Positions 1 to 47,953 of a DNA stretch of 47,953 nucleotides are shown here, piece after piece. The stretch comes from a virus. Taxonomy: Duplodnaviria > Heunggongvirae > Uroviricota > Caudoviricetes. The notes beneath the pieces were generated by a model. The model saw only the letters and a list, made by a program, of their open reading frames with translations, made no database searches and was not told the DNA's origin. How positions within the stretch are numbered: position 1 is the first letter of the stretch; each line of letters begins with the position of its first letter. The position numbers were made by a program, and so were the translations under genes. The stretch lies in the IMG/VR virus record IMGVR_UViG_2554235123_000011; one strand, given 5' to 3'.

Positions 1-175
1 TTACTCTGCAGGTGAAGTCGGCCACTCAATATCAGGTGCAGTTGATGTATCAACACGATTCAACAATACCCGATATTTATTCCATGCCTCCAGCAACGAT
101 CTTTCTTCCGCCGTTGCGATTTCCAGATCTACAGCATCCTGCAGTGGCGCAATATACTCACTGAATTCCTGGATG
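1..175. repeat. Direct repeat copy 1 of the tfa 3' end (roughly 85% identical to 1047..1222)
   Basis: Visible nucleotide alignment: ggccactcaatatcaggtgcagttgatgtatcaacac... occurs at both 20..60 and 1070..1110 and continues for about 170 bp. Confidence 0.6.
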
Positions 176-267
176 TGGAACTGTGTGGTGACGGTCTTCC
201 AGTCATTCGGCTCCTGCTGTATCGAAGCATACCAGGCTATTTCAATATCGCTATGCTGCGGCAGCAT
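1..267 (-). CDS. Small protein (88 aa) consisting of a tail-fibre-assembly (Tfa) C-terminal domain; duplicate of the tfa 3' end
   Basis: C-terminal ~50 aa ([45 protein letters not shown]) nearly identical to the C-terminus of the full tfa at 1047..1631; ATG at 267 preceded by AAGGGG; stop at 1..3. Confidence 0.5.
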
Positions 268-323
268 TTAACCCCTTGTAATTCATCGCCATAATTGATT
301 TAATTCACAAATAAAACTATAAC

Positions 324-992
324 ATGGTGAAATCAATGAAAAAAAACACAGATGATGGGGCTAAAATTTACACACCACTTACCCTAAAGCTTTATGACTG
401 GTGGGTTTTGGGAGTATCAAATCGGCTTGCATGGGGATGTCCTACAAAGGAACACCTTCTTCCACACTTTCTGGAACATGTAGGTAACAACCATCTGGAT
501 ATTGGTGTTGGAACTGGGTTTTACCTTACTCACGTACCTGAGAGTAGTCTGATATCTTTAATGGATTTGAACGAAGCTAGCCTGAACGCGGCATCTACAA
601 GGGCTGGGGAATCAAAAATTAAACATAAAATTAGCCATGATGTTTTTGAACCTTATCCCGCGGCGTTACATGGTCAATTTGATTCCATTTCCATGTTTTA
701 CCTTCTTCACTGCCTGCCTGGAAATATATCTACAAAAAGCTGTGTAATACGCAATGCGGCGCAGGCCTTAACTGACGATGGAACTCTATACGGAGCCACA
801 ATTCTTGGCGATGGAGTTGTGCACAATAGCTTCGGTCAAAAACTGATGCGCATTTACAATCAGAAAGGCATCTTTTCAAACACAAAAGATTCCGAAGAAG
901 GCTTAACACATATACTCTCAGAGCATTTCGAGAATGTTAAAACCAAGGTTCAAGGTACTGTAGTAATGTTTTCCGCTTCAGGGAAAAAATAG
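324..992 (+). CDS. Class I SAM-dependent methyltransferase (222 aa), substrate unknown
   Basis: Gly-rich SAM-binding motif I (LDIGVGTGF) followed by an acidic motif II region (LMDLNEA); no DPPY or PCQ DNA-methyltransferase motifs seen. Confidence 0.7.
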   Translation: MVKSMKKNTDDGAKIYTPLTLKLYDWWVLGVSNRLAWGCPTKEHLLPHFLEHVGNNHLDIGVGTGFYLTHVPESSLISLMDLNEASLNAASTRAGESKIKHKISHDVFEPYPAALHGQFDSISMFYLLHCLPGNISTKSCVIRNAAQALTDDGTLYGATILGDGVVHNSFGQKLMRIYNQKGIFSNTKDSEEGLTHILSEHFENVKTKVQGTVVMFSASGKK

Positions 993-1046
993 CATCCAAC
1001 CGCAGCACGTTCTTGCTTAAGACGTGCTGCGGCATAATCCCAATGA

Positions 1047-1222
1047 TTACTCCCTGACAGGGTTCGTAGGCCACTCAATATCAGGTGCAGTTGATGTATC
1101 AACACGGTTCAGCAACACCCGATACTTTTTCCAGGCTTCCAGCAATGAGGTTTCTTCCTCCGTTGCAATTTCCAGATCTGCAGCATCCTGAAGCGGCGCA
1201 ATATGCTCACTGGCTACCTGCA
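1047..1222. repeat. Direct repeat copy 2 of the tfa 3' end
   Basis: See copy 1 at 1..175. Confidence 0.6.
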
Positions 1223-1631
1223 TCAGGTTGTTTTTTGTTTCTTCCGCCTCCCGGATCCGGAACAGTTTTTCTGCTTCCGTATCCTTCACCCAGGCTGTGC
1301 CGTTCCACTTCTGAAACTCCCCTTCCGGCGATAACCAGGTAACATTTTCCGGTAACGGACCGAGTTCAGAAATAAATAACTCGTCCCCTGACGCTACGTC
1401 ATAAACCGTTTTCCCCCGATGGTCTTCAACGAGATGCCACGATGCCTCATCACTGTTGAAAACAGCCACAAAGCCAGCAGGAATATCTGGTGGTGCAATA
1501 TCGGTACTGTTTGCTGGCAGACCTGTATGAGGCGGAATATATGCGTCACCTTCACCAATAAATTCATTAGTTCCGGCCAGCAGATTATAAATTTTTATGG
1601 TCCGTGCTTGTTCACTCATTCTGAATGCCAT
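1047..1631 (-). CDS. tfa: Tail fibre assembly protein Tfa (194 aa)
   Basis: Immediately downstream of stf with overlapping stop/start; conserved Tfa C-terminal domain; lambda-like position. Confidence 0.85.
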
Positions 1632-4600
1632 TATGCAAGCCTCACAATATAGTTAAATGCGATGTTTTTGACGGTGTTTTCCGCGTTACCCGCAGCGTTA
1701 ACGGTGATGGTGTGTCCATGTGAACCAATCGCAACGGAGTGCGTATGCGCACCAATACCTACAGTATGTGCATGTGCGCCAGAACTTGCTGCAGTACCAG
1801 ACAGCGAGTGGGTATGAGCACCTGCTGACTGTGTCTGAATACGTTGATAATACGATCTATAGGAAGAAGTCTCCGGGCTTACTTGATACTGTGAATTCTG
1901 GACATAAGTGAACCCACCGCCATCATAAAATGCTAACGCAGAACCGCCGCCTCCTGGCCAACGAATACCATTACCATGAGTATGAACACCGGCAGACCCC
2001 GTAGAGCCACTCAGACTGTGCGTATGCGCCCCGGTGTTATTCGTGGATTTAGTGCCGTAATCAAACGACGATGTGGTTTTCGTCCCCAAATCCGTACTGG
2101 ATGCGCTGGCGCTGTGGGTGTGCGATTTTATGCCGTCCTGTTCCTGAGACAATACGGCCCGGCCACTGGCGGGTTTGCCCTTGATTGTCCAGCCGCGCAT
2201 ATCTGGAATAACACCTGAAGGATAGGCAATAGCCAGTTTCGGATATGCTGCCTTATCAAACGTCTGCCCCTGCATGATCGCATAACCTGCAGGTGGTGTA
2301 TCTGATGGCCACGGCAGCGGAACACCTGGCGGAAACGCTTCAATATTTGCCGAGCCGTCAAATTTTACGCCGTTAATTGTCCTTGCAGTTTGCAATTTGG
2401 TTGCTGTGCTTGCATTACCCGATAAAGATCCAGTGATACCACCACTCGCGTTTAATTTAGTTGCAATTGTAACATTGCCAGTATGGTTACTAATTATAAA
2501 CGGCCTTAAGCTATTGTGCGTACCAAGACTGTTACCCGAATCTGTCAACATAAAATATGTGTTTGATCCATCATTTCGGATAAAGAATCCATAGTTGCCA
2601 TAGGCAATACGCAGACCATTTGCTGACCTTGAAATAACCTCACCAGCAGCAGTTAAACCACCTGAAAGAGTCCCTCCAGTTAATGCCAATGCCCCAATAT
2701 TTGAAGGGGTCAATGTGATATTTGCACTACCATCAAATGACACACCGTTAATCGTTCTGGCTGCCTGAAGTTTCGTGGCGGTCGCAGCATTACCTGTAGT
2801 GTTTTGATTACCGGTAGCGTTGACTCCAGGCAAGTTGATATCTGCCGATCCATCAAATGCCACGCCCCCAATCTTACGTGCTGTCTTGATCTTGGTCGCA
2901 GTATCTGCGTTTCCGGTCAAATTACCAGTAACACTACCACCAACTTTTAGTCCATTACCGATGGACACCAACCCTGATCTTAAGTTTATAGAGAATGGTC
3001 TTAATGAACCGATGTCTCCATTTTCCCCCTCCCCTTCATTAGTCGGAATAAGATGAAGATGATCTTCGGAACGCCTAAAAATAAGGCCAAAGGCTTGGTT
3101 GAATATTCGAAGAGCATTTATCGTGCTGATTTTTAACTGCCCTCCCATTGTGTCGCCAGTTTTTTGAACTGAACTATCTTTAACAGTTTTAACTGCCTTT
3201 GGCGTTGCCGCCAGCTTTTCACTGGTGCTGTTTGTTGCACTGCTGAGCTGTACTATCCCCTTTTTCGTCGTGCTCGCATCCTCCAGCGCCACGGCGGATG
3301 CAATATCCTCTGCCCGTTTTGCTGCTGTCTCGGCGCGCGTTGCCGCGGATTCAGCAGCAACTTTGCTCTGAGATGCAGCCGTCGCACTGCCTGCCGCCTC
3401 TGATGCTTTCGTTGTTGCTGTCGTGGCACTACCTTTCGCTGCTGACGCTTGTCTGGTCGCCTCATCTTTTGAAGCAGACGCAGATGATGCCGATGACGCC
3501 GCTGAACTGGCTGACGATGCGGCTGCCGCCTTAGAGGAAGCAGCATTGTCTGCTGAAGTCTTTGCATTTGTTTCAGAGGTTTTTGCTGCAGAAGCAGACC
3601 TCGCTGCTGCAGTGGCTTGCTCAGTGGCTTTGCCAGCCTTCGTTGTGGCTGTTGAAGCGGATGATGCGGCGCTTTCTGCCGATTTTCCGGCGGCGGTGGC
3701 ACTGGCTGAGGCCTGCCCGGCACTTGTTGACGCGGCACTGGCAGATAATGCAGCCGCTGTTTTTGAACCTGCCGCAGCTGAGGCGCTCTGTCCCGCTGCT
3801 GTTTCAGAAGACTTAGCGTTCGTCTCGGACGTTTTTGCCGCCTTCGCGGAATTTCCTGCCGCCGTTGCCGAGGAAGCTGCACTACTGGCACTTGATGATG
3901 CATTCGTTTCTGAAGATTTCGCTGCCTCTTTTGAGGCCGCCGCACCCCGTGCCGAGGTGGCAGCTTCTGACGCCTTCATGGTCGCTGTGGATGCAGAAGT
4001 GGCTGCCGATTTTTGTGATGCTGCGGCATTCGTTTCTGACGTTTTCGCGGCACTGGCGCTGGTAGCTGCCGCGCTTTTTGATGACTCTGCAGCAGCAGCA
4101 CTTTTTGCTGCTTCACGGGCCTTTGTCGATGCCGTTCCTGCGCTGGAAGACGCTGACTGAGCCGACGACGCGGCCTGTCCGGCTGACGTGCTGGCGGCAC
4201 GTGCTGAGGCTGCAGCATCGGTTGCATGAGTTGCCGCCTCGCTGGCTGATGCACTGGCATCGCTGGCTGATTTTTTCGCGGCTGCCGTATTCTGTGCAAC
4301 CGCGGAGGCGTTACGTGACACCTCTTCCACCATCTGCTCAAAGCGGCGCAGTGCCTCCGGTCGGACATCATCCTCCGTCATGGCACCGAGAAAATCATTC
4401 AGCGTACCTGGTCTGGAACCTTCATAGACGGTAATGGTCCCGGCATGTGAAGGCGGAAAACCTTCAACCAGCAGGGTGACGCTGTACTGGCCATGCCCAA
4501 CATCCATGCTGTAACGTCCGGCTTCATCCGGATTTTCAGAGGCCACCGTGTTCACCACCACCGTGCTGCTGGTTCGTCTGGCCTTCAGCACAATGGTGCA

Positions 4601-4657
4601 GTTCTGTACTGGTTTTCCTGTGCCATCTTTAAGCACGCCAGAAATTTTTACTGTCAT
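1631..4657 (-). CDS. stf: Side tail fibre protein Stf (1008 aa) with a long Ala/Ser/Thr-rich repeat region and Gly/His-rich C-terminal repeats
   Basis: N-terminus [22 protein letters not shown]... and C-terminus ...[31 protein letters not shown] match lambda Stf as remembered; low-complexity AS-rich middle. Confidence 0.9.
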
Positions 4658-4669
4658 ACTTTTCCACCA

Positions 4670-4702
4670 ATAAAAAAAGCCCGCAGCAGTGACGCCACGG
4701 GC
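4670..4702 (-). terminator. Intrinsic terminator-like hairpin plus T-run downstream of lom, just upstream of the stf start
   Basis: Minus-strand stem AGCCCG/CGGGCT followed by TTTTTTT. Confidence 0.4.
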
Positions 4703-4808
4703 TTCAGGACAGTGTAACTTTACGTTTCCTCAAACGCAGTTCACCCCATAAGGTGGATGAACCTGCGTATCATAACAATATTTACAGAAGATAAATCGGC
4801 GTCTGTTG

Positions 4809-5408
4809 TCAGAAACGGTATCCGATACCAACAATAAATGCATCCGTTCGCCAGTCGCCACTACCGGAACCTTCATAAGCAAGGTCAATGGTTACGGATT
4901 CGGTCGGGTTAAACTGCACGCCAGCCCCCCACGCCAGAGACGTGTTGCTGTGGCGACCGTCATCACTTCCGGTCAGCACATCGTGCGTTTTCCCCTTGTT
5001 GTCAGTTACGCGGAGATAATCCCCGGAGAAAGTCGACACACGGCTGTAAGCCACACCCACCATCGCATACGCGCTGAACCATTCATTCACGCGTACAGAC
5101 GGCCCCGCCATCACGCTGAACCAGCGGTTACGCACGGAATCTTCATGCCAGCGGGTATCGCTGTAGTGCGTTTTTTGCTCATCCTCAGCATTGGCATAAC
5201 TGAAGGACGTAATCAGCCCCAGCGCGTCCGTAAACTCATAACGGTATTTCACGTTAATCCCGTTCAGATTATCGCTGCCGGGAGCGTTCGTACGGGCATG
5301 AAGATACCCCGCGCTCAGTGTGGGCTGATGTTCAGACGCCCATGCAGGCGCACCGGATACGGACAGACAGATGGCTGCGGACAAAATGGCTGCACAAACT
5401 TTACGCAT
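4809..5408 (-). CDS. lom: Outer membrane protein Lom (Ail/Lom family, 199 aa, signal peptide)
   Basis: Signal peptide MRKVCAAILSAAICLSVSGAPAWA; C-terminal YEGSGSGDWRTDAFIVGIGYRF as in lambda Lom; located between J and stf. Confidence 0.9.
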   Translation of the reverse strand: MRKVCAAILSAAICLSVSGAPAWASEHQPTLSAGYLHARTNAPGSDNLNGINVKYRYEFTDALGLITSFSYANAEDEQKTHYSDTRWHEDSVRNRWFSVMAGPSVRVNEWFSAYAMVGVAYSRVSTFSGDYLRVTDNKGKTHDVLTGSDDGRHSNTSLAWGAGVQFNPTESVTIDLAYEGSGSGDWRTDAFIVGIGYRF

Positions 5409-5430
5409 AATTACCTCTCGCTTTTCTGCA

Positions 5431-5456
5431 ATAAAAAAGGCGCCATTTCTGGCGCC
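5431..5456 (-). terminator. Intrinsic terminator-like hairpin between J and lom
   Basis: GGCGCC-atttct-GGCGCC stem-loop with adjacent A/T run. Confidence 0.35.
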
Positions 5457-5475
5457 CGTATTGGGGTTATAAAAT

Positions 5476-8400
5476 TCAGCTAATCGTGATGCCTGCAGTG
5501 GCTTTCTTCATCACAACAACCAGCAAATCGCTGATACTTGCTGTGGGATACCAGCCATTTACCCACCATGCTGATACAGAAAACTCCAGCGTCATGTGGC
5601 CGCGACCAGCAGGCATATCAATAACACCACTGTAAATCAGCGTATTATCCAGCGCGGTACGGTTATAAATTTCAGCACCGTTTTTCCGTACTATCAGGCG
5701 GCATGACGAATAAGTATCGCTGTTCTCCCGCTCATGTCTGGCACCGCTGAAAGCCACCGCCGGAATAACAATCTGCCGGTTAAACGGCTGATCGTCATAA
5801 ACCCTGACGGTAATGGTTCCTGATGGCCAACGCTCCGGTGCACGGGAGTCACGGGGGAAAGCCTTACCCACTGTTTTAACGAGATCGCCTTCAATCTGGT
5901 TTGCAGACAGTTTCCCTCTGATGACACAGTTCTCGTTAATGGTGACATTATTGAGCGTGCCGGTATTCGCCGTGATGGCTCCACTGATATCCGCATTGCG
6001 GGCTGTCAGCCTGCCATCCGGCGTCAGGGAAAACGTAGGAGGATTGCCGGATGACGTGATGCTCACCGCAAACAGTCGCTTCAGGAACACGTCGTTCATG
6101 AACAGCTGATTCCCCTGCGCCACAAACAGCGGCGTGGTGTTGCCATTCTCCGGGGTAATCATCGCGATACGGTCCGCCTGCAGCAGAATACTGCTCAGCG
6201 TCTGACCATCAACATCCTCAATCCCCGCACCAATCCCGGCCACATAGGGAATACCGTTTTTTGTTTTCTGCACCTTCAGCATATACATGGCATTCAGCTC
6301 ATTGCGCGTGTCTGACTGAACCCGCTGGATTTGCTGTATGGTCACGGCCTGGTCACCCAGCTTTTTATCCGTGGTCGAGGTAATTTCACTCCCTTTTTTA
6401 TCCACGTACTGGCGGACCTGTGCTATCTGTCGGGCGTTTTCTGACTGCCCCTGGCTGACAGTCTGTGAGATTTCACTGCTCACCCGGTCCACTTTCTGGC
6501 TCACCTGCGCGATGGCCAGTGTCTGGTCCTCATTCTTTTTCGCAACCAGCTGCGTGAGGCTGTTTTCCGCCTTCCCGATTTTCCGGGTCACTTCTGCGAT
6601 ATCCGTGTCCATCCGCTGACGGATGTCTTCTTCCAGTTGCGTGACCTCCGTACGCAGCGCTGAAGCATCAATGCGCTCTTTCAGTGCCTGGCCCAGAAGC
6701 GTCTCATCTATCAGCCCCCGGAAAATTTCCAGATACCCTTCACCATCATTGCTGGGCTGCCCGCTGGCTTCCACAAAAGCAGATTTTCCCACCAGGTTGA
6801 CGCTTCGCACGTAAAACCAGAAATCCGTCCCCGGCTTAATCCGGCTCCCCTGGACAGTCCACTGACTGCCGGTCCCCAGATAACGGGCAGATTTTTCCAC
6901 CTGTGCCGTGTTCGTGATGCGTTTTTCTGAGAACCAGAATTCAAACTGTACCGTCGGGTCATACACCGCAAGACGCGGGACCGCCGTTATCTGAAAATAC
7001 CCCGGCGTCAGCTCAATCCGCGACGGTGCTGCCGGTGCGGCAATCCGGAAGGTGGTGGTCGCAGGTTCGCCCTGCTGGCCGTAGCTGTTAATGGCCCGCA
7101 CCGTCAGGGTGTATTCCCCCAGTGGCAGGCCGCTGAAACGGTGCTCCGTGTCTGCGGTGATGGCGGTGGTCACCAGTCTGGCATCCGTTCCCTTACCACT
7201 GGTCAGGCGCAGACTGAAGCGCACGCCCTTCACCACCCGCGGCGTGTCCCATTTAGCCTGCGCCAGATACTGGCCGTCAGCTGCGCTCACCTCCACCGTC
7301 AGGTGCTGCACTGCCGGTGGGATAACGCTGTTCAGGGTGCCTGACTGCGGCTCAAAGCGGGCCCCGTTATCCACGATGGCTTCTTTTTCAGGTACGTGCT
7401 GCACCGCCGTGATGGCAAAGGTGCCGTCCGTGTTTTCCCGGATGGAGACACAGCGGAACAGGCGACGACGCAGTGACGGCAGGGAGAGTCCCCACACACC
7501 GTATGTCTCCACACCATCCGGCAGGGTGCTGACCTGTATCCGGTCAGGCGCGGGGTGTGCGGTGATGGCCACGCTCGCCGGCTTACCGCTGCCGTTAATC
7601 AGATTAACAGTGGCCGTGCCGGTCTCCGGCAGTGTCACCTCCCGGTCCAGCGTCAGGGTACGGCTGGCGGCATCGATGGACAGGACACGTCCGCCGGTCA
7701 TGGTCCCGGCATAGTCGTTATCACAGATTTCAATGATGTCACCGGGTGTGTGACGCAGCCCCTGTGACCCGAGCGTGAAATCCACCGTCTGCGTTTCCAG
7801 CAGTTCGGTCTTTATCACCCACAGCCCGGCACGGTGGGCCTGACCGCGGCTGGTACAGCCGAACGCGTCCATCTTCAGCAGGTTGCGTCCGTAGCGCAGT
7901 ATGGCTTCCGGGTCTTCCACCAGTTCCGTGGAGGTCTGCCAGCCGTTCTGCGGGTCGGTGTAATTCACCTCCACTGCCGTGTGCCGGTCCTTCAGGGCAC
8001 TGAAGCTGTAGCGGAAACCCACGCCGTTATCATCCACCACCACATCGCTGTTGGTGTACGGCCACACCACATCCGACGGACGGTCCTGAACGAACGTCAG
8101 CGTCTGGCCGTTCCATACCGGCATACAGCGCATCGCAGAGCAGAAATCACTGAGAACGTCCCACGCCTTACGCTGTTGTGCCAGGTACGCATTAAAGGTC
8201 ATCCGCGGCTCGGTCCCCCCGAAACCATCCGGGACCGTCTGGTCGCAGTACTGCCCGATGGCATACAGCGCCCACTTGTCCACATCCGCCGCCCCCAGAC
8301 GTTTTCCCATGCCGTAGCGCGGGTGAGTCAGCATGTCCCACAGGCACCAGGCCGGGTTGTTGCTGTATGCCGGTTTCAGACTGCCGTCCCAGATACCACT

Positions 8401-9168
8401 GTACGTGCGTTTTTCCGGGTCATAGTTTGACGGCACCTGGATGATGCGACCGCGGATATGGTAGTTCACCGTCATCTGCTGGCCGCCGAACTGCTCCGCA
8501 TCCACCTGCAGCCCCACAATGGCCGTGTTCGGGTAGCACTGTTTCACATCGATGATTTCGGTGTATGACGACCACAGCGTCTTATTCTGCAGCTGGTCCG
8601 TGGTGCTGTCCGCCGTCTCCCTGACCATCCGGATGTTAAAGGGCCGGGGAGGCAGATTATCCAGAATCACCGAGGCCAGGAACTGCGAGGTGGTCTTGCC
8701 GTTAATGGTGACATCCTTTTCCGTCACCCAGCGGCCATTACGCTGTAACTGAATCAGAATCCGGACAGAGGAAGGATTACGGTCGCCCTTTGACGTGGTC
8801 TGCACCAGTGACTGCACCCCGAAGGTAACCCGCAGGCGGTCAATGTTCGCGGACGTAATGGTGCGCGTCACCGGTTTTGCCTTCGTCACTTCCACGCCCA
8901 GTCCGGTTTCAGCACCGGAGGACTCAAAGCCTTCCGGTGGTGTCTGCTCCTGCTCCCCGGCGCGCCAGACCGCCGTCACACCGTGTATCACGGGATTACC
9001 GTCCGTGTCCGTCAGCGGGGTTTTGTTCACCAGGATACTCTGCAGTCCCTTCACCGGACCTTCTATCGGTCCCTCACCAATCGCATCAATCACGCTCATC
9101 ATCTGCGTGGATTTGAGATTATCCTTCGCCTCACGAGGCGTGTGTGCCTTACCGCCACCTTTTCCCAT
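5476..9168 (-). CDS. J: Host specificity / central tail fibre protein J (1230 aa)
   Basis: Size, position after I, and N-terminal similarity to lambda gpJ (MGKGGGK...); contains a long heptad-like coiled-coil segment. Confidence 0.95.
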
Positions 9169-9269
9169 ACAGCCTTCCCCTGAATAAATTAACCGCCACT
9201 TGCCATTCCGTACAGAAGTCGGATATCCTTCGCCCGAAAAGCATGAAACACATTTCTGCCATGCTAAAG

Positions 9270-9307
9270 AGAAACCCCGGTATCAGCAGATACCGGGGTT
9301 TTCTTTC
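9270..9307. terminator. Strong bidirectional intrinsic terminator-like hairpin in the I-J spacer
   Basis: 10-bp GC-rich stem CCCCGGTATC/GATACCGGGG (9275..9284 and 9289..9298), 4-nt loop, T-rich tracts on both strands. Confidence 0.5.
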
Positions 9308-9373
9308 ATGCCCACCGATAATCCTGTTGGTTAAAACCGGTAATGGCATAAAAATTCTGAATATCTTCACATT

Positions 9374-9401
9374 TTCACAAACTGACTGTGGCGCGTATAA
9401 T
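9374..9401 (+). promoter_or_regulatory. Sigma70-like promoter on the plus strand (antisense to the tail operon)
   Basis: TTCACA, 16-bp spacer, TATAAT (9396..9401). Confidence 0.35.
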
Positions 9402-9407
9402 TTCTCT

Positions 9408-9505
9408 GCGTTAATTTTTTTGTCGTGATATAAGAATAATTCCTTACACTTAATCTTCGTAACTCTCCCGCAGTTCCTGTCCGCGATCACTGCGGGATTT
9501 TTTTA
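9408..9505 (+). ncRNA. Candidate small RNA (~100 nt) transcribed antisense to the tail operon in the I-J spacer
   Basis: Starts ~7 nt after the TATAAT; ends at hairpin CCCGCAGT...ACTGCGGG (9467..9496) followed by ATTTTTTTATT; no convincing ORF. Confidence 0.35.
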
Positions 9506-9511
9506 TTCTTT

Positions 9512-10192
9512 TTACCCCTGCCGCCCGATAACCACGACCTTTCCGCCCCCGCCTTCATCACGGGTGCTGATGTCCTGGGATATACGGCGGGAGCCAACCA
9601 GCATTTCCCCGTAAGGCACCGGCATCGGGTTCCCCTGGGCAATCATGTTATCCAGCGAGGAAAAGTACGTGTTCTGTCTGCCGTTATCCGTTGCGCGGTA
9701 ATCCGGTGTTTTTGCCTTCGGGGCCAGCATCTGGGCCACACCGCCCAGTATCATGCTGGCACCCAGTGAAAACAGCATTGTGGTGGCAGAAAAACCGCCG
9801 GCACTCAGGGCTGTACCCCATAACGCCATCGAGGCACCGGCCGTGAAGAAAGAGCCCACGATGGCTGCCGCCCCCAGCACAATCTGCAGTCCACCCTTTC
9901 CGGCCCCGGCCAGTCGCGGCACAATGTGGATGACCGTTCCCTCACCCAGCTGTTCGTGAAGACGGGCGTACACCGCCTCCGGTGCCGTGTCATCACCGGC
10001 AATACGTATCTGGTACCAGCCTTCGTTCATCTGACGGCGAAAGCCCGGCATCTGCATCGACAGGGCGCGAATGGCTTCCGCTGCCGTGTTCACATACAGG
10101 CTGAGGCGGCGGCCAAATCGTTGTAAATCCCCGTGAAGGCAGATGCGTGCCAGTGGCGGTGACGCCAGACAGAATGCGTTCGTCGTTGCCAT
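9512..10192 (-). CDS. I: Tail assembly protein I (226 aa)
   Basis: ARICLHGDLQRFGRR..., Gly/Ala-rich hydrophobic middle, position and size as lambda gpI. Confidence 0.9.
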   Translation of the reverse strand: MATTNAFCLASPPLARICLHGDLQRFGRRLSLYVNTAAEAIRALSMQMPGFRRQMNEGWYQIRIAGDDTAPEAVYARLHEQLGEGTVIHIVPRLAGAGKGGLQIVLGAAAIVGSFFTAGASMALWGTALSAGGFSATTMLFSLGASMILGGVAQMLAPKAKTPDYRATDNGRQNTYFSSLDNMIAQGNPMPVPYGEMLVGSRRISQDISTRDEGGGGKVVVIGRQG

Positions 10193-10833
10193 TTTTCGGA
10201 ATACCTCTCCCGTTTACTCAGTTGTTCAGGCAGATGGTGAAGCAGCTCACCGTTACCGCAGTAAATGGCGGCATGGTTCGGTACCGAAGCACCAAAGCAG
10301 CACAGCAGAATATCGCCCGCCTGTGCAGAGGACAGGGGCACCCGGTAAAAGCCGGTGACCGCCATATTGTCCAGGTAAAGGTTCTGGCCGTTGCGCCACC
10401 AGTCATCCTCGCGATGAAAATCCGGCATTTCAGTCCCCGCCAGATGATAAGCATCCCGGAACAGCGTGTAACAGTCCGTCACCCCGTGCTCAAAGCGCCG
10501 TCCCGTCAGATGTGGCACACAGCGGAATTTGTGAATGTCACCCCGGCAGACCAGCCACCAGGGCAGTGCGCTTTTTATCTGCAGCCGCCGGTCAGCCTCG
10601 CTCAGCCAGGGCAGCCCACCGGGATGACTGTGGACCAGTGCCACAATCTCCCCCTGCATCTCTGCCCGCAGCCAGTCTTCCGGTGCGATACGAAAATACG
10701 CCTCCGGCTCCGCGGAAATATTCACACAAGGGATATACCACTCCCCCTCCGGCGTGCTTATCACGAAGCCGCACGACTCCGCAGGCGCACACCGCCGGGC
10801 ATGTGCCAGAATCGCTGATTCAGTCTGTGTCAT
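10090..10833 (-). CDS. K: Tail assembly protein K (JAB/MPN plus NlpC/P60-like, ~247 aa); start taken at MTQTESAIL...
   Basis: HSHPGG JAB motif; lambda gpK-like; the longer ORF to 11094 would overlap L and is rejected. Confidence 0.85.
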   Translation of the reverse strand: MTQTESAILAHARRCAPAESCGFVISTPEGEWYIPCVNISAEPEAYFRIAPEDWLRAEMQGEIVALVHSHPGGLPWLSEADRRLQIKSALPWWLVCRGDIHKFRCVPHLTGRRFEHGVTDCYTLFRDAYHLAGTEMPDFHREDDWWRNGQNLYLDNMAVTGFYRVPLSSAQAGDILLCCFGASVPNHAAIYCGNGELLHHLPEQLSKRERYSEKWQRRTHSVWRHRHWHASAFTGIYNDLAAASACM

Positions 10834-10843
10834 AAACCGGGAT

Positions 10844-11542
10844 TTACTGCGAAAGTTTATTAATGGAAAGGAAACCGCCAAAATTGCCGACATTCCTGCG
10901 CAGTTCACACCCGCGCATGCACTTGCTGCATCTGTCCTTACGGATATCCGTGGTGGGTTTATCGAACTCATCCGCCACAGCCCCGCCCGTGTAACCACAC
11001 TCATCAGAGCGGTAGGTCCACATACAGGTGTTCGCCAGCATGATACGACCGGGAAACAGCGCCCCGTCCGTCTCGGTCGGTGTGGCCAGCACAAACGAGG
11101 CCGTCATGGCTGTCAGCGCTGACATCTGCTCCACCACCCACCGGTCCGTCAGCTCCTGCTCCGGGTCGGCCTCCGGATTGCCCGCAACGAAATTCACCGC
11201 ATCCAGAAAACGGGCATACACCCGGCGGCGGACCACCGTGGCCCCCACCAGACTCTGCAGGTCTTCCGCCATCCCGGTGACCAGACCGAACAGATTGGAC
11301 ACCGTCAGCGACGGTCTGGCACTGCTGCCCTTCCCGCTCATCTCAAAGCCACTCCCCTCAATCGGGTACGCCTGATATTCACGCCCCTGCCAGGTCACCG
11401 GCTCCCCTTTTTCATTCAGCTCATTGCAGAAAAAATACCGCTCACCGCCCTGCACCGTCAGGTCGATTTCCCAGAGTACCACCCGCGGTGACTGCTCTGA
11501 CTTAACCGACTCGTTCAGACTTTCTTCGTGAATATCCTGCAT
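10844..11542 (-). CDS. L: Minor tail protein L (232 aa)
   Basis: Same length as lambda gpL, conserved position; C-terminal Cys cluster. Confidence 0.9.
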   Translation of the reverse strand: MQDIHEESLNESVKSEQSPRVVLWEIDLTVQGGERYFFCNELNEKGEPVTWQGREYQAYPIEGSGFEMSGKGSSARPSLTVSNLFGLVTGMAEDLQSLVGATVVRRRVYARFLDAVNFVAGNPEADPEQELTDRWVVEQMSALTAMTASFVLATPTETDGALFPGRIMLANTCMWTYRSDECGYTGGAVADEFDKPTTDIRKDRCSKCMRGCELRRNVGNFGGFLSINKLSQ

Positions 11543-11871
11543 CAGTTCACCACCTGCTTAAACTCCGCGCTGAACTCAACGCGCAACATCCCGACCCGCG
11601 CAGACCACCCGGCACAGATCACCTTTATCTGCCGGTATGCATAGGGTGGCTTCCACAAAAATGCCTTCCAGCCACCGTGCTCTGCCAGGAACGCTTCCAG
11701 ATGCCGGGCCTCCTCCCGGGTCACGGAAAGCGTCACCCTGTATGTTTTCAGGTCAGCATTCAGCCCTGCCGCCATACGCTGTGAGTACCCGTCACCAAAA
11801 CGCACTTCACGCACCGATGGCTGCGAGTTCACCTCCATATCCGGCTTCACTTTCCAGCGAAATGTTTTCAT
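11542..11871 (-). CDS. M: Minor tail protein M (109 aa)
   Basis: Same length and position as lambda gpM. Confidence 0.9.
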   Translation of the reverse strand: MKTFRWKVKPDMEVNSQPSVREVRFGDGYSQRMAAGLNADLKTYRVTLSVTREEARHLEAFLAEHGGWKAFLWKPPYAYRQIKVICAGWSARVGMLRVEFSAEFKQVVN

Positions 11872-14429
11872 CGCCCGCTCCCCGATAACAGACCGCCATC
11901 ACGCAACTGCAGCCGGAGCTCATCCTGCGCACCTTTACGGGCCATCTCATACACCGCTTTCATCAGCTGCGGCCCGGCCTGTCCGTTGATACCGTCGTTC
12001 TGAATCACCACGTGATTGTTCTGATTAAAATTAATGCCTTCGGCCCGCCGCATCTGCGCCGGACTTCCGGCAGCACCCACATACCCCCCTTCCGCATAGC
12101 CCCGCATCAGGCGGTACAGGTTCCCGACACCAATCCGGCTGGTTGCCTCCTTCGTGAAGACAAACTCCCCGCGGTGGACAATCCCCGCTGGCTCATATTT
12201 GCCGCCGGTTCCCGTAAATCCTCCGGTCGCAAAATGGAATTTCGCCGCAGCTGCCTGAATGGCTGTACCGCCTGACGCGGATGCGCCACCACCAACAGCC
12301 CCGCCAATAGCGCTGCCGATACTCCCGACAATCCCCACCATTGCCTGCTTCAGCAGAATTTCTGTCATCATGGACAGCACGGAGCGGGTGAAGCTGCGCC
12401 AGTTCTGCTCACTGCCGGTCAGCATCGCCGCCATATTCTGTGCAATACCATCAAAGGTCTGCGTGGCAGCACTTTTTACCTGCGACATACTGTCCGTGGC
12501 ACTCTCTTCCCACTCACTCCAGCCGGACCTGAGGCCTGCCATCCAGTTCCCGCGAAGCAGGTCTTCAGCCGCCCAGGTCTTTTTCTGCTCTGACATGACG
12601 TTATTCAGCGCCAGCGGATTATCGCCATACTGTTCCTTCAGGCGCTGTTCCGTGGCTTCCCGTTCTGCCTGCCGGTCAGTCAGCCCCCGGCTTTTCGCAT
12701 CAATGGCGGCCCGTTTTGCCCGTTGCTGCTGTGCGAATTTATCCGCCTGCTGCGCCAGCGCGTTCAGGCGCTCCTGATACGTAACCTTGTCGCCAAGTGC
12801 AGCCAGCTGGCGTTTGTACTCCAGCGTCTCATCTTTATGCGCCAGCAGGGATTTCTCCTGTGCAGACAGCTGGCGACGTTGCGCCGCCTCCTCCAGTACC
12901 GCGAACTGACTCTCCGCCTTCCACAAATCCCGGCGCTGCTGGCTGATTTTCTCATTCGCTCCGGCATGCTTCTCCAGCGTCCGGAGTTCTGCCTGAAGCG
13001 TCAGCAGGGCAGCATGAGCACTGTCTTCCTGACGATCGCCCGCAGACACCTTCACGCCGGACTGTTTCGGCTTTTTCAGCGTCGCTTCATAATCCTTTTT
13101 CGCCGCCGCCATCAGCGTGTTGTAATCCGCCTGCAGGATTTTCCCGTCTTTCAGTGCCTTGTTCAGTTCTTCCTGACGGGCGGTATATTTCTCCAGCGGC
13201 GTCTGCAGCCGTTCGTAAGCCTTCTGCGCCTCTTCGGTATATTTCAGCCGTGACGCTTCGGTATCGCTCTGCTGCTGCGCATTTTTGTCCTGTTGACTCT
13301 GCTGCTCAGCCTTCTTTCGGGCGGCTTCAAGCGCAAGACGGGCCTTTTCACGATCATCCCAGTAACGCGCCCGCGCTTCATCGTTAACAAAATAATCATC
13401 CTTGCGCAGATTCCAGATGTCGTCTGCTTTCTTAAACGCAGCCTCTGCCTTAATCAGCATCTCCTGCGCGGTATCAGGACGACCAATATCCAGCACCGCA
13501 TCCCACATGGATTTGAATGCCCGCGCTGTCCTGTCTGCCCAGGTCTCCAGCGTGCCCATGTTCTCTTTCAGGCGGCGGGTCTGGTCATCAAACCCTTTCG
13601 TTGCGGCCTCGTTCGCCGCCTGCAATGCCCCGGTTTCATCGCCGGAACGCTGCAACTGAGCAACATACGCAATCTGCTCCGCCGTCACGTTATGGAACTG
13701 CTTCGCCATCGCAATCAGCCCCGACGTCGGGTCAGTGGTCAGTTTTCCGAAAGCCTCTGCAACCTTGTCCACCTCCACACCGGATGCAGAAGCAAAACGC
13801 GCGACACTCTGGTTGATGGCATCAAACTGTTCACCACCACGCACACCGGCATTCACCATGGCTGCCAGTGACTCACTCGCCTGGTTAAACGTCAGCCCTG
13901 CGGCCTGTCCGGCTCTGGAGAGCGTCAGCATGCGATCGGCAGTCAGTCCGGACTGATTACCGGAAAGAACCAGGGTTTTATTAAACGCTGAAAGCGTGGA
14001 ATCTCCCTGGTACCAGGCGTACACCAGCGCACCTGTCGCCACCGCCAGCGAGGTGACCCCGACCATCGGCAGGGTGATCGCACCGGCAAGCCCCCTGAAC
14101 ATGGGGATCATCCCGCCGAAGGAGTCCTTCACCTGACCGCCCTGTTGCAGCAGGATCAGCCAGGGATTCTGACCACCGGCAAGCTGCGTGGCGATATCCG
14201 TAAACTGTGCGGGCAGGGTTCGCATGGCCGCTTTATACTGCCCGACGGAAATCCCTGCTTTTTGTGCAGCCAGCGCCTGGTGGCTCAGCCCCTGCTCAAC
14301 GACAGTTGCGGTTTTTCTGGCGTCAGTATCCAGACCTGAAAAATGACGCCTTACCCGGCTCATCTGCTCATCGAAACGGACCGCATCCAGACTCAGGTCA
14401 ATAACAAGATCACCAACCGGCTGGGACAT
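11868..14429 (-). CDS. H: Tail tape measure protein H (853 aa)
   Basis: Same length as lambda gpH and near-identical over long stretches as remembered (e.g. ...KDGKILQADYNTLMAAAKKDYEATLKKPKQ...). Confidence 0.95.
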   Translation of the reverse strand: MSQPVGDLVIDLSLDAVRFDEQMSRVRRHFSGLDTDARKTATVVEQGLSHQALAAQKAGISVGQYKAAMRTLPAQFTDIATQLAGGQNPWLILLQQGGQVKDSFGGMIPMFRGLAGAITLPMVGVTSLAVATGALVYAWYQGDSTLSAFNKTLVLSGNQSGLTADRMLTLSRAGQAAGLTFNQASESLAAMVNAGVRGGEQFDAINQSVARFASASGVEVDKVAEAFGKLTTDPTSGLIAMAKQFHNVTAEQIAYVAQLQRSGDETGALQAANEAATKGFDDQTRRLKENMGTLETWADRTARAFKSMWDAVLDIGRPDTAQEMLIKAEAAFKKADDIWNLRKDDYFVNDEARARYWDDREKARLALEAARKKAEQQSQQDKNAQQQSDTEASRLKYTEEAQKAYERLQTPLEKYTARQEELNKALKDGKILQADYNTLMAAAKKDYEATLKKPKQSGVKVSAGDRQEDSAHAALLTLQAELRTLEKHAGANEKISQQRRDLWKAESQFAVLEEAAQRRQLSAQEKSLLAHKDETLEYKRQLAALGDKVTYQERLNALAQQADKFAQQQRAKRAAIDAKSRGLTDRQAEREATEQRLKEQYGDNPLALNNVMSEQKKTWAAEDLLRGNWMAGLRSGWSEWEESATDSMSQVKSAATQTFDGIAQNMAAMLTGSEQNWRSFTRSVLSMMTEILLKQAMVGIVGSIGSAIGGAVGGGASASGGTAIQAAAAKFHFATGGFTGTGGKYEPAGIVHRGEFVFTKEATSRIGVGNLYRLMRGYAEGGYVGAAGSPAQMRRAEGINFNQNNHVVIQNDGINGQAGPQLMKAVYEMARKGAQDELRLQLRDGGLLSGSGR

Positions 14430-14823
14430 ATCTCACACCTCCCGGAATCCCCGCTGAAGCCATCATTAATGCGGCATCATCCACCATGACATCCGCCACA
14501 TCCGCAGACGATAAAATATCGCCCCCTCCGTCCCCACCGAACCGGACGCCTCCGGCAAGTCCTGCCGCTTTCTGCATCAGCATTTTGTCCTCATCCGGCC
14601 TCTCCACCTGCTCTTCCTCATGCCGGGGGACAAGCAGACTGAAATCAGAGGGATGCATATCCGGATCGCAAAAAAACAGGCTGAGTACAGCGTACGTCAG
14701 CCCGGAAAAATGCATATCCAGCTGGGTATCCTGAAAATAATGCGTGCGGTAAAAACGGTGCCAGTCGGCATATTCGGTGGATGTCATCCCGGCAAGCATG
14801 GCGCGCCAGTCGGGTCTCCCCAT
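14410..14823 (-). CDS. T: T portion of the G-T tail assembly chaperone (expressed by -1 frameshift from G)
   Basis: ORF in the -1 frame overlapping the G 3' end; slippery motif G GGA AAG present near the end of G (about 14870..14880). Confidence 0.7.
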   Translation of the reverse strand: MGRPDWRAMLAGMTSTEYADWHRFYRTHYFQDTQLDMHFSGLTYAVLSLFFCDPDMHPSDFSLLVPRHEEEQVERPDEDKMLMQKAAGLAGGVRFGGDGGGDILSSADVADVMVDDAALMMASAGIPGGVRYVPAGW

Positions 14824-14849
14824 CTCACGCGCCAGTCTGAGGGCAAAGT

Positions 14850-15281
14850 TCAGCTCACCGTCGAAGACTTTCCCGCAGAAAAATCATCATCAGTCAGCGT
14901 GTTATTTTTCGCCACTTCAGTAATATCAGTATCCGGACGAACAGCTTCGATCATCCCGGACAGACGCAACACCACGTCTTCCGCCCGGGCAATGGCATCA
15001 GCAGGCCAGGTGGTGAGCACTTCCTGCTCTATCTTCATCACGGCCTCATTCATTGACGGTGACTGCGTTTTCTGTGGATGGTTATGCCACAGGGACATCG
15101 CCACCAGAAACGCGCCGGTTCTGACAAGATCTTCCACACTCACCTGCAGGTTGCCGCTGGCTTCAGCCTCTTCTGCCCGCCGTTTCAGGAGGGCAAGATG
15201 CTCAATACGCTACAGCGCAGACAGCTCAGAAAGCGTGACGGATACACCGTTATATTCAAATTGTTCTGTTTTCAGGAACAT
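14850..15281 (-). pseudogene. G: Tail assembly chaperone G carrying an in-frame TAG at codon 24 (15210..15212)
   Basis: Minus-strand reading from ATG 15281: MFLKTEQFEYNGVSVTLSELSAL-TAG-RIEHLALLKR...; lambda G has Gln at this position; remainder of G intact. Confidence 0.55.
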
Positions 15282-15299
15282 CGCTTATCTCTCAGCTCT

Positions 15300-16049
15300 T
15301 TAGCTACCCGGCACATTATTAACGGTAATTTCAGCCACCGCAGCAAACTGACCATTACCGGAAATCACAGGGATGCTGACTTTTCCATCCTTAACCCCCG
15401 TCACAGTAATCGTCATATCTTTCACGCTAATGGTGGCTTTTGATGGATCGGCGGAAATCGCCCTGAATGTCTTATCCGTTGCATTTTCCGGTTCCACAGT
15501 AACGGTCAGGGTGGTTGTTTTCCCTTTTGCCACCGTACCGGATGTCGGCGTCACCTTAATCGCACTGACCGGCGTAATTTTGCTGCGTTCTTCCGCTACA
15601 GAAGGTTTACCCACGTTAGTGACTTTCACCGTGCGGGTGATCACTTCTTTCGCCGTCACGGCCTTACCGATACTGCTGACCCAGCCACGAAACACATCCA
15701 CCGTGCCATTCGGAAAACGGATTTTATAGGCCCGGACATCGCCGCTTTCAAACCAGCCTATAAGCCCTTTCTGACCTTCCTCTCCCGGTTTCCAGGCCAG
15801 CGTAAAACTGGTATCACCTGCAGATTTCTGCCCCTGCCCGGTCGCGGTCCAGTCTGCGTCTTCATCATCCAGGTAGTTATCATCGTAGGATTCTGCCGTC
15901 ATCTCGCCCGGCGTCAGATCCTTCACCTTAGCCAGTCGCTGCCAGTCAGCGTCTGACAACGGGTTTGCATAAGCATCACCCTTGCCGTTGTAAACCCACA
16001 GAGTGGTACCGGCACCTTTTACCGGCTCCAGGGGATTTGGTGTTGCCAT
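15300..16049 (-). CDS. V: Major tail protein V (249 aa) with C-terminal Ig-like domain
   Basis: lambda gpV-like sequence and position. Confidence 0.9.
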
Positions 16050-16056
16050 ATCGTCC

Positions 16057-16452
16057 TCACATCTCGTATGTAATGGAATAAGTCAGATCCGCAGAGCTCC
16101 ATAACGCCATATCGTCATCACGACGATACTCATAGCCCTGCGTAACCATCGTGGTAATCAGTCCTGCCAGTGCCGGGATCGCAGTCATCGCCGGATAAAT
16201 CCGGCTTTCCATCCACTGATCAAGCTCTGAATCCGGTACCTGTGCCGGTAAAAACACCTCAATATGCAGTGTGGCCCGCCAGGTATCTGCATCCAGCTCT
16301 TCACCGGTATACTCTGCATCCGTCAGATAAACCGCGATCGCAGGAAAATCCTCTTCGTCAAAAACAACGGGGCGACCATCAAACAGCGTCGCCCCGTGTT
16401 CATGCTGCTCGAGTGCATCCAGCACTGCAGCACGGATATCAGTGTGTTTCAT
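16057..16452 (-). CDS. U: Tail terminator protein U (131 aa)
   Basis: Same length and position as lambda gpU. Confidence 0.9.
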
Positions 16453-16982
16453 CGTTTTATCGCAATCCTCAGTTGTTGTTTCAGCGCGGATGCCAGTTCT
16501 CCGGGCAGGCGTTCACGCCGGATACGGTCAACATTCTCATCAAACGCCTGTTTCAGTGGGGCCGCCATCGGGATTTTCACCACATCAATAGGGTAACGGT
16601 TTTTCCCGGCCACACGCTGCATGACATGCCAGCGACCGTTTTTTAATCGCTGAATGAATGCCCGCTGATACCGATGCTGACCGGCTTTAAGTATGCTGTT
16701 CGGACGACGGCCCAGCATCCTGATCCCCAGCTTAATCACTGGAAGATCACCGCGGTTAACGATAATTTTTGCGTTCGGATTTCTGACCGTCGCCCGTTTC
16801 AGTCTGGACCGTTCCTTAACCAGTTTCCGGCGTACCTTTGTCTCCCGGGCAACCTGTGATGAAGACTGATTAATCGCCGTTGTGGCCACGCGGTTAATCG
16901 TCATTGCTGAAGCCGCCGGAATGGCGTTTTTACGAACCCGGCTCAGATTATCAATCGCCTGATCAAGCCCTTTTATCGCCAT
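16449..16982 (-). CDS. Z: Tail completion protein Z (177 aa)
   Basis: Position between FII and U; lambda gpZ-like. Confidence 0.85.
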   Translation of the reverse strand: MAIKGLDQAIDNLSRVRKNAIPAASAMTINRVATTAINQSSSQVARETKVRRKLVKERSRLKRATVRNPNAKIIVNRGDLPVIKLGIRMLGRRPNSILKAGQHRYQRAFIQRLKNGRWHVMQRVAGKNRYPIDVVKIPMAAPLKQAFDENVDRIRRERLPGELASALKQQLRIAIKR

Positions 16983-16997
16983 AATTTCCCCCTGCGT

Positions 16998-17351
16998 TTA
17001 TCGTCGCCGGTTAACAGCGGGTGGTTGCCCACGGTTGAGCCAGAGATAACAGCTTCCCCCGTCATCCGGAGAAACACGATCCACCCAGAACATCTCGCCG
17101 TTAATGGTCAGCGTGTCACCACGCCGCACGGCACGCACCGTATCCGTCCGCACAAATAATGACGGGCTGCTTCCTTCAATACGGACCCCGCCACCGGCAA
17201 AACCCAGCGACTCCGGATCGTCAAAAACCCCCTGAACTTCGCCGCCACGTTGTGCTCCGGAGGTGAACTGCGCACGGATCCCCATCACTTCAACAATCGT
17301 ACTGTCCACCCCGGCAAGGGCGGCATCAAAGGCATTCTGAAAATCACGCAT
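16998..17351 (-). CDS. FII: Head-tail connector protein FII (~117 aa; start uncertain, ORF open to 17387)
   Basis: C-terminus ...VDRVSPDDGGSCYLWLNRGQPPAVNRRR as in lambda gpFII. Confidence 0.8.
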   Translation of the reverse strand: MRDFQNAFDAALAGVDSTIVEVMGIRAQFTSGAQRGGEVQGVFDDPESLGFAGGGVRIEGSSPSLFVRTDTVRAVRRGDTLTINGEMFWVDRVSPDDGGSCYLWLNRGQPPAVNRRR

Positions 17352-17718
17352 AAACAGCCATTCCACCATCAACGTGTGTTTTTGCATCTGAGGACATAAT
17401 CAGAATCACCCGACCAACATCCGCAAGCTCAACGGATTCCCCCGTTTCACCATCAACGCCACAGAGATGGAGGCAGGTCAGAACTCTGATGCGCGTTAAC
17501 GCGCCGGATGTTTCCTCACGAACATCATGAGCCGCGGTTTCCCGCTCCCGGATATCCATATTCATAACCTGTACATCATCGCCGGATGACTGCATTTCCT
17601 CTTCCCATTCTGCCACCCGCTGCGCTATCTCTGCGGCACTCCCGGATATATCCGGCTCACGCCCCAGAATCAGGGCCAGTTCATCAAGCCGTTTCAGATT
17701 TTGCTCTTTCGTTGCCAT
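17344..17718 (-). CDS. FI: DNA packaging protein FI (~124 aa; start uncertain, ORF open to 17766)
   Basis: Position between E and FII; acidic protein. Confidence 0.65.
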   Translation of the reverse strand: MATKEQNLKRLDELALILGREPDISGSAAEIAQRVAEWEEEMQSSGDDVQVMNMDIRERETAAHDVREETSGALTRIRVLTCLHLCGVDGETGESVELADVGRVILIMSSDAKTHVDGGMAVYA

Positions 17719-17769
17719 ATCAGCCCCCTGTGAAAAAAGACACGGGGGCATTTCGCCCCCGCTCACGGA

Positions 17770-18798
17770 TTATTTCACCTGTACCACCACAAACTCATCC
17801 GGGTCCGGCAACACCATCAGCGGCGCGGACTGCGTCATGGTAAATTCACGGGCGGGATCCCCTACCGTCAGCCAGTGTTTCGGATAACGGGAAGAGGCCA
17901 CCACACCTTCGGACAACGCCTGAGCATCCTGAATGGCACCGTAACAACGGATCCCATCTGCAGCAGTATTCCCCAGAACCAGCATGCCATCTGGAAGATA
18001 ACGTTTTTCGATACCGTCTTCTGCTATATAAGACGTTTTCGCCACCACAATGGCCAGATCGCCGTAATACCCCTTGAAGGACACCACTGCGCCCAGATCT
18101 TTCACTGCCGTTTCGAGTTGAGAATTTGAACCGCGACGGGTATCCAGTTTTTCGCGGAACAGCTTAAAACCATTCAGAAGACGCCAGCCGGTACCGTCCA
18201 TAATGGCAATATTCACAAGACCGCTGGCCTGGTCGCAGTAGAGGTCAATATCATGTGTAGGATCGAACGTGTCACGATCCTGTTTTGACCACTCCTTACC
18301 ACTACCCTGAGTGATGTTATTCTTCGTCGACCTGCCAAAATCGACCTCAATTTTCTCGAACTGGTCTCCTTCCATGGTGTATTTGCCATACAACACAGCA
18401 TTTACCGCCTGCATTTCTTCCACCTGGACAATGGCGTGCTCTTCCTGTTTGAGGTTATCGGTAATGATACGCAGACGGCGGTAAGCCGGATCATTCAGTT
18501 GAGATGGATCTTCACCAGGAAGGCGCTCAACCGCCTGCTGGTAATTAAATTCGTGTTTCGGCTTGACGTAGCCCGGACGCAACACGCGGGTTTCACCACC
18601 ACGATGGCGCAGCACTTTTCCTTCAACGATCGGGGAGACATAGGCCGCCACCGGCGTTTTTCCGGTAATTTTGTCCAGCATCACCTCTTCGGTGTGGAAA
18701 TTCACCGTACGGCGGAAAAACAGCTCCAGAAATAGCGCACGGAATTTAACTTTTTGTTCGGTATAACCGAGTAACTGGCGGGTCGTAAACAATCCCAT
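17770..18798 (-). CDS. E: Major capsid protein E (342 aa)
   Basis: lambda gpE-like length and sequence. Confidence 0.95.
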   Translation of the reverse strand: MGLFTTRQLLGYTEQKVKFRALFLELFFRRTVNFHTEEVMLDKITGKTPVAAYVSPIVEGKVLRHRGGETRVLRPGYVKPKHEFNYQQAVERLPGEDPSQLNDPAYRRLRIITDNLKQEEHAIVQVEEMQAVNAVLYGKYTMEGDQFEKIEVDFGRSTKNNITQGSGKEWSKQDRDTFDPTHDIDLYCDQASGLVNIAIMDGTGWRLLNGFKLFREKLDTRRGSNSQLETAVKDLGAVVSFKGYYGDLAIVVAKTSYIAEDGIEKRYLPDGMLVLGNTAADGIRCYGAIQDAQALSEGVVASSRYPKHWLTVGDPAREFTMTQSAPLMVLPDPDEFVVVQVK

Positions 18799-18855
18799 AA
18801 ATCAGTTCCTTTCATTCAGAAATCAGTCAGGCCACCATGGTGGCCTGATAACGTG

Positions 18856-19203
18856 TTACGGCAGAGCCGCGTGACTCAGGGCTGTGCCGGCAAAGGCATT
18901 TGCCTTTTTGTGTTCATCCACACTTTCAGGCCAGTGGATTGCCTCCGTCGCAAAGGTTCCCGACTTGTAATACGTCAGCGCTGTCTCTGTGCCTTCAAGC
19001 GGCAGTACCAGTATGCCAACCGCACTACCGGCTTTCTGTCCATCCCAGACCACCAGTTTCCCGGTGGCTTCATCCAGCATCAGGGGCGTCAGAGCCGGTG
19101 TTGCGGAAGAAATCCCGCTGCTGCCTGTGGCGGTATGAGCCGGATCATTACCGGCAAAAATACGTACTTCCGCACGCTGTTCAGTGATGGTTTTCGTCAC
19201 CAT
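18856..19203 (-). CDS. D: Head decoration protein D (115 aa)
   Basis: lambda gpD-like. Confidence 0.9.
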   Translation of the reverse strand: MVTKTITEQRAEVRIFAGNDPAHTATGSSGISSATPALTPLMLDEATGKLVVWDGQKAGSAVGILVLPLEGTETALTYYKSGTFATEAIHWPESVDEHKKANAFAGTALSHAALP

Positions 19204-19239
19204 TTTGTTAAAACCTCATATTGATGGTCAGCACTGACT

Positions 19240-20688
19240 TCATGGCATGGCCATGAGCATTTTCACGTCCGCATCACCGTCTGCTGACGTCTGTGACACG
19301 CCACCCCGCACCGCTGCCGGTGAATGATTCGCCATGAAATGTTCAAACAGGGCGGTTGTGGATGCAGAGACCGGTTCGGCCTTACCTGATCCCGCAGCCA
19401 GCACAGCCCGGGCGTTCTCCACGGTCATTCCCGGGCAGGCCGCCAGTTTTTCAGCCTGCGCTTCTGCCCCTTTTGCCTCATCCAGGGCCATGATCTGATC
19501 ACGAAGTGAGGGCCCGGCATCCGCCAGTGGTGCAGCCGCCAGTTGTTCACGACCGTTCGCTTCTTCACACGCCATAATGCGATCGGCTTCACTCTGCGCG
19601 GATGCCACCGGCTGCTGCGGTGCCGCCGCGGCCAGAATCGCCCGGGCCTGTTCAACGCTCATGCCCTGTTGCCCTGCCAGCATCGTGGCAAGCTGTTCAC
19701 GTCCTTTCGCTTCCTGGCATGTCAGGATCCCCATCACTCGCTGGTTCTCCTGCACGGCGGCTTCCGTTGCAGTTAATTGCGGCATAGTGCCTCCTCTGAC
19801 ATTACTGTTCAGCGCCGTGGCCATCACACTGATGGCATCCGACGCATTGATTAATTCATCCGCCAGCCCGGCCTCAATGCCGGACTGACCTTCAAAAACG
19901 GCGGCCTCTGTTCCCGTGACCGCATCCACAGACAACCCGGTATACATCGCCACTTTTTCGGCAAACATCCGGTGCGCCGCATCAATCCGCTGCTGCATGT
20001 CCTGGCGAACCTCTGCCGGCAACGCTTCAAACTGATTGCCATCCACCTTGTGCGCCCCGGCATAAATCAGCGTGATATCCACACCGGCCTGCGCCAGATG
20101 ACCGGCATAGCTGACATGGCTCATCATCACGCCAATGGAGCCGATACGGGATGTCTGGGTAACCAGCCGTCGGGAGCAGGCCGACGCCAGCAGCATGGCT
20201 GCAGAACAGGCAGTGTCATTGCACAGTGCCCAGACCGGCTTCTGCTGACGGAGGCGGTAAATCATGTCAGCGCAGTCAAACGCGCCGGCGGCCTGCCCGC
20301 CCGGACTGTCAATGTCCAGCAGTACGCCCCGCACCTGGCTATCCGCCATTGCCTGCTGAAGACAGGCGACAATGCCGTCATAGCCTGTCATTCCGGAAAA
20401 TGGCCGCATACCGCCCAGCCGGTGCACCAGCGTGCCGGTCACCGGCAGTACAGCAATACCGTTCACCACCCGGTAAACACGGGCCGGTCGTTTACCTCCG
20501 GCCATGTACTCGTCCGTTTCAGCCAGCATTCCGGGAGCATCAAGCTGTACCTGTTGTTGTGGTACCGAAAGACTTGCTGCCCCTATCTCGCGCCCGAGCG
20601 CGCAAAAGAAAACCCGCGCATAGGCGGGCTCCAGAAGCAGCGGTTCATTGAATGCTGCGGCAATAATGTGTGAAAGATTACGTCTCAC
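19240..20688 (-). CDS. C: Head maturation protease / scaffold C (with nested Nu3-like C-terminal region), 482 aa
   Basis: S49/ClpP-like peptidase region followed by an Ala/Glu-rich scaffold-like tail; position between B and D. Confidence 0.85.
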   Translation of the reverse strand: MRRNLSHIIAAAFNEPLLLEPAYARVFFCALGREIGAASLSVPQQQVQLDAPGMLAETDEYMAGGKRPARVYRVVNGIAVLPVTGTLVHRLGGMRPFSGMTGYDGIVACLQQAMADSQVRGVLLDIDSPGGQAAGAFDCADMIYRLRQQKPVWALCNDTACSAAMLLASACSRRLVTQTSRIGSIGVMMSHVSYAGHLAQAGVDITLIYAGAHKVDGNQFEALPAEVRQDMQQRIDAAHRMFAEKVAMYTGLSVDAVTGTEAAVFEGQSGIEAGLADELINASDAISVMATALNSNVRGGTMPQLTATEAAVQENQRVMGILTCQEAKGREQLATMLAGQQGMSVEQARAILAAAAPQQPVASAQSEADRIMACEEANGREQLAAAPLADAGPSLRDQIMALDEAKGAEAQAEKLAACPGMTVENARAVLAAGSGKAEPVSASTTALFEHFMANHSPAAVRGGVSQTSADGDADVKMLMAMP

Positions 20689-22270
20689 GTGGTGTTGTCT
20701 CCTCTTCCGGCCTGCGACTCTCCGCTATCTGCTGCTGATACGCCTGCGCTATCCACACCGGACGTGAGAGTCCGGCTTTTTCCCGCTCTGCAGATTCCCT
20801 GACCTGCTGGCGGAAAATGTCCTGATAATCCTCGCCCATCAGCGCCAGCTCTTTCTCATACGTGCTCAGTCCGGCCTCAATGCGCATCACTGATTCCTGA
20901 ACCTCCTTGAGCCCGTCAATGGCCATTCTTCCGGCTCCAATCCACTCAGCCCGTGACCAGGCTGATCGCGCCTGATAAAAATCAAAACGTGCCCGTGGCG
21001 GACGAATAATCCCCCGAAGAAGTGCCTCTTCCAGCCAGCAGGAAAACATCTGCGTGGCCAGCCGGGACGCAATAAATTTTCGCCGCCCCATAAAATAGCG
21101 CCACGACTCATTGGCGGATGCGCGGGCACTTGAATAACTGACCTTCGAGTAATCACGGGACAACTGTTCGTAGGAAACGCCAAGACCGGCGGCGATATAC
21201 CGCAGCAGCGCCTGTTCAAGCGCCGAAAATCCATTGTCTGAATCCTGCGCGGTCTGAAGTTTCAGATCATCACCGGGGAAAAGGTGCGGAATTTTGACAC
21301 CGCCCAGCGTCACGCTATTCGTGTCATACCAGGTGGAGAACTTATCCAGAATATTAATAAGCGGATTATCCTTCTGCCCCTGCGGCGCACCGGCGATATA
21401 TTCAAAGGCCTTTTCGGTATCAAGGTCACTTTCAATCGTCGCTGCATACATCGCCTTCACTATGGCCGACTGAAGCTGTGTTGCCTGCAGGGAATCGAGC
21501 ATCTTCAGCCGTTCCATAACGCTGTAAAACTGATTAGCCCCACGGGTCTGCCCGTCCTCCACCGGCTCGAAAATATGCAGCATGGCCGGACGCCCGGTGG
21601 GAAGTTCACGCGGGATCCGTTCCCATCGTCCACTCCCGGAGAACGGAAAATCATCCTCACAGATATGGTACGCAACGGCACGACCATATCGATCGACCTC
21701 CACCCCGGCCCGCAGAAAACGGTTCCCGATACCATGTCCTGGCGTGTCCACCCGTTTCGGACTCACGGCTTTAAAACGCGTACGAAACAGTTGCGTGCTC
21801 TCCGGATCCCAGACCGGCTGCACAAAGATTTCGCCGTTAAACGCATGAACGCCCACACCTTCACGAATAAATTCTGTAAACGTGCGTTTCCCTTCCACGT
21901 CGATCTCGCCAAACACCCCTTCTGCGTATTCTGACCAGGCCGCCTCCACCTCATCGACAAAACTTTTTGTCGCGGTCTCCCGCATCCCCAACCAGCGCCA
22001 GTTCGGGCGGTAGCTGATAAGAAACATATGCCCGACAATGTGATCCTTATGCAGGGCCACCGCATTGGCCGCTATCCCGTTATTGCGCACCAGATCATCT
22101 GCCCGGGCATTCCCCAGACGCAACGCGGGCAGCAGGGCCGCATCGGCACTCTGCGCCGGTGGCAACCACTCCGCCATTTGCCCGCCAAATCCTGCGCCGC
22201 CCCCGTTGTAGCTGAGGCTCTCCCGAAGCGGAACGCCGTTCACATCAATCAGGACAGGCGTTCGTTTCAT
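20678..22270 (-). CDS. B: Portal protein B (530 aa)
   Basis: lambda gpB-like length and position. Confidence 0.95.
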   Translation of the reverse strand: MKRTPVLIDVNGVPLRESLSYNGGGAGFGGQMAEWLPPAQSADAALLPALRLGNARADDLVRNNGIAANAVALHKDHIVGHMFLISYRPNWRWLGMRETATKSFVDEVEAAWSEYAEGVFGEIDVEGKRTFTEFIREGVGVHAFNGEIFVQPVWDPESTQLFRTRFKAVSPKRVDTPGHGIGNRFLRAGVEVDRYGRAVAYHICEDDFPFSGSGRWERIPRELPTGRPAMLHIFEPVEDGQTRGANQFYSVMERLKMLDSLQATQLQSAIVKAMYAATIESDLDTEKAFEYIAGAPQGQKDNPLINILDKFSTWYDTNSVTLGGVKIPHLFPGDDLKLQTAQDSDNGFSALEQALLRYIAAGLGVSYEQLSRDYSKVSYSSARASANESWRYFMGRRKFIASRLATQMFSCWLEEALLRGIIRPPRARFDFYQARSAWSRAEWIGAGRMAIDGLKEVQESVMRIEAGLSTYEKELALMGEDYQDIFRQQVRESAEREKAGLSRPVWIAQAYQQQIAESRRPEEETTPRET

Positions 22271-22473
22271 AACCTCACTCCCAGCGGACGACGGCGACGG
22301 CGGGTTGTCCCCAGTACCAACTCAGCATCATTGATCGCACGGTTAAGCTCATCCAGAGAGGCCGCCGTATATTCAATTCTTCGTCCATCTTTCTGGACAG
22401 ACACCACCCGTTTACCGGTTAATAAATCAAGGCGCGCCTGACGCAGCGCCTGCAGTTCAGCGACTGTAACCAT
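22267..22473 (-). CDS. W: Head-tail joining protein W (68 aa)
   Basis: Same length as lambda gpW. Confidence 0.9.
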   Translation of the reverse strand: MVTVAELQALRQARLDLLTGKRVVSVQKDGRRIEYTAASLDELNRAINDAELVLGTTRRRRRPLGVRL

Positions 22474-24385
22474 TCACTCCTCCGGACAGCTTCGCTGCCA
22501 GTTCTTTAAGGGTTGGCCGGGTCGTCTCTTCTTCCCGGGATTTTGCCAGTACAGCCAGATCAAGCTGCCAGCGTTGCACGGACACACGTAATGCCGCGTA
22601 GGCATACACCAGGCAGTCCAGCGCTTCGTTACGCCGCTTTTTGTTATCCCACAGCAGACGCATCTTTCCTTTTTCCCACTTCTCCACAAGCTCTTCCGCG
22701 ACCAGTTGCTGCGCCTCTGTCTGCGAAAAAATCTCCGGATCATCAGGAAAACGGATGGCATACGACGTGGCTTCATCCGCAGGCGTGGGCTCGGCTTTCA
22801 TACGGGCATAGAGAATTTCTTTTGCGGTGTCCGTCCCCACTTCACACAGATAAACGCCCCGCTGATTGCGGGTTTTCGGCATGGTGATCACCGGCTTGCC
22901 ATAGACAGACGCGCCTTTTACCGGCAGCACACGGAAAACACCGTGTTTTTTTGACCTCTGGTAGACGATTTCACCATCGATCCCCCCGGTGTCCCAGCAG
23001 ACACGGGAAATGGTCATTTCGGTGCCATCCGCATGGCGGTATTTTTTGTTGATCGCCGCATCCACACGTAACAGCGTCTCTTCCTCATCAGGACGCCCCA
23101 TAATGATGATTTTATCCACCAGAAAAGCTTCCTCTCCCGGTGCCCATCCCCAGACATACATCTCAAAACGGTTTCGCTGCGAGTCAATGCCCGCCGTCAG
23201 ATAAACCACCCGGGCAGGCACCGCCGCCGTGTAACGCACAACCTTATCCATCAGCACCTGGTGATCGAGTTTTTCGCCCACGGCCTCTTCCCAGGTCTCG
23301 CCCAGCGTGGTGTTCACAAAGGTTTTCAGGCCGTTGGGATCTTTCAGTGCATCCAGCCAGTCATAGACTATCTGTACCCAGGTGGTGAACGGACTGTACG
23401 CTGTCCAGATATGGAACGTGATGGAGCGCGGCGGCGGAATTTCATTATCCGCGGCGCTGAAAAACGTCAGACCGTCACGGGTCCACATCCCCGTGTTTTC
23501 ACAGATCCACCGCCCGTTGCTCTGGTCAAGCTCAGACTGATGGATCACGCAGCCATGATGTTCACAGAGGTAGAAAACGCTTTCGGGGCTGTCCTTCTCC
23601 CATTTAAGGCCAAAAGGCGTGGATTCATCGCCAAATTTCAGATACTGCTCCTCCCCACAGTGTGGGCAGGGCACATAAAAACGCATGAAATGCGCCGACT
23701 CGTTGGCCGCTTTTTCGATCTGGCAGGTGCCTTTGATTTTAGGCGTCGAGCCGCGAATGGATTTGGGCCATACAGAGCCCTCAATACGTTTATCCCCAAG
23801 CAGGGTTGGCGAACCCTCTTTTTCGACATCCGGTTCGAACGAGGAAAGTTCGTCATAGCAGACCACGTCCACGGATTTTTCACGGTAGTTTTTGGCGGCA
23901 GCGCCGCCCAGGCACCAGAAACCCACACCCGATGAAAAGCGTTTCAGCGTGAGGGTATTGTCACGATGTTTACGCCCCAGCCATGGAAAAAGGTCTTTCA
24001 GACATGGCACATCCCGAATCGTCGCCTCCACGTGAGACTTCATAAAATCTTCAGCGGCAGAATCCGTGGGCTGAAAAAGCAGACTGTTTCGGGATTTATG
24101 CTCAATAAAATACCCGACCACCCCCAGCAACATCTTTGTATAGCCAACACGGGCAGATTTAATCAGATTAACAGTCCGGATCTGATCATTCCCCATGCTG
24201 TTCATGATGGCGATCTGGAACGGCAGCGTTTTCCATTCTCCCTCACCATATGAAGATTCTTTAGGCAGATAATAATTTTGATCAGCCCATTCAACTGGCG
24301 TCACCGGCAATGCCCTTATCAGGGGCTGTAATGCTGTTGTGACAGCACTCATCATATTATTCAGTTGTTGCTCTGATATATTCAT
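22457..24385 (-). CDS. A: Terminase large subunit A (~642 aa from MNISEQQ...)
   Basis: lambda gpA-like throughout as remembered (e.g. CPHCGEEQYLKFGD, WTAYSPFTTWVQIV). Confidence 0.95.
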   Translation of the reverse strand: MNISEQQLNNMMSAVTTALQPLIRALPVTPVEWADQNYYLPKESSYGEGEWKTLPFQIAIMNSMGNDQIRTVNLIKSARVGYTKMLLGVVGYFIEHKSRNSLLFQPTDSAAEDFMKSHVEATIRDVPCLKDLFPWLGRKHRDNTLTLKRFSSGVGFWCLGGAAAKNYREKSVDVVCYDELSSFEPDVEKEGSPTLLGDKRIEGSVWPKSIRGSTPKIKGTCQIEKAANESAHFMRFYVPCPHCGEEQYLKFGDESTPFGLKWEKDSPESVFYLCEHHGCVIHQSELDQSNGRWICENTGMWTRDGLTFFSAADNEIPPPRSITFHIWTAYSPFTTWVQIVYDWLDALKDPNGLKTFVNTTLGETWEEAVGEKLDHQVLMDKVVRYTAAVPARVVYLTAGIDSQRNRFEMYVWGWAPGEEAFLVDKIIIMGRPDEEETLLRVDAAINKKYRHADGTEMTISRVCWDTGGIDGEIVYQRSKKHGVFRVLPVKGASVYGKPVITMPKTRNQRGVYLCEVGTDTAKEILYARMKAEPTPADEATSYAIRFPDDPEIFSQTEAQQLVAEELVEKWEKGKMRLLWDNKKRRNEALDCLVYAYAALRVSVQRWQLDLAVLAKSREEETTRPTLKELAAKLSGGVNGYSR

Positions 24386-24866
24386 CGAGTAAATCCGGTA
24401 ATTTATCCCCCGCCCGCGCACACTGATTTGCCCCCTTCGCAATAAGGGTTTTCAGATGGTCAAGATGGCGCGGTGTTAAATCAGGAAACTGTCGCTGCAT
24501 GGATAAAGGGATGGAATCAAGCGTACTGGATAACGCCATTGCCAGCTTGCTGAGGGCAAAAATACAGAACCCGGTATCAATAAGTTTTCCTTTTGACACC
24601 TCATTTTTTAACTGCTGTGTAACAGCCTGTTCTGCTGTCAGTTCCCATCTGGCAATAAGCAATTTCTCCTCATAGTCGTCTTCGCTATCGCCATCAGGCA
24701 CATCGTTTTTACTTCTTCTCAGATACGATATGTAAAAATCGCGCCAGGCATCCAGATCCAGTTGCCCTCGCTTATTCGATATCGGGGCACCCGGCAATTT
24801 CTGCAATCTGCGAAGCTGGCGATCGGTCAGACTTAAATGCCTGGCAACTTCAGTCTGCGTAGCCAC
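24357..24866 (-). CDS. nu1: Terminase small subunit Nu1 (169 aa, N-terminal HTH)
   Basis: Position between cos and A; HTH at N-terminus; C-terminus ...LPDLLDEYIRATTE resembles lambda Nu1. Confidence 0.8.
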   Translation of the reverse strand: MATQTEVARHLSLTDRQLRRLQKLPGAPISNKRGQLDLDAWRDFYISYLRRSKNDVPDGDSEDDYEEKLLIARWELTAEQAVTQQLKNEVSKGKLIDTGFCIFALSKLAMALSSTLDSIPLSMQRQFPDLTPRHLDHLKTLIAKGANQCARAGDKLPDLLDEYIRATTE

Positions 24867-25020
24867 TCCTCACCTCGCAAAAACTCTCACTTCACAATCA
24901 CAACAAAACCGGTCATGTCCGGCTTACATGTCTATTTTTTGTGCATGTCCGGTTCACAGAAGACCTCTTTTTTTATTTTTCATATAGTTAACTTGAAGAG
25001 AAACCGGACATGGTTCCCGG

Positions 25021-25065
25021 AAAATTTTCATAAATAGCGAAAACCCGCGAGGTCGCCGCCCCGTA
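25021..25065 (-). other. cos site: cosN with the 12-nt lambda cohesive-end sequence GGGCGGCGACCT (25050..25061) and adjacent cosB-side sequence
   Basis: Minus strand reads ATCCAACAGGTTACG-GGGCGGCGACCT-CGCGGGTTTTCGCTATTTATGAAAATTTTCCGG, matching the lambda cos junction as remembered. Confidence 0.85.
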
Positions 25066-25209
25066 ACCTGTTGGATCGACGGAAAGGACCCGAAAACGAG
25101 AATAATTATCACTTACAGCAAGAATCGAATCTGATCTATTATGGTGCTTGCTATTATGTGCCGGCACAAGTGCGTCGTTTACCGTCATTTCACACAGAGG
25201 CATCATCAA

Positions 25210-25461
25210 ATGAAAATCAGAAATATTCTCGCTATCTCCCTTGCAACATCATCCTTCAGTTGCCTGGCATTTAAATCCTCGCCCAATGTGCTACCAGGAC
25301 CAACGAATCAACTAACTGCGGTAGAAAGTAAAATTATCGGACATTTTTATGCCCCACACAGTGCATTACCCGGAACAACCATCACAGGGACATGTGACGC
25401 CTCCCCCGTCCCGGGATGCACCTGTCCGTTTTGTACTATGCTGCGTAGCCAAAACCGATAA
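25210..25461 (+). CDS. Hypothetical small Cys-rich protein with signal-peptide-like N-terminus (83 aa)
   Basis: ATG at 25210 with upstream GAGG; MKIRNILAISLATSSFSCLA...; no recognised domain. Confidence 0.3.
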   Translation: MKIRNILAISLATSSFSCLAFKSSPNVLPGPTNQLTAVESKIIGHFYAPHSALPGTTITGTCDASPVPGCTCPFCTMLRSQNR

Positions 25462-25522
25462 CATCCGCATTTACCTGGTATTACATGATGAGTTCACGCA
25501 GCGACTGATAGAGGAAGGAAAG

Positions 25523-25702
25523 ATGGTTAGTAAAAGCAAGGCGCATTGCCGCCGCATGCTGCAGGCATTGCAACAGACGAGAGCAGGTATTTTTGACCAG
25601 TTGGAAAACTGCCAGCATACTTTGCCCGAGTATATCGCCATCTCATCGGAAACCAGTGCAACTCTTATTCATCGGGTTCCACCAGAGAAAAAGAAGAAAT
25701 GA
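25523..25702 (+). CDS. Hypothetical protein (59 aa)
   Basis: Strong SD (GGAGGAAGGA) 5-8 nt upstream of ATG 25523. Confidence 0.35.
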   Translation: MVSKSKAHCRRMLQALQQTRAGIFDQLENCQHTLPEYIAISSETSATLIHRVPPEKKKK

Positions 25703-25824
25703 ACAGTGAGGCGTTGTGTGGCATACAACGCCTTCTTCCATCATTCCTCGTCAGCCATGACAAAAATATAACCGCTGGCTCTTTCATTTTTCTCCTGCGT
25801 CCAGCCCCTCTCTACCTGGAAGCA

Positions 25825-26151
25825 TCAAGGACGTGACGGCGTAAAGATAAATTGTCTCTTCACTCCCTGACAGGGGCGATTCTTTTCAAATCGCCATTTC
25901 GCCATGGCCTTCACCACTTCATCACGAAACAAATTATGAGGCTCTGAGCGGAGAAAAACGATCCGTGTCACAGTCCCATCAGCACCAATATCGAACTTAA
26001 CCTCAACCAGCCCCTTGATATAATTTGCTGCAGCATATTCCGGATATCGTGGATACACCGTCACTAATTGCCGGGGCTCATCAGCTTTTTGCTGCGAGCA
26101 TCCCACTGCCAGGACAGATAACAGAAAAAGTAGTAAAAGGCGTCTTTTCAT
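25825..26151 (-). CDS. Lipoprotein with TonB C-terminal-like domain (108 aa)
   Basis: Lipobox LAVGC after MKRRLLLLFLLSV; YPRYPEYAAANYIKGLVEVKFDIGADGTV...FRDEVVKAMAKWRF aligns by eye to the TonB C-terminal domain; SD AGGAA upstream. Confidence 0.7.
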   Translation of the reverse strand: MKRRLLLLFLLSVLAVGCSQQKADEPRQLVTVYPRYPEYAAANYIKGLVEVKFDIGADGTVTRIVFLRSEPHNLFRDEVVKAMAKWRFEKNRPCQGVKRQFIFTPSRP

Positions 26152-26461
26152 TTTTATTCCTACGGGTCTTATTCTGACAATATATCCTGTGTTCCAGACT
26201 GCCACATCACCACATCCTGTGCCATTATCTGACTCACATTACATACATCGCATCGGGATACAGTAGTAGCACTTTCTGTAATACAGCTTCCTGTTTCTTC
26301 CACCATCGCACCGGGATAAACCCGCGAATCATTAACGCGGTAAAAACCCGGTGTGCATCGTTTTTAATTATCCCCGCACACTCGCGCAGAGGAGTCTCCC
26401 TGTCGGGCTGCGGTCTCTGTTAATGAGGGAATATAGCGACGATACGGCGCATCAACAAAAC

Positions 26462-26920
26462 TTATTTCAGGCACTGAGTGCGGATATAGTCCTGTGCCCC
26501 TTCCAGTTGCTTGTGCATCGTCATCAGCCGCTCTCTGAGGGTGAAATAATCCCGTGTAACGGTGTCTGCCAGTTGGGGGCCGGTTGCATTATCCACGCCG
26601 GAGGTGGTGGGGGCTTCACGCACGGAGCCTGGACAGGTGGCGTTGATCCGCAGGCGCTTACGACCAGCGGCAACGTCAGCGCGAAGAGTTTCATTTTCAG
26701 CTCTCGCATCGGCTAATTCCCTCGAGTATTTTGCATCGAGCGCAGCAACATCGCGCTGGCGCACCTGCATATCAGTAATGGTTGCGTTCGCCAGCTTCAG
26801 TTCACTGGCTTTGTTATCGCGCTGCGCTTTGTAGGTAATCGCGTTATCACGGTAATGGTCTGTTGCCATCCACAGCGCACCACAGGCCACCAGCAGAATA
26901 ACGATAAACGCGGAAAGCAT
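26462..26920 (-). CDS. Rz: Spanin inner-membrane subunit Rz (~152 aa)
   Basis: ...[14 protein letters not shown]...[29 protein letters not shown]... lambda Rz-like. Confidence 0.9.
26524..26709 (-). CDS. Rz1: Spanin outer-membrane lipoprotein Rz1, embedded in Rz in the +1 frame
   Basis: [17 protein letters not shown]...[30 protein letters not shown], lambda Rz1-like Pro-rich lipoprotein. Confidence 0.8.
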
Positions 26921-26931
26921 TCGGTTTATGT

Positions 26932-27063
26932 TCACCCCAGCAACCCCGACGAAGACAACATCATCCAGGCCATGGAAAGAAAAAGAGCAACCAGCATTAG
27001 TGAAAATGAAATGCCGACAATTACACAGAGGATCTTCGCCAGCGTTATGAGTTTGTCTGACAT
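26932..27063 (-). CDS. Small hydrophobic peptide (43 aa, one predicted TM helix) between R and Rz
   Basis: Strong SD AGGGAGGA before ATG 27063; [43 protein letters not shown]. Confidence 0.4.
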
Positions 27064-27077
27064 GCTTAATCCTCCCT

Positions 27078-27260
27078 TCACGATTTCAACGCAATGACCA
27101 GTTTTGCCAGCCCATACAGCATCGGGGACACAGCAACACCGACCGCCACCCACTTAATGGCAAAAGCCAGTGCTCTGCTGATGTCATCAGTTACAGGCGC
27201 TTTCAGTTCAAGGCCATTTTTCATAGTCAACCTCAACAGAATTCGTTTACACTTCGCCAT
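27078..27260 (-). CDS. Small membrane protein (60 aa, C-terminal TM helix) between R and Rz
   Basis: SD AGGGAGA before ATG 27260; [60 protein letters not shown]. Confidence 0.4.
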
Positions 27261-27416
27261 GTTCTCCCTTGCCTTACTCAAGGTCAGAAACACAAAACCT
27301 CGCTTGGTGCCAACAAACGGGGTTTTTACTTTTATTCACTTACGTTTCGCCAGTTCGCAGGATTTCGTGTTATCCGCCCGCGTGGCCATTCCTCATTTTT
27401 CAGCAAAATATTCTGC

Positions 27417-27950
27417 TTATCTGTCGATACCCCAGCACGCCAGCGCGCTCTCCTGGTCACGACGGGATACCTGACCGTAACAGTTGTTTGAACGAATACG
27501 GCAGTCTCTGCCACCGTCCTTAATCCACCAGCGAATCGCTTCGCAGGCACCTTTTCGATCACCAGCATTAATTCGTCTGTAAAACGTCGACGGGAAACAC
27601 TTACCGGGACCAATGTTGTACGGACAGAATGACGCGATCCCCGCTTTCTGGGGTTCGGTCAGCGGCACTCTGATGTTTTTCTCCACCCACGCCAGCGCTT
27701 TATCACGCTCAATGGCGTTAACCTGGTCGCATTTTTCCTTCGACAACTTCATGCCCGGAACGACAGGTTTGCCATCCACCATGATGGCACCACGGCAGAT
27801 GGTCCAGATACCTGCACCATCACGGTATGCCGTGGTGTGGTTGCCTTCCTTTTCATCCAGAAACTGGTCGAGAATGTCAGGCGCAGGCGCACCAGCGGCA
27901 ATCAGCGCCAGAACGGCAGCCGACAGGCCGTATTTGATTTTGGTGTTCAT
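27417..27950 (-). CDS. R: SAR endolysin (T4-lysozyme-type, GH24) R
   Basis: Gly/Ala-rich signal-anchor-release N-terminus YGLSAAVLALIAAGAPA; catalytic E-8aa-D-5aa-T spacing (EGNHTTAYRDGAGIWT). Confidence 0.85.
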   Translation of the reverse strand: MNTKIKYGLSAAVLALIAAGAPAPDILDQFLDEKEGNHTTAYRDGAGIWTICRGAIMVDGKPVVPGMKLSKEKCDQVNAIERDKALAWVEKNIRVPLTEPQKAGIASFCPYNIGPGKCFPSTFYRRINAGDRKGACEAIRWWIKDGGRDCRIRSNNCYGQVSRRDQESALACWGIDR

Positions 27951-27986
27951 GGATATATTAAATATTCAGCCGCTGTCCCTGGCCCA

Positions 27987-28880
27987 CTAAATACGCACTT
28001 TAAGATAAGTCAGCCCCGGATGAAGCCAGTAAGCCGGCCCTTTTTTAAAGGGTGGAGTATTAAAATCACGAAGAAGAGCCTCCCGCACAATTGCATCCTT
28101 ATCAGCACCACTGGCCAGCGCTTCAATCTCAGCGGCTACCTGAAGATATCCCATGCAACGGCCAACGCGCTTCATCAGCCCCTGCTTTTTATTGTTCTTC
28201 AGGTAATCAATGGCAAATTCAATGAGCTCCTCACTGTGCTGGTGCGATGGAGGTGTTACTTTCCCATTTTCTGAGATGGTTATTTTCCCAGCATCACCGG
28301 ATACAACAAAGGATGGCCGGTTACACTCCCATTCCGGGTCACTGAAATTATCATTATGAATACTGAAACACTCTGCGAGATTTCTGCTCATCACTTTCCG
28401 ACAATAATCGTCAAACGCAGCAAACTGCTTTTCATCGCCAGAAGGCACCAATATCGACCATTTCTTATTCAGCTCAACGACGTAGCTCTCCAGTTTTTCA
28501 ATACGTGATTCAACATCATCTTTTTCTGACCGCAGTGTTGACGGCGGCATCTTCAGAGAACAAGTAATTCTTCCCGGTAGCTTTCCTTTGTAGGTTATCA
28601 ACACATCCTGCGCCTCTAAAATTACGGGGCGCTTTTCCGGCAACGGTTCGTTCCATTCACATAACCCGGCAGCAACATCCATGAAAAACTGCTTCGCCTG
28701 CTTTTTCGCCTCAGCTTCGTAAAACTCCAGCGTGGCACCTTCAGTACGGTCAAGACTAATCGCCACATCTGGCAACAACAGCGACGCTTGCCCGTCACCT
28801 TCCGACTTCACAGTAACAGTAACCTTATCCCCGTAATTATTTATCCCCTTAACAACCAGTTCATATTTTTTATTCATCAC
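27987..28880 (-). CDS. Hypothetical protein (297 aa) inserted between pinholin and endolysin
   Basis: Long ORF with start abutting the S stop; no recognised motif. Confidence 0.6.
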   Translation of the reverse strand: MMNKKYELVVKGINNYGDKVTVTVKSEGDGQASLLLPDVAISLDRTEGATLEFYEAEAKKQAKQFFMDVAAGLCEWNEPLPEKRPVILEAQDVLITYKGKLPGRITCSLKMPPSTLRSEKDDVESRIEKLESYVVELNKKWSILVPSGDEKQFAAFDDYCRKVMSRNLAECFSIHNDNFSDPEWECNRPSFVVSGDAGKITISENGKVTPPSHQHSEELIEFAIDYLKNNKKQGLMKRVGRCMGYLQVAAEIEALASGADKDAIVREALLRDFNTPPFKKGPAYWLHPGLTYLKVRI

Positions 28881-28881
28881 T

Positions 28882-29097
28882 TTACTCTCCCCGCGCCGCC
28901 TTACGCCGGTCCTCTTTGATTTTGAAATACAGGTTAGTCAGATATGTCAGCAGCCCAAACAGCAGACTCCCCAGCACGCCTATTGCCGCCCACTGAGACG
29001 GGGAAACCCTGTCCAGCAACTGCAGGAACCAGTAGCCCGTTCCCACCGCTGACGTGGTGTATGACACACCTGTTGTGATTTTTTCCATCTGGTACAT
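28882..29097 (-). CDS. S: Pinholin S (phage 21 S21-like, 71 aa) with dual-start motif
   Basis: [10 protein letters not shown]...[41 protein letters not shown]; Met1 and Met4 dual starts; same length as S21. Confidence 0.85.
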
Positions 29098-29404
29098 ACC
29101 CCGTCTCCCGTTATCCGGAAGCTGACAACAATAAAAAAGCCACCAGTTAAGTACTGATGGCTCTGATAACTCATGCAGGCGTCTCAGACGACCCACTGAC
29201 ACTACCGGTGAGTTTAACGATACCTTCCATTTGACTGGCTCACTTTTTATGATGATGCCGGTGCATTTATCTCCAGCACCAGACTTTCTATCTCAACGCC
29301 ATACGTTGCATTTTTGGTAATATCCGTCAGCGTCAGTGCATTTAGTCCCACTGCCAGACCGTCTTTTATGGCCTGGAATGCCGGGCCAGTACGATGACGT
29401 AGTA

Positions 29405-29608
29405 TCACTCCGGCTCAGTTGCACCACTGACCACCACATCACCTTCTGCTGCAATCGCCTGCATCAGGGTATAAGGGGTTATGGCCACCGGACTACCAAA
29501 CGGCTGCCAGCCCTCTTTCAGTTTATGTGTCAGCTTTTCCGCAAGATCTGACGGCGACGCCGCCCTGACAACATCATAGTGTTTAAATGCCATGGTTCTT
29601 TCCACCAT
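29405..29608 (-). CDS. Small conserved prophage protein (67 aa), possibly the N-terminal remnant of a larger gene
   Basis: ORF upstream of the holin; an overlapping downstream frame encodes a further protein-like 45-50 aa. Confidence 0.45.
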   Translation of the reverse strand: MVERTMAFKHYDVVRAASPSDLAEKLTHKLKEGWQPFGSPVAITPYTLMQAIAAEGDVVVSGATEPE

Positions 29609-29853
29609 CTGAAAAATGATTCTTTAAAATACCTGACATGTAATACAGAAAAAACACAAAACCATACCTTAAATAAAAACCTCATCATCAAGCAGATATG
29701 CATGGATAAACTACAAGACGAGATATAAACCACCCTGCATTTAAATAAACAATAAACAACATCAGAAAAATAATTCTGCTCTATGGTTTACAATCAAAAA
29801 TATCATTTATACTTTTCAGAACATCACCAGCAAGGCATAAACAAGGAAACTAA

Positions 29854-30189
29854 ATGAAGTGGATTGTGATTGATACAGTTATCCAGCCATCATGCGGAAT
29901 ATCTTTTTCAGTCATATGGAGTAAAATAAAATTAATAATCTGGTATCAATCGGATGCTTTCTTACCTCCTGAAAGTATATTTACACTGACTCACACAGGT
30001 ATCATGCTCAATAACAAAGTGCTACCTGTAACCATTTACAACGTAGTACCATTCAATAAAACATTCTGGAATTTAATCAAAAACAGCCAGGAATGCCCTA
30101 CAAATACAGATAACGTATTGAATGAATGCTTTAATAACCGTTGCACTCTGCAAATATGTCCTTATGGGCTAAAACAACAAAGTCCATAA
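29854..30189 (+). CDS. Hypothetical AT-rich ORF (111 aa) oriented against the late operon
   Basis: Low-GC ORF with AAGGA SD; promoter-like GTTTAC...TATACT upstream (about 29787..29820). Confidence 0.35.
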
Positions 30190-30544
30190 GGAGTTTACTC
30201 ACATCTGACAAAATCAATATAAACAGCCCCTCCGGAGAGGGGCTGGAGAGTGGCGCTATGTGCCATTGCATGGTGCCGGGTGCCTCCCGGTGAATTCAGT
30301 ACCAGCACCTGAATCCGCGATTATCCCATATACCTACTCGCTGATTGCCCCTCCGCACAGGGGGATTCACCATGCCAGTTTCTTTTAACAAACTCCCCGC
30401 AAACCAGACAACAGTCAACCGCCTGAATTGTGAAGTATTTAAAAATTTCTCCCGCTAACTGATACCCGGCTAACAGTCTGGCGTTTTCTTTTTCAGCAAC
30501 GGGAAAGCAACAACCACCACACCCACCAGCCGCCCATTTACCAC

Positions 30545-30571
30545 AAATAAAAAAGCCTTCAGGACTGAAGG
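30545..30571 (-). terminator. Intrinsic terminator-like hairpin overlapping the stop of the 65-aa ORF
   Basis: Stem CCTTCA/TGAAGG followed by CTTTTTTATTT on the minus strand. Confidence 0.45.
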
Positions 30572-30756
30572 TGTCTGTAACAACCAAACTGATAGTCTGC
30601 CAGACCCGCCATAACAAGCTGGGTCAGTATTAACTGGCAGCGTTCGCGTGAAAGGTAAGTATTCTGTGCAATCTCCCTGACTGTCGCCGGGTCGGTAACG
30701 CTTAATTCATTAAACACCACTCTGGCGGCTTCTGTCATATCCTGCTGTTTTAGCAT
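30559..30756 (-). CDS. Small putative winged-helix DNA-binding protein (65 aa)
   Basis: MLKQQDMTEAARVVFNELSVTDPATVREIAQNTYLSRERCQLILTQLVMAGLADYQ...; helix-turn-helix-like pattern. Confidence 0.4.
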   Translation of the reverse strand: MLKQQDMTEAARVVFNELSVTDPATVREIAQNTYLSRERCQLILTQLVMAGLADYQFGCYRHLQS

Positions 30757-30880
30757 GTCTTTTTCCCTTTTCCGGTTAACGTGACATACCAATAACTCTT
30801 GTCGAAAAAGCCGGCAAGCTGAAAGACCCGTATTCGCAACCACCAGCGCGTTTACTGTACTGACGCGATTTTCGGACATA

Positions 30881-30910
30881 AAAAAAACCACCTGGCGGTG
30901 GTTTTTTCTT
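30881..30910. terminator. Bidirectional intrinsic terminator-like hairpin about 60 nt downstream of Q
   Basis: Stem ACCACC/GGTGGT with A-run upstream and T-run downstream. Confidence 0.5.
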
Positions 30911-30968
30911 ACTTTGCCATCACGTACAAAATCGGCAAAATATCAGATTTATACGAAACATACGCGAT

Positions 30969-31658
30969 TTAATTGACTTTTGCAATATCTCGTCGTGAAA
31001 AGGTCGCTTTTTGTTGCGCTCTTATTTTCACGGAGCAAATCAAGGATTCTCTATCGAGGCGCTTAAAAATATCGCACATCTCACGCCAGTAGTTCGCATA
31101 ATTATGGCTCCAGTTATCAGGCTTAACTCCACACAGTCTGGCAAGCTCCTGTCTCTGGTAGACCTCACACCCGGTAACCCATCCTCTGACATCCTGTGCC
31201 GCCAGCCAGATCAACTTCTTCACACGCTCCAGCGTTTTCACTGCAATTTTTCTGGAGCCGGACTGAGTTTTAAATTCACTCCACCCCCACTGCGTTATCG
31301 CGATCTGATGCTCCCAGCAAATGTTTCCGCCATAACACCACAACAACCACGCCTTCTGATGTTCTTCCAGTTCCAGAACAGCACGCCGCCACGATGATGT
31401 TGCAAACTCAACAGGACTGACCAGCGCAATTGATGAGCCTTTCGCCAGTGATTGTTTACCCTGGATCGGGGGATTATCCCGCGTGATCATTTTTCCGGTT
31501 ACCTCATCGCGGTAACGAATTTTTTTGCGTCTGTAACGCCCTGTATCGAACAGGGCATTTTCCTGCCAGGCTTCCAGCTGGCATTTTGTCGACCCACTGA
31601 GATCTGCAGTGGCAATCATGAGTTGCTCACGAACAAACTGTAAATACTGGTTATTCAT
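30969..31658 (-). CDS. Late-gene antiterminator Q (~229 aa)
   Basis: Position between rusA and the lysis cassette; not lambda-Q-like in sequence; SD GAGGTGGG before ATG. Confidence 0.6.
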   Translation of the reverse strand: MNNQYLQFVREQLMIATADLSGSTKCQLEAWQENALFDTGRYRRKKIRYRDEVTGKMITRDNPPIQGKQSLAKGSSIALVSPVEFATSSWRRAVLELEEHQKAWLLWCYGGNICWEHQIAITQWGWSEFKTQSGSRKIAVKTLERVKKLIWLAAQDVRGWVTGCEVYQRQELARLCGVKPDNWSHNYANYWREMCDIFKRLDRESLICSVKIRAQQKATFSRRDIAKVN

Positions 31659-32019
31659 GCACACCCACCTCTGTAATTCTTATCTCCAGCCGTCCACCAG
31701 ATACTGGCTGGCCACGTACAATATTGATTTCATCAAACTGCTCATCGTCCATTAACAACCCCGCGTGCGTCAGCGCATCCAGTGGTGCTTTCAGAATATT
31801 GTCCAGGTCACGACGACGCTTATCCGGTGGCTCTGCAATAATTTTTATTGCCAGCCGTCCGGACAGGCTTAATTTCAGTCGCTGCTGGCGAACAATAAGC
31901 GCCACTGCCCGGCGATAACGCTCCCCGGCTTTTGATACAAAATATGTGCTGCCACGGCGTCGCCAGTAAGTGTTCACCGTCGGCGAGTAAGGCAAAACAA
32001 ATTCTATGCGTTCGGTCAT
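31651..32019 (-). CDS. rusA: Holliday junction resolvase RusA (122 aa)
   Basis: ...PPDKRRRDLDNILKAPLDALTHAGLLMDDEQ...GGRLEIRITE matches the RusA catalytic region. Confidence 0.9.
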   Translation of the reverse strand: MTERIEFVLPYSPTVNTYWRRRGSTYFVSKAGERYRRAVALIVRQQRLKLSLSGRLAIKIIAEPPDKRRRDLDNILKAPLDALTHAGLLMDDEQFDEINIVRGQPVSGGRLEIRITEVGVHE

Positions 32020-33078
32020 TTATGCTTTCCACTTCAGAACACCCGAATTTCTCGCGTGCATTAAAAAACGAATCAGCAACAACAACTGACTACCGTGTTT
32101 TTCTTCAAAATCTTTTACCCCGGCGTGTAGTTCGTTATGGCATTTACGACACAGCGGAATAACAAACAAATCGTCAGCCTTTGTTCCCATCCCTCCCAGT
32201 CCATGACCAATGATGTGATGCGGATCATCTGCCTGATTGCCACACGTCATGCATTTCTGCGTTTTTACCCAGCGCGTGTATACAGGCATCTCTTCCCGTT
32301 GTGGTTTCTGGCGCTGGAGATACTGAGCCGGAGATTCCGGATCAACGGCAATGCTGACCACCGTCTTTTCCTGTGGTGGGTTCTGTTGCTGGTGGGCGTG
32401 AGGCAGCGGCGCAAGATTTTTTGTGCGCTGTTTCAGTATGCTGGTGGCGGTCTGCTCTCCCGGTACGATGTCGCTTTCACGGTACATTGAGCGGATTTTT
32501 TCCGCACGCAACCCCAGCGAACGACGTAATACCGCTTCCGGTAGCGCGTCCGCCACCTGATTGCGGACCGCCCACCAGGATAATTCAGCCAGCGATAATT
32601 CCCGTTCCTGCGAGCCATTCATTGCATGGCGTATGACGTCAATCATCCATGCAGACAGGTTTTGGTGAGCAAGTTGCCCGAGTGATTCGGAGGTCTGGTC
32701 GCGCAGCTGGTTGTCGCAGTGCCAGCACAACACCATTGCGCCGGTACCATAACGGTGAATGACGGTTTCACTGTGGTGATAATCGCCGTGTGGCCACTGG
32801 CAGGATTTAACATGGCGCAGTAACCAGTCAGACAATGCGCCAGCGCCACCAGCAGCACGAATCACTCGTTCGTCGCTGAAAAATGGCAGTAATGATTTAT
32901 CCTCCGCCAGCGGCTGGCGAACGGCAGGAACGACCCCGGACGACAGATTACGCATGCTTTTCGGTTCCGGCTCCACCAGTACCCGGGTATTGTGGAATAC
33001 CGGCATGGATTCACGGCCCGGTTTTAGCACCACCAGCCCAAGTTCCGGTACCAGAACAGGTCGAAGTAATACCCGCAC
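32020..33078 (-). CDS. DUF968-like nin-region protein with C-terminal HNH-like Cys/His motif (352 aa)
   Basis: C-terminal CMTCGNQADDPHHIIGHGLGG...PLCRKCHNELH; resembles YdfU-type prophage proteins. Confidence 0.65.
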   Translation of the reverse strand: MRVLLRPVLVPELGLVVLKPGRESMPVFHNTRVLVEPEPKSMRNLSSGVVPAVRQPLAEDKSLLPFFSDERVIRAAGGAGALSDWLLRHVKSCQWPHGDYHHSETVIHRYGTGAMVLCWHCDNQLRDQTSESLGQLAHQNLSAWMIDVIRHAMNGSQERELSLAELSWWAVRNQVADALPEAVLRRSLGLRAEKIRSMYRESDIVPGEQTATSILKQRTKNLAPLPHAHQQQNPPQEKTVVSIAVDPESPAQYLQRQKPQREEMPVYTRWVKTQKCMTCGNQADDPHHIIGHGLGGMGTKADDLFVIPLCRKCHNELHAGVKDFEEKHGSQLLLLIRFLMHARNSGVLKWKA

Positions 33079-33079
33079 G

Positions 33080-33358
33080 TTACCTCCAGATGCGTTGCTG
33101 GAATGTGCGGGACGGACGCGGTGGCCGTTCGGAGTAAGGGAGCCTGACGGAGATTATCCAGTGACGATAATCGAGGCTGAGGGCTTTCTTAATCTCGTAT
33201 CCGTGTCTGCGGTAGCACTGAATTAGCCACTCGGCCTGTTCTTCAGTGCATGGGGGATGCTGGTACCAGTCTGACTTAAATGCATGAGAATACCGCTCGT
33301 GCGTGTGGGCAAGAACGGTCGAATTATCATGATTGTAATATTTTGCGTTGCGTGCCAT
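33080..33358 (-). CDS. Hypothetical protein (92 aa)
   Basis: ORF tightly coupled to the downstream gene (TAA-C-GTG). Confidence 0.45.
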   Translation of the reverse strand: MARNAKYYNHDNSTVLAHTHERYSHAFKSDWYQHPPCTEEQAEWLIQCYRRHGYEIKKALSLDYRHWIISVRLPYSERPPRPSRTFQQRIWR

Positions 33359-33424
33359 CGGTTTTCTCCGGTGGCACGGTGTTACTCAGCGGGAGTTCAG
33401 CCCCGCGCAAGATTGTAGATGAGT

Positions 33425-33676
33425 TTATTCTTCTGAAAAAGCAGAAAAGCCAGCTTTTATTCCGATCTCTTTCAATGCCTGTAATGAAGTGACAAACTCA
33501 CCGTCGTGCAAGATAAATCCGTCCGTCACTCGGGCATCCACAAAATTAATTAACGCAGCCCCATTTTTTTGCAAACACACAATGCGGTAATGGCTAACAA
33601 TATTTCCATTTTCAACGCACACAGCATAGAGGCCATCTTCACAAAAAATTTTACGCAGTTCTTCGATGTTCATCAT
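33425..33676 (-). CDS. Small protein in the position of Qin rem (83 aa)
   Basis: 83-aa ORF between the hok locus and the DUF968 gene, as in the Qin arrangement quuQ-ydfU-rem-hokD. Confidence 0.5.
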   Translation of the reverse strand: MMNIEELRKIFCEDGLYAVCVENGNIVSHYRIVCLQKNGAALINFVDARVTDGFILHDGEFVTSLQALKEIGIKAGFSAFSEE

Positions 33677-33794
33677 CAGAATCCTTCCGGATAATTAGCT
33701 CTCCCCTTTAAGGGACCATCCCTCTTATCCCTGCGCGCTACTTAAGTATTTTTGATTCTATTCCGGCACCGTCCAGAACTTCAAATGCGTTGAA

Positions 33795-33824
33795 AATAAA
33801 AACAAAAACCCGCCGAAGCGGGTT
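33795..33824 (-). terminator. hok mRNA intrinsic terminator
   Basis: Stem AACCCGC/GCGGGTT with 4-nt loop, followed on the minus strand by TTTTTGTTTTTATTTT. Confidence 0.6.
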
Positions 33825-33892
33825 AAGTGCGGGTGCGTTGAGGATGCCTGCCACATCAGAGGTGGCGAGGGATTTCTCCCTCGCCTGGTCTC

Positions 33893-34048
33893 TTACTCCT
33901 CAGGTTCGTAAGCTGTGAAGACAGCGACCTCCGTCTGGCCGGTTCGGATTCGTACCTCGCAGAGGTCTTTCCTCGTTACCAGTGCCGTCACTATGACGGT
34001 TAAACAGATGACGATCAGGGCGATTAACATCGCCTTTTGCTGCTTCAT
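33893..34048 (-). CDS. hokD: Hok/Gef-family type I toxin (51 aa)
   Basis: MKQQKAMLIALIVICLTVIVTALVTRKDLCEVRIRTGQTEVAVFTAYEPEE, as remembered for HokD/RelF. Confidence 0.85.
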   Translation of the reverse strand: MKQQKAMLIALIVICLTVIVTALVTRKDLCEVRIRTGQTEVAVFTAYEPEE

Positions 34049-34309
34049 AGCCTGCTTCTCCTTGACCTTTCGGCCCGTAAGAGGCTAACCTACATGTGTC
34101 TAGCATGAAATATGGCCTCAGATTAATGTTAAGCGTCTTGCAGGACGCGTAATGTTAACTGGGGCTTTTCTCTATCTGCCTTTTGGTGTTCATGCCTGAG
34201 ACAGATAGCCTCAAGCACCCGCAGTTATTCTACTTAACTAAGATTTCCCCGCAAACCGTTTTTGTCCGGCACAGTAAATATCCAACTAAACCAATGGCGT
34301 TCGCTGTAT

Positions 34310-34489
34310 TTACCGCCAGTATTCAATGCACATGACCGCCATGAACACCCCTAAAAAAAGGGCATTTATATGTCCAAACATTAATATCAAAACATCAATT
34401 TTTTCCATATACCTTGCTGTGAAGATGATGGGCATACATGATGCGAACAACCAGAACGCAACAAACAAAAACTGCAATGCGTTTTTCAT
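34310..34489 (-). CDS. Small membrane protein (59 aa, two predicted TM helices), AT-rich
   Basis: SD GGGGGA before ATG 34489; MKNALQFLFVAFWLFASCMPIIFTARYMEKIDVLILMFGHINALFLGVFMAVMCIEYWR. Confidence 0.4.
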   Translation of the reverse strand: MKNALQFLFVAFWLFASCMPIIFTARYMEKIDVLILMFGHINALFLGVFMAVMCIEYWR

Positions 34490-34609
34490 TATTCCCCCTA
34501 CAATCAATGTGCAATAACATTTAAACACACCTCAATTTGGCCGGACATATAAATATCTAAACCAGAAAAAATCACTTACATAGCGTTACAAACTCTTTAG
34601 TCTAAATAT

Positions 34610-35596
34610 TCATCGTAAAACATCCTCCACGCTTATCAGTCCATTTCGTTTCAGGTAATCCATCGCCTTCTCCGGTAATTTGCAGTCCGGCTGAGCTTTT
34701 TTCAGTTGACTGACCAGTCGTTTAACCCACATTGTTAATTCGCTAACCTGGTTACCTAGCGCTGGCGACGCTACTGTCTGTTCCAGAACGTCATCAGGTA
34801 CTACCGGCTCTACTGCCAACTGACTGGCATATTTGTTAATGGTAACGATAAGCTCTTGCTCGGCCTCATCCAGACAATCACCGATACCTCGCCTGTCACC
34901 GTCAAAATCATCGAAATCGGCGCGAATCCTGGCAACCTCCCGGATTGCGGACAACACCTCACCAGGAATTACCGGAGAGTTGCCCGATAGTGCATTCTGC
35001 TCCAGTGATGCCTTTACAAACCACGCGGCCTGAACTATTACGCCATGAATCCAGCGCAAATCAGCATCGCGATCTTTCTTTTTCATCTTTTCGCCACTTA
35101 AAGCCTGGCTTATGTGGCTACGTACAAGGTCTTCATGTAACACCTTCGCATCCTCAATGGTGAAACCACCAGGCAGGCGAGCCGGGGTTACATGAGGGTT
35201 GCCTTCCCCCTGACTCTGAAGCATGGCGGCGCGGTAGGCATTCCAGCCTCTCACCTCTGCAATAGCGGCAACATCATCGACCGCGTACATTTTAAGAGGG
35301 TTAGGCATTGGTTTTTCTTCAGATACTACTGGCACTGGAGGGGCGGCATAAACAGGAATAACGTCCGCTTGCTCTTTATTGCTTTCATCCGTTAAAGCCC
35401 AGAATAATTTCCCGGCCGGATGTTTGAAAATATAAGCAACTGGTTCTGCGCTATCAGCTTCGCGCCGCTTCTGTAGCTCTGCTGCCATTGCGCTCACGAC
35501 TTCAACTGGTGCCCTTGCAGCAAACTCTATGTTGGTGATAAGCTCATTAAGATATTGCTCGCTGGGATACTGTTTCTTATTGGTAATAGTGGTCAT
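34610..35596 (-). CDS. Hypothetical protein (328 aa); N-terminal region paralogous to the 135-aa protein at 35960..36367
   Basis: Shares the motif AAPPVPVVSEE and preceding pattern with the 135-aa ORF; start overlaps the HNH stop. Confidence 0.55.
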   Translation of the reverse strand: MTTITNKKQYPSEQYLNELITNIEFAARAPVEVVSAMAAELQKRREADSAEPVAYIFKHPAGKLFWALTDESNKEQADVIPVYAAPPVPVVSEEKPMPNPLKMYAVDDVAAIAEVRGWNAYRAAMLQSQGEGNPHVTPARLPGGFTIEDAKVLHEDLVRSHISQALSGEKMKKKDRDADLRWIHGVIVQAAWFVKASLEQNALSGNSPVIPGEVLSAIREVARIRADFDDFDGDRRGIGDCLDEAEQELIVTINKYASQLAVEPVVPDDVLEQTVASPALGNQVSELTMWVKRLVSQLKKAQPDCKLPEKAMDYLKRNGLISVEDVLR

Positions 35597-35958
35597 GCTG
35601 TAGCCCCTTCTTGATATTTTTCAAACCAGAACACAACCGGGTCAGATTTCATTTCAACCAATCCCATACGAACCAGCGCTTTGCCTTTCCCGGACGCAAG
35701 GAATTCACGACGACCATCACTGATAATTCGCCGATAGTCTTCCAGGCTACTGCAATGCTTGTGCAGATTGCATGGGTGGCATGCCGGAACCATGTTGGAT
35801 ATATCGTCACGTTCCTGGTGAAGCATATTTCCATTAAAACGAATGACCGGTTTTACATGGTCTGCATGCCACTTTTCGCCAAGTTCACAGCCGCAATAAG
35901 CACAGCGACCGCCAAACTTCATGCGCAATTCTGCACGTTGTTTTTTCGTCAGTGCCAT
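35593..35958 (-). CDS. HNH endonuclease (121 aa)
   Basis: CAYCGCEL...HADHVKPV...NMVPACHPCNLHK HNH motif. Confidence 0.8.
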   Translation of the reverse strand: MALTKKQRAELRMKFGGRCAYCGCELGEKWHADHVKPVIRFNGNMLHQERDDISNMVPACHPCNLHKHCSSLEDYRRIISDGRREFLASGKGKALVRMGLVEMKSDPVVFWFEKYQEGATA

Positions 35959-35959
35959 A

Positions 35960-36367
35960 TCAGTCTCCTTTGATGCCAGTGTTTACAACCTGGCAGGCCT
36001 CTTTGAGCACCCAGTCAACAGCGTCTTTCCATGCTCCGGTTTCGACTGGCGGATTTTCACGCTTAACCTTTTCATAGAAGCGCACGGCTTTAACCAGTTC
36101 TTCAGACACAACCGGCACAGGTGGAGCTGCGAATAGTGGTTTAGGTGATATCTCCGCACGTTTTGCGTATGCTTCAACTGTGTCAGGATTAAACAGGATT
36201 ATGTTTTCGCCGCATTTCCACGCTATCGGTTCCGCTTCTAGCGATGCCAGTGCAATTTTGAATAACTCACCCTCTACCCGTGCCATCCCTGAATTCGTGT
36301 GGCATTTCGCAATCGCTATTTTTAATTTGGCTTCTTCGATTAATTGCTCTTTTGTTAATTCAGTCAT
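35960..36367 (-). CDS. Hypothetical protein (135 aa), paralogous to the N-terminus of the 328-aa ORF
   Basis: Shared AAPPVPVVSEE motif. Confidence 0.5.
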   Translation of the reverse strand: MTELTKEQLIEEAKLKIAIAKCHTNSGMARVEGELFKIALASLEAEPIAWKCGENIILFNPDTVEAYAKRAEISPKPLFAAPPVPVVSEELVKAVRFYEKVKRENPPVETGAWKDAVDWVLKEACQVVNTGIKGD

Positions 36368-36462
36368 TTTTCATTACCGCCCTTTCGGGCGGCCTCCTGA
36401 TGTTCTGAGGGTGCAGAAATCCCTCCGGTTAAGGATAAAATTTTTAACAGTGCTAAATTTAA

Positions 36463-36819
36463 TTATTCAGTTCTGGATTTTGTCGCCCTGCATATCCGCG
36501 CTTTCGCGTTACGCTCAATCTGAATTAACTTTTCTATATTTTTCCGCCTTTCCTGTTCCTCCTGGCGCAATAGCCTTACATCATCTGCCAGTCTGGTTTC
36601 TCTTTTCGCCACAGAGAGCATCCAGTCAAACGGCTCCACAACTGCACCGCAGATTTTACAGCGGACCTGACGCTCTTTTTCGTCAACCCGAACAGAGGCG
36701 TGATGACAATATGGTCTTTCCGATGACTCATAAAGAAAATTAACCTGATTACGAGGGTCATCCTCTTTTACCGGAAATAAAACGATATTGCTTAACTCAT
36801 CCTCTGGTTTTATTTCCAT
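36463..36819 (-). CDS. Hypothetical protein with zinc-ribbon-like motif (118 aa)
   Basis: CHH...CKICG Cys/His cluster. Confidence 0.45.
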   Translation of the reverse strand: MEIKPEDELSNIVLFPVKEDDPRNQVNFLYESSERPYCHHASVRVDEKERQVRCKICGAVVEPFDWMLSVAKRETRLADDVRLLRQEEQERRKNIEKLIQIERNAKARICRATKSRTE

Positions 36820-37258
36820 GCTCCTCTCCTTTGATGCGAATGCCAGCGACGCGTAATGCGTGTTCTAGGTCAATCAGGTAAAGCCAACTGCCATTTTCTT
36901 TAGGTATCATGACATGTCGCTCATCTGCATTTATCGGATGTCCATATCGAAGGTCGTAGCGAGTCGGTAATTGAACTTCCCGCGCTTCCAGTTCAGCAAT
37001 ACGCTTACTCCCATCAGAGATAACGCCTTCGTAATACTCACGCTGCTCGTTGAGTTGTGATTTTGCTTCTTCCAGTCCATCCAGCAAATCAGCGATAATA
37101 TCCGCTTCCCGATGACGGATGTGACGCTTAAACGCAGCAAGAGCCGCATCACAATCCCGTTCAGCATTTGGGCTGTCCGGGATAGCCTGATACCACGCCA
37201 GCGTCGACTGATAGTTTTGTGCTGCCTCACGAAGCGCCTCATAGTTAACCTCTCTCAT
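36797..37258 (-). CDS. Hypothetical protein (153 aa)
   Basis: ORF in operon context. Confidence 0.45.
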   Translation of the reverse strand: MREVNYEALREAAQNYQSTLAWYQAIPDSPNAERDCDAALAAFKRHIRHREADIIADLLDGLEEAKSQLNEQREYYEGVISDGSKRIAELEAREVQLPTRYDLRYGHPINADERHVMIPKENGSWLYLIDLEHALRVAGIRIKGEEHGNKTRG

Positions 37259-37551
37259 TGAGCCACCTCCTGATAAATCACCGCATGCCCCAGTTTCTCC
37301 GCCAGTGCCAGCTCTGCCTTAGCGCCCGCTGACCGCTGCCAGCCATTCAGCATGTAAATCGCATCCACACAACGAATCATTGCCATGCAAATATCCATGT
37401 AGTGCGGCTGTGTCAGCCCGTCCGGAAGTACTGCCGGGTTTAAGACGGTATGCCCTTCCCGTTTCAGTTCCTCTTCCGCCTTGTGAAACGCCTCACGGTT
37501 GAAATTTTCATATCCCGTCATTGGACCGGCAATATAAACTCTCACCCTCAC
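37255..37551 (-). CDS. DUF4406-like (nucleoside 2-deoxyribosyltransferase-like fold) protein, GTG start
   Basis: VRVYIAGPMTGYENFN... typical of the family; GTG start overlaps the upstream stop (GTGA) with SD GGAG. Confidence 0.6.
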   Translation of the reverse strand: MRVRVYIAGPMTGYENFNREAFHKAEEELKREGHTVLNPAVLPDGLTQPHYMDICMAMIRCVDAIYMLNGWQRSAGAKAELALAEKLGHAVIYQEVAQ

Positions 37552-37940
37552 TCCATCACCTCCTGAAAGTTTCCCCGATAGAACGCCAGCACACGCTGCA
37601 TGACTTCGCTCTGGCGGCACTCACGACAAATTATGTTCTGCCGTCTGTTGTAACGACGTATTTCTCCGTCAGGTAACTTTCGAATCAGTGTCGGGTCAGC
37701 AGCCTTCTCCGGTGTCTTACGCCATACGCGATACGCCTGCTCTGATGGAAATACCCCGCAACCAGAGAGCCAGACATCACCACTGGCCGCAAGCGCACCA
37801 GATAAACGACGAATAGCGGTCTTACTGACACCCGTTTTATCTGCCAGTTGTCGAAAAGTTTCTCGTCCGCTCAGGCGCACGAATTCCACAATGCGCGCCT
37901 TCACTTCTTCCCGCTCTTCTGGTGTAAATACTTTTGCCAT
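37548..37940 (-). CDS. HTH DNA-binding protein (~130 aa)
   Basis: SD GGAGG before ATG 37940; ...FRQLADKTGVSKTAIRRL... HTH. Confidence 0.5.
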   Translation of the reverse strand: MAKVFTPEEREEVKARIVEFVRLSGRETFRQLADKTGVSKTAIRRLSGALAASGDVWLSGCGVFPSEQAYRVWRKTPEKAADPTLIRKLPDGEIRRYNRRQNIICRECRQSEVMQRVLAFYRGNFQEVME

Positions 37941-37955
37941 AAGCGCCTCCGGCAA

Positions 37956-38744
37956 TCACTTTTCCGATACAACACGGCGGGAAGAATCACTAATCTGTCG
38001 AACAATATCCCGGTGCTTGTTCAGCTCCCGCAGCGCGGCGCAGACTCGCTCCCACTTCTGAACATCACTTTTCGCCCTGCGCAGCGCCAGGTTTGCCCTG
38101 CGAAGGGACGGAAAAATCAGCTCATCTGCTTGCGTTTCGGTAAACGATGGCAACGGCTGCACAATGTCCGCCACAGTTTCTGTTTTAATTTCTTCCTGTG
38201 TTGCGGCTTCCCGGACTGGTAACGCAGCACCTGCTGGCTGAGGAAAGGCCTTACCATCACTTTCCGTTACCAGCGCGGCTTTCGGCTCTGCTGGTAAATT
38301 ATCGCCCGGCATGCAGTAACGAAATTTACCGTTCTGATTAACGCGTGCCAGCCGCCCCGTTGCGGTTACCACCGCCAGCGTGGAGGCAACCTTGCGAGTA
38401 CTGACGCCGAACTTACCCGCCAGTTCCTCACACGTTTTAGCACCATCCTGACCGATAAACTCAATCATCATGTCTGCGGTAACTTTTTGTTCGACCTCCC
38501 CGGTCAGCATATCCTGTGCTTCAGATTTTACTGGCCGCTCTTCGGTTACCCGGGATTCACCTTCGCCAGCCAGAAACCAGGTGTGACCAGTTTTATCAAC
38601 GACGCCATTTCTTTTGAGTTCCCACAGCTCGTTGAGAACCTCTTCACGACTGATATCAAGTCGCGCGGCCAGTTCTACCGATGTGGCTTTTCCCATTGCT
38701 TTCAGTGCGTCAAATACGGTTTCCATTAAAATTTCCTCCGACAA
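37956..38744 (-). CDS. Hypothetical protein with two winged-helix-like regions (262 aa)
   Basis: Two wHTH-like segments; downstream of the P-like gene. Confidence 0.5.
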
Positions 38745-38759
38745 AATCGTTTCTCAGAT

Positions 38760-39221
38760 TCAAATAAAACCAGCTGCCTTCCGGCGTTCGTATTCCTGTT
38801 TCAGCCGTTCAATTGGCGTTGGCCCTTGCGGGTGTTTCGCCCCTTCCAGTTGTCGTCGCACTGGCGGAACACTCATCCCGTTACCAACATGCTTTGCCCA
38901 TTTCGTCAGTTGCCGTTCTGCAAGTCGTTTTAACTCACCCTGCGTCATCTGGCGCTCAATCCCTCTGGTACGCATTTCGAGGCAGATGTGGTACAGCACA
39001 GGCTGAGGCCACGGATATTTGTCGCTTCCGTCATATCGCCAGGACTCATCACGCCAGCGGCGGTACTCCTCCATCACAGCATCCACCGTCAGGCCAAATG
39101 GATTGGCCCCGCTTTCTGAAATCAGCGCCACAAACTCAGCCAGGTCCGGAGGCCATGTTTCACCCGCCCGGCAGCGGTCCATGCACTGGCGGCAGACCTG
39201 TCGGATTTGCTGCTCAGTCAT
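38760..39221 (-). CDS. Replication protein P-like (helicase loader); start uncertain, ORF open to 39425
   Basis: ...SDKYPWPQPVLYHICLEMRTRG... resembles the lambda P region; ATG 39221 lies 5 nt before the O stop. Confidence 0.5.
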   Translation of the reverse strand: MTEQQIRQVCRQCMDRCRAGETWPPDLAEFVALISESGANPFGLTVDAVMEEYRRWRDESWRYDGSDKYPWPQPVLYHICLEMRTRGIERQMTQGELKRLAERQLTKWAKHVGNGMSVPPVRRQLEGAKHPQGPTPIERLKQEYERRKAAGFI

Positions 39222-40254
39222 CGCGCCAATCTGTGCAATCCAGAGCTTCGAAGGTGCGGCCCCGTTCTTCTGGGTCCAGCGGTTCGAATAAACCTCCCCC
39301 ATGAGTTCCCACAGCTTCCAGACCGTTTCCGTCGCTGATAAATCCGTTTTCACGTTCCCACTGCTCACGTGCTGCCCGAATTTCCTGAACTGCCCGTGAT
39401 GCGGTGCCACCTGGTGCTGCTGCATGGTTTACCCCCTTGCTGACTGGTTTAACCTGCGCCCTGACGTGATTTACGTGACGGGCGAATTTCTGCTCCCACT
39501 GAATCTGCGTAAACACTTTCCCCTCCGCTGCCCAGTAGTCCCGGAAGGCGGCAAGTTCAGCAGGTGTAAATTCTGTCTCCGGCAAAGCCATCCCCCACAA
39601 CGCAGCCCGTCGTCGAAAATCCCGTGACGGATACCAGCTATCGGTCATCGGAAATTTTCCGATGGGTTCGCTCAGGCCATCCAGGAATACAAGGGGTGCT
39701 GCCTGTAACGACAAAACTTCCTGCTCACTGGTCGGAGCACTCTCGCGTGCGTTATGTGTGGGGTTTAGATCTTTGGGTTCCTTTGGGTTCCGTGATCCGT
39801 TTTTGGGTGTCTTTGATGGAAAATTTGGGTGTCTTTGGTTATTTTCCATGCAGCTAAGAGTTCCGTTTTTGGGTCTGTTTTGTGCTGAAACATAACCATT
39901 TTCGGTACTGTTTTTATTAACAGCACCAATTTTACCCACCTTTAAAGACTCCCGTTTTTGGGTGTATTCAGGCTCGGCAACACTTTCTTCTACACCGATA
40001 AGTCGGTACACCACAATTTGCTTTGTTCTGCCTTTTCTCTCACCGGTATCAACAATTAACCCAATCTCCATCAGGTGTCGTAAGCTGTCCTGCACAGTCT
40101 TTTTGTTCAGTTCCGTTACTTCTGCCAGTGCAGATACAGACGGGTATGCACACAAATCGGCACCGCACATATCAGCAAGCCAGGTCAATACAGACTTACT
40201 GGATGAACTGCCGGTTTTCACCTTTTTAGCCCATCGTAGTGCATCGATACTCAT
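39214..40254 (-). CDS. Replication initiator O-like protein (HTH N-terminus; iterons within the gene)
   Basis: MSIDALRWAKK... HTH; origin-like iterons inside the coding sequence. Confidence 0.7.
   Translation of the reverse strand: MSIDALRWAKKVKTGSSSSKSVLTWLADMCGADLCAYPSVSALAEVTELNKKTVQDSLRHLMEIGLIVDTGERKGRTKQIVVYRLIGVEESVAEPEYTQKRESLKVGKIGAVNKNSTENGYVSAQNRPKNGTLSCMENNQRHPNFPSKTPKNGSRNPKEPKDLNPTHNARESAPTSEQEVLSLQAAPLVFLDGLSEPIGKFPMTDSWYPSRDFRRRAALWGMALPETEFTPAELAAFRDYWAAEGKVFTQIQWEQKFARHVNHVRAQVKPVSKGVNHAAAPGGTASRAVQEIRAAREQWERENGFISDGNGLEAVGTHGGGLFEPLDPEERGRTFEALDCTDWRDD
39770..39966. repeat. Origin-like iteron cluster (CCGTTTTTGGGTGTC-type repeats) plus AT-rich tract inside the O-like gene
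   Basis: ccgtttttgggtgtc (39797), tttgggtgtc (39824), ccgtttttgggtc (39863), cccgtttttgggtgt (39951), ctttgggttc x2 (39771..39790); AT-rich 39909..39935. Confidence 0.6.
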
Positions 40255-40777
40255 ACAAACCCCTGGCAGACATTTGTTTATCTGCAAAGTAATATTGATA
40301 TTGCTGACGATACGCATGCTTGAAAGCAATAGCTTTTTCTATAAGCTCGTCAGTCTCACGTTCCACAACAGCTGGATCCGCAAAAAGCAGCCCGGACTCC
40401 ACCACATCGCCATATTCTTTGTTTAATCCGGCGATCATGTACGTAATGCTTTTTCCATCACTGATCTCACGATACAACCTGAAATCACTAATTCGGATAG
40501 CCTCCATAATTGCCGGAATCAGCGCCGTGAATTTTTTCCGCTTATCCCTGGTGTCGATAGCTTTCCAGCGTTCGAATATCTTCACCCGGTTAACGCCCAG
40601 CGCCCGTTGATCAACCTCGCCATCATTAAACGTGACGCGTTGAACATCGATGTTCGGGCGTTCTTTCAGAGCCCAGAATGCTTCCGTGATTAATATCGTC
40701 GCTTGCTCCTGTGTCATTCCTGGTCGACATACCCAGGCATCCAGAGCCTCACAAACCTGTTCAGGGGTGATTTTCAT
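40226..40777 (-). CDS. YdaT-like protein (183 aa) in the cII position
   Basis: ...FERWKAIDTRDKRKKFTALIPAIMEAI... resembles YdaT; follows the cro-like gene. Confidence 0.55.
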   Translation of the reverse strand: MKITPEQVCEALDAWVCRPGMTQEQATILITEAFWALKERPNIDVQRVTFNDGEVDQRALGVNRVKIFERWKAIDTRDKRKKFTALIPAIMEAIRISDFRLYREISDGKSITYMIAGLNKEYGDVVESGLLFADPAVVERETDELIEKAIAFKHAYRQQYQYYFADKQMSARGLYEYRCTTMG

Positions 40778-40988
40778 TGTTCAACCGCCCCGCCCGCTTT
40801 GCCTTACGATATTCGTCATAAACTTTGGGGTCGTACTGAAGTTCCCCGCCGGATGCCTCCTGTAGACGCATCGCGCGACCTTCAGGAACCAGTTTCCCCC
40901 ATGCAGCAACGCTTGCCAGCCTAACTCCTGCGGCATTGGCAAGCTTTGTTTTGCTGCCAAAAAACGCTATAGCATCAATTTTCAACAT
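40761..40988 (-). CDS. dicC: Cro-like repressor (DicC/P22-Cro type, 75 aa)
   Basis: MLKIDAIAFFGSKTKLANAAGVRLASVAAWGK...; divergent from dicA. Confidence 0.8.
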   Translation of the reverse strand: MLKIDAIAFFGSKTKLANAAGVRLASVAAWGKLVPEGRAMRLQEASGGELQYDPKVYDEYRKAKRAGRLNNENHP

Positions 40989-41064
40989 ATCGAACTCCTT
41001 AGATTTTCCTAAGGAAACTAGATCGTAGAGAAACCTAAGTCAAGAAAAATTAGAATTACCTAAT
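40989..41064. promoter_or_regulatory. Divergent promoter/operator region between dicC and dicA
   Basis: Palindrome CCTTAG-attttc-CTAAGG (about 40992..41009) and related CTAAG half-sites. Confidence 0.5.
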
Positions 41065-41472
41065 ATGAAAAACGAAACCTTCGGTGCTCGCCTCTTATAC
41101 AGGCGTAAAAAATTAAAACTGTCTCAGGCCGCATTAGGTAAGCTGGTCAAAGTGGCTCACGTAACAATTTCTCAATGGGAAAGAGATGAAACACAGCCAG
41201 CGGGGAAGAGATTATTCGCACTGAGCCAGGCGCTTCAGTGCTCGCCGACTTGGCTTCTTTTTGGAGATGAAGATAAGCAACCAGGCGAACCGATCCCAGA
41301 TAATCAGCCAGTTAATCTGACAGAAGATCAAAAAGAGTTGCTTCAACTGTTCGACGCACTGCCTGAGTCAGAGCAAAAGGCTCTGTTGTCAGAGATGCGT
41401 GCTCGAGTTGAGAATTTCAACAAACTTTTTGAAGAACTACTCAAAGCTCGCAAAAGAAGCGCAAATAAATAA
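41065..41472 (+). CDS. dicA: DicA-type repressor (HTH-XRE, 135 aa; no LexA-like peptidase domain)
   Basis: ...LSQAALGKLVKVAHVTISQWERDETQPAGKRLFALSQALQCSPTWLLFGDEDKQP...; same length as K-12 DicA. Confidence 0.85.
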   Translation: MKNETFGARLLYRRKKLKLSQAALGKLVKVAHVTISQWERDETQPAGKRLFALSQALQCSPTWLLFGDEDKQPGEPIPDNQPVNLTEDQKELLQLFDALPESEQKALLSEMRARVENFNKLFEELLKARKRSANK

Positions 41473-41678
41473 CCCTCCCTTTTTTTTCGCCACTCTCTGT
41501 AATAAAAAGCACAAACTTTCAAATGCTTGTGTTTTTTACATCAAAAAGCTTAGGTTTTTCTACACAAAAAGCTTGACCATAATTCTTAGGTTATTCTAAA
41601 TTCTACTCATCAAGACACCGCACGGTGTTCTCAGCAAACAGTTCCGCTACCCTGGCGTTAAGGGGAAATGAGGTCAGC

Positions 41679-41831
41679 ATGGATACTATCGATCTTGGCA
41701 ACAACGAATCTCTGGTATGCGGCGTGTTTCCCAACCAGGACGGCACGTTTACCGCGATGACGTATACCAGAAGCAAAACGTTTCAAACTGAAGCTGGCGC
41801 GCGTCGCTGGTTAACCAGAAACACTGACTGA
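41679..41831 (+). CDS. ydfA: YdfA-like small protein (50 aa)
   Basis: MDTIDLGNNESLVCGVFPNQDGTFTAMTYT...; SD GAGG. Confidence 0.6.
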   Translation: MDTIDLGNNESLVCGVFPNQDGTFTAMTYTRSKTFQTEAGARRWLTRNTD

Positions 41832-41842
41832 TGAGGTTGACG

Positions 41843-42217
41843 ATGGAATTTAAAGATTTACCAGTACCATTCCAGGAAATGGCATCGAATGTGGTTCGCT
41901 CTCAACTGGCGACTCTTGACCTGAGTACCGTAGAAAAAGAAACCATCGATACTATATCCGGTAACGTGCGTCGTGCCTTTATCGGTCTGTACGAAGAGAA
42001 GCAGCTCTCTGATAACCAGGATTTACATGAAAAATACTTCCTGGAATTAATGGACATCATTAATAAAGGATTTGGCTTGTTAATGAAAAAGAAAGGGATT
42101 CGAATAGCTCCCCTTGAAAATCATTTTACAGCGAGCAGTATTAATTCCTGTGATTTAAAGCATCACACATCCGATGGGAAAGTTGAATCAAACAACAAAA
42201 TATCAATTAATCATTAA
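41843..42217 (+). CDS. Hypothetical protein (124 aa) in the ydfB/ydfC position
   Basis: ATG 41843 with SD GAGG. Confidence 0.45.
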   Translation: MEFKDLPVPFQEMASNVVRSQLATLDLSTVEKETIDTISGNVRRAFIGLYEEKQLSDNQDLHEKYFLELMDIINKGFGLLMKKKGIRIAPLENHFTASSINSCDLKHHTSDGKVESNNKISINH

Positions 42218-42516
42218 TTTATTCACAGGTGAGGTAGAGTGCGTGCGCCGGACACGGATAAGAATCCGGCACTGACAGTTTACTAAAAAGGATATATCCC
42301 TGAAAAGTCAGGGCATAACACGAAAGCGCCCGGCGAAGTTAGTCTCTCTGTATAGGTCGTCGTTAAATTTAATTCGATCGTGCGCTTCCGGTTGTGGCAA
42401 TCCGCGAAATGGCGCGGCGGTAAGTATGGCTGGGGTTTCCTCCATTGCTCCAGAAAATGCACCGGGTTGTCAGGTTGACCATACGCTTAAGTGACAGCCC
42501 CGCCACAATACCCATG

Positions 42517-42569
42517 TGTAGTCTTTGGTGGCATCAGTTCTACTCCGTGACTGCTCTGCCACCCTTTTT
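42517..42569 (+). ncRNA. dicF: DicF small RNA homologue
   Basis: tttggtggcatcagttctactccgtgactgctctgccacccttttt: conserved core TACTCCGTGACTGCTCTGCC and terminal hairpin GGTGGC/GCCACC plus T5. Confidence 0.8.
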
Positions 42570-42852
42570 AAAGTGAATTTTGTGATGCGGTGAATGCGGC
42601 TAAGCGCACGCGGAACAGTTAAAACCAAAAACAGTGTTATGGGTGGATTCTCTGTATCCGGCGTTAATTGTTAACTGGTTAACGTCACCTGGAGGCACCA
42701 GGCACCGCATCAACAAAGTTCACTTCGGTGATGAAAGGTAAGAGAAAATGTTGAATGTAGCTATTGAAAACCAGAACGGGTGGAATTATAGTGCACCTGC
42801 ACCTCATAAAACGGGTGCCGGGCGTGGAAACCCGGAATTCAATCAAGCGCAT

Positions 42853-42877
42853 AACCGCGCTCAGGCGGTTTTTTTAT
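42853..42877 (+). terminator. Intrinsic terminator-like hairpin between DicF and the Rha-like gene
   Basis: AACCGC-gctcag-GCGGTT followed by TTTTTTT. Confidence 0.45.
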
Positions 42878-43044
42878 GCGTCAAGCACAGCCACATTCAG
42901 ATTATGGTGGGGCGTGCAGGGCAGCTGCAAGGCTGGCCGGATTCTTGGTTGACCGGTATTTCCACCCCTGTACGCCTCACCACCCTTATGGTCGTGGAAA
43001 ACCTTGGTGGTGAGTTATTAATACTCAACCAAGAGGCTGCCATT

Positions 43045-43602
43045 ATGGCTACTATCCCTACCCTTTCTCACCCTGACGTAACCATCGAAAATGGTCGCGC
43101 TGTCACTACGTCTGTTGCGGTTGCAGAGTTCTTCCGCAAAATGCACAAGGACGTTCTGCGCAAAATTGAAACGCTAGAATGCTCTGAAGATTTTAACGAG
43201 CGCAATTTTACGCCCGTTACCTACACCGACGCCAAAGGCGAAAAACGCCCCATGTACCAAATCACCAAAAACGGCTTCGTTTTCCTGGTGATGGGGTTCA
43301 CAGGTAAAAAAGCCGCAACTTTCAAAGAAGCCTACATCGCTGAGTTCGATCGCATGGAGGAAGAACTGCGCCAGAATAACGCCCCGTCTCCCGACAAAAT
43401 GATTCACGGGGACGGACGCACCCTGGTTATCCGTCTCAACGAACACGGCAATATCAAATTCACTGAAACCGTTCCTGACGGCGCAATGGTCTGCACCCTG
43501 GATACCTTCCGGTTTTATCTGGAGAAACAAGGATGGACTCTTGTAAACCGGAGCGCAATTAAAAATATGACTGTGGAGCAATTGCTAAAAATTCATTGTT
43601 GA
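43045..43602 (+). CDS. Rha-family phage regulatory protein (~185 aa)
   Basis: ...AVTTSVAVAEFFRKMHKDVLRKIETL...RPMYQITKNGFVFLVMGFTGKKAATFKEAYIAEFDRMEEEL, Rha-like; SD AAGAGG. Confidence 0.65.
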   Translation: MATIPTLSHPDVTIENGRAVTTSVAVAEFFRKMHKDVLRKIETLECSEDFNERNFTPVTYTDAKGEKRPMYQITKNGFVFLVMGFTGKKAATFKEAYIAEFDRMEEELRQNNAPSPDKMIHGDGRTLVIRLNEHGNIKFTETVPDGAMVCTLDTFRFYLEKQGWTLVNRSAIKNMTVEQLLKIHC

Positions 43603-43612
43603 GGACGCGATA

Positions 43613-43801
43613 ATGGAAACGTCACTACCAAACGTTAATACGTCTGACGGGTGCTTTAATATTGGTGTTCTGCTCAGTAACAGGGATTTCACCGAGGATG
43701 CAATCAATATGAGAAAATATGAACCCTACCTGCTGAATGACAATTCCATACTCTCCAGAATTGCCCTTCTTAAACTCGGTATTTTCGGAGAGTGGCGATG
43801 A
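43613..43801 (+). CDS. dicB: Cell division inhibitor DicB (62 aa)
   Basis: METSLPNVNTSDGCFNIGVLLSN...TEDAINMRK...; K-12 DicB-like, same length. Confidence 0.85.
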   Translation: METSLPNVNTSDGCFNIGVLLSNRDFTEDAINMRKYEPYLLNDNSILSRIALLKLGIFGEWR

Positions 43802-44001
43802 ACACATTATTCGTACTCATTCTGACTGTACATCTCAATACTGGTGAGTCGCTTGATGCAATCACCGGCATGTACAACTCAATGAAAGAATGCATGGCTG
43901 CCGCAGCGGAACAGAAAATTCCCGGCAACTGTTATCCGGTCGATAAAGTTATTCACATGGACAATAACGAAATCCCGGCGGGGCTTAAAACAGCACCGTA
44001 A
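43798..44001 (+). CDS. YdfD-like small membrane protein (67 aa)
   Basis: ATGA start/stop overlap with dicB; MNTLFVLILTVHLNTG... hydrophobic N-terminus. Confidence 0.55.
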   Translation: MNTLFVLILTVHLNTGESLDAITGMYNSMKECMAAAAEQKIPGNCYPVDKVIHMDNNEIPAGLKTAP

Positions 44002-44078
44002 TTAATATCCGGTTTCATTTTTATATGCCAGCAATGGCAGGGATTTGTTCACCCTTAAATCTGTAATGAGGTTTATCA

Positions 44079-46535
44079 ATGAGCACTGATAAAGAAGAAA
44101 TTGCACTATATTACGAAGCCAAAAATGACAAAATCAGAAAACGTCTTGGAATTAAAGGCGGTTTTTACTGGCGCACAGCAAAAAAATTATCGGTTGCAAT
44201 ATCACGCGGTGTTGTCGCAATGGACGATGCCGGATTTGACAAAGAGGATTTTAAAAAACCTGTTCGCGTCCATTTACCCGTTGTGAATGACCTTCCTCCG
44301 GAAGGCGTGTTTGATACCGAATTCTGCAACCGATACGAAAAGGGCGGTGAAGATGGTATCACAATGGTACTTATCGCGCCCTCGCCCTCTGTTCAGGATA
44401 AACCAGCCAGCACTGACAATACCAACGTCAACGGCGAAAACATGGCTGAGATTGAGGAGAACATGCTCCTGCCGGTTTCAGGTCAGATTCTGCCTGTTCG
44501 ATGGCTGGCACAGCACGGCAGCGAAAAACCGATCACACACGTTTCGCGGGACGAACTGCGCACATTACATAACGCACAGGATGAAAAACTTCCCGCCGTT
44601 ACCGCGCTGGCCATCTCAAATAAAGCAGCGCAACTCGAACCGCTGGAAATTCGCGATCTCCACAAACTGGTTCGTGACACGGACAAAGTTTTCCCTAATC
44701 CTGGTAATTCAGACCTGGGACTGATGACTGCTTTTTTCGAAGCATACCTGGGCGCTGACTACACCGATCGCGGTCTGCTGACAAAAGAGTGGATGAAAGG
44801 AAATCGTGTTTCACGCATCACCCGCACGGCTTCCGGTGCTAATGCCGGTGGAGGGAACAAAACCGATCGCAATCCGAATTTAGTACACACCTTCGATACG
44901 CTGGATGTGGAGATTGCAGCGGCCACACTTCCGATGGATTTTAATATTTATGAAATTCCGGGCAGCGTTTATCGTCGCGCAAAAGAAGTCGTCCGGAAGA
45001 AAGAAAGTCCGTTCAAAGAATGGTCCGCAGCACTTCGCGCAATCCCGGGTATCCTGGATTATTCCCGCGCCGCTATTTTTGCACTTATCCGAAGCGCACA
45101 CCCTGAATTTTATCACTACCCGGGACGCCTTCAGGGGTATATCAACGCCTATTTGACGGAAACTGATCACGAGAACCCTACCGAGGAAACTCTCGCTGCT
45201 GCACGACATACACCGGAAAAAGATATCCTGGAAGAAGTTAACCGCGAACTGGCTGCTGAACGCGAAACAGAAGAAGAAAAAAATAATGAGGAAAAATCAC
45301 AACCGTCTGACGCAATGGCAGATGAACAGGCAACGACTGAAGCAATGGAGCCGAATACAACTGAACATCGCCAGGACACGCAATCGCTGGATACTCAGGC
45401 ACAGATAGATCCGGTTAATCAGGTAAAAGTTACCGCTGACGAAGTAAACAAAATTATGCAGGCAGCCAATATCAGCCAGCCTGACGCCGATAAGTTGCTT
45501 GCGGCCTCTCGCGGAGAATTTGTTGCAGGGATTAGCGACCCGAATGATCCGAAATGGGTCAAGGGGATGGAAACCCGCGATTCTGTGAACCAGAACCAGC
45601 AAGAAACGGAACAGAACGGCCAGAAAGCGGAACAAAACAGCCCAAATGCGTTACAAAACGAGCCAGAAACGAAACAACCTGAACCAGTAGTGCAACAGGA
45701 ACCGGAAAAGATCTGCACCGCCTGCGGTCAGACCGGCGGCGGCAACTGCCCTGATTGTGGCGCGGTGATGGGCGACGCAACATACCAGGAAACATTCAAT
45801 GAAGAGAATCAGGTTGAAGTTCAGGAAAATGATCCGGAGGAAATGGAAGGCACTGAACATCCACACAAGGAGAACCCTGGCGGCAATCAGCATCACGATA
45901 GCGATAGTGAAACTGGCGAGGCGACAGATCACTCAGTTAAGGTGAACGGTCATCATAAAGGCACATCCACCAGCGGGACGTGTGACCATCTAATGATCGA
46001 CCTTGAAACCATGGGAAAAAATCCAGATGCCCCGATTATCTCAATAGGTGCAATATTTTTCGATCCGCAAACCGGAGATATGGGACCGGAATTTAGTAAG
46101 ACTATCGATCTGGAAACTGCTGGCGGAGTCATTGATCGGGACACCATTAAATGGTGGCTTAAGCAATCACGCGAAGCGCAATCTGCCATTATGACCGATG
46201 AAATCCCGTTAGATGATGCACTGTTACAATTGCGGGAATTTATCGACGAAAACTCCGGCGAATTTTTTGTTCAGGTCTGGGGAAATGGAGCCAACTTCGA
46301 CAACACGATTTTGCGCCGTTCATACGAACGGCAGGGGATCCCCTGCCCGTGGCGTTACTACAACGATCGCGATGTACGCACAATCGTTGAGCTGGGGAAA
46401 GCCATAGACTTCGATGCCAGAACGGCTATTCCATTCGAAGGTGAGCGCCATAATGCACTTGATGACGCCCGTTACCAGGCAAAATACGTTTCAGTTATCT
46501 GGCAAAAACTGATCCCGAGTCAGGCTGATTTTTAA
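44079..46535 (+). CDS. Large prophage protein (818 aa) with C-terminal DEDDh 3'-5' exonuclease domain, central acidic low-complexity region and Cys4 zinc ribbon
   Basis: Exo motifs IDLETMG, VWGNGANFDNTIL, HNALDDARYQA; CTACG...CPDCG. Confidence 0.7.
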   Translation: MSTDKEEIALYYEAKNDKIRKRLGIKGGFYWRTAKKLSVAISRGVVAMDDAGFDKEDFKKPVRVHLPVVNDLPPEGVFDTEFCNRYEKGGEDGITMVLIAPSPSVQDKPASTDNTNVNGENMAEIEENMLLPVSGQILPVRWLAQHGSEKPITHVSRDELRTLHNAQDEKLPAVTALAISNKAAQLEPLEIRDLHKLVRDTDKVFPNPGNSDLGLMTAFFEAYLGADYTDRGLLTKEWMKGNRVSRITRTASGANAGGGNKTDRNPNLVHTFDTLDVEIAAATLPMDFNIYEIPGSVYRRAKEVVRKKESPFKEWSAALRAIPGILDYSRAAIFALIRSAHPEFYHYPGRLQGYINAYLTETDHENPTEETLAAARHTPEKDILEEVNRELAAERETEEEKNNEEKSQPSDAMADEQATTEAMEPNTTEHRQDTQSLDTQAQIDPVNQVKVTADEVNKIMQAANISQPDADKLLAASRGEFVAGISDPNDPKWVKGMETRDSVNQNQQETEQNGQKAEQNSPNALQNEPETKQPEPVVQQEPEKICTACGQTGGGNCPDCGAVMGDATYQETFNEENQVEVQENDPEEMEGTEHPHKENPGGNQHHDSDSETGEATDHSVKVNGHHKGTSTSGTCDHLMIDLETMGKNPDAPIISIGAIFFDPQTGDMGPEFSKTIDLETAGGVIDRDTIKWWLKQSREAQSAIMTDEIPLDDALLQLREFIDENSGEFFVQVWGNGANFDNTILRRSYERQGIPCPWRYYNDRDVRTIVELGKAIDFDARTAIPFEGERHNALDDARYQAKYVSVIWQKLIPSQADF

Positions 46536-46596
46536 TGTTCAACCGTCGCCAGTTGTCGTTGATATTCTGCAACTGGCGCGTTCCGGAGTGATAGCC

Positions 46597-46866
46597 ATGA
46601 GCGAACAGTACCTGATAACGCTCGACGAGTGGAAACCAAAACGGTTCAGTCTCCCAATAACAAACACTACCCTGGTGAAATACGGAAAACTAGGATACAT
46701 CGTTCCAAGACCACAAAAAATTCGTGGGCGTTGGCTGATAGATCGCCGAGCAGTATTTGTTGGGCCTGGTGAAACGGGAATTGCGCCGGAAATTCATACT
46801 GGCGATGATGATGCACTGAAGGAGATTTTAACTCATGTCACCGAGGCCACGAAAAAACAGCACTGA
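46597..46866 (+). CDS. xis: Putative excisionase-like protein (~89 aa)
   Basis: Small gene immediately upstream of and overlapping int. Confidence 0.45.
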   Translation: MSEQYLITLDEWKPKRFSLPITNTTLVKYGKLGYIVPRPQKIRGRWLIDRRAVFVGPGETGIAPEIHTGDDDALKEILTHVTEATKKQH

Positions 46867-47953
46867 CGTAGCCGGTCTTTACGAAAAGTTTGATCGCAGA
46901 ACTGGCAGAGTTTACTACCAGTATAAAAATCCTGTGACTGGAAAATTTCACGGACTCGGAACAGACAAAGGTAAGGCAGAAAAAATCGCTTCCACAGCCA
47001 ATCAGCGAATAGCTGCAGCAGAAGCTGAATATTTCATGCGCAAAATTGATGAAAGTCCGTCAGCAACAAAACGTCGGGGTATCAGATTAAAGGCATGGGT
47101 TGATCGATATCTGAAAATACAGGACACGCGACTGAAAAATGGAGATATTGCAGCTACAACTCACAAAGAAAAAACTCGAATGGCTGCATACCTGGTTTCC
47201 CGTCTGGGAAACCACCCATTGAAAGAACTGGAAGTAAGAGACTTTGCATTAATACTGGATGAGTGGCTGGATAAAGACATGGTCAGCACAGCGAGAGTAA
47301 ATCGTGGATTATGGGTTGATATTTATAAAGAAGCACAGCATGCAGGGGAAGTTCCTCCTGGATGGAATCCTCCGGAGGCTACCCGTAAACCGATCCCTAA
47401 AGTAACCAGAGCCAGGCTCACCATGGAAGACTGGCAAAAAATTTACAATGCAACGCCTGAAAAACACTTTATCCGTAACGCAATGCTTCTTGCGATTGTT
47501 ACTGGTCAGCGCCGTGATGACATTTGCCACATGCGTTTTTCAGATGTGTGGAACGAACACTTGCATATCACCCAGGGAAAAACCGGAATGCGTCTGGCGT
47601 TACCGCTTACACTACGCTGTGATGCCATTGGGATAACGTTAAAAGAAGTTATTGATGGGTGCCGAGACAGAATATTAAGTCCATATCTAATCCATAGTCG
47701 GCACCAGAAACAACCGAAGCCGATGAGTAAAGACAACCTGAGCGACTACTTTGCCAAAGCACGGGATCTGGCTGGGATAATTCCACCAGCAGGAAAAACT
47801 CCGCCAACATTTCATGAACAACGCTCTCTATCAGAACGGCTGTACCGTGCACAGGGTATCGATACAAAAACATTACTAGGACATAAAGTCCAGGCAACCA
47901 CCGATCGCTATAACGATACTCGAGGTCAGGAATGGGTTAAGTTGGTTATTTGA
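46835..47953 (+). CDS. int: Tyrosine integrase (lambda Int family, 372 aa)
   Basis: C-terminal catalytic region ...TFHEQRSLSERLY...LLGHKVQATTDRYNDTRGQEWVKL resembles lambda Int (R...HxxR...Y). Confidence 0.9.
   Translation: MSPRPRKNSTDVAGLYEKFDRRTGRVYYQYKNPVTGKFHGLGTDKGKAEKIASTANQRIAAAEAEYFMRKIDESPSATKRRGIRLKAWVDRYLKIQDTRLKNGDIAATTHKEKTRMAAYLVSRLGNHPLKELEVRDFALILDEWLDKDMVSTARVNRGLWVDIYKEAQHAGEVPPGWNPPEATRKPIPKVTRARLTMEDWQKIYNATPEKHFIRNAMLLAIVTGQRRDDICHMRFSDVWNEHLHITQGKTGMRLALPLTLRCDAIGITLKEVIDGCRDRILSPYLIHSRHQKQPKPMSKDNLSDYFAKARDLAGIIPPAGKTPPTFHEQRSLSERLYRAQGIDTKTLLGHKVQATTDRYNDTRGQEWVKLVI

Follow-up and report, generated by a model that had tools for sequence, protein, structure and literature searches.

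A ybcY methyltransferase cassette between two tfa 3' ends at the right end of a potB/potC lambdoid prophage

Described relatives and the prophage setting

The closest described system is the tfaD (b0561), ybcY (b0562), and tfaX (b0563) block of prophage DLP12 in Escherichia coli K-12. The K-12 copy of ybcY is a pseudogene, that of tfaX is shortened to 61 aa, tfaD is without its native 5' end, and appY-ompT come next after the block. Both tfa 3' copies of DLP12 recombine with lambda tfa experimentally through homologies of about 200 bp (Poteete et al., 2004; PMC545071). The conserved C-terminal domain of Tfa tail fibre chaperones (Caudo_TAP, PF02413) is a trimerisation domain (PMC9608196). Literature searches for ybcY and tfaX yielded passing mentions only.

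The window analysed here, the whole 47,953-nt stretch of IMG/VR record IMGVR_UViG_2554235123_000011, is a lambdoid prophage flanked by potB on one side and, beyond int, by potC on the other. Window positions 21-1485 (1465 nt) are 96.7% identical to the DLP12 block, and genes, order, and orientation all agree. The window differs from DLP12 in that the three ORFs are all intact and the phage looks complete; here tfaX lies directly against attR at potB. The cassette is the intact form of a long-annotated K-12 block, and the novelty implied by the initial annotation falls away. As a discovery the locus is small: it is annotated in K-12, it occurs in most E. coli genomes, and its tfa 3' homologies were used in recombination experiments in 2004. 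The features referred to below are as follows.

1-267, minus strand: tfaX, chimeric 88-aa ORF (ORF list, Pfam, PHROG, BLASTP)
17-174: left repeat copy, tfa 3' end of the tfaX allele (sequence comparison)
268-335: AT-rich divergent spacer between tfaX and ybcY (consensus scan)
336-992, plus strand: ybcY, class I SAM-dependent methyltransferase, cargo gene; 218 aa from the probable start, 222 aa from the ATG at 324
998-1046 (stem about 1008-1041): hairpin between the convergent ybcY and tfa (fold -28.5 kcal/mol, z -3.4)
1047-1631, minus strand: tfa, full-length 194-aa tail fibre assembly protein of lambda type (Caudo_TAP positions 1-130, E 2e-44)
1066-1223: right repeat copy, 3' end of the functional tfa (sequence comparison)
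1090-1288, minus strand: full-length match to Rfam RF02111 (IS009) inside the tfa CDS (225.2 bits; gathering score 117)
1631-4657, minus strand: stf, side tail fibre gene, 1008 aa, upstream of and co-oriented with tfa (ORF list; PGAP on the identical ATCC 25922 sequence)

Read along the tail operon, the elements are stf, tfa, hairpin, convergent ybcY, divergent AT-rich spacer, tfaX, attR, and the cassette is the last prophage element before attR. The end of tfaX lies 231 nt from potB in ATCC 25922; in the cassette-free E2348/69 and four other genomes, the stf-tfa end lies 232 bp from potB. Among prophages at the potB site, 46 genomes are empty (tfa without the cassette) and 823 are filled. Window 1-1700 is covered to at least 80% in 1499 of 5426 E. 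coli genomes; 3799 of the 5426 (about 70%) have ybcY. Genomes with the identical sequence include two ATCC 25922 assemblies and K-12 relatives.

Lambda is homologous to window 1-1700 over 998-1700 only, at 94% identity, and carries tfa (orf-194, also 94% identical at the DNA level) without the cassette. Its stf, tfa, and downstream hairpin correspond to those of the window, and the window cargo occupies the non-essential b-region position, where lambda has ea47, ea31, and ea59 in place of ybcY-tfaX. Morons are extra genes of foreign origin that form units of their own in a phage genome. Like the morons of lambdoid phages, the window cargo has low GC (41% for ybcY against 51.5% across the window) and a presence/absence polymorphism, being missing from lambda and from the 46 same-site prophages and present in the 823 others. 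Its promoter-like and terminator-like signals may be a further moron trait. The earlier reading of the methyltransferase as cargo is borne out by this pattern. With its stand-alone chromosomal relatives elsewhere, ybcY behaves like a moron.

The spacer contains the promoter-like hexamer pairs TTAACC-16-CATAAT (268-295) and TTGATT-17-TATAAC (295-323), and the hexamer count is at chance level (3 found against 2.8 expected in the consensus scan). Genomic SELEX with K-12 RpoD lists the second pair for ybcY, and the K-12 ybcY/tfaX spacer has an RNA polymerase holoenzyme peak and is also flagged for H-NS (PMC3946193). ybcY is presumably expressed in the lysogen. At the other end of the gene, the hairpin sequence is common to the region just 3' of lambda tfa. 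The commonest form of the cassette has a diverged second copy of this hairpin after tfaX, so that the repeat extends to about 227 bp (loci L003, L019, and L020). In PhiR68_2, a pin gene lies between tfa and ybcY.

A chimeric tfaX

The 88-aa ORF at 267..1 on the minus strand, with the Shine-Dalgarno sequence AAGGGG 6 nt ahead of its ATG, encodes only the conserved C-terminal domain of Tfa, as the initial annotation had recognised. TfaX matches Caudo_TAP at profile positions 75-131 of 131 alone (E 6e-25), and the variable N-terminal fibre-binding domain (positions 1-74) gave no match in TfaX. Codons 32-88 make up this trimerisation domain. The codons before them, from 1 to about 31 (window 267-175), have their origin in an unrelated family of 79-aa prophage genes, phrog_3893, here labelled Z. 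The whole of phrog_2341 is matched by TfaX, the match to phrog_3893 covers residues 3-37, and TfaX residues 2-37 align by BLASTP with a 79-aa ORF of a Klebsiella phage (50% identity over 36 aa, E 2e-10). Members of the Z family always lie upstream of a Peptidase_S24 gene at prophage ends, with cargo alongside, for example gtrABC or a retron reverse transcriptase. Phage Ayreon retains window 181-297 without the tfa repeat.

The left tfa copy continues into the 5' end of the 79-aa gene, with the start codon and Shine-Dalgarno sequence of that gene, so the initiation signals of tfaX are borrowed. Both signals reported in the initial annotation are present, but they do not belong to a purpose-built short Tfa. 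Tfa chaperone genes differ from tfaX in setting as well: tfaX does not follow a co-oriented fibre gene, its upstream neighbour being the divergent ybcY and its downstream neighbour attR. PGAP labels tfaX a tail fiber assembly pseudogene, incomplete N-terminally. We infer that tfaX is a by-product and not a working gene.

tfaX could instead be a working gene whose product, consisting of the trimerisation domain only, is made from the prophage and aids fibre assembly or poisons the Tfa trimers of lambdoid, P2, and Mu-like phages that share the host or superinfect it. The trimerisation role of the domain (PMC9608196) fits such an activity, as do the good Shine-Dalgarno sequence, the holoenzyme bound at the K-12 spacer, the membership of TfaX in a PHROG family of its own, and the persistence of an intact 88-89-aa ORF in about 55 of the 80 sampled IMG/VR loci. 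Against it, the ORF is shortened to 61 aa in K-12, carries a frameshift in 2G7b, and has its 3' part replaced in the PhiR26_1 type, and the spacer is a flagged H-NS site. The protein is without a fibre-binding N-terminal domain, its 5' end is the remnant of another gene, and PGAP labels it a pseudogene. Within-cassette polymorphism in the N-terminal part amounts to 4 synonymous and 7 non-synonymous changes, small numbers in which constraint is not evident; because the counts are few and confounded by recombination and by the choice of loci, no conclusion on selection is drawn from them. On balance, a working tfaX is unlikely.

Repeat copies and probable movement of the cassette

The direct repeat flanking ybcY is an ungapped 158-nt match between window 17-174 and 1066-1223, at 87% identity. 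The initial annotation had correctly reported a repeat, but its limits (1..175 and 1047..1222) were about 16-19 nt too long at the stop-codon end. Within the repeat is a perfect 37-nt block (21-57 and 1070-1106), which occurs twice in the window against a chance expectation of 0. The copies differ at 21 sites, and the encoded proteins end differently (...PTSPAE* and ...PTNPVRE*). Synonymous divergence between left and right copies is 0.47 (dS), with a dN/dS of 0.20. On the strength of this dS, the copies are read as two different tfa alleles, and not as a duplication made when the cargo arrived.

The left copy is itself a mosaic. Window 1-57 and its flank are identical to the end of full-length tfa in cassette-free potB-site prophages. 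Positions 58-174 hold about 12-14 bases absent from all seven full-length tfa alleles compared, and the tfaX-specific bases span sites 58-172. The left copy has 17-22 mismatches to each of eight sequences (the adjacent tfa and the seven full-length alleles), which differ from one another by 1-10. This mismatch matrix suggests that the adjacent tfa alleles form a clade to which tfaX does not belong. A search of the phage collection for the donor of the tfaX allele found full-length tfa genes of at most 89% identity to the left copy.

Flanking direct repeats would also result if the tfa 3' end and hairpin had been duplicated in tandem on the spot and ybcY had then been inserted between the copies. 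The roughly 227-bp repeat of the commonest cassette form invites this reading: it spans the stop codon and the downstream hairpin and resembles a duplicated gene end. The dS between the copies argues against it, as does the distance of the left copy from eight sequences that are themselves close to one another, and the Z-derived sequence joined to the left copy exists in Ayreon without a tfa repeat. Duplication in place is very unlikely.

The preferred explanation, which is considered likely, is that a widespread ybcY cassette occupies the cargo zone at the right end of a potB/potC lambdoid prophage, where lambda has its b region. On this view the repeats are the conserved 3' ends of two tfa alleles, encoding the helical trimerisation domain, and not an insertion scar. 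An old illegitimate recombination would have joined the left tfa end to roughly the first 31 codons of the 79-aa Z gene, which normally heads a Z and Peptidase_S24 pair beside cargo genes, and tfaX would be the result. Thereafter the cassette would have been swapped between phages by homologous crossovers inside the tfa 3' segment, which may serve as portable homology because it is nearly invariant among lambdoid phages. In the window, the left crossover would have fallen in the perfect block 20-57 and linked the cassette with the tfa end already present in a potB-type phage. This direction and order of events is a reconstruction from sequence comparison.

Homology breakpoints inside the conserved tfa 3' end lie at window 20-57, 1144, 1167, and 1192. 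Across 80 IMG/VR loci, the homology ends at window 1032, 1144, 1167, and 1192, and beyond these points lie other Tfa types or 32-aa tfa remnants. In 2G7b and Ayreon, the tfa remnant adjoins fibres that end in a self-chaperoning domain. Together with the published Red-recombination data, the breakpoints indicate that the cassette moves by homologous recombination in the conserved tfa 3' end. The proposal in the initial annotation that the cargo was acquired by recombination within tfa is upheld as to place, by the breakpoints and by the recombination of the DLP12 copies with lambda tfa, but the repeats were not created on cargo arrival. The locus may serve as a worked example of how a near-invariant gene end, that of the Tfa trimerisation domain, lets cargo pass among phages whose tail fibres are unrelated, with chimeric pseudo-ORFs as by-products.

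Whether the repeats also mediate loss of the cargo, as the initial annotation had proposed, is a separate matter. Repeat-mediated deletion is feasible, yet a synthetic hybrid of the tfaX 3' part and the tfa 5' part, representing the clean deletion product, found no full-length match of at least 99% in 5426 genomes. The best matches (95.3%) led to the empty potB prophages, whose 3' ends, of tfa type to site 58 and of tfaX type over 1-57, are exactly as expected from a crossover in block 20-57; these prophages could in principle be old products of repeat-mediated deletion. Their upstream tfa parts are only 93-96% identical to the window tfa, so they are not recent derivatives of the prophage in the window. 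The single ybcY deletion observed, in Ayreon, is illegitimate and did not use the repeats. As originally worded, the deletion claim is not supported.

Invertible tail-fibre segments of the Pin/Gin/Cin type have inverted repeats around alternative fibre or tfa genes and an adjacent serine recombinase. This arrangement was considered and rejected for the window because the repeats are direct and no recombinase gene lies nearby: the first ~9 kb hold stf, lom, and J as the only genes, with no recombinase gene among them.

YbcY and the probable coding constraint on the tfa end

The plus-strand gene between the repeats encodes a class I SAM-dependent methyltransferase, as first annotated. The ORF at 324-992 (222 aa) matches the generic Pfam models Methyltransf_12, 23, 25, and 11, and YbcY has a glycine-rich motif I, conserved acidic residues, and a Rossmann-like seven-strand fold. 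Because most homologues are 218 aa long and begin at the second ATG, the true start is probably at 336. Homologues at 56-65% identity are lone chromosomal genes of other Enterobacterales with unrelated neighbours, and the gene neighbourhoods of distant homologues have nothing in common.

The fold of YbcY is of the small-molecule methyltransferase type. Identity to characterised class I enzymes of this kind (JHAMT, UbiG/Coq5, DhpI, BelI/CysG, NodS, and bacterial PmtA) is 11-21%, and a conserved N-terminal helix, YTPLTLKLYDWWVL..SN..AW.C, is specific to the YbcY family. A PDB sequence search with YbcY returned weak generic matches only, and its structural similarity to 8ys9 does not exceed that to many other methyltransferases. 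Among NCBIfam models none came near its cut-off (RquA, 16.9 against 175). Assignment to the bacterial phospholipid N-methyltransferase PmtA was rejected, the score being 15.7 bits against an equivalog cut-off of 390. Going by the fold, the likeliest substrate of YbcY in the lysogen is a small molecule or lipid.

N6A, N4C, and C5 DNA methyltransferases have a catalytic motif IV, (D/N/S)PP(Y/F/W) or PCQ, and a target-recognition domain. A role for YbcY as a nucleic-acid methyltransferase in phage DNA modification or anti-restriction is extremely improbable. A regular-expression search of YbcY found none of these motifs, in agreement with the initial annotation, and at 218 aa the protein is too short for a target-recognition domain. 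Its Pfam matches are confined to generic small-molecule models, PADLOC gave no defence-system match, and the homologues are lone chromosomal genes outside phages. The further concern that the repeat is an assembly or annotation artefact can be dismissed, because independently finished genomes agree (window 1-1700 is 100% identical in 40 of 40 complete E. coli chromosomes among the matches listed) and 21 sites distinguish the two copies.

What interest the locus keeps is biochemical: about 70% of E. coli genomes carry this small-molecule methyltransferase, which is intact and highly conserved. PmtA methylates PE. Were YbcY a conversion enzyme, methylation of an envelope lipid or metabolite (e.g., PE) might alter phage or host interactions. 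Two readings, that YbcY is a lysogenic-conversion enzyme and that expressed TfaX sabotages tail-fibre assembly in lambdoid, P2, and Mu-type competitors, are speculative and decidedly improbable.

The tfa end also coincides with an RNA model. The right repeat and 65 nt upstream of it cover the whole of RF02111 (IS009), and a second match at 41-244 inside tfaX scores 108.8 bits, below the threshold of 117. The above-threshold match lies inside the tfa reading frame, on the coding strand. The synonymous-biased divergence of the two copies (dN/dS 0.20) points to protein-coding constraint rather than RNA structure.

A known locus at the potB end of a prophage

From its sequence, the methyltransferase gene with its flanking repeats is identifiable as the Escherichia coli K-12 DLP12 locus tfaD-ybcY-tfaX; K-12 aligns with window positions 21-1485 at 96.7% identity, with gene order conserved. 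Each of the 40 complete E. coli chromosomes listed, ATCC 25922 among them, carries positions 1-1700 at 100% identity; coverage of this stretch reaches at least 80% in 1499 of 5426 complete genomes. On its own, ybcY occurs in 3799 of the 5426 (at least 95% identity), and the methyltransferase is already named YbcY in phage annotations. Recurrence in complete genomes rules out an assembly artefact, which the initial annotation had named as a danger. Given the K-12 identity and wide occurrence, the locus is a known and very common one rather than new. The initial observation is confirmed and its interpretation partly supported. What is added to existing annotation is the chimeric origin of tfaX, allele-level evidence for the cassette's joining point in this prophage, counts of cargo-bearing and cargo-free prophages at the potB site, and the coincidence of Rfam family RF02111 with the tfa 3' coding segment.

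267..1, minus strand: tfaX ORF, 88 aa, with an AAGGGG Shine-Dalgarno sequence
324-992, plus strand: class I methyltransferase ORF, between the repeats

The sequence left of position 1, out of sight initially, was examined in ATCC 25922, where the identical sequence starts 231 bp past potB. The other prophage end there is xis-int, followed by potC; the window therefore covers a lambdoid prophage in full, with tfaX as its last ORF before attR. Insertion of the prophage separates potB from potC within the potABCD operon. The window (1-47953) begins precisely at the tfaX stop codon and stops where int ends (compare sequences L004 and L103), as if a prophage call had been trimmed to gene boundaries. 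In PhiR26_1, 2G7b, ev243, PhiR68_2 and DLP12, the cassette is followed by further cargo, an alpha/beta hydrolase gene or appY, then ompT and int. PhiR68_2 (L097 4419-5592) carries genes for a PinQ/PinR-type serine recombinase and a YnaE-family protein between tfa and the ybcY cassette; given the recombinase gene, the cassette can adjoin an invertase-bearing tail-fibre region. The window's side tail fibre gene has a long low-complexity stretch rich in Ala/Ser/Thr (3253-4371) that gives rise to short direct repeats and, in other frames, to long spurious ORFs.

Two tfa alleles and a chimeric tfaX

Repeat search and local alignment give a single ungapped 158-nt direct repeat, 17-174 versus 1066-1223, at 87% identity. 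Within it, a perfect 37-nt block (21-57 = 1070-1106) occurs twice in the 47,953-base window, against a chance expectation of none. The tfa 3' end is therefore repeated as first described, but within shorter limits: the final 16-19 nt ahead of the stop codons differ between the copies, and the proteins end PTSPAE* versus PTNPVRE*. Pfam Caudo_TAP matches the 194-aa tfa ORF (1631..1047) across the entire profile and the 88-aa ORF at C-terminal positions 75-131 of 131, bearing out the description of the latter as the Tfa C-terminal domain only.

The idea that the repeats were duplicated on cargo arrival is not borne out. In a site-by-site comparison, positions 1-57 and the attR flank show no difference from the tfa 3' end of potB-site prophages lacking the cassette, and at sites 58-172 tfaX has about a dozen bases absent from all seven full-length alleles compared (five from these empty sites, lambda tfa and K-12 tfaD). 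With the window's tfa, these eight full-length sequences show 1-10 mutual differences and 17-22 relative to tfaX. The two copies diverge at dS 0.47 (dN/dS 0.20), and none of 50,697 phage records holds a full-length tfa more than 89% identical to the left, tfaX-side copy. By these comparisons, the copies are two old, separately evolved tfa alleles. In the commonest cassette form (phage 204576, most IMG/VR loci), the left copy keeps a lambda-type stop codon and a diverged hairpin copy, and the repeat is ~227 bp long. In this window, the lambda-type end of the left copy would have been swapped for a potB-type end, with the junction within the invariant block 20-57.

The other part of tfaX points to a different source. 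Over its first ~36 residues, TfaX shares 50% identity (pairwise, E 2e-10) with the N-terminus of a 79-aa Klebsiella phage Kp4882-3 ORF, and this part also matches phrog_3893, a family, here called Z, that is widespread in Enterobacterales prophages ('DNA polymerase V' per NCBI). Look-ups returning full-length Z genes place a Peptidase_S24 gene directly after them, near the integrase; in all look-ups they are preceded by cargo, e.g. gtrABC, a retron-type reverse transcriptase or a resolvase. Many Enterobacterales prophages carry a conserved pair of Z and a UmuD-like Peptidase_S24 gene at their integrase-proximal end (L016 3504-4071; L109, L111 4001-4631). Ayreon (L015 3239-3587) keeps window 957-1192 and 181-297, with no tfa sequence beyond 181: what is left is a stump of tfa with the hairpin, plus 36 nt from the end of ybcY and the 5' region of tfaX. 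Judged by these alignments, tfaX is the 5' end of a Z gene fused to codon ~137 of a tfa. The start and Shine-Dalgarno sequence credited to the ORF as its own are present but, given the Z-like N-terminus and Ayreon's Z part without tfa repeat, are those of the Z gene. Window 298-956, nearly all of ybcY, is gone from Ayreon across a 4-nt overlap, an illegitimate deletion independent of the repeats. In about 55 of 80 IMG/VR loci, tfaX encodes 88-89 aa; it decays in several lineages: it is cut to 61 aa in K-12, is replaced from window position 43 in the PhiR26_1 type and is frameshifted in 2G7b, where the frameshift splits it into two annotated ORFs.

Probable cassette exchange and prophages without the cargo

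The core of the initial interpretation, recombination within tfa, is supported by breakpoints and by published Red data. Across 80 IMG/VR loci encoding identical YbcY, right-hand homology ends at 1032, 1038, 1144, 1167, 1192, 1360 or 1580, or else runs on. Beyond breakpoints inside the repeat lie either other Tfa types (175, 187 or 231 aa), common only in the conserved C-terminus, or a 32-aa tfa stump adjoining fibres with their own C-terminal chaperone domain (2G7b, Ayreon). In 2G7b (L002 5137-6513), a 345-aa tail fibre with a self-chaperone-like C-terminal end precedes a 99-aa hydrophobic protein, a non-coding 120-bp tfa stump and the cassette. In Tfa proteins, the literature assigns trimerisation to the conserved C-terminal domain and fibre binding to the variable N-terminal domain (PMC9608196), which explains the near-invariance of the tfa 3' segment. 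Experiments by Poteete et al. showed Red-mediated recombination between the final ~200 bp of lambda tfa and both DLP12 copies, named ybcX (= tfaD) and 'an unnamed gene fragment' (= tfaX) (PMC545071). Together, these lines support spread of the cassette by homologous exchange within the tfa 3' end.

Lambda homology is confined to 998-1700 (94% identity), that is, tfa and 51 bp containing a strong hairpin (-28.5 kcal/mol), beyond which lambda enters ea47. A second, inverted 42-nt match (86%) joins window 993-1033, in the hairpin region downstream of tfa, to 24161-24202 in the lambda b region (L006 5162-5203). In E2348/69 and four other fetched genomes, stf-tfa at the same potB site lacks ybcY and ends 232 bp from potB, near-equal to the 231 nt from the tfaX end in ATCC 25922. 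Junction-specific queries count 823 filled and 46 empty potB sites.

Deletion of the cargo through the repeats, as first proposed, is mechanistically plausible because the perfect 37-nt block is available, but a hybrid-sequence query found no near-perfect predicted product in 5426 genomes. The 3'-end pattern of empty prophages is as expected from a crossover in block 20-57. Their upstream tfa parts differ by 4-7% from the window's tfa, so they are either relatives that were never filled or the products of older events in separate lineages.

YbcY, and an Rfam family overlapping tfa

Homologues and the PHROG profile begin at the second ATG of the methyltransferase ORF, making 336-992 (218 aa) the likelier ybcY gene. 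Class I motifs are present, the AlphaFold2 model is confident (pLDDT 91.5), and a search for DNA-methyltransferase motifs found none, in agreement with the first description. PDB sequence search, NCBIfam and PADLOC gave no specific match. In Salmonella, Enterobacter and Yersinia, YbcY has homologues (56-65% identity) encoded by lone genes whose neighbours are unrelated and not of phage origin, and the cassette is AT-rich (GC 41% versus 51.5% for the window). The best reading is that ybcY was captured from a chromosome and is carried as a moron; from its predicted fold, YbcY probably has a small molecule or lipid as substrate. Genomic SELEX with K-12 DNA found RpoD holoenzyme bound to the ybcY/tfaX spacer, which is also flagged as an H-NS site (PMC3946193); the listed hexamers map to window 295-323.

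Rfam RF02111 ('IS009'), a listed RNA gene, matches window 1090-1288 (minus strand) over the full model at 225 bits, within the coding 3' part of tfa. A second match, at 41-244 (minus strand) in the tfaX copy, scores 108.8 bits, slightly under the gathering score. RF02111 may be no more than conserved tfa coding sequence.

Follow-up and report, generated by a model that had tools for sequence, protein, structure and literature searches.

The spacer between the tail genes J and I very probably carries a gene for a small RNA (sRNA) of the PasB family at about 9356..9504, as a small antisense 'moron' located where I and J of a lambdoid prophage meet. The window, as the whole stretch of 47,953 nucleotides that was analysed is called here, holds this unit on its plus strand. 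Judged by sequence homology, the unit is a divergent allele of the known PasB/EcOnc22 sRNA, so the element is not new. It belongs to a family that was described in two experimental studies and one survey and that is without Rfam or RefSeq annotation. The new points are limited: an allele class that is divergent, common and apparently not yet catalogued; the position of the seed, which was placed by computation; and a second hairpin in the spacer, which is reassigned. The original prediction had proposed a stand-alone plus-strand prophage sRNA of about 100 nt that is antisense to the tail operon, and this was borne out by homology to PasB in sequence, synteny and orientation. The main confirmation is therefore that a genuine sRNA gene was spotted from the sequence alone and without tools, in a family that had already been described.

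The PasB-like unit in the I-J spacer

The spacer (9169..9511, 343 bp) is a non-coding insert between two minus-strand tail genes, with the J start at 9168 and the I stop codon at 9512..9514. Its coordinates and the Pfam identity of both genes agree with the separation of I from J that had been described from the letters. The features of this region are listed below.

4809..5408, minus strand: lom homologue (Pfam, PHROG)
5476..9168, minus strand: J, tip attachment and host specificity, with six GpJ-related Pfam domains (E = 1e-25 to 1e-41)
9169..9348: left module of the spacer in its 'long' form, between the J start and the PasB promoter block
9272..9306: strong hairpin, terminator-like on both strands (stem 9275..9284 / 9289..9298, between an A-tract and a T-tract)
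9356..9371, plus strand: palindrome TCTGA-N6-TCACA, just 5' of the -35 region and overlapping it, a candidate regulator-binding site
9374..9401, plus strand: predicted sigma-70 promoter of the sRNA (-35 TTCACA at 9374..9379, 16-bp spacer, -10 TATAAT at 9396..9401)
9407..9504, plus strand: probable PasB-family sRNA gene, window allele 'class A' (covariance model; pairwise alignment to PasB)
9440..9459, plus strand: seed-equivalent single-stranded region UUCCUUACACUUAAUCUUCG, aligned to nt 21-40 of E2348/69 PasB and unpaired in the predicted fold
9467..9504, plus strand: predicted Rho-independent terminator and Hfq-binding 3' end (stem 9467..9474 / 9489..9496, then U7 at 9498..9504)
9512..10192, minus strand: I, tail assembly (Pfam Lambda_tail_I, E = 1.8e-16; PHROG tail families)
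10844..11542, minus strand: L of the lambda-like tail operon (Pfam, PHROG)
After L in the tail operon, minus strand: K-like JAB/NlpC gene (Pfam, PHROG)
11542..11871, minus strand: M of the lambda-like tail operon (Pfam, PHROG)
11868..14429, minus strand: H of the lambda-like tail operon (Pfam, PHROG)

Five prophage sRNAs of EPEC O127:H6 E2348/69 were identified by Pearl Mizrahi et al. (2021) with RIL-seq, and PasB (pathogenicity-associated sRNA B) is among them (PMC8550237). PasB was assigned to the minus strand of NC_011601 at 1466343..1466261 as an 83-nt RNA of prophage PP6 (PMC8550237, table S6). It gave a Northern band with the probe AATCCCGCAGTGATCGCGGAGCT, took part in 37 RIL-seq interactions and was Hfq-dependent (log2 fold change of -6.8 and -2.4 in the hfq deletion), and it was more abundant in overnight static LB than in exponential DMEM (PMC8550237). 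In the RefSeq record of E2348/69, the position of PasB was found to fall between two genes to which it is antisense, one annotated as 'tail assembly protein' (I) and the other as 'gpJ'.

A covariance model was built from 10 alleles, none of which belongs to class A, the type found in the window. The model matched the window at 9407..9504 on the plus strand with 69.3 bits (E ~1e-13); this was the sole significant match and the next best had E = 1.5. A covariance-model search had been suggested as a check on the sRNA, and its outcome is positive. Pairwise alignment of the window RNA with E2348/69 PasB gave 65 identical columns out of 89 (~73%), where the longest exact word common to both is 25 nt. 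The 5' body and the seed-equivalent region share only ~65% identity with E2348/69 PasB and contain several indels. The published Northern probe matches the window in 20 of its 23 bases. The maximal transcript would span 9407/9408..9504, and the part that is homologous to the published 83-nt PasB is 9421..9504. No family of Rfam 15 was found at the unit by gathering score, and at E up to 10 (9100..9600) only generic terminator-hairpin matches were observed.

The TTCACA-16-TATAAT promoter matches the consensus at 11 of 12 positions. Three promoter-like sites with at least 9/12 positions were seen in 8900..9800, where 0.7 were expected from shuffles. The near-consensus sigma-70 promoter that had been proposed at 9374..9401 on the plus strand holds. 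The -10 hexamer predicts a transcription start at about 9408, and the published 5' end of PasB maps to about 9421 in the window, some 13 nt downstream of this predicted start. The promoter block (9349..9406) shows 93% identity to the E2348/69 PasB promoter. A CA-rich stretch, cacattttcacaaac, had been pointed out and not claimed as a seed; our analysis places it in the -35 region of the promoter, outside the transcript.

The half-sites TCTGA and TCACA of the palindrome were observed to be unchanged in 34 of 34 alleles, even where the -35 hexamer has diverged (as in the Sakai Sp15 type), and its 6-nt spacer is variable among the alleles. Compared by eye with a CRP site, 9 of the 10 core positions are alike, and the spacing to the -10 is 3 bp off that of a class II CRP promoter. 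Both CRP and LexA were considered as the factor that binds the palindrome and were rejected, as the spacing or the key bases fit too poorly to claim either of them.

The hairpin and T-tract that had been predicted to end the plus-strand unit are present. The stem is formed by CCCGCAGT (9467..9474) with ACTGCGGG (9489..9496) and is followed by T7. The core stem CCCGCAG/CTGCGGG and the U-tract were unchanged across all the collected alleles, with the caveat that the locus search pattern itself demanded the 3' stem arm. No covariation was obtainable in the terminator stem since it is invariant, which is partly a consequence of how the loci were collected. In the predicted fold, the 5' two-thirds of the RNA are open and are followed by the terminator hairpin and U7. 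An open 5' part, a terminator hairpin and a U7 tail form the usual layout of an Hfq-dependent sRNA. From the conservation of promoter and terminator, we infer that the window allele is transcribed.

Alleles, distribution and the second hairpin

Matches to the whole spacer came from 1662 of the 5426 complete E. coli genomes and from 52 phage records, which include Stx1a, Stx2a and Stx2c phages and PPompW prophages. The spacer is 100% identical in ATCC 25922 ('FDA strain Seattle 1946'), and strain SK1144 also has an identical copy. The window allele was found in 800 of the 5426 genomes and the E2348/69 type in 956, so that the class of the window is about as common as the characterised class. 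Neither the published catalogue nor Rfam seems to include the class of the window. When IMG/VR was scanned by pattern, more than 120 prophage contigs were obtained, which together with the reference loci represent 34 distinct sequences, and the window allele was the commonest in this sample (30 loci). Class A appears to be common in extraintestinal isolates.

Promoter block, palindrome and terminator are near-invariant across the 34 alleles, whereas the body varies. The 5' body and central region fall into at least four classes, which are distinguished by substitutions and also by indels (1, 3, 4, 5 and 6 nt). A long left module (181-186 nt) was present in about 78 of the 120 IMG/VR loci and a short form (83-93 nt) in the remainder; as delimited in this comparison of relatives, the 186-nt unit of the window extends to about 9354. 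Because the sRNA body classes occur joined to either left module, the parts appear to be shuffled by recombination. The I-J junctions of lambdoid prophages had been put forward for comparison, and the I-J position and the antisense orientation were kept in all the alleles and prophages examined. An IS009 was observed near the unit of the window, and the same has been reported for the flanks of PasB (bioRxiv 10.64898/2026.05.13.724894).

Zhu, Shabalina and Storz (2026) surveyed Escherichia and Shigella by BLAST at word size 28 (bioRxiv 10.64898/2026.05.13.724894). They described only 'a few nucleotide differences' between PasB variants and found no PasB in E. albertii (bioRxiv 10.64898/2026.05.13.724894). 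A search at this word size would not seed on the window allele because the longest shared word is shorter, and class A was probably missed by the survey and hence left uncatalogued. We did find an allele of the window type in E. albertii NBRC 107761. A scan of species-representative genomes gave matches only to E. albertii and to one contaminated 'Streptomyces' contig, and no distant homologues were recovered in it, which fits a restriction of the unit to Escherichia.

Relatives of PasB are very likely, though not proven, to include the EHEC RNAs EcOnc22, EcOnc23 and EcOnc24. These were reported by Tree et al. (2014) as homologous plus-strand Hfq-CRAC peaks in the Sakai prophages Sp15, Sp14 and Sp11, respectively (PMC4104026, table S2), of which Sp15 is the Stx1 prophage of EHEC O157:H7 Sakai (PMC4104026). 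EcOnc22 gave a Northern band of ~85 nt and was destabilised in the hfq deletion (PMC4104026), and a 2021 review still gave the targets of EcOnc22-24 as unknown (PMC7873438). In NC_002695.2, each of the three coordinates was found to lie in an I-J spacer, antisense to the tail genes. The Sakai spacers contain a unit that resembles PasB: the palindrome is the same, the -10 is similar, and a UCC.U..AAUCUUC core is present along with CCCGCAG/CTGCGGG followed by U7. The mapping rests on a shift of the coordinates from the 2014 reference to NC_002695.2. This offset, about +128 to +146, was deduced from AgvB1, the only locus measured, and from the difference in total record length. AgvB1 is given as 1941783..1941835 in the 2014 list and was placed at 1941920..1941981 by the Rfam AgvB model in NC_002695.2. 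After correction for this offset, the EcOnc22 peak sits on the PasB-like body and not upstream of the promoter.

The second hairpin of the spacer is positionally the counterpart of the I-J intercistronic hairpin of lambda and lies outside the sRNA. It had been described as a very stable 10-bp GC stem with T-tracts on both strands, and the stability was upheld by its 10-bp GC-rich stem (fold z against shuffles of -6.7 on the plus strand and -5.5 on the minus strand), but it was found to be no part of the sRNA. I and J had also been said to abut in lambda. This is not strictly so, as the lambda I-J gap measures 60 bp and has its own hairpin, AACCGCC-TGCG-GGCGGTT, which is followed by TTTGTCATTT. 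In the relatives with a short spacer (E2348/69, Sakai and others), a different hairpin was observed in the equivalent position, with the PasB promoter on one side and J on the other. A T-run follows its stem on the tail-operon strand only, and its variants show one compensatory change from C-G to U-A. The simplest reading is that the junction ancestrally carried a terminator-like hairpin on the sense strand and that the PasB unit was inserted between the I stop codon and this hairpin. A Q-modified polymerase would be expected to pass through such a hairpin. We also considered a second sRNA that ends at the 9275..9298 hairpin. This candidate was rejected, as no divergent minus-strand promoter with at least 9/12 positions was found and only 3-4 of 6 positions per hexamer matched by eye.

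Seed region and proposed mode of action

PasB of E2348/69 was reported to form RIL-seq chimeras with ler, perB, bfpB, bfpI, ftsZ, galE, rplX and the napF 5' UTR, and further with caiF, map, hflX, fabR, the 5' UTRs of tolC and raiA, and others (PMC8550237). No common target motif was obtained for PasB by MEME and PasB is absent from fig. S5 of that study (PMC8550237). Such chimeras indicate proximity on Hfq and not regulation, and our literature search returned no functional study of PasB and no validated target.

The seed was analysed by thermodynamic prediction with eight hand-picked, high-count RIL-seq partner fragments, where 10-nt windows of PasB were compared with dinucleotide shuffles. 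Sliding windows were used instead of full-length RNAduplex, which gave uninformative long duplexes filled with loops; a control with random tail-gene fragments was biased by base composition. Complementarity of E2348/69 PasB was enriched only at nt ~19-33, CUCCUUCACAUUGAUC, with z down to -5.2, and the observed mean was reached by 0 of 40 shuffles. As an example, the duplex predicted at the napF site has 16 bp (-25.4 kcal/mol) and takes in the Shine-Dalgarno element GGAAGG as well as the GUG start codon. The predicted pairing sites in caiF, yijD and E2348C_RS14200 are also located at or near ribosome-binding sites. These sites support, without proving, translational repression in which an anti-Shine-Dalgarno-like seed occludes the ribosome-binding site.

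The corresponding region of the window, UUCCUUACACUUAAUCUUCG, resembles an anti-Shine-Dalgarno sequence (UCCUUA) and has 65% identity to the E2348/69 allele. It retains UCCUU and AAUCUUC, and the stretch between them differs from E2348/69. Against the same eight EPEC fragments, the window allele was predicted to pair with only -7.3 to -14.3 kcal/mol, compared with -14.5 to -25.4 kcal/mol for the E2348/69 allele, and its complementarity with these fragments was not enriched over shuffles. Because the seed differs and the pairing with the EPEC fragments is largely lost, the targets of the window allele probably differ from those of the EPEC allele. The mismatch argues for a separate allele class with different targets and is no argument against membership in the PasB family. 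A scan of the 48-kb window for trans targets of its own seed gave nothing outstanding apart from the trivial antisense match. One site 5' of the start of the tape-measure gene (14431..14455, -19.2 kcal/mol) was considered and rejected as it is indistinguishable from background.

These observations can be arranged into a proposed mode of action. In a lysogen, the host RNA polymerase would start at the TTCACA/TATAAT promoter and stop at the hairpin with U7. The resulting RNA of ~84-98 nt would be unstructured in its 5' two-thirds and have a 3' end of the Hfq type. If it behaves like the characterised allele, Hfq would stabilise this RNA and expose the pyrimidine-rich, anti-Shine-Dalgarno-like seed at 9440..9459. 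The seed would then pair in trans with the ribosome-binding regions of host and prophage mRNAs, whose translation would most likely be repressed. The window allele has kept promoter and terminator and differs from the EPEC allele at about one-third of the seed positions, and it would probably act on another set of targets.

A wider proposal is offered tentatively, as possible rather than probable. PasB may be a modular 'seed cassette', in which a conserved, regulated promoter and a terminator/Hfq module surround a hypervariable seed that is shuffled by recombination between lambdoid prophages. The class of the window (~15% of complete E. coli genomes, and E. albertii) might then have a regulon distinct from that of EPEC and perhaps also exert a cis feedback on the tail operon at induction. 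If the alleles truly have different regulons, prophage carriage would rewire the post-transcriptional control of the host in a strain-dependent manner, and such rewiring would, if true, extend to extraintestinal pathogenic E. coli.

Alternative readings and comparison with known systems

The sRNA might act mainly as a cis-antisense RNA on the late transcript of the tail operon during lytic growth, through RNase III processing, through a change in the stability of the I and J messages or in their stoichiometry, or with the sRNA itself titrated away from its other partners by the abundant late mRNA. We consider this unlikely. The RNA is perfectly complementary to the tail mRNA, this being the sole outstanding match of the seed in the window (-36.6 kcal/mol, with the next at -19), and the constancy of junction and orientation described above would also fit such a role. 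However, the complementarity reaches neither the I coding sequence, which is separated from the U-tract of the sRNA by 7 nt, nor the ribosome-binding site of J, which is more than 250 nt away; the J start codon is more than 230 nt away from the start of the transcript, which overlaps intercistronic RNA only. Moreover, the late operon is silent in lysogens, the state in which the sRNA accumulates, and the sRNA forms Hfq-dependent chimeras with many unlinked mRNAs. An RNA that acts in cis-antisense fashion could vary neutrally in its body, which leaves a conserved promoter and terminator around a changing seed unexplained. A cis role of this kind would in any case be compatible with a trans-acting one. 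A very unlikely reading is that of an anti-sRNA or sponge of the AgvB/AsxR type, which mimics the target of the seed of a core-genome sRNA. Prophage anti-sRNAs do exist in the same class of prophages (PMC4104026), and one RIL-seq chimera joins PasB with a region adjoining PasA (PMC8550237). Nevertheless, nearly all the RIL-seq partners listed for PasB are mRNAs, represented by coding sequence or 5' UTR, and not core sRNAs, and the RNA is 83-98 nt long and not 51-60 nt. The original prediction had mentioned anti-sRNAs in the tail regions of EHEC lambdoid prophages, but the genes of AgvB and AsxR, which were apparently meant, lie downstream of Q, at the PR' moron site, and outside the tail region (PMC4104026). 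Their models (Rfam RF02702 and RF02703, with a conserved 3' domain of ~42 nt) gave no match in 9100..9600 even at E up to 10, although the same Rfam library does recover AgvB1 in Sakai. On its location in the tail operon and the absence of a model match, identity of the unit with AgvB or AsxR was rejected.

It is extremely improbable that the unit is a non-functional relic, with promoter and terminator left over from a moron insertion at a recombination hot spot, or a gene for a small protein. The I-J junction is indeed a site of moron insertion. In Sakai Sp10, sodC (Cu/Zn superoxide dismutase) was found at the same junction, opposite to the tail operon in orientation and with its own promoter and terminator; the insertion replaces the PasB promoter, and a class-A-like sRNA body, now promoterless, remains downstream of the sodC terminator. 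A relic is, however, hard to reconcile with a promoter block, palindrome and terminator that stay near-invariant in 34 alleles while the body varies, or with sister alleles that are abundant Hfq-bound RNAs. As for a small protein, mechanical ORFs of 113 aa on the minus strand and of 94 and 44 aa on the plus strand span the spacer, but none of them matched a Pfam or PHROG family. A coding function is excluded by the indels among the body classes, as most of them have lengths that three does not divide (1, 4 and 5 nt, beside some of 3 and 6 nt) and they break the frames. The earlier statement that the transcript holds no credible ORF is therefore retained, and a PasB-family sRNA gene is the reading that we prefer.

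Among known systems, PasB of E2348/69 shares with the window the locus in the I-J spacer, the antisense orientation, the promoter block, the terminator core and the U7 tail, and it differs in having a spacer of 240 bp instead of 343 bp with another left module and another hairpin. The Sakai alleles belong to another class, with a 6-nt deletion in the 5' body, the seed ACUCCAUAACGUUAAUCUUC, an altered terminator loop and a degenerate -35. The sodC moron of Sp10 brings a protein gene to this junction, whereas the cargo in the window would be a non-coding RNA unit of ~0.15 kb. AgvB and AsxR are likewise short, bind Hfq and are encoded by lambdoid prophages of pathogenic E. coli, and in them too the 3' part is conserved and the 5' part variable, but they are only 51-60 nt long and sequester the core sRNAs GcvB and FnrS, while the RIL-seq partners of PasB are mRNAs.

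The I-J junction of Sp10 and PasB alleles elsewhere
The I-J spacer of Sakai prophage Sp10 is 851 bp long and was observed to hold sodC (Cu/Zn superoxide dismutase, ECs_1989), antisense to the tail genes. A class A-like (window-type) PasB body lies downstream of the sodC terminator, with the PasB promoter substituted.
L137:11470-12345 (a comparison sequence; Sakai NC_002695.2 1963469..1964344), Sp10 I-J region with sodC
Because this spacer carries both the sodC insertion and a PasB body, the I-J junction is a moron hot spot. No EcOnc peak is listed at the Sp10 I-J spacer, and this PasB copy may be silent or produced via read-through from sodC. Placing EcOnc peaks on NC_002695.2 requires correction, since at 1.94 Mb the coordinates of PMC4104026 table S2 show an offset of about +137 to +146 relative to this record (comparison sequences L127 and L124); the current RefSeq record is 128 bp longer overall than the reference behind those coordinates.

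The window-type PasB allele is also present in Escherichia albertii NBRC 107761 (L002, NZ_BBMY01000220.1), where a 1.4-kb contig shows 98% identity to window 8137..9536. An allele between the window and E2348/69 types was found in a 3.4-kb contig labelled Streptomyces flavalbus (L003, NZ_JBHTEB010000006.1), with 96.8% identity to window 7226..10640. The matching region is an E. coli prophage J-I-K region of 58.6% GC, and the contig is almost certainly a contamination of the Streptomyces flavalbus assembly.

A candidate second RNA and other small-RNA loci
Two plus-strand features were noticed in the left part of the spacer, within window 9200..9306.
9200..9229, + strand, weak promoter-like site TTGCCA-18-TATCCT (9/12 matches), upstream of the hairpin
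9275..9298, + strand, hairpin followed by a TTTTCTTT tail
In combination they could in principle give rise to another plus-strand transcript, about 70 nt long, a candidate confined to 'long' spacers. In L052, an IMG/VR contig, 47 nt are missing at the equivalent of window ~9258..9304, including the entire GC hairpin, and TTTCT direct repeats flank both edges of this deletion; the hairpin is therefore a discrete unit that either is open to loss or was acquired as such.

An Rfam search of the window at the gathering score returned six other matches.
1090..1288, - strand, IS009
30215..30404, - strand, STnc100
34046..34220, - strand, sok
42513..42564, + strand, DicF
42799..42875, + strand, isrK
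42900..42987, + strand, C4 antisense RNA
The prophage thus has at least seven small-RNA loci. STnc100 and PasD are related (2026 preprint, bioRxiv 10.64898/2026.05.13.724894).

Likenesses to known elements
A sequence just downstream of the lom homologue looks like the PasB terminator in its 3' arm and U-tract.
4673..4686, - strand, CTGCGGGCTTTTTT
As the covariance-model match here was not significant (10.2 bits, E = 2.7), this is probably just the lom terminator.

A palindrome overlaps the upstream edge of the PasB promoter.
9356..9371, palindrome TCTGA-N6-TCACA
Each of the 34 alleles keeps both half-sites unchanged; variation is seen in the 6 nt between them and, for some alleles, in the -35 hexamer. 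PasB is more abundant in static LB culture than in DMEM, which would fit catabolite control but also many other regulators. The palindrome resembles a CRP site at 9 of 10 core positions, but its spacing to the -10 element differs by about 3 bp from that of a class II CRP promoter.

What the first reader, a model, noticed from the sequence alone, without database searches (positions are those of the whole stretch)
15210..15212. In-frame amber (TAG) codon at codon 24 of tail assembly chaperone gene G
Reading G on the minus strand from ATG 15281 gives MFLKTEQFEYNGVSVTLSELSAL, then TAG, then RIEHLALLKR..., where lambda G has Gln (CAG). The rest of G, the G-T slippery site and T are intact. G and G-T are required for tail assembly, so this single C-to-T change would make the prophage tail-defective unless suppressed. 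Possible explanations are a recent inactivating mutation, a sequencing error, or a host amber suppressor. All other structural genes look intact.
Basis: seen in the sequence. Interest (0 to 1): 0.5.

Follow-up and report, generated by a model that had tools for sequence, protein, structure and literature searches.

The report
Private amber mutation in prophage G
One C-to-T change, found in no other public copy, puts a stop codon at codon 24 of the tail assembly chaperone gene of an otherwise intact lambda-like E. coli prophage, which is ordinary prophage decay or a base-call error.

Summary
On the minus strand, G runs from ATG 15281 to TGA 14850, and codon 24 (15212..15210) is TAG. The window is a complete 47,953-bp lambda-like prophage, integrated at the potB/potC junction in its relatives. 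It is 99.97% identical to copies in many E. coli genomes. In every relative checked, codon 24 is CAG (Gln), as in lambda.

The 30-nt TAG context has 0 matches in 5,426 complete E. coli genomes, while the CAG version has 606 places in 540 genomes. A degenerate TAG-context pattern has 0 hits in the viral, metagenome and species-representative genome collections; the CAG control has at least 120 hits in the viral collection.

The window's three other amino-acid differences from its closest relative are each shared with other assemblies. All 61 genes annotated in that relative are uninterrupted here except G. The GGGAAAG slip site and the T frame are intact, and the window holds no tRNA.

Best reading: a recent, private nonsense mutation that removes both gpG and gpGT and should make the prophage tail-defective. 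A single base-call error cannot be excluded without reads. Programmed read-through is rejected, and a host suppressor is untestable here. This is ordinary and of low interest.

The parts
15210..15212 (-). In-frame amber codon TAG, codon 24 of G. The ancestral codon is CAG (Gln). The change is C-to-T on the coding strand, which is G-to-A at 15212 on the + strand.
   Evidence: The 30-nt TAG context has 0 matches in 5,426 complete E. coli genomes, against 606 places for CAG.
14850..15281 (-). Gene G (tail assembly chaperone), 143 codons plus a stop, interrupted at codon 24.
   Evidence: With Gln restored it matches Pfam PF06894 Phage_TAC_2 over residues 1-119, E = 1.8e-51. It is otherwise identical to WP_001309426.1 of the relatives.
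14868..14874 (-). GGGAAAG slippery heptamer for the -1 frameshift that makes the G-T fusion. It is intact.
   Evidence: It sits at the same distance from the end of G as in lambda. GGGAAAG is listed as the lambda G/GT slip site in PMC3296357.
14410..14867 (-). T reading frame (-1 relative to G), translated only as the C-terminal part of G-T. It is intact but unreachable when translation stops at codon 24.
   Evidence: The conceptual G-T fusion matches PF06223 Phage_tail_T. The T ORF is identical to the relatives' WP_000533401.1.
15300..16049 (-). Major tail tube gene (V-like), immediately upstream of G. Intact.
   Evidence: (PF16461 and Big_2 on the identical protein).
11868..14429 (-). Tape measure gene (H-like), immediately downstream of T. 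Intact, with its own GGAGG ribosome-binding site. It carries the T378S lineage variant at 13297.
   Evidence: (the variant is on 14 other contigs, and the two shown carry CAG in G).
14850..15143 (-). Longest possible in-frame restart product: GTG at codon 47, 97 aa. There is no Shine-Dalgarno match upstream, and it lacks 46 of the 119 domain residues. It is not expected to be made or to function.
   Evidence: upstream sequence AAGCCAGCGGCAACCTGCAG. (it matches only profile positions 49-119).

Best explanation
The TAG is a very recent, strain-private nonsense mutation (CAG to TAG, Gln24 to stop) in gene G of a lambda-like prophage integrated at the potB/potC junction of an E. coli chromosome. 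Both products of the G-T region start at the same ATG, and the frameshift site lies 113 codons downstream of the stop. Translation therefore ends after 23 residues and neither gpG nor gpGT is made. In lambda, both proteins are needed to assemble the tail tube around the tape measure protein. After induction, this prophage should still excise, replicate, lyse the cell and fill heads, but it should make no functional tails and so almost no infectious particles. It is a first step of prophage decay with no sign of selection. Shown here: the base change, that it is private, that the rest of the element is intact, and the family membership of G and G-T. Inferred: that the base is real and not a consensus error, and the tail-less phenotype.
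For: The TAG is at codon 24, and the single mismatch to the relatives lies at 15212. The window aligns end to end with the prophage of strain 2017C-4173W12 at 99.97%. The 30-nt TAG context has no match in 5,426 complete E. coli genomes, while the CAG context has 606 places in 540 genomes. A degenerate TAG-context pattern gives 0 hits in viral, metagenome and genome collections. CAG gives at least 120 hits in viral contigs, CAH gives 1, and any codon not starting with C gives 0. The contigs shown that share the window's rare H variant still carry CAG. The other amino-acid differences from the nearest relative are shared polymorphisms: tail fibre E54G in 117 index blocks, H T378S on 14 contigs, Rha D231N on 10 contigs. 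There are no homopolymer indels against close relatives, which argues for a clean assembly: L019 differs by 1 SNP and 0 indels over 14.6 kb. All other CDSs are intact. G matches PF06894 and G-T matches PF06223, and the slip site is intact. Both gpG and gpGT are required for normal lambda replication (PMC3296357). Sibling copies of the same prophage are broken in other ways, for example ISEc10 in the portal gene of strain HSP60, so independent decay of this element does occur.
Against: There are no reads, so a single substitution error in the consensus would look exactly the same. The source genome was not found in any collection, so its sequencing method and its tRNA set are unknown. The phenotype is extrapolated from lambda. 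Low-level natural read-through of UAG by tRNA-Gln would restore the wild-type residue and may leave a small residue of activity. It is not known whether the intact form of this prophage is inducible at all.
Confidence: 0.75

Rival explanations
1. The T at 15212 (minus strand) is a base-call or consensus error in the assembly. The real prophage has CAG and an intact G.
For: The change is a single substitution seen in no other sequence, which is what an isolated error would look like. The source assembly could not be identified, so its quality is unknown.
Against: The rest of the window shows no error-like noise. It has no homopolymer indels against close relatives. Its three other amino-acid differences from the nearest relative are shared with other assemblies, and the hok/sok patch closely follows a natural allele. 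The five SNP sites share no sequence motif of the kind that methylation-linked systematic errors would produce.
Confidence: 0.18
2. The mutation is real but phenotypically silent, because the host carries an amber suppressor tRNA. A supE-like tRNA-Gln with a CUA anticodon would insert the original Gln.
For: CAG to TAG is exactly the change that a Gln-inserting suppressor reverses. Amber suppressors have been reported in some natural coliform isolates (my recollection of Marshall and Levy, Nature 1980; not checked here).
Against: The window holds no tRNA gene and no RNA family related to suppression. Suppressors are rare in wild E. coli. No relative carries TAG, so nothing suggests the allele has persisted long enough to depend on a suppressor.
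Confidence: 0.04
3. The knock-out of G is adaptive. It could disarm the prophage so that spontaneous induction releases no infectious particles, or it could remove the N-terminal chaperone core that an Avs17-type immune sensor recognises.
For: Avs17 is reported to bind the N-terminal core shared by gpG and gpGT (PMC12803255). The same prophage is independently broken in sibling strains.
Against: The allele occurs once and shows no parallel recurrence: 0 of 606 same-context copies, and 0 in the other collections. A single nonsense hit among about six differences is expected by chance about one time in five. No Avs gene was looked for or seen.
Confidence: 0.02
4. The TAG is a programmed read-through or recoding signal that belongs to normal G expression.
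For: None beyond the presence of the codon in an otherwise intact gene.
Against: It is not conserved. Every relative and lambda itself have CAG. No tRNA or recoding RNA element is present.
Confidence: 0.01

Closest known systems
Bacteriophage lambda genes G and T (gpG / gpGT tail assembly chaperones, J02459 9711-10549)
   Same: The position between the major tail gene V and the tape measure gene H is the same. It has the same Pfam families (PF06894, PF06223), the same GGGAAAG slip site 25 nt from the end of G, and Gln (CAG) at codon 24. Of the first 60 residues, 44 are identical.
   Different: This G is 143 rather than 140 codons and diverges in its C-terminal third. The gene here carries TAG at codon 24.
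Classical lambda sus (amber) mutants in gene G (my own knowledge of the Campbell sus collection; not checked here)
   Same: Both are an amber codon in G that should give a tail-defective phage on non-suppressing hosts and a viable one on supE-type hosts.
   Different: Those mutants were selected in the laboratory after mutagenesis. This one is in a wild prophage, with no evidence of a suppressing host or of selection.
Mutational decay of resident prophages (point mutations, IS insertions, deletions leading to cryptic prophages)
   Same: A single inactivating lesion sits in an essential virion gene of an otherwise intact, nearly identical prophage. Sibling copies carry different lesions, such as ISEc10 in the portal gene of strain HSP60.
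   Different: Only one lesion is present, so this would be the earliest stage of decay. Loss of function has not been shown experimentally.
Viable relatives: Escherichia phages PhiR12_1 to PhiR12_5 and phage 21
   Same: The head and tail module (window 9000-25000) is about 94% identical to the PhiR12 phages, whose records give E. coli C or K-12 MG1655 as host, and about 89% identical to phage 21. G/T/H is 98% identical to several PhiR12 phages.
   Different: These relatives have an uninterrupted G.

Membership tests
Lambda-type tail assembly chaperone G (Pfam PF06894 Phage_TAC_2) | Sequence match to the family profile above the curated threshold | tested here: met
   With codon 24 read as Gln: 173.6 bits against a cut-off of 27, residues 1-119 on profile positions 1-119 of 126.
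Lambda-type tail assembly chaperone G (Pfam PF06894 Phage_TAC_2) | Gene lies between the major tail tube gene and the tape measure gene | tested here: met
   V-like gene at 15300-16049, G at 14850-15281, T frame to 14410, H-like gene at 11868-14429, all on the minus strand.
Lambda-type tail assembly chaperone G (Pfam PF06894 Phage_TAC_2) | Uninterrupted open reading frame able to yield the full-length protein | tested here: not met
   TAG at codon 24. As written, the gene is a pseudogene of this family unless the stop is suppressed.
G-T programmed -1 frameshift pair (Levin, Hendrix and Casjens 1993, as cited in PMC3296357) | Slippery heptamer near the 3' end of G, with an overlapping -1 ORF that has no start of its own requirement | tested here: met
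   GGGAAAG at 14874-14868. The -1 frame is open to 14410 and gives a 290-residue conceptual fusion.
G-T programmed -1 frameshift pair (Levin, Hendrix and Casjens 1993, as cited in PMC3296357) | The -1 frame extension belongs to the T family (PF06223) | tested here: met
   51.6 bits against a cut-off of 25.9, residues 167-245 of the fusion.
G-T programmed -1 frameshift pair (Levin, Hendrix and Casjens 1993, as cited in PMC3296357) | Frameshifting actually occurs, and both products are needed for tail assembly | not testable with these tools
   Known for lambda (PMC3296357). For this prophage it is inferred from homology only.
Programmed stop-codon read-through / recoding site | The stop codon is conserved at the same position in related functional genes | tested here: not met
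   0 TAG against 606 CAG places in complete E. coli genomes. In viral contigs: 0 TAG or other non-C-initial codons against at least 120 CAG.
Phage-encoded suppressor tRNA system | A tRNA gene with an anticodon that reads UAG, carried in the element | tested here: not met
   ARAGORN finds no tRNA or tmRNA in the 47,953-base window. Rfam finds no tRNA either.

The most novel reading that the evidence does not exclude
The amber allele is real and is kept because it is useful or harmless in this host. One version is that the strain carries a natural Gln-inserting amber suppressor, so the prophage stays fully viable. The other is that loss of the chaperone was selected, either to stop release of infectious particles or to remove the trigger of a chaperone-sensing Avs17-type defence.
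Probability: 0.05. Interest if true: 0.45.

Novelty: already known. Interest (0 to 1): 0.1.

Why it matters
It matters little beyond annotation. If the base is real, this copy of a widespread potB/potC-site prophage should be scored as tail-defective rather than intact. Its G should be annotated as a pseudogene. The strain would be a natural equivalent of a lambda G amber mutant. The case also shows that an element a prophage predictor would call intact can be disabled by one base. If the base is an error, the only consequence is a correction to the assembly.

Tried and rejected
1. I guessed the element was an ST131 prophage. EC958 has an empty potB-potC junction, so I dropped that.
2. I looked for TAG-bearing siblings through the gene products a caller would emit.
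   - The 97-aa GTG-start fragment is on one contig, but that contig is a scaffold with a run of Ns and has CAG at codon 24.
   - The nine contigs carrying the 82-aa fragment all have it starting at a contig edge. The 84-aa fragment sits on a single 574-base contig, and most other fragments in that cluster are labelled partial by their sources.
   - The allele-specific antisense ORFs (227 aa and 121 aa) are not in the 15-billion-protein collection.
   - The 23-aa N-terminal peptide is on 38 NCBI contigs but is labelled partial by the source. It is too short for the contig look-up, so I read it as contig-edge truncation without proving it.
3. I tried to find the source genome through its rare protein variants (H T378S, tail fibre E54G, Rha D231N). 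I found siblings but no identical copy, and every sibling whose sequence reaches G has CAG. CP163799.1 is not in the annotated collection.
4. I looked for a shared sequence motif at the SNP sites, which would point to methylation-linked systematic error. There is none, although the ancestral sequence at the site is CTGCAG.
5. I looked for a tRNA or a recoding RNA in the window and found none.
6. A literature search for natural amber suppressors in E. coli returned nothing useful.
7. I did not run structure prediction or the large protein searches. Family membership was already unambiguous and they could not bear on a single-base question.

Full report
**The observation**

The minus strand of the window reads ATG at 15281..15279, then 23 sense codons (MFLKTEQFEYNGVSVTLSELSAL), then TAG at 15212..15210. 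The frame then continues open (RIEHLALLKR...) to TGA at 14852..14850, for 143 codons in all. Lambda G, fetched from J02459, has CTG CAG CGC at codons 23-25, where the window has CTG TAG CGT.

**What the window is**

The whole 47,953-base window aligns end to end, at 99.97% identity, with a prophage of E. coli strain 2017C-4173W12 (NZ_CP030768.1, 3934358-3982307). That prophage lies between potC and potB. Its gene order is that of a complete lambda-like element:
- integrase, excisionase and exonuclease;
- a repressor/Cro pair and replication genes;
- hokD, RusA and Q;
- holin, lysozyme and an Rz-like lysis gene;
- terminase, portal, protease, decoration and major capsid genes;
- FI, head-tail joining genes, and V, G, T, H, M, L, K, I, J;
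- a Lom-like gene, the tail fibre and its assembly protein.

The window's ends coincide with the ends of this element. The head and tail module is about 94% identical to the PhiR12 phages, whose database records give E. coli C or K-12 MG1655 as host, and about 89% identical to phage 21. The intact form therefore belongs to a family that includes viable phages. I first guessed it was an ST131 prophage, but EC958 has an empty potB-potC junction, so I dropped that idea.

**Identity of the gene**

With codon 24 read as Gln, the product matches Pfam PF06894 (lambda tail assembly chaperone G) over residues 1-119 at 173.6 bits. The conceptual -1 frameshift fusion also matches PF06223 (minor tail protein T). 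The heptamer GGGAAAG lies at 14874..14868, 25 nt before the end of G, exactly as in lambda. The -1 frame is open to 14410, where it overlaps the start of the tape measure gene (ATG 14429, preceded by GGAGG). The upstream neighbour is the major tail tube gene (15300-16049).

**Is the TAG shared or private?**

The evidence comes from several kinds of search.
- In the 1,001 bases around G, the best E. coli hits differ from the window at one position only, 15212.
- Over the first 25 kb, the best full-length, single-piece matches among 5,426 complete E. coli genomes have three mismatches, at 4497, 13297 and 15212.
- In a 30-nt query centred on the T, every 28-mer seed word contains the T. That query finds nothing in those genomes, while the CAG version finds 606 places in 540 genomes.
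- A degenerate pattern that allows synonymous variation around the TAG finds nothing in IMG/VR viral contigs, JGI metagenome contigs or the species-representative genomes.
With CAH it finds one contig, and with any codon not starting with C it finds none.

Gln24 is thus strongly conserved, and TAG is not a natural variant.

**The other differences**

The other differences between the window and its nearest relative are not private.
- The tail fibre variant E54G (4497) is listed in 117 index blocks of the large assembly collection.
- The tape measure variant T378S (13297) is on 14 contigs.
- The Rha variant D231N (43438) is on 10 contigs.
- The change at 43902 alters none of the annotated proteins.
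- The cluster at 34074-34109 follows the hok/sok allele of another strain.

The two contigs shown that share the rare H variant have CAG at codon 24. None of the loci I fetched is the source genome. Every sibling whose sequence covers position 15212 has the ancestral base there.

I also looked for the protein fragments that a gene caller would produce from a TAG allele.
- The 97-aa fragment exists once, on a scaffold that has a run of Ns in G and CAG at codon 24.
- The 82-aa fragment starts at a contig edge on all nine contigs that carry it.
- The allele-specific antisense ORFs are absent from the collection.
- A 23-aa N-terminal peptide is recorded on 38 NCBI contigs but is labelled partial by the source. 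That label marks a contig-edge truncation rather than a stop-terminated gene. I could not verify this directly because the peptide is too short for the contig look-up.

**State of the rest of the element**

All 61 CDSs annotated in the relative's prophage have uninterrupted counterparts of the same length in the window. Their proteins are identical except for one residue each in Rha, H and the tail fibre, plus the stop in G. The window has no homopolymer indels against close relatives. L019, for example, differs by one SNP and no indel over 14.6 kb. The assembly therefore looks clean, which lowers but does not remove the chance that the T is a consensus error. The five isolated SNP sites share no motif.

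**Mechanism and consequence**

Both gpG and gpGT start at ATG 15281, and the slip site is 113 codons downstream of the TAG. A ribosome that terminates at codon 24 makes neither protein.
- T has no independent translation in lambda, so the T frame would also go unread.
- The nearest in-frame restart is GTG at codon 47. It has no Shine-Dalgarno match upstream, and its product would lack 46 of the 119 domain residues.
- In lambda, both gpG and gpGT are needed for normal phage production, and they are thought to act as chaperones for the tape measure protein during tail tube assembly (PMC3296357).

By homology, the prophage should be tail-defective. I infer that excision, replication, lysis and head filling are unaffected and that infectious particles are essentially absent. 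From general knowledge I would add two points that I did not test. Q-antiterminated late transcription should limit Rho-dependent polarity on H to J. Rare near-cognate reading of UAG by tRNA-Gln would restore the wild-type residue at a very low level.

**Rivals**
- **Base-call error.** It gives exactly the same picture in the sequence and can only be settled with reads. I put it at about 0.18.
- **Host amber suppressor.** A Gln-inserting one would fully reverse the defect. The window has no tRNA, the rest of the host genome is not available, and suppressors are rare in wild strains.
- **Programmed read-through.** This is refuted by the lack of conservation.
- **Adaptive knock-out.** One example would be loss of the N-terminal chaperone core that Avs17-type sensors are reported to bind (PMC12803255). 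It has no support. The allele occurs once, and about 4-5% of random substitutions in this element would create a stop, so one nonsense change among about six differences is unremarkable.

**Comparison with what is known**

This is the natural counterpart of a classical lambda G amber mutant and an example of early prophage decay. Other copies of the same prophage are broken differently. Strain HSP60 has ISEc10 inside the portal gene. Two GenBank assemblies show single-base indels in L, J and H that may be real or may be long-read errors.

**Verdict**

With tools it narrows to a private, recent nonsense mutation (about 0.75) or a single base-call error (about 0.18). Nothing here is new in kind. 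Interest is low (0.1).

Noticed in passing
window 34074-34109 (inside the Rfam sok hit 34046-34220, minus strand): This patch has 5 substitutions and 3 extra bases relative to the otherwise near-identical relatives. It follows the hok/sok allele of cattle strain R1 except for two single-base indels. The 101-nt stretch has no exact match in 5,426 complete E. coli genomes (best 98%). It looks like a short gene-conversion patch from another hok/sok copy.
   Followed up: partly
L004 (NZ_CM137001.1, strain HSP60) 31085-33499, which corresponds to about window 21085: In this sibling strain the same prophage has an IS21-like ISEc10 element inserted in the portal gene, an independent inactivation of the same element.
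   Followed up: partly
L018 (CP163799.1) and L020 (GCA_964051825.1), over the stretch matching window 1-14657: These copies carry several single-base indels relative to the window. In L020, L is called at 179 aa and J is split into 325 and 908 aa. L018 has no H or J call. This could be real decay or long-read indel error, and CP163799.1 is not in the RefSeq complete set.
   Followed up: no
protein P0031 (the 23-aa N-terminus of G, window 15213-15281 minus strand): The exact 23-residue peptide that precedes the TAG is on record on 38 NCBI contigs as 'phage minor tail protein G, partial', one of them a 5.05-Mb contig. These are most likely contig-edge truncations at a repeat fork, but I could not check because the peptide is below the 30-aa limit of the contig look-up.
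   Followed up: partly
window 42513-42987 (+), 30215-30404 (-), 1090-1288 (-): Rfam matches above gathering score: DicF (42513-42564), isrK (42799-42875) and C4 antisense RNA (42900-42987) in the early region next to the Rha-family and dicB genes; STnc100 (30215-30404) near iraM; and IS009 (1090-1288) inside the tail fibre assembly gene.
   Followed up: no
window 1-1631: Window 20-163 is an 89% direct repeat of 1069-1212, the 3' part of the tail fibre assembly gene. The copy at the window edge is annotated in relatives as a tail fibre assembly remnant lacking its N-terminus. The two copies flank a SAM-dependent methyltransferase ORF at 324-992 (+).
   Followed up: no
window 25117-27262: The stretch between the lysis genes and the small terminase gene differs between relatives. 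The window and strain 2017C-4173W12 carry about 2.1 kb here, including a TonB-family ORF, where strain 50579417 has about 0.8 kb. It appears to be a variable cargo-gene slot.
   Followed up: no
attachment site, L003 1-360 and 48308-48540; L142 (EC958): In relatives the prophage sits at the 3' end of potB, next to potC. PotB is 287 aa in lysogens and 285 aa in EC958, whose potB-potC junction is empty, so integration rewrites the last codons of potB.
   Followed up: partly

Follow-up and report, generated by a model that had tools for sequence, protein, structure and literature searches.

We identified, in a 47,953-nucleotide stretch of DNA (the window) from a virus of the Caudoviricetes, a lambdoid prophage of E. 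coli, a gene for a 108-residue lipoprotein whose mature part is predicted to be a free-standing TonB C-terminal domain (CTD), anchored by a lipid. The gene is found in a cargo ("moron") position between the lysis genes and cos and is under purifying selection, and we tentatively propose that its product may act as a decoy, blocking the TonB-dependent entry of phages and colicins.

A putative lipid-anchored TonB C-terminal domain

The gene and its parts are:

25825..26151, minus strand: TonB-C lipoprotein gene, 108 aa (ORF list, Pfam TonB_C, PDB match, AF2 and Foldseek, annotation, dN/dS)
26098..26151, minus strand: signal peptide and lipobox, MKRRLLLLFLLSVLAVG followed by C, with Cys18 as the predicted lipidated residue (pattern match)
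25843..26076, minus strand: TonB_C domain proper, residues 26-103, corresponding to E. coli TonB 153-230, with the YP motif, beta1, beta2, alpha2 and beta3 (alignment, AF2, Foldseek)

The protein, which begins MKRRLLLLFLLSVLAVGC in the ORF list, is RefSeq WP_000830178.1, already annotated in databases as "TonB family protein", and is 100% identical to CPT_21_73 of phage 21. A sequence-only reading of this DNA had proposed a 108-residue lipoprotein with the lipobox LAVGC here, and both the ORF and the lipobox pattern match were found. The N-terminus, MKRR-LLLLFLLSVLAVG-C, fits the PS51257-type (PROSITE-type) pattern, with a charged n-region, a hydrophobic h-region and the lipobox, followed by Ser at position +2. 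All variants down to 67% identity keep the lipobox Cys, which is found also in many relatives of 30-46% identity, and the +2 residue is Ser, Ala or Thr across the variants. According to the Lol +2 rule, lipoproteins with no Asp at this position are sorted to the outer membrane, and the Ser at +2 implies that the phage protein would follow this route.

The mature part matches Pfam TonB_C (PF03544) with an E-value of 7e-13 (49.2 bits, cutoff 24.6) and TIGR01352 with 47.4 bits (cutoff 27.1); scores against the NCBIfam TonB equivalogs (45-69 bits) are far below their cutoffs of 265-448. The best PDB sequence match is E. coli TonB 150-230 (E 1e-14), aligned without gaps and with 33 of 81 residues identical (41%), which agrees with the earlier alignment of this part to the TonB CTD by eye. 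The homology begins at TonB residue 150, about eight residues (SQQKADEP) after Cys18, and the TonB transmembrane anchor and Pro-rich spacer are absent, as had also been suggested; therefore, no coupling to ExbB-ExbD is expected.

An AF2 model built from a 33-sequence alignment has a pLDDT of 87, with block means of at least 96 over residues 31-100 (a first run with six near-identical sequences gave a pLDDT of 61, too weak for use). Foldseek places this model onto 1u07 (1u07_A) and onto TonB bound to BtuB (2gsk_B) and to FhuA (2grx_C), with a TMt of 0.90-0.92, reaching 0.92 for the two receptor-bound forms, and an rmsd of 1.0-1.2 Å. The list of PDB folds matched by the model contains only TonB and TolA domains, and a search of the BFVD viral fold library returned nothing significant. 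The structure prediction that had been proposed as a check thus returned the TonB-C fold, with the alpha/beta order of the TonB CTD (short helix, beta1-beta2 hairpin, helix, beta3), and beta3 is present in the model. Compared with the E. coli TonB CTD (approximately 150-239; PDB 1U07, 1XX3, 2GSK chain B, 2GRX chain C), the likeness comprises the fold, the YP motif (Y36-P37, aligned with TonB Y163-P164) and the aromatic core, with F180, F202, W213 and F230 of TonB all conserved. The phage protein differs in carrying a lipoprotein signal peptide in place of the anchor and spacer, and in ending five residues past beta3, at TonB position 235. Together, the model and the alignments fully support the assignment as a free-standing, lipid-anchored TonB CTD. 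Residues R158, Q160 and R166 of TonB, implicated in TonB-box/receptor contacts, are replaced by T, Y and Y in the phage lipoprotein, a lack of conservation that speaks against a decoy.

Between the gene and its JLK-2012 homologue, dN/dS is 0.12 at a dS of 1.5. The gene is therefore under purifying selection, and its product is functional and not a "TonB fragment".

The locus between Rz and cos

The features flanking the gene on the two sides are:

26462..26935, minus strand: Rz i-spanin gene, with Rz1 embedded at 26524-26709 (Pfam Phage_lysis E 2e-47, ORFs, annotation)
26452..26483, no strand: junction of a loss of about 525 bp, with Rz homology ending at 26484 and cassette homology starting at 26451 (comparison with phage 21)
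26344..26451, minus strand: conserved block of non-coding DNA preceding the TonB-C gene (blastn, alignment)
25050..25061, minus strand: cosN cohesive-end sequence, the reverse complement of GGGCGGCGACCT (exact match)

Since cosN occupies 25050-25061, the phage chromosome, and with it the cargo region, ends at position 25062, which aligns with the final base of the phage 21 record. Window positions 25062-26451 are 98.7% identical to phage 21 41542-42931. In phage 21, bor (41068-41361) is present together with an identical TonB-C gene, and about 525 bp, including bor, are missing from the window relative to this phage. The absence of bor, noted in the sequence-only reading, is confirmed: none of the ORFs tested within 25062-26461 matches PF06291 (Lambda_Bor), and the annotation of the identical RefSeq prophage lists no Bor CDS. 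The same reading held that bor had been replaced by the TonB-C cassette, which is contradicted by the coexistence of both genes in phage 21; judging from this comparison, bor is simply missing, and the TonB-C cassette stands as a module of its own. Nor is 26152-26461 the counterpart of the lambda Rz-to-bor intergenic region, as had been thought, since only the 108-bp block at 26344-26451 matches lambda (80% identity), at 46868-46974, a stretch on the cos side of lambda bor (46459-46752). This block is common to lambda, phage 21 and JLK-2012; its folding is not exceptional (z -1.46), and an Rfam search over 24850-26600 found no family, only a chance miRNA match (E 0.97). A 45-aa ORF at 26169-26306 (phage 21 CPT_21_72) was rejected as a gene, being broken by indels in JLK-2012.

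The lysis cassette ends with Rz, which precedes the TonB-C gene on the same strand, so that the latter is co-directional with the late operon and on the sense strand of the late transcript. The G+C content of the TonB-C region is low, as in other cargo (0.47 versus 0.55). A promoter scan detected no sigma-70-like promoter on the minus strand in the 310 bp upstream of the gene, and a GATAAT conserved with JLK-2012 was discarded as a promoter, having by eye no credible -35 or extended -10 element. The gene may be expressed in lysogens, as exclusion would require, but its orientation with the late operon and the outcome of the promoter scan speak against a decoy.

Neighbouring ORFs and a hairpin

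Two ORFs on the opposite strand and a hairpin lie between the gene and cos:

25210..25461, plus strand: 83-aa secreted Cys-rich protein (homologues, dN/dS, lipobox pattern)
25523..25702, plus strand: putative 59-aa ORF with no signal peptide, RefSeq WP_000253883.1, phrog_4843 (unknown function) (ORF list, annotation)
25709..25733, no strand: stable hairpin between the convergent TonB-C gene and 59-aa ORF (fold energy)

Both ORFs, with AGGA/GAGG-type ribosome-binding sites, are found in the ORF list where they had been described. The longer one had been called signal-peptide-like and Cys-rich, in agreement with its lipobox SFSC, with an invariant Cys18, and with the invariant Cys residues of its homologues, which share a C-terminal core P-x-P-x-C-x-C-x-F-C-x-M-L-R within the consensus PVPGCxCPFCTMLR. 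These homologues (54-78% identity) occur in Salmonella, Klebsiella and Citrobacter, the dN/dS is 0.10-0.16, and in Salmonella salamae the neighbours are Bor, an omptin, a SPATE autotransporter and an NEL effector. As judged from this conservation, the 83-aa ORF, which is not called in RefSeq, is a real and independent accessory gene, and its product is probably a lipoprotein. The 59-aa ORF has identical copies only, in phage records, and the annotators of phage 21 placed ORFs on the strand opposite to it; it is a gene-caller family only. It is unrelated to the YlcI/YnfO gene, which was considered for its same convergent position in JLK-2012. The hairpin has a 9-bp G+C-rich core stem (12 pairs in the extended fold) and a fold energy of -16.4 kcal/mol, with z-scores of -3.3 on the plus strand and -3.7 on the minus strand. 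It was not called by the terminator scan and, with its weak U-tracts, is a candidate bidirectional terminator.

Distribution and genomic contexts

The TonB-C lipoprotein gene is present in approximately 22% of complete E. coli genomes, including Nissle 1917, LF82 and many clinical isolates. Carriers of free-standing TonB_C proteins include phage 21, prophages of the ST131/Nissle/LF82 type, Stx phages, and Klebsiella and Rahnella phages. In the unrelated phages JLK-2012, Klebsiella ST13-OXA48phi12.4 and a Rahnella prophage, TonB_C lipoprotein genes occupy the same slot, past the lysis genes and, where packaging genes are annotated, directly before them. The J C-terminus of the prophage is a lambda-J-type domain (45% identity to lambda, 90% to VT1-Sakai), and the J receptor-binding type is not linked to the TonB-C gene, the phages that carry it having different J types; the receptor-binding protein thus gives no hint of a TonB-dependent receptor. 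A narrower scan of viral contigs returned almost only identical copies, adding no diversity, and a broad 18-sequence alignment contains no conserved stretch. The literature search (phage or prophage TonB-like proteins, decoys, the RefSeq accession) found no functional study of the lipoprotein, and the gene goes unmentioned in the genome announcement of phage 21.

Full-length relatives with 30-49% identity are found across the Enterobacterales. Ranked by domain score, short lipoproteins (45-49% identity) come first, slightly ahead of canonical TonB (41-44%). These Enterobacterales "TonB family" proteins (about 107-133 aa) resemble the phage protein in having a signal peptide or lipobox and a single TonB_C domain, and differ in that many are chromosomal, some are in colicin-immunity operons and some have a plain signal peptide. 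Pfam analysis of the neighbours placed relatives among housekeeping genes in Raoultella, Klebsiella, Serratia grimesii, Pantoea and Erwinia, and a chromosomal relative is found also in a cellulose (bcs) cluster. Such housekeeping contexts speak against a decoy, since permanent inhibition of TonB would probably be costly in these settings.

When 16 enterobacterial loci with relatives were searched by tblastn for markers of phage lysis and terminase, the only find was a colicin domain in one of them. In Serratia, secreted TonB_C relatives lie directly upstream of a colicin immunity gene, in the same operon, and the pair is convergent with a pore-forming colicin whose residues 18-22, DSMTV, are TonB-box-like. 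The three genes are found together in two different backbones, one a chromosomal island and the other a plasmid-like contig. In Pantoea, a relative is located 1.7 kb from a colicin pore-domain gene.

Proposed function and alternatives

In our view, which is a tentative one, the small lipoprotein would be placed in the outer membrane where TonB boxes emerge, and would either occupy these boxes unproductively or pair with the CTD of TonB itself, either contact making it a dominant-negative decoy. TonB-dependent uptake would decrease, leading to exclusion of TonB-dependent phages of the T1/phi80 type and to tolerance of TonB-dependent colicins and microcins, at the cost of some loss of siderophore and B12 uptake. 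The irreversible adsorption of T1 and the uptake of colicin M require TonB and TonB boxes (PMC11658791), and, according to the account of Howard et al. (2001) given in PMC9841981, TonB-dependent iron import in E. coli is inhibited when the periplasmic domain of TonB is over-produced. This published inhibition and the Serratia colicin-immunity operons support the decoy as more than the speculation that the sequence-only reading had called it. The likeness of the model to receptor-bound TonB, the conserved lipobox, the purifying selection and the cargo slot shared with unrelated phages also speak for it. No match at E ≤ 0.1 was found in PADLOC-DB for the TonB-C lipoprotein or for the 59-aa and 83-aa ORFs. 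A broader and more doubtful suggestion is that outer-membrane-tethered or secreted free-standing TonB CTDs form a natural class of "entry-level immunity", by which temperate phages, and in Serratia and Pantoea also colicin operons, would obstruct the common TonB box and keep out TonB-dependent phages, colicins and microcins.

Among the alternatives, the one closest to a TonB-box decoy is that the free domain pairs with the CTD of the host TonB and holds TonB at the outer membrane, with the same dominant-negative outcome. Dimers, some of them intertwined, are seen in crystals of the TonB CTD; 1ihr and 1qxx are among the Foldseek matches (with poor superposition on the monomer-like model), the aromatic core underlying the TonB sheet is conserved, and the substitutions at R158, Q160 and R166 would be a smaller problem here. 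We nevertheless consider this pairing unlikely: the best superposition is on the monomeric receptor-bound form (2gsk_B, 2grx_C), and the intertwined dimer gives an rmsd of 18.6 Å. The TonB CTD also binds peptidoglycan, and the protein could be envelope or virulence cargo of the Bor/Lom kind, whose TonB_C fold would bind peptidoglycan or an envelope partner and alter robustness, serum resistance or host interaction, leaving TonB-dependent import untouched. This would suit the classical cargo region adjoining the bor slot, the conserved secreted 83-aa ORF alongside with its S. salamae neighbours, the TonB_C domains of non-transport proteins (NCBIfam matches to AgmX/PglI tails) and the housekeeping and bcs contexts of the chromosomal relatives, which suggest a benign envelope role; it leaves the operon with colicin immunity genes unexplained, and we assign it a low probability.

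A late-expressed lysis accessory protein, acting at the outer membrane during host lysis, is suggested by the gene directly following Rz/Rz1 on the same strand, by the negative promoter scan, by the conservation of the slot past the lysis genes in four unrelated phages, and by the label "Rz-like spanin" of phrog_1267 (E 5e-43), which was most likely carried over from neighbouring genes. However, the window already has a complete Rz with its embedded Rz1, the TonB_C domain is globular, unlike o-spanins, lambda lyses without such a lipoprotein, and relatives are found outside phages, all of which makes this role very improbable. Lastly, the phage-record annotations "Partial tonB-like membrane protein" and "TonB fragment", and the truncated and frameshifted copies in databases, would fit a decaying, functionless fragment of a captured tonB gene. 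That reading is effectively refuted by the selection analysis, and a lipoprotein signal peptide that was added and conserved, together with the full-length relatives, leaves it with hardly any probability.

If the decoy proposal is correct, about one fifth of sequenced E. coli would carry a prophage gene that tunes the whole of TonB-dependent import, affecting iron acquisition and siderophore uptake of the carrying strains as well as their susceptibility to TonB-dependent therapeutic phages, colicins, microcins and siderophore-antibiotic conjugates. It would represent a receptor-independent superinfection exclusion, blocking the shared energy coupling instead of one receptor, and would account for the unannotated third gene in some colicin-immunity operons. 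If it is wrong, the gene simply encodes an accessory lipoprotein that databases already annotate.

Comparison with known systems

The TonB-C lipoprotein, as a predicted outer-membrane lipoprotein, resembles lambda Bor/Iss in being encoded as cargo in the Rz-to-cos region, where the two adjoin each other in phage 21, and differs from it in belonging to an unrelated family and in being on the opposite strand. In its proposed biological role it is the same as Cor of phi80, N15 and HK022, a phage outer-membrane lipoprotein that disables FhuA in superinfection exclusion. A similar part is played by Llp of T5, described as a small phage outer-membrane lipoprotein that disables FhuA from the periplasmic side (10.64898/2026.03.26.714494; PMC9586334). 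No sequence or fold relation to Llp or Cor was found, the only matches being TonB_C in Pfam (at E ≤ 1) and phrog_1267 and phrog_34172 in PHROGs. While Llp and Cor act on a single receptor, a decoy of TonB would affect many transporters through the TonB box that they share. The proposed mechanism has a parallel in the engineered periplasmic TonB fragments of Howard, Herrmann, Stratilo and Braun (2001, J Bacteriol 183:5885), which likewise place the C-terminal portion of TonB in the periplasm without its anchor; those fragments are artificial, soluble, over-produced and derived from TonB itself, whereas the phage protein is natural, diverged and lipid-anchored.

Position of the TonB-C gene at the end of the phage chromosome

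The window (47,953 bases) holds a complete lambdoid prophage of E. coli in reverse orientation, and RefSeq NZ_CP023820.1, annotated from the integrase to the tail fibres, is identical to it across the region of interest. The minus-strand gene order is Q, holin, endolysin, Rz/Rz1, the TonB-C cassette, cos, Nu1 and terminase A. The lambda cohesive-end sequence GGGCGGCGACCT is present as its reverse complement at 25050-25061, and thus the phage chromosome has its physical right end at position 25062, where the sequence-only reading began the region. The cargo region has a G+C content of 0.47, versus 0.55 in Rz and the endolysin gene.

Features around cos in the window (L-numbers are loci retrieved for comparison)
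24357-24866, minus, Nu1
25210-25461, plus, 83-aa ORF (also L021 5001-5252; L018 5001-5252)
25523-25702, plus, 59-aa ORF (RefSeq call; phrog_4843)
25709-25733, stable hairpin (-16.4 kcal/mol, z about -3.3 to -3.7)
25825-26151, minus, TonB-C gene
26344-26451, minus, conserved non-coding block (lambda 46868-46974; L002 3701-3810; L004 about 2173-2290)
26462-26935, minus, Rz/Rz1

Several genes of the late-gene region (window about 27900-30200; RefSeq features, L003 17569-19412) are decayed, namely the YdfR family and DUF1737 genes, each annotated as partial, and the opposite strand there holds an iraM anti-adapter gene, so the prophage may not be fully lysis-competent. Another cargo gene, for a class I SAM-dependent methyltransferase (CRT46_RS06265, window about 227-895, opposite strand), is found at the prophage end just past the tail-fibre assembly gene.

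The TonB-C gene was previously read as having replaced bor. However, the final 1.39 kb of phage 21 (OL657228 41542-42931) align with window 25062-26451 at 98.7% identity. CPT_21_73 of that phage ('TonB C-terminal domain protein') is 100% identical to our protein, and phage 21 also has bor (41068-41361), placed between Rz and the cassette. The two are therefore neighbouring modules, and the window merely lacks about 525 bp with bor relative to phage 21 (junction 26452-26483). The likeness of 26152-26461 to the lambda Rz-to-bor region holds for 26344-26451, which is 80% identical to lambda 46868-46974, but the remainder has no match, and this lambda stretch lies on the cos side of bor (46459-46752). 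This non-coding block of about 110 nt is kept at 80% or more in lambda, phage 21, JLK-2012 (an Stx-type phage) and the window prophage, with or without bor; between phage 21 and JLK-2012 the conservation extends over about 190 nt. Rfam gave no match to the block, and its folding energy is not exceptional.

Fold and conservation of the TonB-C protein

The ORF encodes 108 residues (N-terminus MKRRLLLLFLLSVLAVGCSQQ) and matches the PROSITE-type lipoprotein pattern, with Ser at +2. TonB_C is its sole Pfam match (E 7e-13, 49.2 bits, cutoff 24.6), which places it in this domain family, and its best matches among all PDB sequences are residues 150-230 of E. coli TonB, gap-free, with 33 of 81 residues identical (E about 1e-14). 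A first AlphaFold model, built from six near-identical sequences, was weak (pLDDT 61), and a 33-sequence alignment gave pLDDT 87, with block means of at least 96 over residues 31-100. Using the latter model, Foldseek retrieved structures of the TonB C-terminal domain (1u07_A, the BtuB-bound chain 2gsk_B and the FhuA-bound chain 2grx_C), with TMt of 0.90-0.92 and rmsd of 1.0-1.2 Å, and TolA domain III ranked far below. Structure prediction, the check proposed by the sequence-only reading, thus returns the TonB-C fold, and all these searches agree with its description of a free-standing TonB C-terminal domain (CTD) behind a lipoprotein signal. Assignment as a TonB energy transducer was rejected, the anchor and Pro-rich spacer being absent and NCBIfam equivalog scores far under cutoff.

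A 72%-identical variant is found in Stx-type phages (JLK-2012, Lys8385Vzw and Stx1a phages). Between the window and JLK-2012 genes dN is 0.18 and dS 1.50 (omega, dN/dS, 0.12), and the lipobox Cys and entire core are invariant in variants down to 67% identity. Judged from these sequences, the product is a maintained protein, and to call it 'partial tonB-like' or a 'TonB fragment', as some records do, is misleading. Of 5426 complete E. coli genomes, 1222 cover the 1.6-kb region to at least 80%. Over the 763-bp spacer from cos to the gene, identity is 99% or more in 1177 records, Nissle 1917 and LF82 among them.

The gene has long been annotated, in the 'CP-933N' strings of early O157 prophage annotation and in the 2022 phage 21 record, so that noticing it is not new. 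In the sources searched, neither its architecture nor its likely role has been characterised; our literature search found nothing on the gene. The PHROG family that it matches, phrog_1267, is labelled 'Rz-like spanin' (lysis category), which looks like a carry-over from the adjacent Rz genes and might lead automated phage annotation astray.

Relatives and their neighbourhoods

An exhaustive profile-free search with the protein retrieved 2795 proteins at E<=1e-3, the majority multi-domain or canonical TonBs. Relatives of 107-133 aa, mostly with a lipobox and some with a plain signal peptide, form a separate set that aligns with the phage protein end to end. Over the domain alone the phage protein is 45-49% identical to these, versus 41-44% to enterobacterial TonB CTDs. 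We sorted the contexts of the relatives into three: phages, bacteriocin cassettes and ordinary chromosomal settings.

In phages such as JLK-2012, Klebsiella phage ST13-OXA48phi12.4 and a Rahnella prophage (Rz, small ORF, TonB_C, then terminase), the gene is on the late strand after the lysis genes, and directly before the packaging genes where those are annotated. In Serratia, a secreted TonB_C gene is immediately upstream of a colicin E1-type immunity gene and convergent with a pore-forming colicin, a three-gene cassette found in two backbones, a chromosomal island and a plasmid-like contig. The N-terminus of this colicin (MLFNTNTKFKYHSPDDGDSMTV...) includes DSMTV at residues 18-22, which resembles a TonB-box pentapeptide; that of colicin M is ETLTV, at positions 2-6 (PMC11658791). 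A Pantoea TonB_C lipoprotein gene lies 1.7 kb from a colicin pore-domain gene (Serratia and Pantoea loci: L010 6001-8510; L012 6001-8447; L114 2133-5252). Ordinary chromosomal settings occur in Erwinia, Raoultella, Klebsiella, Serratia grimesii and Pantoea. One lipoprotein relative is inside a bcs cellulose-synthesis cluster (L016 6001-8034), and the gene that directly follows it codes for a 498-aa protein weakly matching T6SS Tle1-like lipases, which hints at another conflict or immunity context.

Small ORFs and a hairpin beside the gene

The 83-aa ORF has full-length homologues (54-78% identity) in Salmonella, Klebsiella and Citrobacter, with omega of 0.10-0.16 and an invariant core P-x-P-x-C-x-C-x-F-C-x-M-L-R within the C-terminal consensus PVPGCxCPFCTMLR. 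By this conservation it is a real gene, uncalled by RefSeq in the window prophage. Its earlier description as signal-peptide-like and Cys-rich is borne out but can be extended, as the invariant Cys18 within a lipobox-like SFSC suggests that the product is probably a lipoprotein. These strongly conserved, small secreted Cys-rich proteins of E. coli, Salmonella, Klebsiella and Citrobacter form an uncharacterised family. The ORF moves independently of the TonB-C gene: in Salmonella salamae a homologue has a PPC-domain protein on one side and a Bor homologue on the other, and also adjoins an omptin, a SPATE autotransporter and a NEL E3-ligase effector, and in Klebsiella one is plasmid-borne near Fur-like and CobW-like genes.

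The 59-aa ORF is a candidate gene, with only identical copies among available sequences; phage 21 annotators picked opposite-strand ORFs at this site. The hairpin stands between it and the convergent TonB-C gene. Upstream of the latter, a 45-aa ORF (26169-26306) was rejected as a gene, the JLK-2012 copy being broken by indels.

Possible function

The CTD of TonB binds the TonB box of transporters and group-B colicins. Irreversible adsorption of T1 requires TonB and energy, and colicin M requires TonB contacts with its own TonB box and that of FhuA (PMC11658791). In E. coli, TonB-dependent import of iron is reported to be inhibited when the periplasmic domain of TonB is made in excess (Howard et al. 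2001, as cited in PMC9841981). The best-supported reading, which we hold tentatively, is that the lipoprotein is a dominant-negative TonB decoy: a CTD copy, presumably tethered by roughly 8 residues to the periplasmic side of the outer membrane and unconnected to ExbB-ExbD, would bind TonB boxes and compete with TonB where they emerge. Under this model one would expect such genes next to the immunity gene of a colicin that bears a TonB box, and the Serratia cassette, with its TonB-box-like motif, fits this.

Several observations keep us from rating the decoy higher. The gene has the sense orientation of the late transcript, and the promoter scan of its own strand gave no sigma-70-type site upstream; exclusion in a lysogen, the presumed phenotype, requires expression there. 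TonB R158, Q160 and R166 are replaced by T, Y and Y, and the chromosomal relatives in housekeeping contexts argue that the family need not act as a costly inhibitor. There is also no literature, no PADLOC match and no tie to one J receptor-binding type. Sequestration of host TonB itself through heterodimerisation seems unlikely, and so does a Bor-like envelope or virulence lipoprotein, possibly peptidoglycan-binding. The PHROG label would favour a lysis accessory, but with an intact Rz/Rz1 pair and a globular TonB-C fold we regard this as very improbable, and a dead fragment, contradicted by the omega value, is hardly credible. On the antisense strand inside the gene (25997-26024, plus) there is a strong sigma-70-like match (TTAACC-16-TATAAT, upstream TG, 10/12), which may be due to chance, the scan total not exceeding shuffle expectation.

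It is conceivable, though doubtful, that phages and colicin operons use secreted TonB-C domains generally as a device for entry-level immunity. As a decoy, the TonB-C protein would act in the manner of the TonB fragments engineered for the periplasm, and its biology would parallel that of Llp and Cor, proteins unrelated to it.

Follow-up and report, generated by a model that had tools for sequence, protein, structure and literature searches.

Two small predicted membrane-peptide genes between the endolysin and spanin genes of a lambdoid prophage

Lambdoid lysis cassettes are considered to have a complete list of parts, namely holin and antiholin, endolysin, and spanins. In lambda, the endolysin gene R overlaps the i-spanin gene Rz, in keeping with the statement in the original prediction for this locus that lambda carries no insertion here, and the site is likewise empty in the K-12 prophages DLP12 and Qin, where R/Rz and rrrQ/rzpQ overlap, respectively. 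In the prophage described here, two short open reading frames, which we call orfA and orfB, lie between R and Rz. Their presence raises the questions of whether they are genes, how they came to occupy this junction, and what their products might do in a lysis cassette.

Two short frames at the R-Rz junction

The window, by which we mean the whole analyzed stretch of 47,953 nucleotides (IMG/VR record IMGVR_UViG_2554235123_000011), is a lambdoid prophage of E. coli with its late genes on the minus strand, where all features given below also lie; the 8.6-kb stretch around orfA and orfB matches the chromosome of E. coli strain 7/2 at every nucleotide but one. Downstream of the late antiterminator gene Q (30969..31664; PF06323, 2.2e-82), the lysis cassette begins with a class II holin gene of the phage-21 (pinholin) type, whose product starts MYQMEK (28882..29097; PF04971, 2e-32; ‘class II holin family protein’ in the PGAP annotation). 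A 297-aa DUF1327/YdfR-like frame (27987..28880) separates the holin gene from R (27417..27950; PF00959, 2.4e-24; phrog_7, endolysin), which encodes a phage lysozyme of 177 aa with an Ala/Gly-rich, signal-anchor-like N-terminal segment (MNTKIKYGLSAAVLALIAAGA; Kyte-Doolittle 1.74, residues 9–27). Rz (26462..26935; PF03245, 2e-47) has a candidate GTG start at 26935, while PGAP chose the ATG at 26920, and the o-spanin gene Rz1 (26524..26709; PF06085, 4.4e-20) is embedded within it. Just downstream of the lysis genes, the bor slot is occupied by a gene for a TonB-domain lipoprotein.

The distance from the R stop to the Rz GTG is 481 nt, which agrees with the earlier estimate of about 480 bp. This gap holds orfA (60 aa, 27078..27260; WP_001446668.1; phrog_1115, 3.7e-42) and orfB (43 aa, 26932..27063; WP_001280932.1; phrog_4906, 2e-23), both on the strand of S, R, Rz, and the terminase genes. 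PGAP places the two coding sequences in the identical chromosome at exactly these coordinates, and RefSeq names both products ‘hypothetical protein’. That each frame has a Shine-Dalgarno sequence and encodes a single hydrophobic helix, as originally predicted, is confirmed by the sequence, the PGAP annotation, and hydropathy. The orfA product (MAKCKRILL...ALKS) begins with a basic segment, continues through an acidic linker, and has a transmembrane helix of weak hydrophobicity at its C-terminus. Its hydrophobic segment (Kyte-Doolittle 1.88, residues 38–56) is weaker than that of orfB and falls in the range of the SAR and pinholin segments of this cassette, and an AlphaFold2 model gives one long helix over residues 23–59 (pLDDT ~85). 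The orfB product, ending in GLLG, has a strong hydrophobic segment (Kyte-Doolittle 2.89, residues 11–29) and is predicted to be single-pass with a cytoplasmic N-terminus, residues K4 and K10 lying ahead of the helix.

As read from the sequence, the Shine-Dalgarno of the long form of orfA, AGGGAGA (27263..27269), stands only 3 nt before the ATG, a short spacing. The strong Shine-Dalgarno of orfB, AGGGAGGA (27070..27077), is optimally spaced at 6 nt before its ATG and directly abuts the orfA stop, TGA (27078..27080). The stop of the first frame had been described as overlapping the Shine-Dalgarno of the second; their adjacency holds, while an overlap exists only if the latter is read as GAAGGGAGG.

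Both genes are under purifying selection. Among 84 related loci, 12 of the 18 segregating sites in orfA fall at third codon positions, and its pN/pS of 0.15 is close to the 0.105 of R. Against relatives at 40–80% protein identity, the dN/dS of orfA is 0.07–0.30, with pS near saturation (0.54–0.77). Selection on orfB is moderate (dN/dS 0.27–0.56 between diverged alleles), its C-terminal half is variable, and residues D3, K4, V14, V16, G17, S19, and F20 are invariant across alleles of 57–98% identity. The frame is full length, at 65–100% identity, in all 276 phage records that carry it, mostly those of Stx phages, where it is often unannotated, follows the antirepressor gene ant, and lies directly upstream of Rz; its homolog in Sakai Sp5 is ECs_5707. 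A 601-bp stretch of this locus is found at coverage of at least 80% in 982 of 5426 complete E. coli genomes (~18%), and both genes are carried by seven plaque-forming phages, PhiR5_2 and the PhiR12 series, with K-12 or E. coli C as hosts. These selection and distribution data contradict a description of the region as poorly conserved noise, which the original prediction had named as an outcome that would count against it. Given the evidence for coding selection, the hydropathy of both products, and the AlphaFold2 helix of orfA, we concluded that both genes are likely to encode small inner-membrane peptides.

Similarity searches gave no informative match for either peptide in Pfam, NCBIfam, PADLOC, the PDB sequences, or the BFVD viral fold collection, and neither product matched known holin, antiholin, releasin, spanin, toxin, or defense families. 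In Pfam, orfA had no match and orfB matched only DUF3930 at E = 0.08, below the cut-off; the PHROG assignments of both are families of ‘unknown function’. In pairwise comparisons, weak similarities linked orfB with the transmembrane segment of lambda Rz (z 4.3) and the orfA helix with TMD2 of the pinholin (z 3.9); among 16 hydrophobic-segment comparisons, these values serve as leads only. The products end in KS (orfA) and SSSGLLG (orfB) rather than in the charged hydrophilic tail of holins, and they have neither the periplasmic domain nor the lipobox of spanins, with Rz and Rz1 separately present. Databases already list both frames, uniformly as hypothetical proteins, and R-Rz insertions such as ant are familiar. 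Literature searches by accession, ECs_5707, phage names, and topic found no paper treating orfA or orfB, and a survey of lysis cassettes in Stx phages makes no mention of either. In the searchable literature, orfB as a nearly universal, Rz-linked small gene of Stx phages and orfA as a hairpin-led, dual-start mobile cassette across Enterobacterales appear to be undescribed.

A hairpin-led unit with two in-frame starts

Upstream of orfA lies a terminator-like hairpin (27294..27326), flanked by an A-tract on its 5′ side and a T-tract on its 3′ side (AAAAACCCCGTTTG..CAAGCGAGGTTTTGTGTTT), which forms the 5′ element of the orfA cassette. In the window, this hairpin is weakened by one stem mismatch and has a minimum free energy of −12 kcal/mol (z −1.1), and we rejected it as a significant structure by itself; the case for it is its conservation across the family. 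A homologous hairpin was found 5′ of the frame, at a distance of 30–75 nt, in all 16 diverse family members and in 8 of 9 further contexts. The family hairpin has 10 consensus pairs, 3 of which show compensatory changes, and its loop sequences are almost identical between unrelated genomic slots. Because the hairpin is kept across contexts, with near-identical loops in unrelated slots and compensatory changes in its stem, these comparisons indicate that it travels with the orfA-type gene.

The leader between hairpin and gene is also structured in relatives. In the phage GER2 and in Salmonella-type relatives, the same Shine-Dalgarno drives an 8-codon upstream frame whose stop overlaps the main GTG start as GTGA, and in several relatives a stem in the leader sequesters the Shine-Dalgarno. 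In the window, the part containing the upstream frame is deleted, so that the upstream Shine-Dalgarno and ATG start orfA directly. At the 3′ end of relatives, codons for IRWW (..TGGTGGTGA) provide a Shine-Dalgarno for the next gene. Judged by these sequence comparisons, orfA is best read as a copy of a mobile cassette composed of a terminator-like hairpin, a short leader bearing a Shine-Dalgarno, and a frame with two in-frame starts.

The second of these putative starts consists of an internal Shine-Dalgarno (GAGG) and the ATG of Met13 (27222..27234), and would yield a short form of 48 aa. The arrangement GAGG-N6/9-ATG is present in 15 of the 16 diverse family members. Met13 is almost invariant across the family, many database entries begin there, and the Arg10 codon is always the rare AGG and that of Leu11 always TTG, while adjacent codons vary at their third positions. 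The long form adds about 12 residues with 4–5 basic charges to a short form that begins MKNG, and both terminate in the same weakly hydrophobic helix. Since high-GC relatives preserve the basic 12-residue extension as protein while encoding it with different codons, both isoforms appear to be selected. In a Yersinia enterocolitica prophage remnant represented by more than 1000 contigs, the short form occurs alone, adjoining Rz. A dual-start motif that would yield two products differing by N-terminal basic residues is characteristic of the holin/antiholin class; of the two genes, orfA alone has this motif, and orfB has a single start.

A mosaic junction and a family of slots

BLAST breakpoints resolve the junction in the window into a three-part recombination mosaic. 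The first part, R with its 94-nt non-coding tail (27323..27416), is common to Stx phages and GER2, homology to P27 running from within R to 27323 and homology to GER2 to 27262. The second part, comprising hairpin, leader, and orfA, is shared with a Salmonella-type prophage (L101) that lacks orfB and has its orfA abutting Rz. The third, orfB with the 5′ end of Rz, is common to Stx phages, in which ant replaces the orfA unit (P27, Sakai Sp5). An orfA-type gene stands alone between endolysin and Rz in GER2, Salmonella-type prophages, and others. Given these independent distributions, we rejected orfA and orfB as a co-evolving pair, and the suggestion of a functional pair, either a toxin with its partner or two exclusion genes, did not survive, the two genes assorting independently.

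Further alleles of the junction read R-orfA-(28-aa remnant)-Rz, R-orfA-orfB-orfA'-28aa-Rz, and orfB followed by an orfA fragment, the last of which accounts for fused database proteins. Other cargo found here in related phages includes ant and a DNA methylase gene. As the junction is mosaic and exists in several alleles, yet is empty in lambda, DLP12, and Qin, we infer that it is a recombination hot spot that collects cargo.

The orfA family extends well beyond this junction. A profile search of 1.84 billion representative proteins returned 20 relatives, all of 20–90 residues except for one 4413-aa repeat-protein, and an alignment-based search returned 217 protein clusters from Escherichia, Salmonella, Klebsiella, Serratia, Yersinia, Enterobacter, and metagenomic phages. 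Conservation reaches down to ~40% identity across genera and follows the pattern xKY[KR][KR][IF][LF]xRL[ST]-MK[ND]G[LI]Ex[DK]APV, then one hydrophobic helix, with many members ending in IRWW. Two scans of genome contigs from species-representative genomes found no relatives, and a metagenome scan found them at 2 loci only; two matches from one viral scan (L106 and L107) were false positives.

About half of the independent contexts, some ten in number, place the orfA-type gene between the endolysin gene and Rz or an o-spanin gene, sometimes with a methylase or HNH gene alongside. The endolysins in these contexts are of three types (SAR lysozyme, M15 peptidase, and PG-binding hydrolase), and the orfA-type stop is often 1–2 nt from the spanin start. 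In the remainder, a group similar in size, the gene lies after tail-fiber or fiber-assembly genes, after the major capsid protein gene, between the tail tube or major tail protein gene and the chaperone gene in sipho- and P2-like myoviruses, in baseplate clusters, or between K-like and I-like tail genes. The endolysin-spanin junction is therefore strongly over-represented among the slots of the family but is not its sole slot, and the relatives distant from lysis genes weaken a strictly lysis-specific reading.

Possible roles of the two peptides

These observations are best explained if both are genuine genes of the late operon, inserted at the R-Rz junction as accessories and not part of the core lysis set. 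As to function, our leading proposal, to which we assign a probability of about 0.4, is that they encode late accessory membrane peptides that modulate lysis at its membrane step in the manner of a holin/antiholin system, a role suggested by sequence and position. No sigma-70-like promoter site was found on the coding strand in 25700..29700, and a sense promoter between the hairpin and orfA, or within its first codons, was rejected for want of an acceptable −35/−10 pair. Because a terminator-like hairpin lies upstream and no promoter is detectable, the genes are probably silent in the lysogen and expressed through Q-antiterminated transcription: the hairpin would keep the orfA cassette silent, and Q-modified RNA polymerase would read through it and transcribe orfA and orfB with the late operon. 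Read-through of terminators under Q is established lambda biology. Both peptides would then accumulate in the inner membrane late in infection, where they could alter holin triggering, endolysin release, or membrane potential, and the two orfA isoforms may act like a holin/antiholin-style pair. This expected late accumulation in the inner membrane, the mostly lysis-cassette location, and the holin-style dual start make a lysis-tuning role the most plausible. Since cassettes of the lambda, phage 21, and P22 types bring about normal lysis in the absence of these genes, orfA and orfB could at most modulate the process. Compensation by orfA for a holin without the antiholin lysine (MYQM versus MKSM alleles) was rejected, since orfA occurs with both alleles.

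Against a role in lysis stand the roughly half of orfA-family contexts that lie after capsid, tail, baseplate, or tail-fiber genes, so that position alone is no proof of such a role. One relative lies in a tail operon of the P2-like type, where Q-type antitermination is absent, and this strains the idea of silence until antitermination. Like S107/S105 of lambda and S21-71/S21-68 of phage 21, orfA and orfB are predicted to be small late membrane proteins encoded in the lysis cassette; orfA has two in-frame starts, each with its own Shine-Dalgarno, of which the longer form carries extra N-terminal basic residues, and its helix is as weakly hydrophobic as SAR and pinholin segments. Unlike those pairs, it shows no sequence or profile similarity to any holin family, has a single C-terminal helix with an uncharged tail, carries an extension of 12 rather than 2–3 residues, and has relatives outside lysis cassettes, and the prophage already possesses its own S holin.

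A second comparison is offered by the Mu releasin gp25 (DUF2730), a small accessory lysis factor that is tethered to the membrane, has a cytoplasmic segment, and is encoded close to a SAR-type endolysin (PMC9239132). The genes described here also encode small products, predicted to be membrane-tethered and with a cytoplasmic segment, near a SAR-type endolysin, and R has lysines in its short cytoplasmic N-terminus (MNTKIKY). However, no DUF2730 match was obtained, the order in orfA is reversed, with the cytoplasmic part first and the helix last, orfB has no soluble domain, and relatives of orfA also accompany M15-peptidase and other non-SAR endolysins.

We consider it unlikely that the two genes are instead lysogenic-conversion or superinfection-exclusion morons. 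Under that reading, the lysogen would produce the peptides, which would stop incoming phages at DNA entry or another step, or would give the host some other advantage. Phages commonly use small inner-membrane proteins for exclusion, with HK97 gp15, P22 SieA, and T4 Imm serving as models. Like the morons bor and lom of lambda and gp15 of HK97, orfA and orfB encode small envelope products and separate two genes that are neighbors in related phages; the same junction carries ant or a DNA methylase gene elsewhere, the bor slot of this prophage has its own cargo, and the orfA family moves among many late-operon slots as morons do. The architecture is nevertheless the opposite of the classical moron layout as defined by Juhala et al., with a sigma-70 promoter before the gene and a factor-independent terminator after it: no sigma-70 promoter of their own precedes the genes, no terminator-like element lies between orfB and Rz, and the conserved hairpin is upstream rather than downstream. 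Both genes point the same way as the late operon, on whose read-through transcription they apparently rely. In addition, PADLOC profiles for anti-phage defense and exclusion gave no match for either peptide at E ≤ 0.1, and a conserved dual start with coupling to an upstream frame is atypical of exclusion genes.

For orfB, together with the 28-residue mini-frames of the same slot, we weighed the possibility that it is junction filler, a recombination leftover that couples ribosomes to Rz while its peptide is functionless. The orfB stop overlaps the candidate Rz GTG as GTGA, an arrangement through which translation of orfB probably delivers ribosomes to Rz, and Rz overlaps its upstream gene in lambda and DLP12, so that coupling would be the ancestral state. 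A 28-aa remnant of an orfA-type gene likewise persists as an open frame in the R-Rz slot of two related loci (L080 and L053), and the modest dN/dS of orfB (about 0.3–0.5), its variable C-terminal half, and its weak resemblance to the transmembrane segment of lambda Rz would all fit such an origin. Yet the frame is intact in every one of the 276 records, seven of its residues never vary, and it has a strong, optimally spaced Shine-Dalgarno of its own. Nor is the overlap universal: a gap of a few nucleotides divides the orfB stop from the Rz ATG in Stx phages, where Rz has a ribosome-binding site of its own. On balance, we find a functionless orfB doubtful.

A type I toxin-antitoxin-like arrangement seems to us quite unlikely. 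In it, the membrane peptide of the orfA cassette would be the toxin, and a short cis-antisense RNA, driven by a promoter within the first codons and terminated at the bidirectional hairpin, would mask the leader and Shine-Dalgarno. The conserved A-tract and T-tract of the hairpin could terminate transcription on both strands, and 10 of the 16 members have a promoter-like antisense site at a fixed position (T[AG]G[TA]CA-18 nt-TA[TC]A[CA]T, with 8–10 of 12 matches). The predicted antisense RNA, of ~65–100 nt, would start at the orfA start codon, and synonymous positions in codons 4–11 are unusually conserved. As in the hok/mok/sok loci, a hydrophobic peptide of ~50 aa is coupled in relatives to a short overlapping upstream frame, and the sequestering stem and GTGA coupling point to tight control of translation resembling that of mok and hok. 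The promoter-like hexamers may, however, simply follow from the conserved K-Y and L-T-M codons, and the −35 element is absent in high-GC members. An Rfam scan of 25500..30500 detected no antitoxin RNA, the only match being STnc100 elsewhere in the stretch. The products also show no homology to Hok, Ldr, TisB, Ibs, ShoB, or similar toxins, the locus has no separate toxin promoter and lies inside a phage late operon, and toxicity is a prediction. Such control would be compatible with a lysis-modulating role and does not exclude it. Finally, both frames are short and frames of such size are common by chance, but third-position-biased variation, low dN/dS at saturated dS, conserved Shine-Dalgarno sequences, frames kept in hundreds of records, and conservation to ~40% identity across genera make it extremely improbable that they are chance open frames in a spacer.

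Returning to lysis modulation, a broader and more speculative scheme, which we regard as improbable, would unite several of these elements. In it, orfA-type cassettes would form an unrecognized class of self-insulated membrane effectors with dual starts, moving among late-operon junctions marked by terminators; their isoforms would differ in topology or activity and would target the lysis machinery in trans, for instance through pairing with the pore-forming helix of the pinholin, and a cis-antisense RNA sharing the hairpin would limit leakiness. The orfB peptide would be a second, Rz-coupled, trans-acting helix in most Stx phages.

The two genes add to the parts list of lambdoid lysis cassettes: orfB is a conserved peptide of 43–44 residues, predicted to be membrane-embedded and encoded immediately upstream of Rz in hundreds of sequenced Stx phages, and the orfA family is a set of hairpin-led, apparently dual-start small genes spanning Enterobacterales. 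The genes are short and cloned phages that plaque on K-12 exist, which makes their role testable. If the peptides do adjust when lysis occurs, burst size would respond, and in Stx phages so would the moment of toxin release. Were they of an exclusion or toxin-like kind, the cassette would offer a compact new model for the safe carriage of toxic small genes inside late operons.

Rearranged and hairpin-led R-Rz junctions

The junction between the endolysin gene R and the spanin gene Rz occurs in several rearranged forms (L053, 2068..2650; L080, 2719..3032; L116, 1501..1750), in which pieces of orfA are duplicated or truncated and are accompanied by a 28-aa ORF, MSAEFIRAMAFSIRIVAIAVLVWAIRWW, left over from an orfA relative of the IRWW type. 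Chimeric proteins in the databases, P0091 and P0094 among them, are accounted for by these rearranged junctions. In some phages, two or three small helix-only ORFs lie in tandem 3' of the hairpin (L093, 1870..2550; L105, 3501..3896; L108, 1654..1929); several ORFs of this type are unrelated and share an IRWW-stop motif as their common end, which doubles as the Shine-Dalgarno sequence of the next gene.

Insertion of the antirepressor gene ant in Stx phages occupies the same junction as orfA and begins with a terminator-like hairpin directly after the common 94-nt R tail. In the R-to-ant spacer of Stx phage P27 (L004), this hairpin reads GGCACCGTAATGGTGCC followed by TTTGTCATTT. A prophage remnant on Yersinia enterocolitica chromosomes (L118-L120) holds only the short form of the orfA family, a 49-aa relative ending in VRWW (3001..3150), with Rz beginning 2 nt later. 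This protein is present on more than 1000 contigs, and a different 45-nt hairpin (-29.5 kcal/mol) replaces the usual one of the orfA cassette.

Comparison of the orfA helix (residues 36-51; 27108..27155) with the second transmembrane domain of the pinholin (TMD2, holin residues 35-49) gave a local score of 38, which 2 of 300 shuffles reached. This likeness is a weak, composition-prone lead, and is not general across the orfA family.

Genes and RNA around S, R and Q

Holin S and endolysin R have between them an intact 297-aa ORF of the DUF1327/YdfR family (27987..28880, minus strand); at this position PGAP gives only a partial pseudogene in strain 7/2, which is near-identical. Directly 3' of the antiterminator gene Q, within the late-promoter leader region, there is a strong Rfam match to the sRNA family STnc100 (30215..30404, minus strand; 132 bits against a gathering score of 47). 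Between Q and the holin, on the strand opposite to both, PGAP annotates IraM, an anti-adapter protein that stabilises RpoS (29854..30189, plus strand); this ORF had no Pfam match.

Rz start and the bor slot

Rz has two candidate starts on the minus strand (26920..26935), and which is the true one is ambiguous. The orfB stop and the GTG at 26935 overlap as GTGA; this start yields a product beginning MNINR and, as in lambda Rz, puts a basic residue ahead of the helix; PGAP chose ATG at 26920.

The "bor" slot directly after Rz/Rz1 is filled by a 108-aa lipoprotein (25825..26151, minus strand) with the lipobox LAVGC and a TonB C-terminal domain (PF03544, 1e-12). Its family, PHROG 1267, carries the label "Rz-like spanin", apparently in error. 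The lipoprotein could interfere with TonB-dependent uptake.

Follow-up and report, generated by a model that had tools for sequence, protein, structure and literature searches.

A long YdfR-family gene between the holin and endolysin genes of a lambdoid prophage, and its tentative link to RNase E by homology

We analyzed a 47,953-nucleotide stretch of tailed-phage DNA (Caudoviricetes; IMG/VR record IMGVR_UViG_2554235123_000011), hereafter designated as the window, which is 99.97% identical to a complete-looking lambdoid prophage, integrase to tail fibres, of strain 2017C-4173W12. The lysis genes of the window are arranged on the minus strand in the order S, an intervening open reading frame (ORF), R and Rz, the last with an embedded Rz1. 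S (28882..29097) encodes a 71-aa class II (P21-type) holin, which matches PF04971 ('Bacteriophage P21 holin S', E 7.2e-33) as well as the holin families phrog_9876 and phrog_20. R (27417..27950) encodes a lysozyme (PF00959, E 2.4e-24) that carries the motif E-8-D-5-T at residue 35 and has a weakly hydrophobic, SAR-like N-terminus, the maximum 19-residue Kyte-Doolittle mean (KD19) being 1.74 at residue 9. The spanin gene Rz (26462..26935; PF03245, E 2e-47; phrog_13) contains Rz1 (26524-26709), an ORF with a lipobox-like LVVSAC sequence.

The intervening ORF (27987..28880, minus strand) is intact and comprises 297 codons when read from a GTG at 28880 or 296 codons when read from an ATG at 28877, of which the ATG is the more likely start; its stop codon, TAG, occupies 27989-27987. 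The stop codon of S (TAA, 28884-28882) is separated from the GTG by 1 nt and from the ATG by 4 nt, and the final codons of S contain a GGGAGA sequence, located 8 nt before the ATG. The junction (28878..28892, minus strand) thus consists of the Shine-Dalgarno sequence GGGGAGAG in the last S codons, the S stop codon and a 4-nt spacer, followed by the ATG. An initial annotation of this DNA had placed the ORF between S and R at the same coordinates, with its start 1–4 nt past the S stop and its translation coupled to that of S. The position and the start were confirmed, the strand, which that annotation omitted, is minus, and coupling is supported by the Shine-Dalgarno sequence inside S and the 4-nt spacer. 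The close spacing to R also held, although the gap given as 37 nt measures 36 nt. This AT-rich spacer (27951..27986, minus strand) ends at the R start codon (ATG at 27950), contains no recognizable Shine-Dalgarno sequence (best match to AGGAGG, 2/6) and occurs identically before R in Stx2_95 and L017. The GC content of the ORF is 46.3%, as compared with 54.2–54.9% for S, R and Rz.

No transmembrane segment was detected in the encoded protein, in agreement with the initial annotation: its maximum KD19 is 0.75, whereas S reaches 1.70 and the SAR segment of R 1.74. A signal sequence was not found, and the protein, having neither feature, is predicted to be soluble and cytoplasmic.

The product had been described as having no recognizable motif. 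However, its N-terminus is a DUF1327 domain: residues 1-100 match PF07041 with 137.9 bits against a gathering cut-off of 25 (E 1.3e-40; profile positions 1-88 of 93). The protein also matches phrog_1085 over its full length (residues 2-297 against profile positions 1-296 of 296; E 7.6e-190), and every PHROG match of the protein carries the category 'unknown function'. RefSeq names it a 'YdfR family protein', and YdfR from E. coli K-12 is 47% identical to it over aa 1-74 (BLASTP, E 6e-21). Membership in the YdfR (DUF1327) family is, on these sequence matches, nearly certain. Homology to a well-characterized protein, to which the initial annotation had looked for counter-evidence, was found in part: the homology to YdfR is clear, but YdfR itself is barely characterized. 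As a catalogued family member in its usual place, the gene is already known as an entity.

Purifying selection is indicated by the dN/dS values of the ORF, which are 0.38 for the whole sequence and 0.22 for the C-terminal module (C-module, described below) in comparison with the Stx2_95 homolog, and 0.62 and 0.38, respectively, in comparison with the phage 86 homolog. At least 1,000 contigs encode exactly the 296-aa protein. Because of these values, the exact copies and the matches to PF07041 and phrog_1085, the ORF is judged to be a real gene under purifying selection and not a chance ORF. In the RefSeq record of strain 2017C-4173W12, PGAP marks the first 112 codons of a 100%-identical copy as a pseudogene 'missing C-terminus' and leaves approximately 590 bp unannotated. 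Given an uninterrupted ORF that evolves under purifying selection, we rejected the pseudogene reading; the PGAP call arises artefactually, because the PGAP model does not extend past the N-terminal domain.

Other searches returned little beyond DUF1327. Scans of the protein against NCBIfam and PADLOC gave only noise, a Pfam scan of 45 family members yielded nothing recurrent besides DUF1327 and coiled-coil noise, and PDB sequence searches, whether started from the protein itself or from a profile of 45 sequences, gave nothing below E 0.3. In the literature on DUF1327, the YdfR family and the holin-endolysin intergenic genes of Stx phages, we found no functional study of the long form.

The architecture of the protein was derived from sequence alignments and from an AlphaFold model built with Salmonella relatives; the mean pLDDT of this model, 64.7, is moderate, and the model is usable for the two compact domains. 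An earlier model, based on a shallow alignment of E. coli sequences only, had a mean pLDDT of 48 and was discarded. The N-terminal domain (N-domain; aa 1-76, 28650..28877, minus strand), which corresponds to DUF1327, is predicted to consist of three β-strands and a long helix (pLDDT 70–90). It is followed by a basic linker (aa 77-118, 28524..28649, minus strand; pI 9.9), which is predicted to be disordered (pLDDT <40) and is conserved within E. coli, and by a helical hairpin or coiled-coil-like segment (aa 119-176, 28350..28523, minus strand) with helices at 119-146 and 149-176. The length of the hairpin differs between alleles through insertions and deletions, and E130, L136 and K138 are invariant or nearly so. 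The C-module (aa 185-296, 27990..28325, minus strand) is modeled as three short strands with three to four helices (pLDDT 72–93 for residues 185-275), and its part past residue 275 is a conserved tail with low model confidence. H214, L226, G239, L245, Q246, P276 and K278 of the C-module are invariant in both alignments (A3 and A4), and R240, G243, A248, A249, W284, P287, G288, Y291 and L292 are invariant or at least 90% conserved. The C-module is the best-conserved part of the protein and the part under the strongest constraint. It matches no Pfam family, and fold searches with the model returned no match. The N-domain and the C-module share the order of their secondary-structure elements; an internal duplication was considered on this basis and rejected (hhalign probability 0.1).

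As to transcription, a consensus scan of the minus strand from 29200 to 27950 found no sigma-70-like promoter. Between S and R, the coding strand shows no convincing terminator, only one weak hairpin (28028-28011) being present, inside the 3' end of the ORF. The gene Q is located at 30969-31664 on the minus strand, and downstream of it Rfam detects an STnc100 sRNA (30215-30404, minus strand), the 3' end of which coincides with a strong hairpin (30245-30224). An STnc100-like leader with a hairpin past Q is as expected for a terminated late-leader transcript, and we infer that the ORF is co-transcribed with the Q-dependent late operon.

To describe the S–R slot in relatives, we surveyed 80 IMG/VR loci that carry a near-identical S allele (97–100% identity), among which R was present in 71. 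The slot holds some module of the YdfR-type family in 59 of these 71 contigs and is empty in the other 12. The N-domain plus the middle region is the most frequent content (28 loci), followed by the full N-middle-C form (12), the middle region plus the C-module (7) and the N-domain by itself (4), and the remaining occupied slots hold assorted other combinations of modules. Nine of the 12 full-length loci have exactly the 931-nt spacing of the window. The view that holin and endolysin genes are normally adjacent therefore does not apply to this lineage, whereas the suggestion that the ORF is an extra, non-core gene was borne out by the 12 empty slots and by phage 933W, in which S and R are directly adjacent. 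In 933W, which has no YdfR-type gene yet retains a complete S, R and Rz/Rz1 cassette, R itself uses the junction GGGGAGAG-TAA-4 nt-ATG. Given that R of 933W uses the S-embedded Shine-Dalgarno sequence and that R of the window has no recognizable one, the intervening gene has taken over the initiation site of R. The coupling junction at the S stop is common to R of 933W and to every slot occupant examined; the variants, such as the K-12 N-domain-only gene and the middle-plus-C genes, all start 3–4 nt past the S stop.

The modules are separable. In the slot of many Stx-type prophages, DUF1327 is encoded by a separate 75-aa gene that follows a middle-plus-C gene of 213 aa, and other slots hold solely a 185-aa middle-plus-C gene without any DUF1327 partner. 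Slots near a YdfR-type gene also carry other accessory genes, namely, ant, KilA-N and methyltransferase genes. In E. coli, the YdfR-type family is found almost exclusively in the S–R slot. From these patterns, the gene is almost certainly an accessory one, probably dispensable and promoterless, in a recombination-prone S/R slot of E. coli lambdoid prophages.

Parts of the gene are widespread. Megablast found matches at 6,175 places in 2,703 of 5,426 complete E. coli genomes, including part-gene matches and often several prophages per genome, and a match covering at least 80% of the gene in 496 complete E. coli genomes; for comparison, the S gene gave 8,950 such places, spread over 2,466 genomes. 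The S–R region is matched by 370 GenBank phage records; across the phage collection, 100 records encode the N-domain and only five the C-module (two records of phage 86, Stx2_95 and two Stx2_12E129 prophages). The N-domain is encoded in 41 Stx1a-phage and 15 Stx2c-phage records, the S–R region being matched by 47 and 17 records of these types, respectively, but in only two Stx2a-phage records, as against 124 that match the S–R region. A HMMER search of 1.84 billion representative proteins gave only 74 at E ≤ 1e-3, and the named relatives are from Escherichia/Shigella and Salmonella enterica. This taxonomic range is taken from the protein searches; a scan of genome contigs with a single peptide pattern gave three loci.

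The homologs from Salmonella enterica prophages (for example, P0198, P0202 and P0204) have the same tripartite architecture and are likewise encoded in the late region downstream of Q. They are approximately 28% identical overall to the protein of the window, and their C-modules are approximately 40–46% identical. Their N-domains are homologous at the profile level (probability 91%), and these proteins score under the Pfam threshold for DUF1327. The Salmonella genes differ from that of the window in lying upstream of the holin gene, not between the holin and endolysin genes, with a convergent ORF between the gene and the holin gene. Two of the three Salmonella loci adjoin a PF16080 holin, which belongs to a different holin family, and PF04971 also occurs. 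Since the Salmonella homologs keep the architecture but sit upstream of the holin gene, the S–R wedge itself is not essential; what the compared loci conserve is a location within the late operon, next to the lysis genes. The long form seems to be the ancestral one, with K-12 YdfR as an apparent remnant, because the Salmonella proteins keep both the N-hairpin-C architecture and the invariant C-module residues. A convergent small ORF is also present in phage 86; an obligatory partnership with such an ORF was rejected, as neither the window nor most of the occupied slots contain it.

The long phrog_1085 proteins of Stx phages, phage 86 orf5 (YP_794052) and the Stx2_95 protein (BCI50300), share the slot and the N-hairpin-C architecture and are 80–88% identical to the protein of the window. 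The protein of Stx2-converting phage 86 differs in that it has 268 aa, with most of the hairpin missing, and its gene is followed by a convergent 104-aa gene, gp06, while that of Stx2_95 has a 33-aa insertion and 329 aa. K-12 YdfR (P76160, b1555) is encoded in the Qin cryptic prophage, where the gene order is essQ-ydfR-rrrQ-rzpQ. The gene thus occupies the equivalent slot, between the class II holin gene essQ and the lysozyme gene rrrQ, and has the same coupling junction after S, and both proteins match PF07041. However, K-12 YdfR has only 103 aa, consisting of DUF1327 and 29 unrelated residues without the linker, hairpin or C-module, and the ydfR stop codon overlaps the rrrQ ATG, whereas the window has a 36-nt spacer before R.

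K-12 YdfR provides the functional lead. A two-hybrid screen with RNase G yielded its residues 1-72, which gave BACTH signals with RNase E as well, whereas a full-length YdfR fusion was positive only with Rne1-597 (PMC13232886). Full-length YdfR co-purified Rne1-598, and RNA co-eluted (PMC13232886). Few transcripts were changed by overproduction of YdfR, and ydfR had almost no reads in lysogens (PMC13232886). In a separate screen, overexpression of YdfR raised the streptomycin MIC three-fold (PMC12924614). A phage protein that targets RNase E is known from phiKZ, namely, Dip (PMC4980113). The 47% identity between K-12 YdfR and the protein of the window spans precisely the RNase E-binding fragment, as defined by the K-12 data and transferred to the long protein by homology.

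By analogy with K-12 YdfR, the long protein may bind RNase E and this binding may matter to the phage; the activity ascribed to the C-module below is conjectural. Our preferred reading, which we hold tentatively and at less than even odds, is that the phage can do without the protein, a cytoplasmic accessory that is expressed late and docks on RNase E, with the C-module as an effector or partner-binding domain. The protein would be made late in the lytic cycle together with the holin, being translated from the Shine-Dalgarno sequence embedded in S. Its N-domain would dock on host RNase E at the catalytic half of the enzyme, as in the case of the short K-12 YdfR, the central helical hairpin may oligomerize, and the C-module would supply the effector or partner-binding activity. 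The outcome would be a modulation of RNA decay late in infection, rather than a disruption of the membrane or cell wall. The RNase E evidence stems from the 103-aa K-12 protein only, via a two-hybrid screen, which counts against this reading, as does the small number of transcripts affected by YdfR overproduction. In addition, some genes encode the C-module without a DUF1327 partner, and the conserved function may thus not need docking.

A more elaborate and, in our estimate, unlikely version of RNase E docking regards long YdfR as an ancestral bipartite adaptor, in which DUF1327 would dock on the catalytic half of RNase E while the C-module would recruit or block RNAs or partners and thereby tune the decay of late transcripts. 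These transcripts would include the lysis mRNAs and, in Stx phages, the toxin mRNAs, just before lysis, and the weak phenotype of K-12 YdfR would follow from its being a truncated relic. If true, temperate lambdoid phages would gain their first described RNase E modulator, and the C-module would represent a new family of domains.

The position of the gene invites another explanation, namely, that it regulates the timing of lysis, as the initial annotation had suggested. The cytoplasmic protein, produced at about the same time as S, might bind the charged cytoplasmic C-tail of the pinholin or the tethered SAR endolysin and delay or sharpen triggering, or the ORF might act in cis, taking the strong S-embedded Shine-Dalgarno sequence from R and lowering R translation. 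Cytoplasmic lysis modulators are known from other phages, such as RIII of T4 and LydB of P1, and the near-exclusive occurrence of the E. coli family members in the S–R slot, the coupling to S and the lack of a Shine-Dalgarno sequence for R in occupied slots, as opposed to the S-embedded one used by R of 933W, are consistent with such a role. However, the argument is one of position, and it is weakened by the Salmonella copies, which lie upstream of holins of the PF16080 or PF04971 family and hence show no holin-specific pairing. Neither a membrane segment nor a match to a PHROG or Pfam family of the lysis category was found for the protein, many relatives with a 97–100% identical S allele have an empty or fragmentary slot, and 933W has a complete S, R and Rz/Rz1 cassette without the gene. 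Taken together, we consider a role in lysis timing doubtful.

Two further explanations were considered. The gene might be cargo in phage-phage conflict, encoding a defence, superinfection-exclusion or anti-defence protein in a late-region hot spot; its atypical GC content (46% against 54–55%), the extreme mosaicism of the slot, with presence/absence variation as at known accessory hot spots, and the ant, KilA-N and methyltransferase genes in nearby slots would fit this idea. The initial annotation had raised it as well, but the searches lent it no support: PADLOC-DB 2.0 gave a best E of 0.018 for the protein (PbeC, in the coiled-coil region) and no recurrent match among 45 relatives, no promoter of its own was detected, and K-12 ydfR is nearly silent in lysogens, unlike normal prophage defence genes. 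Anti-defence genes usually act early, and late expression is atypical for them. We thus regard conflict cargo as improbable. The gene might instead have no current function and persist as a decaying or selfish remnant in an insertion-tolerant slot, given that partial forms (28 N-middle, 4 N and 7 middle-C) outnumber the 12 full-length ones, that PGAP treats a 100%-identical copy as a pseudogene and that overproduction of K-12 YdfR has little effect. This is improbable as well, in view of the intact ORF, the dN/dS of 0.22 in the C-module, the exact allele in at least 1,000 contigs and the retention of architecture and invariant residues from E. coli to Salmonella at approximately 28% identity.

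As an accessory gene, the ORF resembles the lambdoid morons (bor, lom, stx and nanS-p) in being a non-essential late-region insertion with atypical GC content and variable presence among close relatives. Classical morons, however, come with a promoter and a terminator of their own and are frequently expressed during lysogeny, whereas neither element was found for this gene, which is coupled to S. With regard to RNase E docking, the comparison is with phage proteins that act on this enzyme, T4 Srd and T7 gp0.7 being further phage modulators of RNase E besides Dip. These three proteins belong to virulent phages, and we do not claim that the protein of the window is one of their kind; no homology to any of them was found in the PDB sequence or fold searches. 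The proposed likeness is to phiKZ Dip/gp37, a phage protein that binds host RNase E and alters RNA decay during infection (PMC4980113; PMC13232886). The two would differ in their sites, since the RNase E regions bound by Dip are RNA-binding segments of the scaffold, whereas K-12 YdfR binds the N-terminal half.

The YdfR family is very common and is present in many Shiga-toxin phages, in which the late operon responsible for lysis and Stx production would also express it. Should the long form share the RNase E link, host RNA decay and the expression of late genes would be connected in lambdoid and Stx phages. The sole experimental study used K-12 YdfR, which corresponds to no more than the N-domain of a larger conserved protein, and experiments should therefore use the 296-aa form. 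What remains of interest is this relation of the K-12 protein to the long form, the RNase E link and the C-module. The conserved positions that might form an interface are the EGATLEFYEAEA helix start or, in the C-module, H214, R240, Q246 and W284, all of them putative.

The content of the S-R slot, i.e., what lies between holin S and endolysin R, tracked Stx phage type in the GenBank phage records. The DUF1327 N-domain of the wedged YdfR-family protein was found in 41 Stx1a phage records (47 Stx1a records matched the S-R region) and in 15 Stx2c records (17 matched), but just 2 Stx2a records had it, where 124 matched that region. The C-terminal module of the protein occurred in only 5 phage records.

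A Shine-Dalgarno sequence for R (ATG at 27950) was not recognisable in 27951–27986, where the best match was 2/6, whereas in phage 933W a strong Shine-Dalgarno sequence embedded in the end of S serves R. In K-12, the ATG of rrrQ is overlapped by the ydfR stop codon. The N-terminus of R differs, beginning with MNTKI in alleles behind an occupied slot and with MSRKL in the 933W allele. The wedged gene may be needed for the translation of R.

Annotation of this gene is inconsistent among genomes. A 100% identical copy of the wedged ORF (window 27987–28880) is present in the RefSeq record NZ_CP030768.1 at 3953428–3954321, where the PGAP label "YdfR family protein, missing C-terminus" marks only the first 112 codons, as a pseudogene, and approximately 590 bp of the intact ORF carry no annotation; in other genomes, the full 296 aa of the protein are annotated.

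In Salmonella and in some E. coli phages, the YdfR-like gene is followed directly by a convergent gene of approximately 100 aa (2249–2563, + strand, in locus L003; 4832–5149, − strand, in L012; and further loci L005, L009, L011 and L015). At 48% identity (E = 2e-35), phage 86 gp06 and the convergent ORF of Salmonella are better conserved than the YdfR-like proteins themselves. No Pfam family was found for this gene. The window lacks it, and so do most of the occupied slots (present in 5 of 59).

The R-Rz gap is a second insertion slot. In the window, it holds two small ORFs on the − strand, of 60 aa (27078–27260) and 43 aa (26932–27063), each with a strongly hydrophobic segment (KD19 of 1.88 and 2.89, respectively), while relatives have ant, KilA-N or an N6/N4 methyltransferase there. 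Just downstream of Rz, in the position of bor in lambda and 933W, lies an ORF for a "TonB family protein" (25825–26205, − strand) whose signal, MKRRLLLLFLLSVLAVGC, is lipoprotein-like.

Rfam placed the STnc100 sRNA downstream of Q (30215–30404, − strand; 132 bits), ending at a strong hairpin (30224–30245), and the terminated late-leader transcript is probably this sRNA. The anti-adapter gene iraM lies just past STnc100 on the opposite strand (29854–30189, + strand), and the Q-antiterminated late transcript would therefore cross iraM antisense before reaching S. No tRNA genes were found in the window. Other Rfam matches were a cluster of antisense RNAs (DicF, IsrK and C4) within the immunity/early-left region (42513–42987, + strand), sok adjoining hokD (34046–34220, − strand), and IS009 RNA near the tail-fibre end (1090–1288, − strand).
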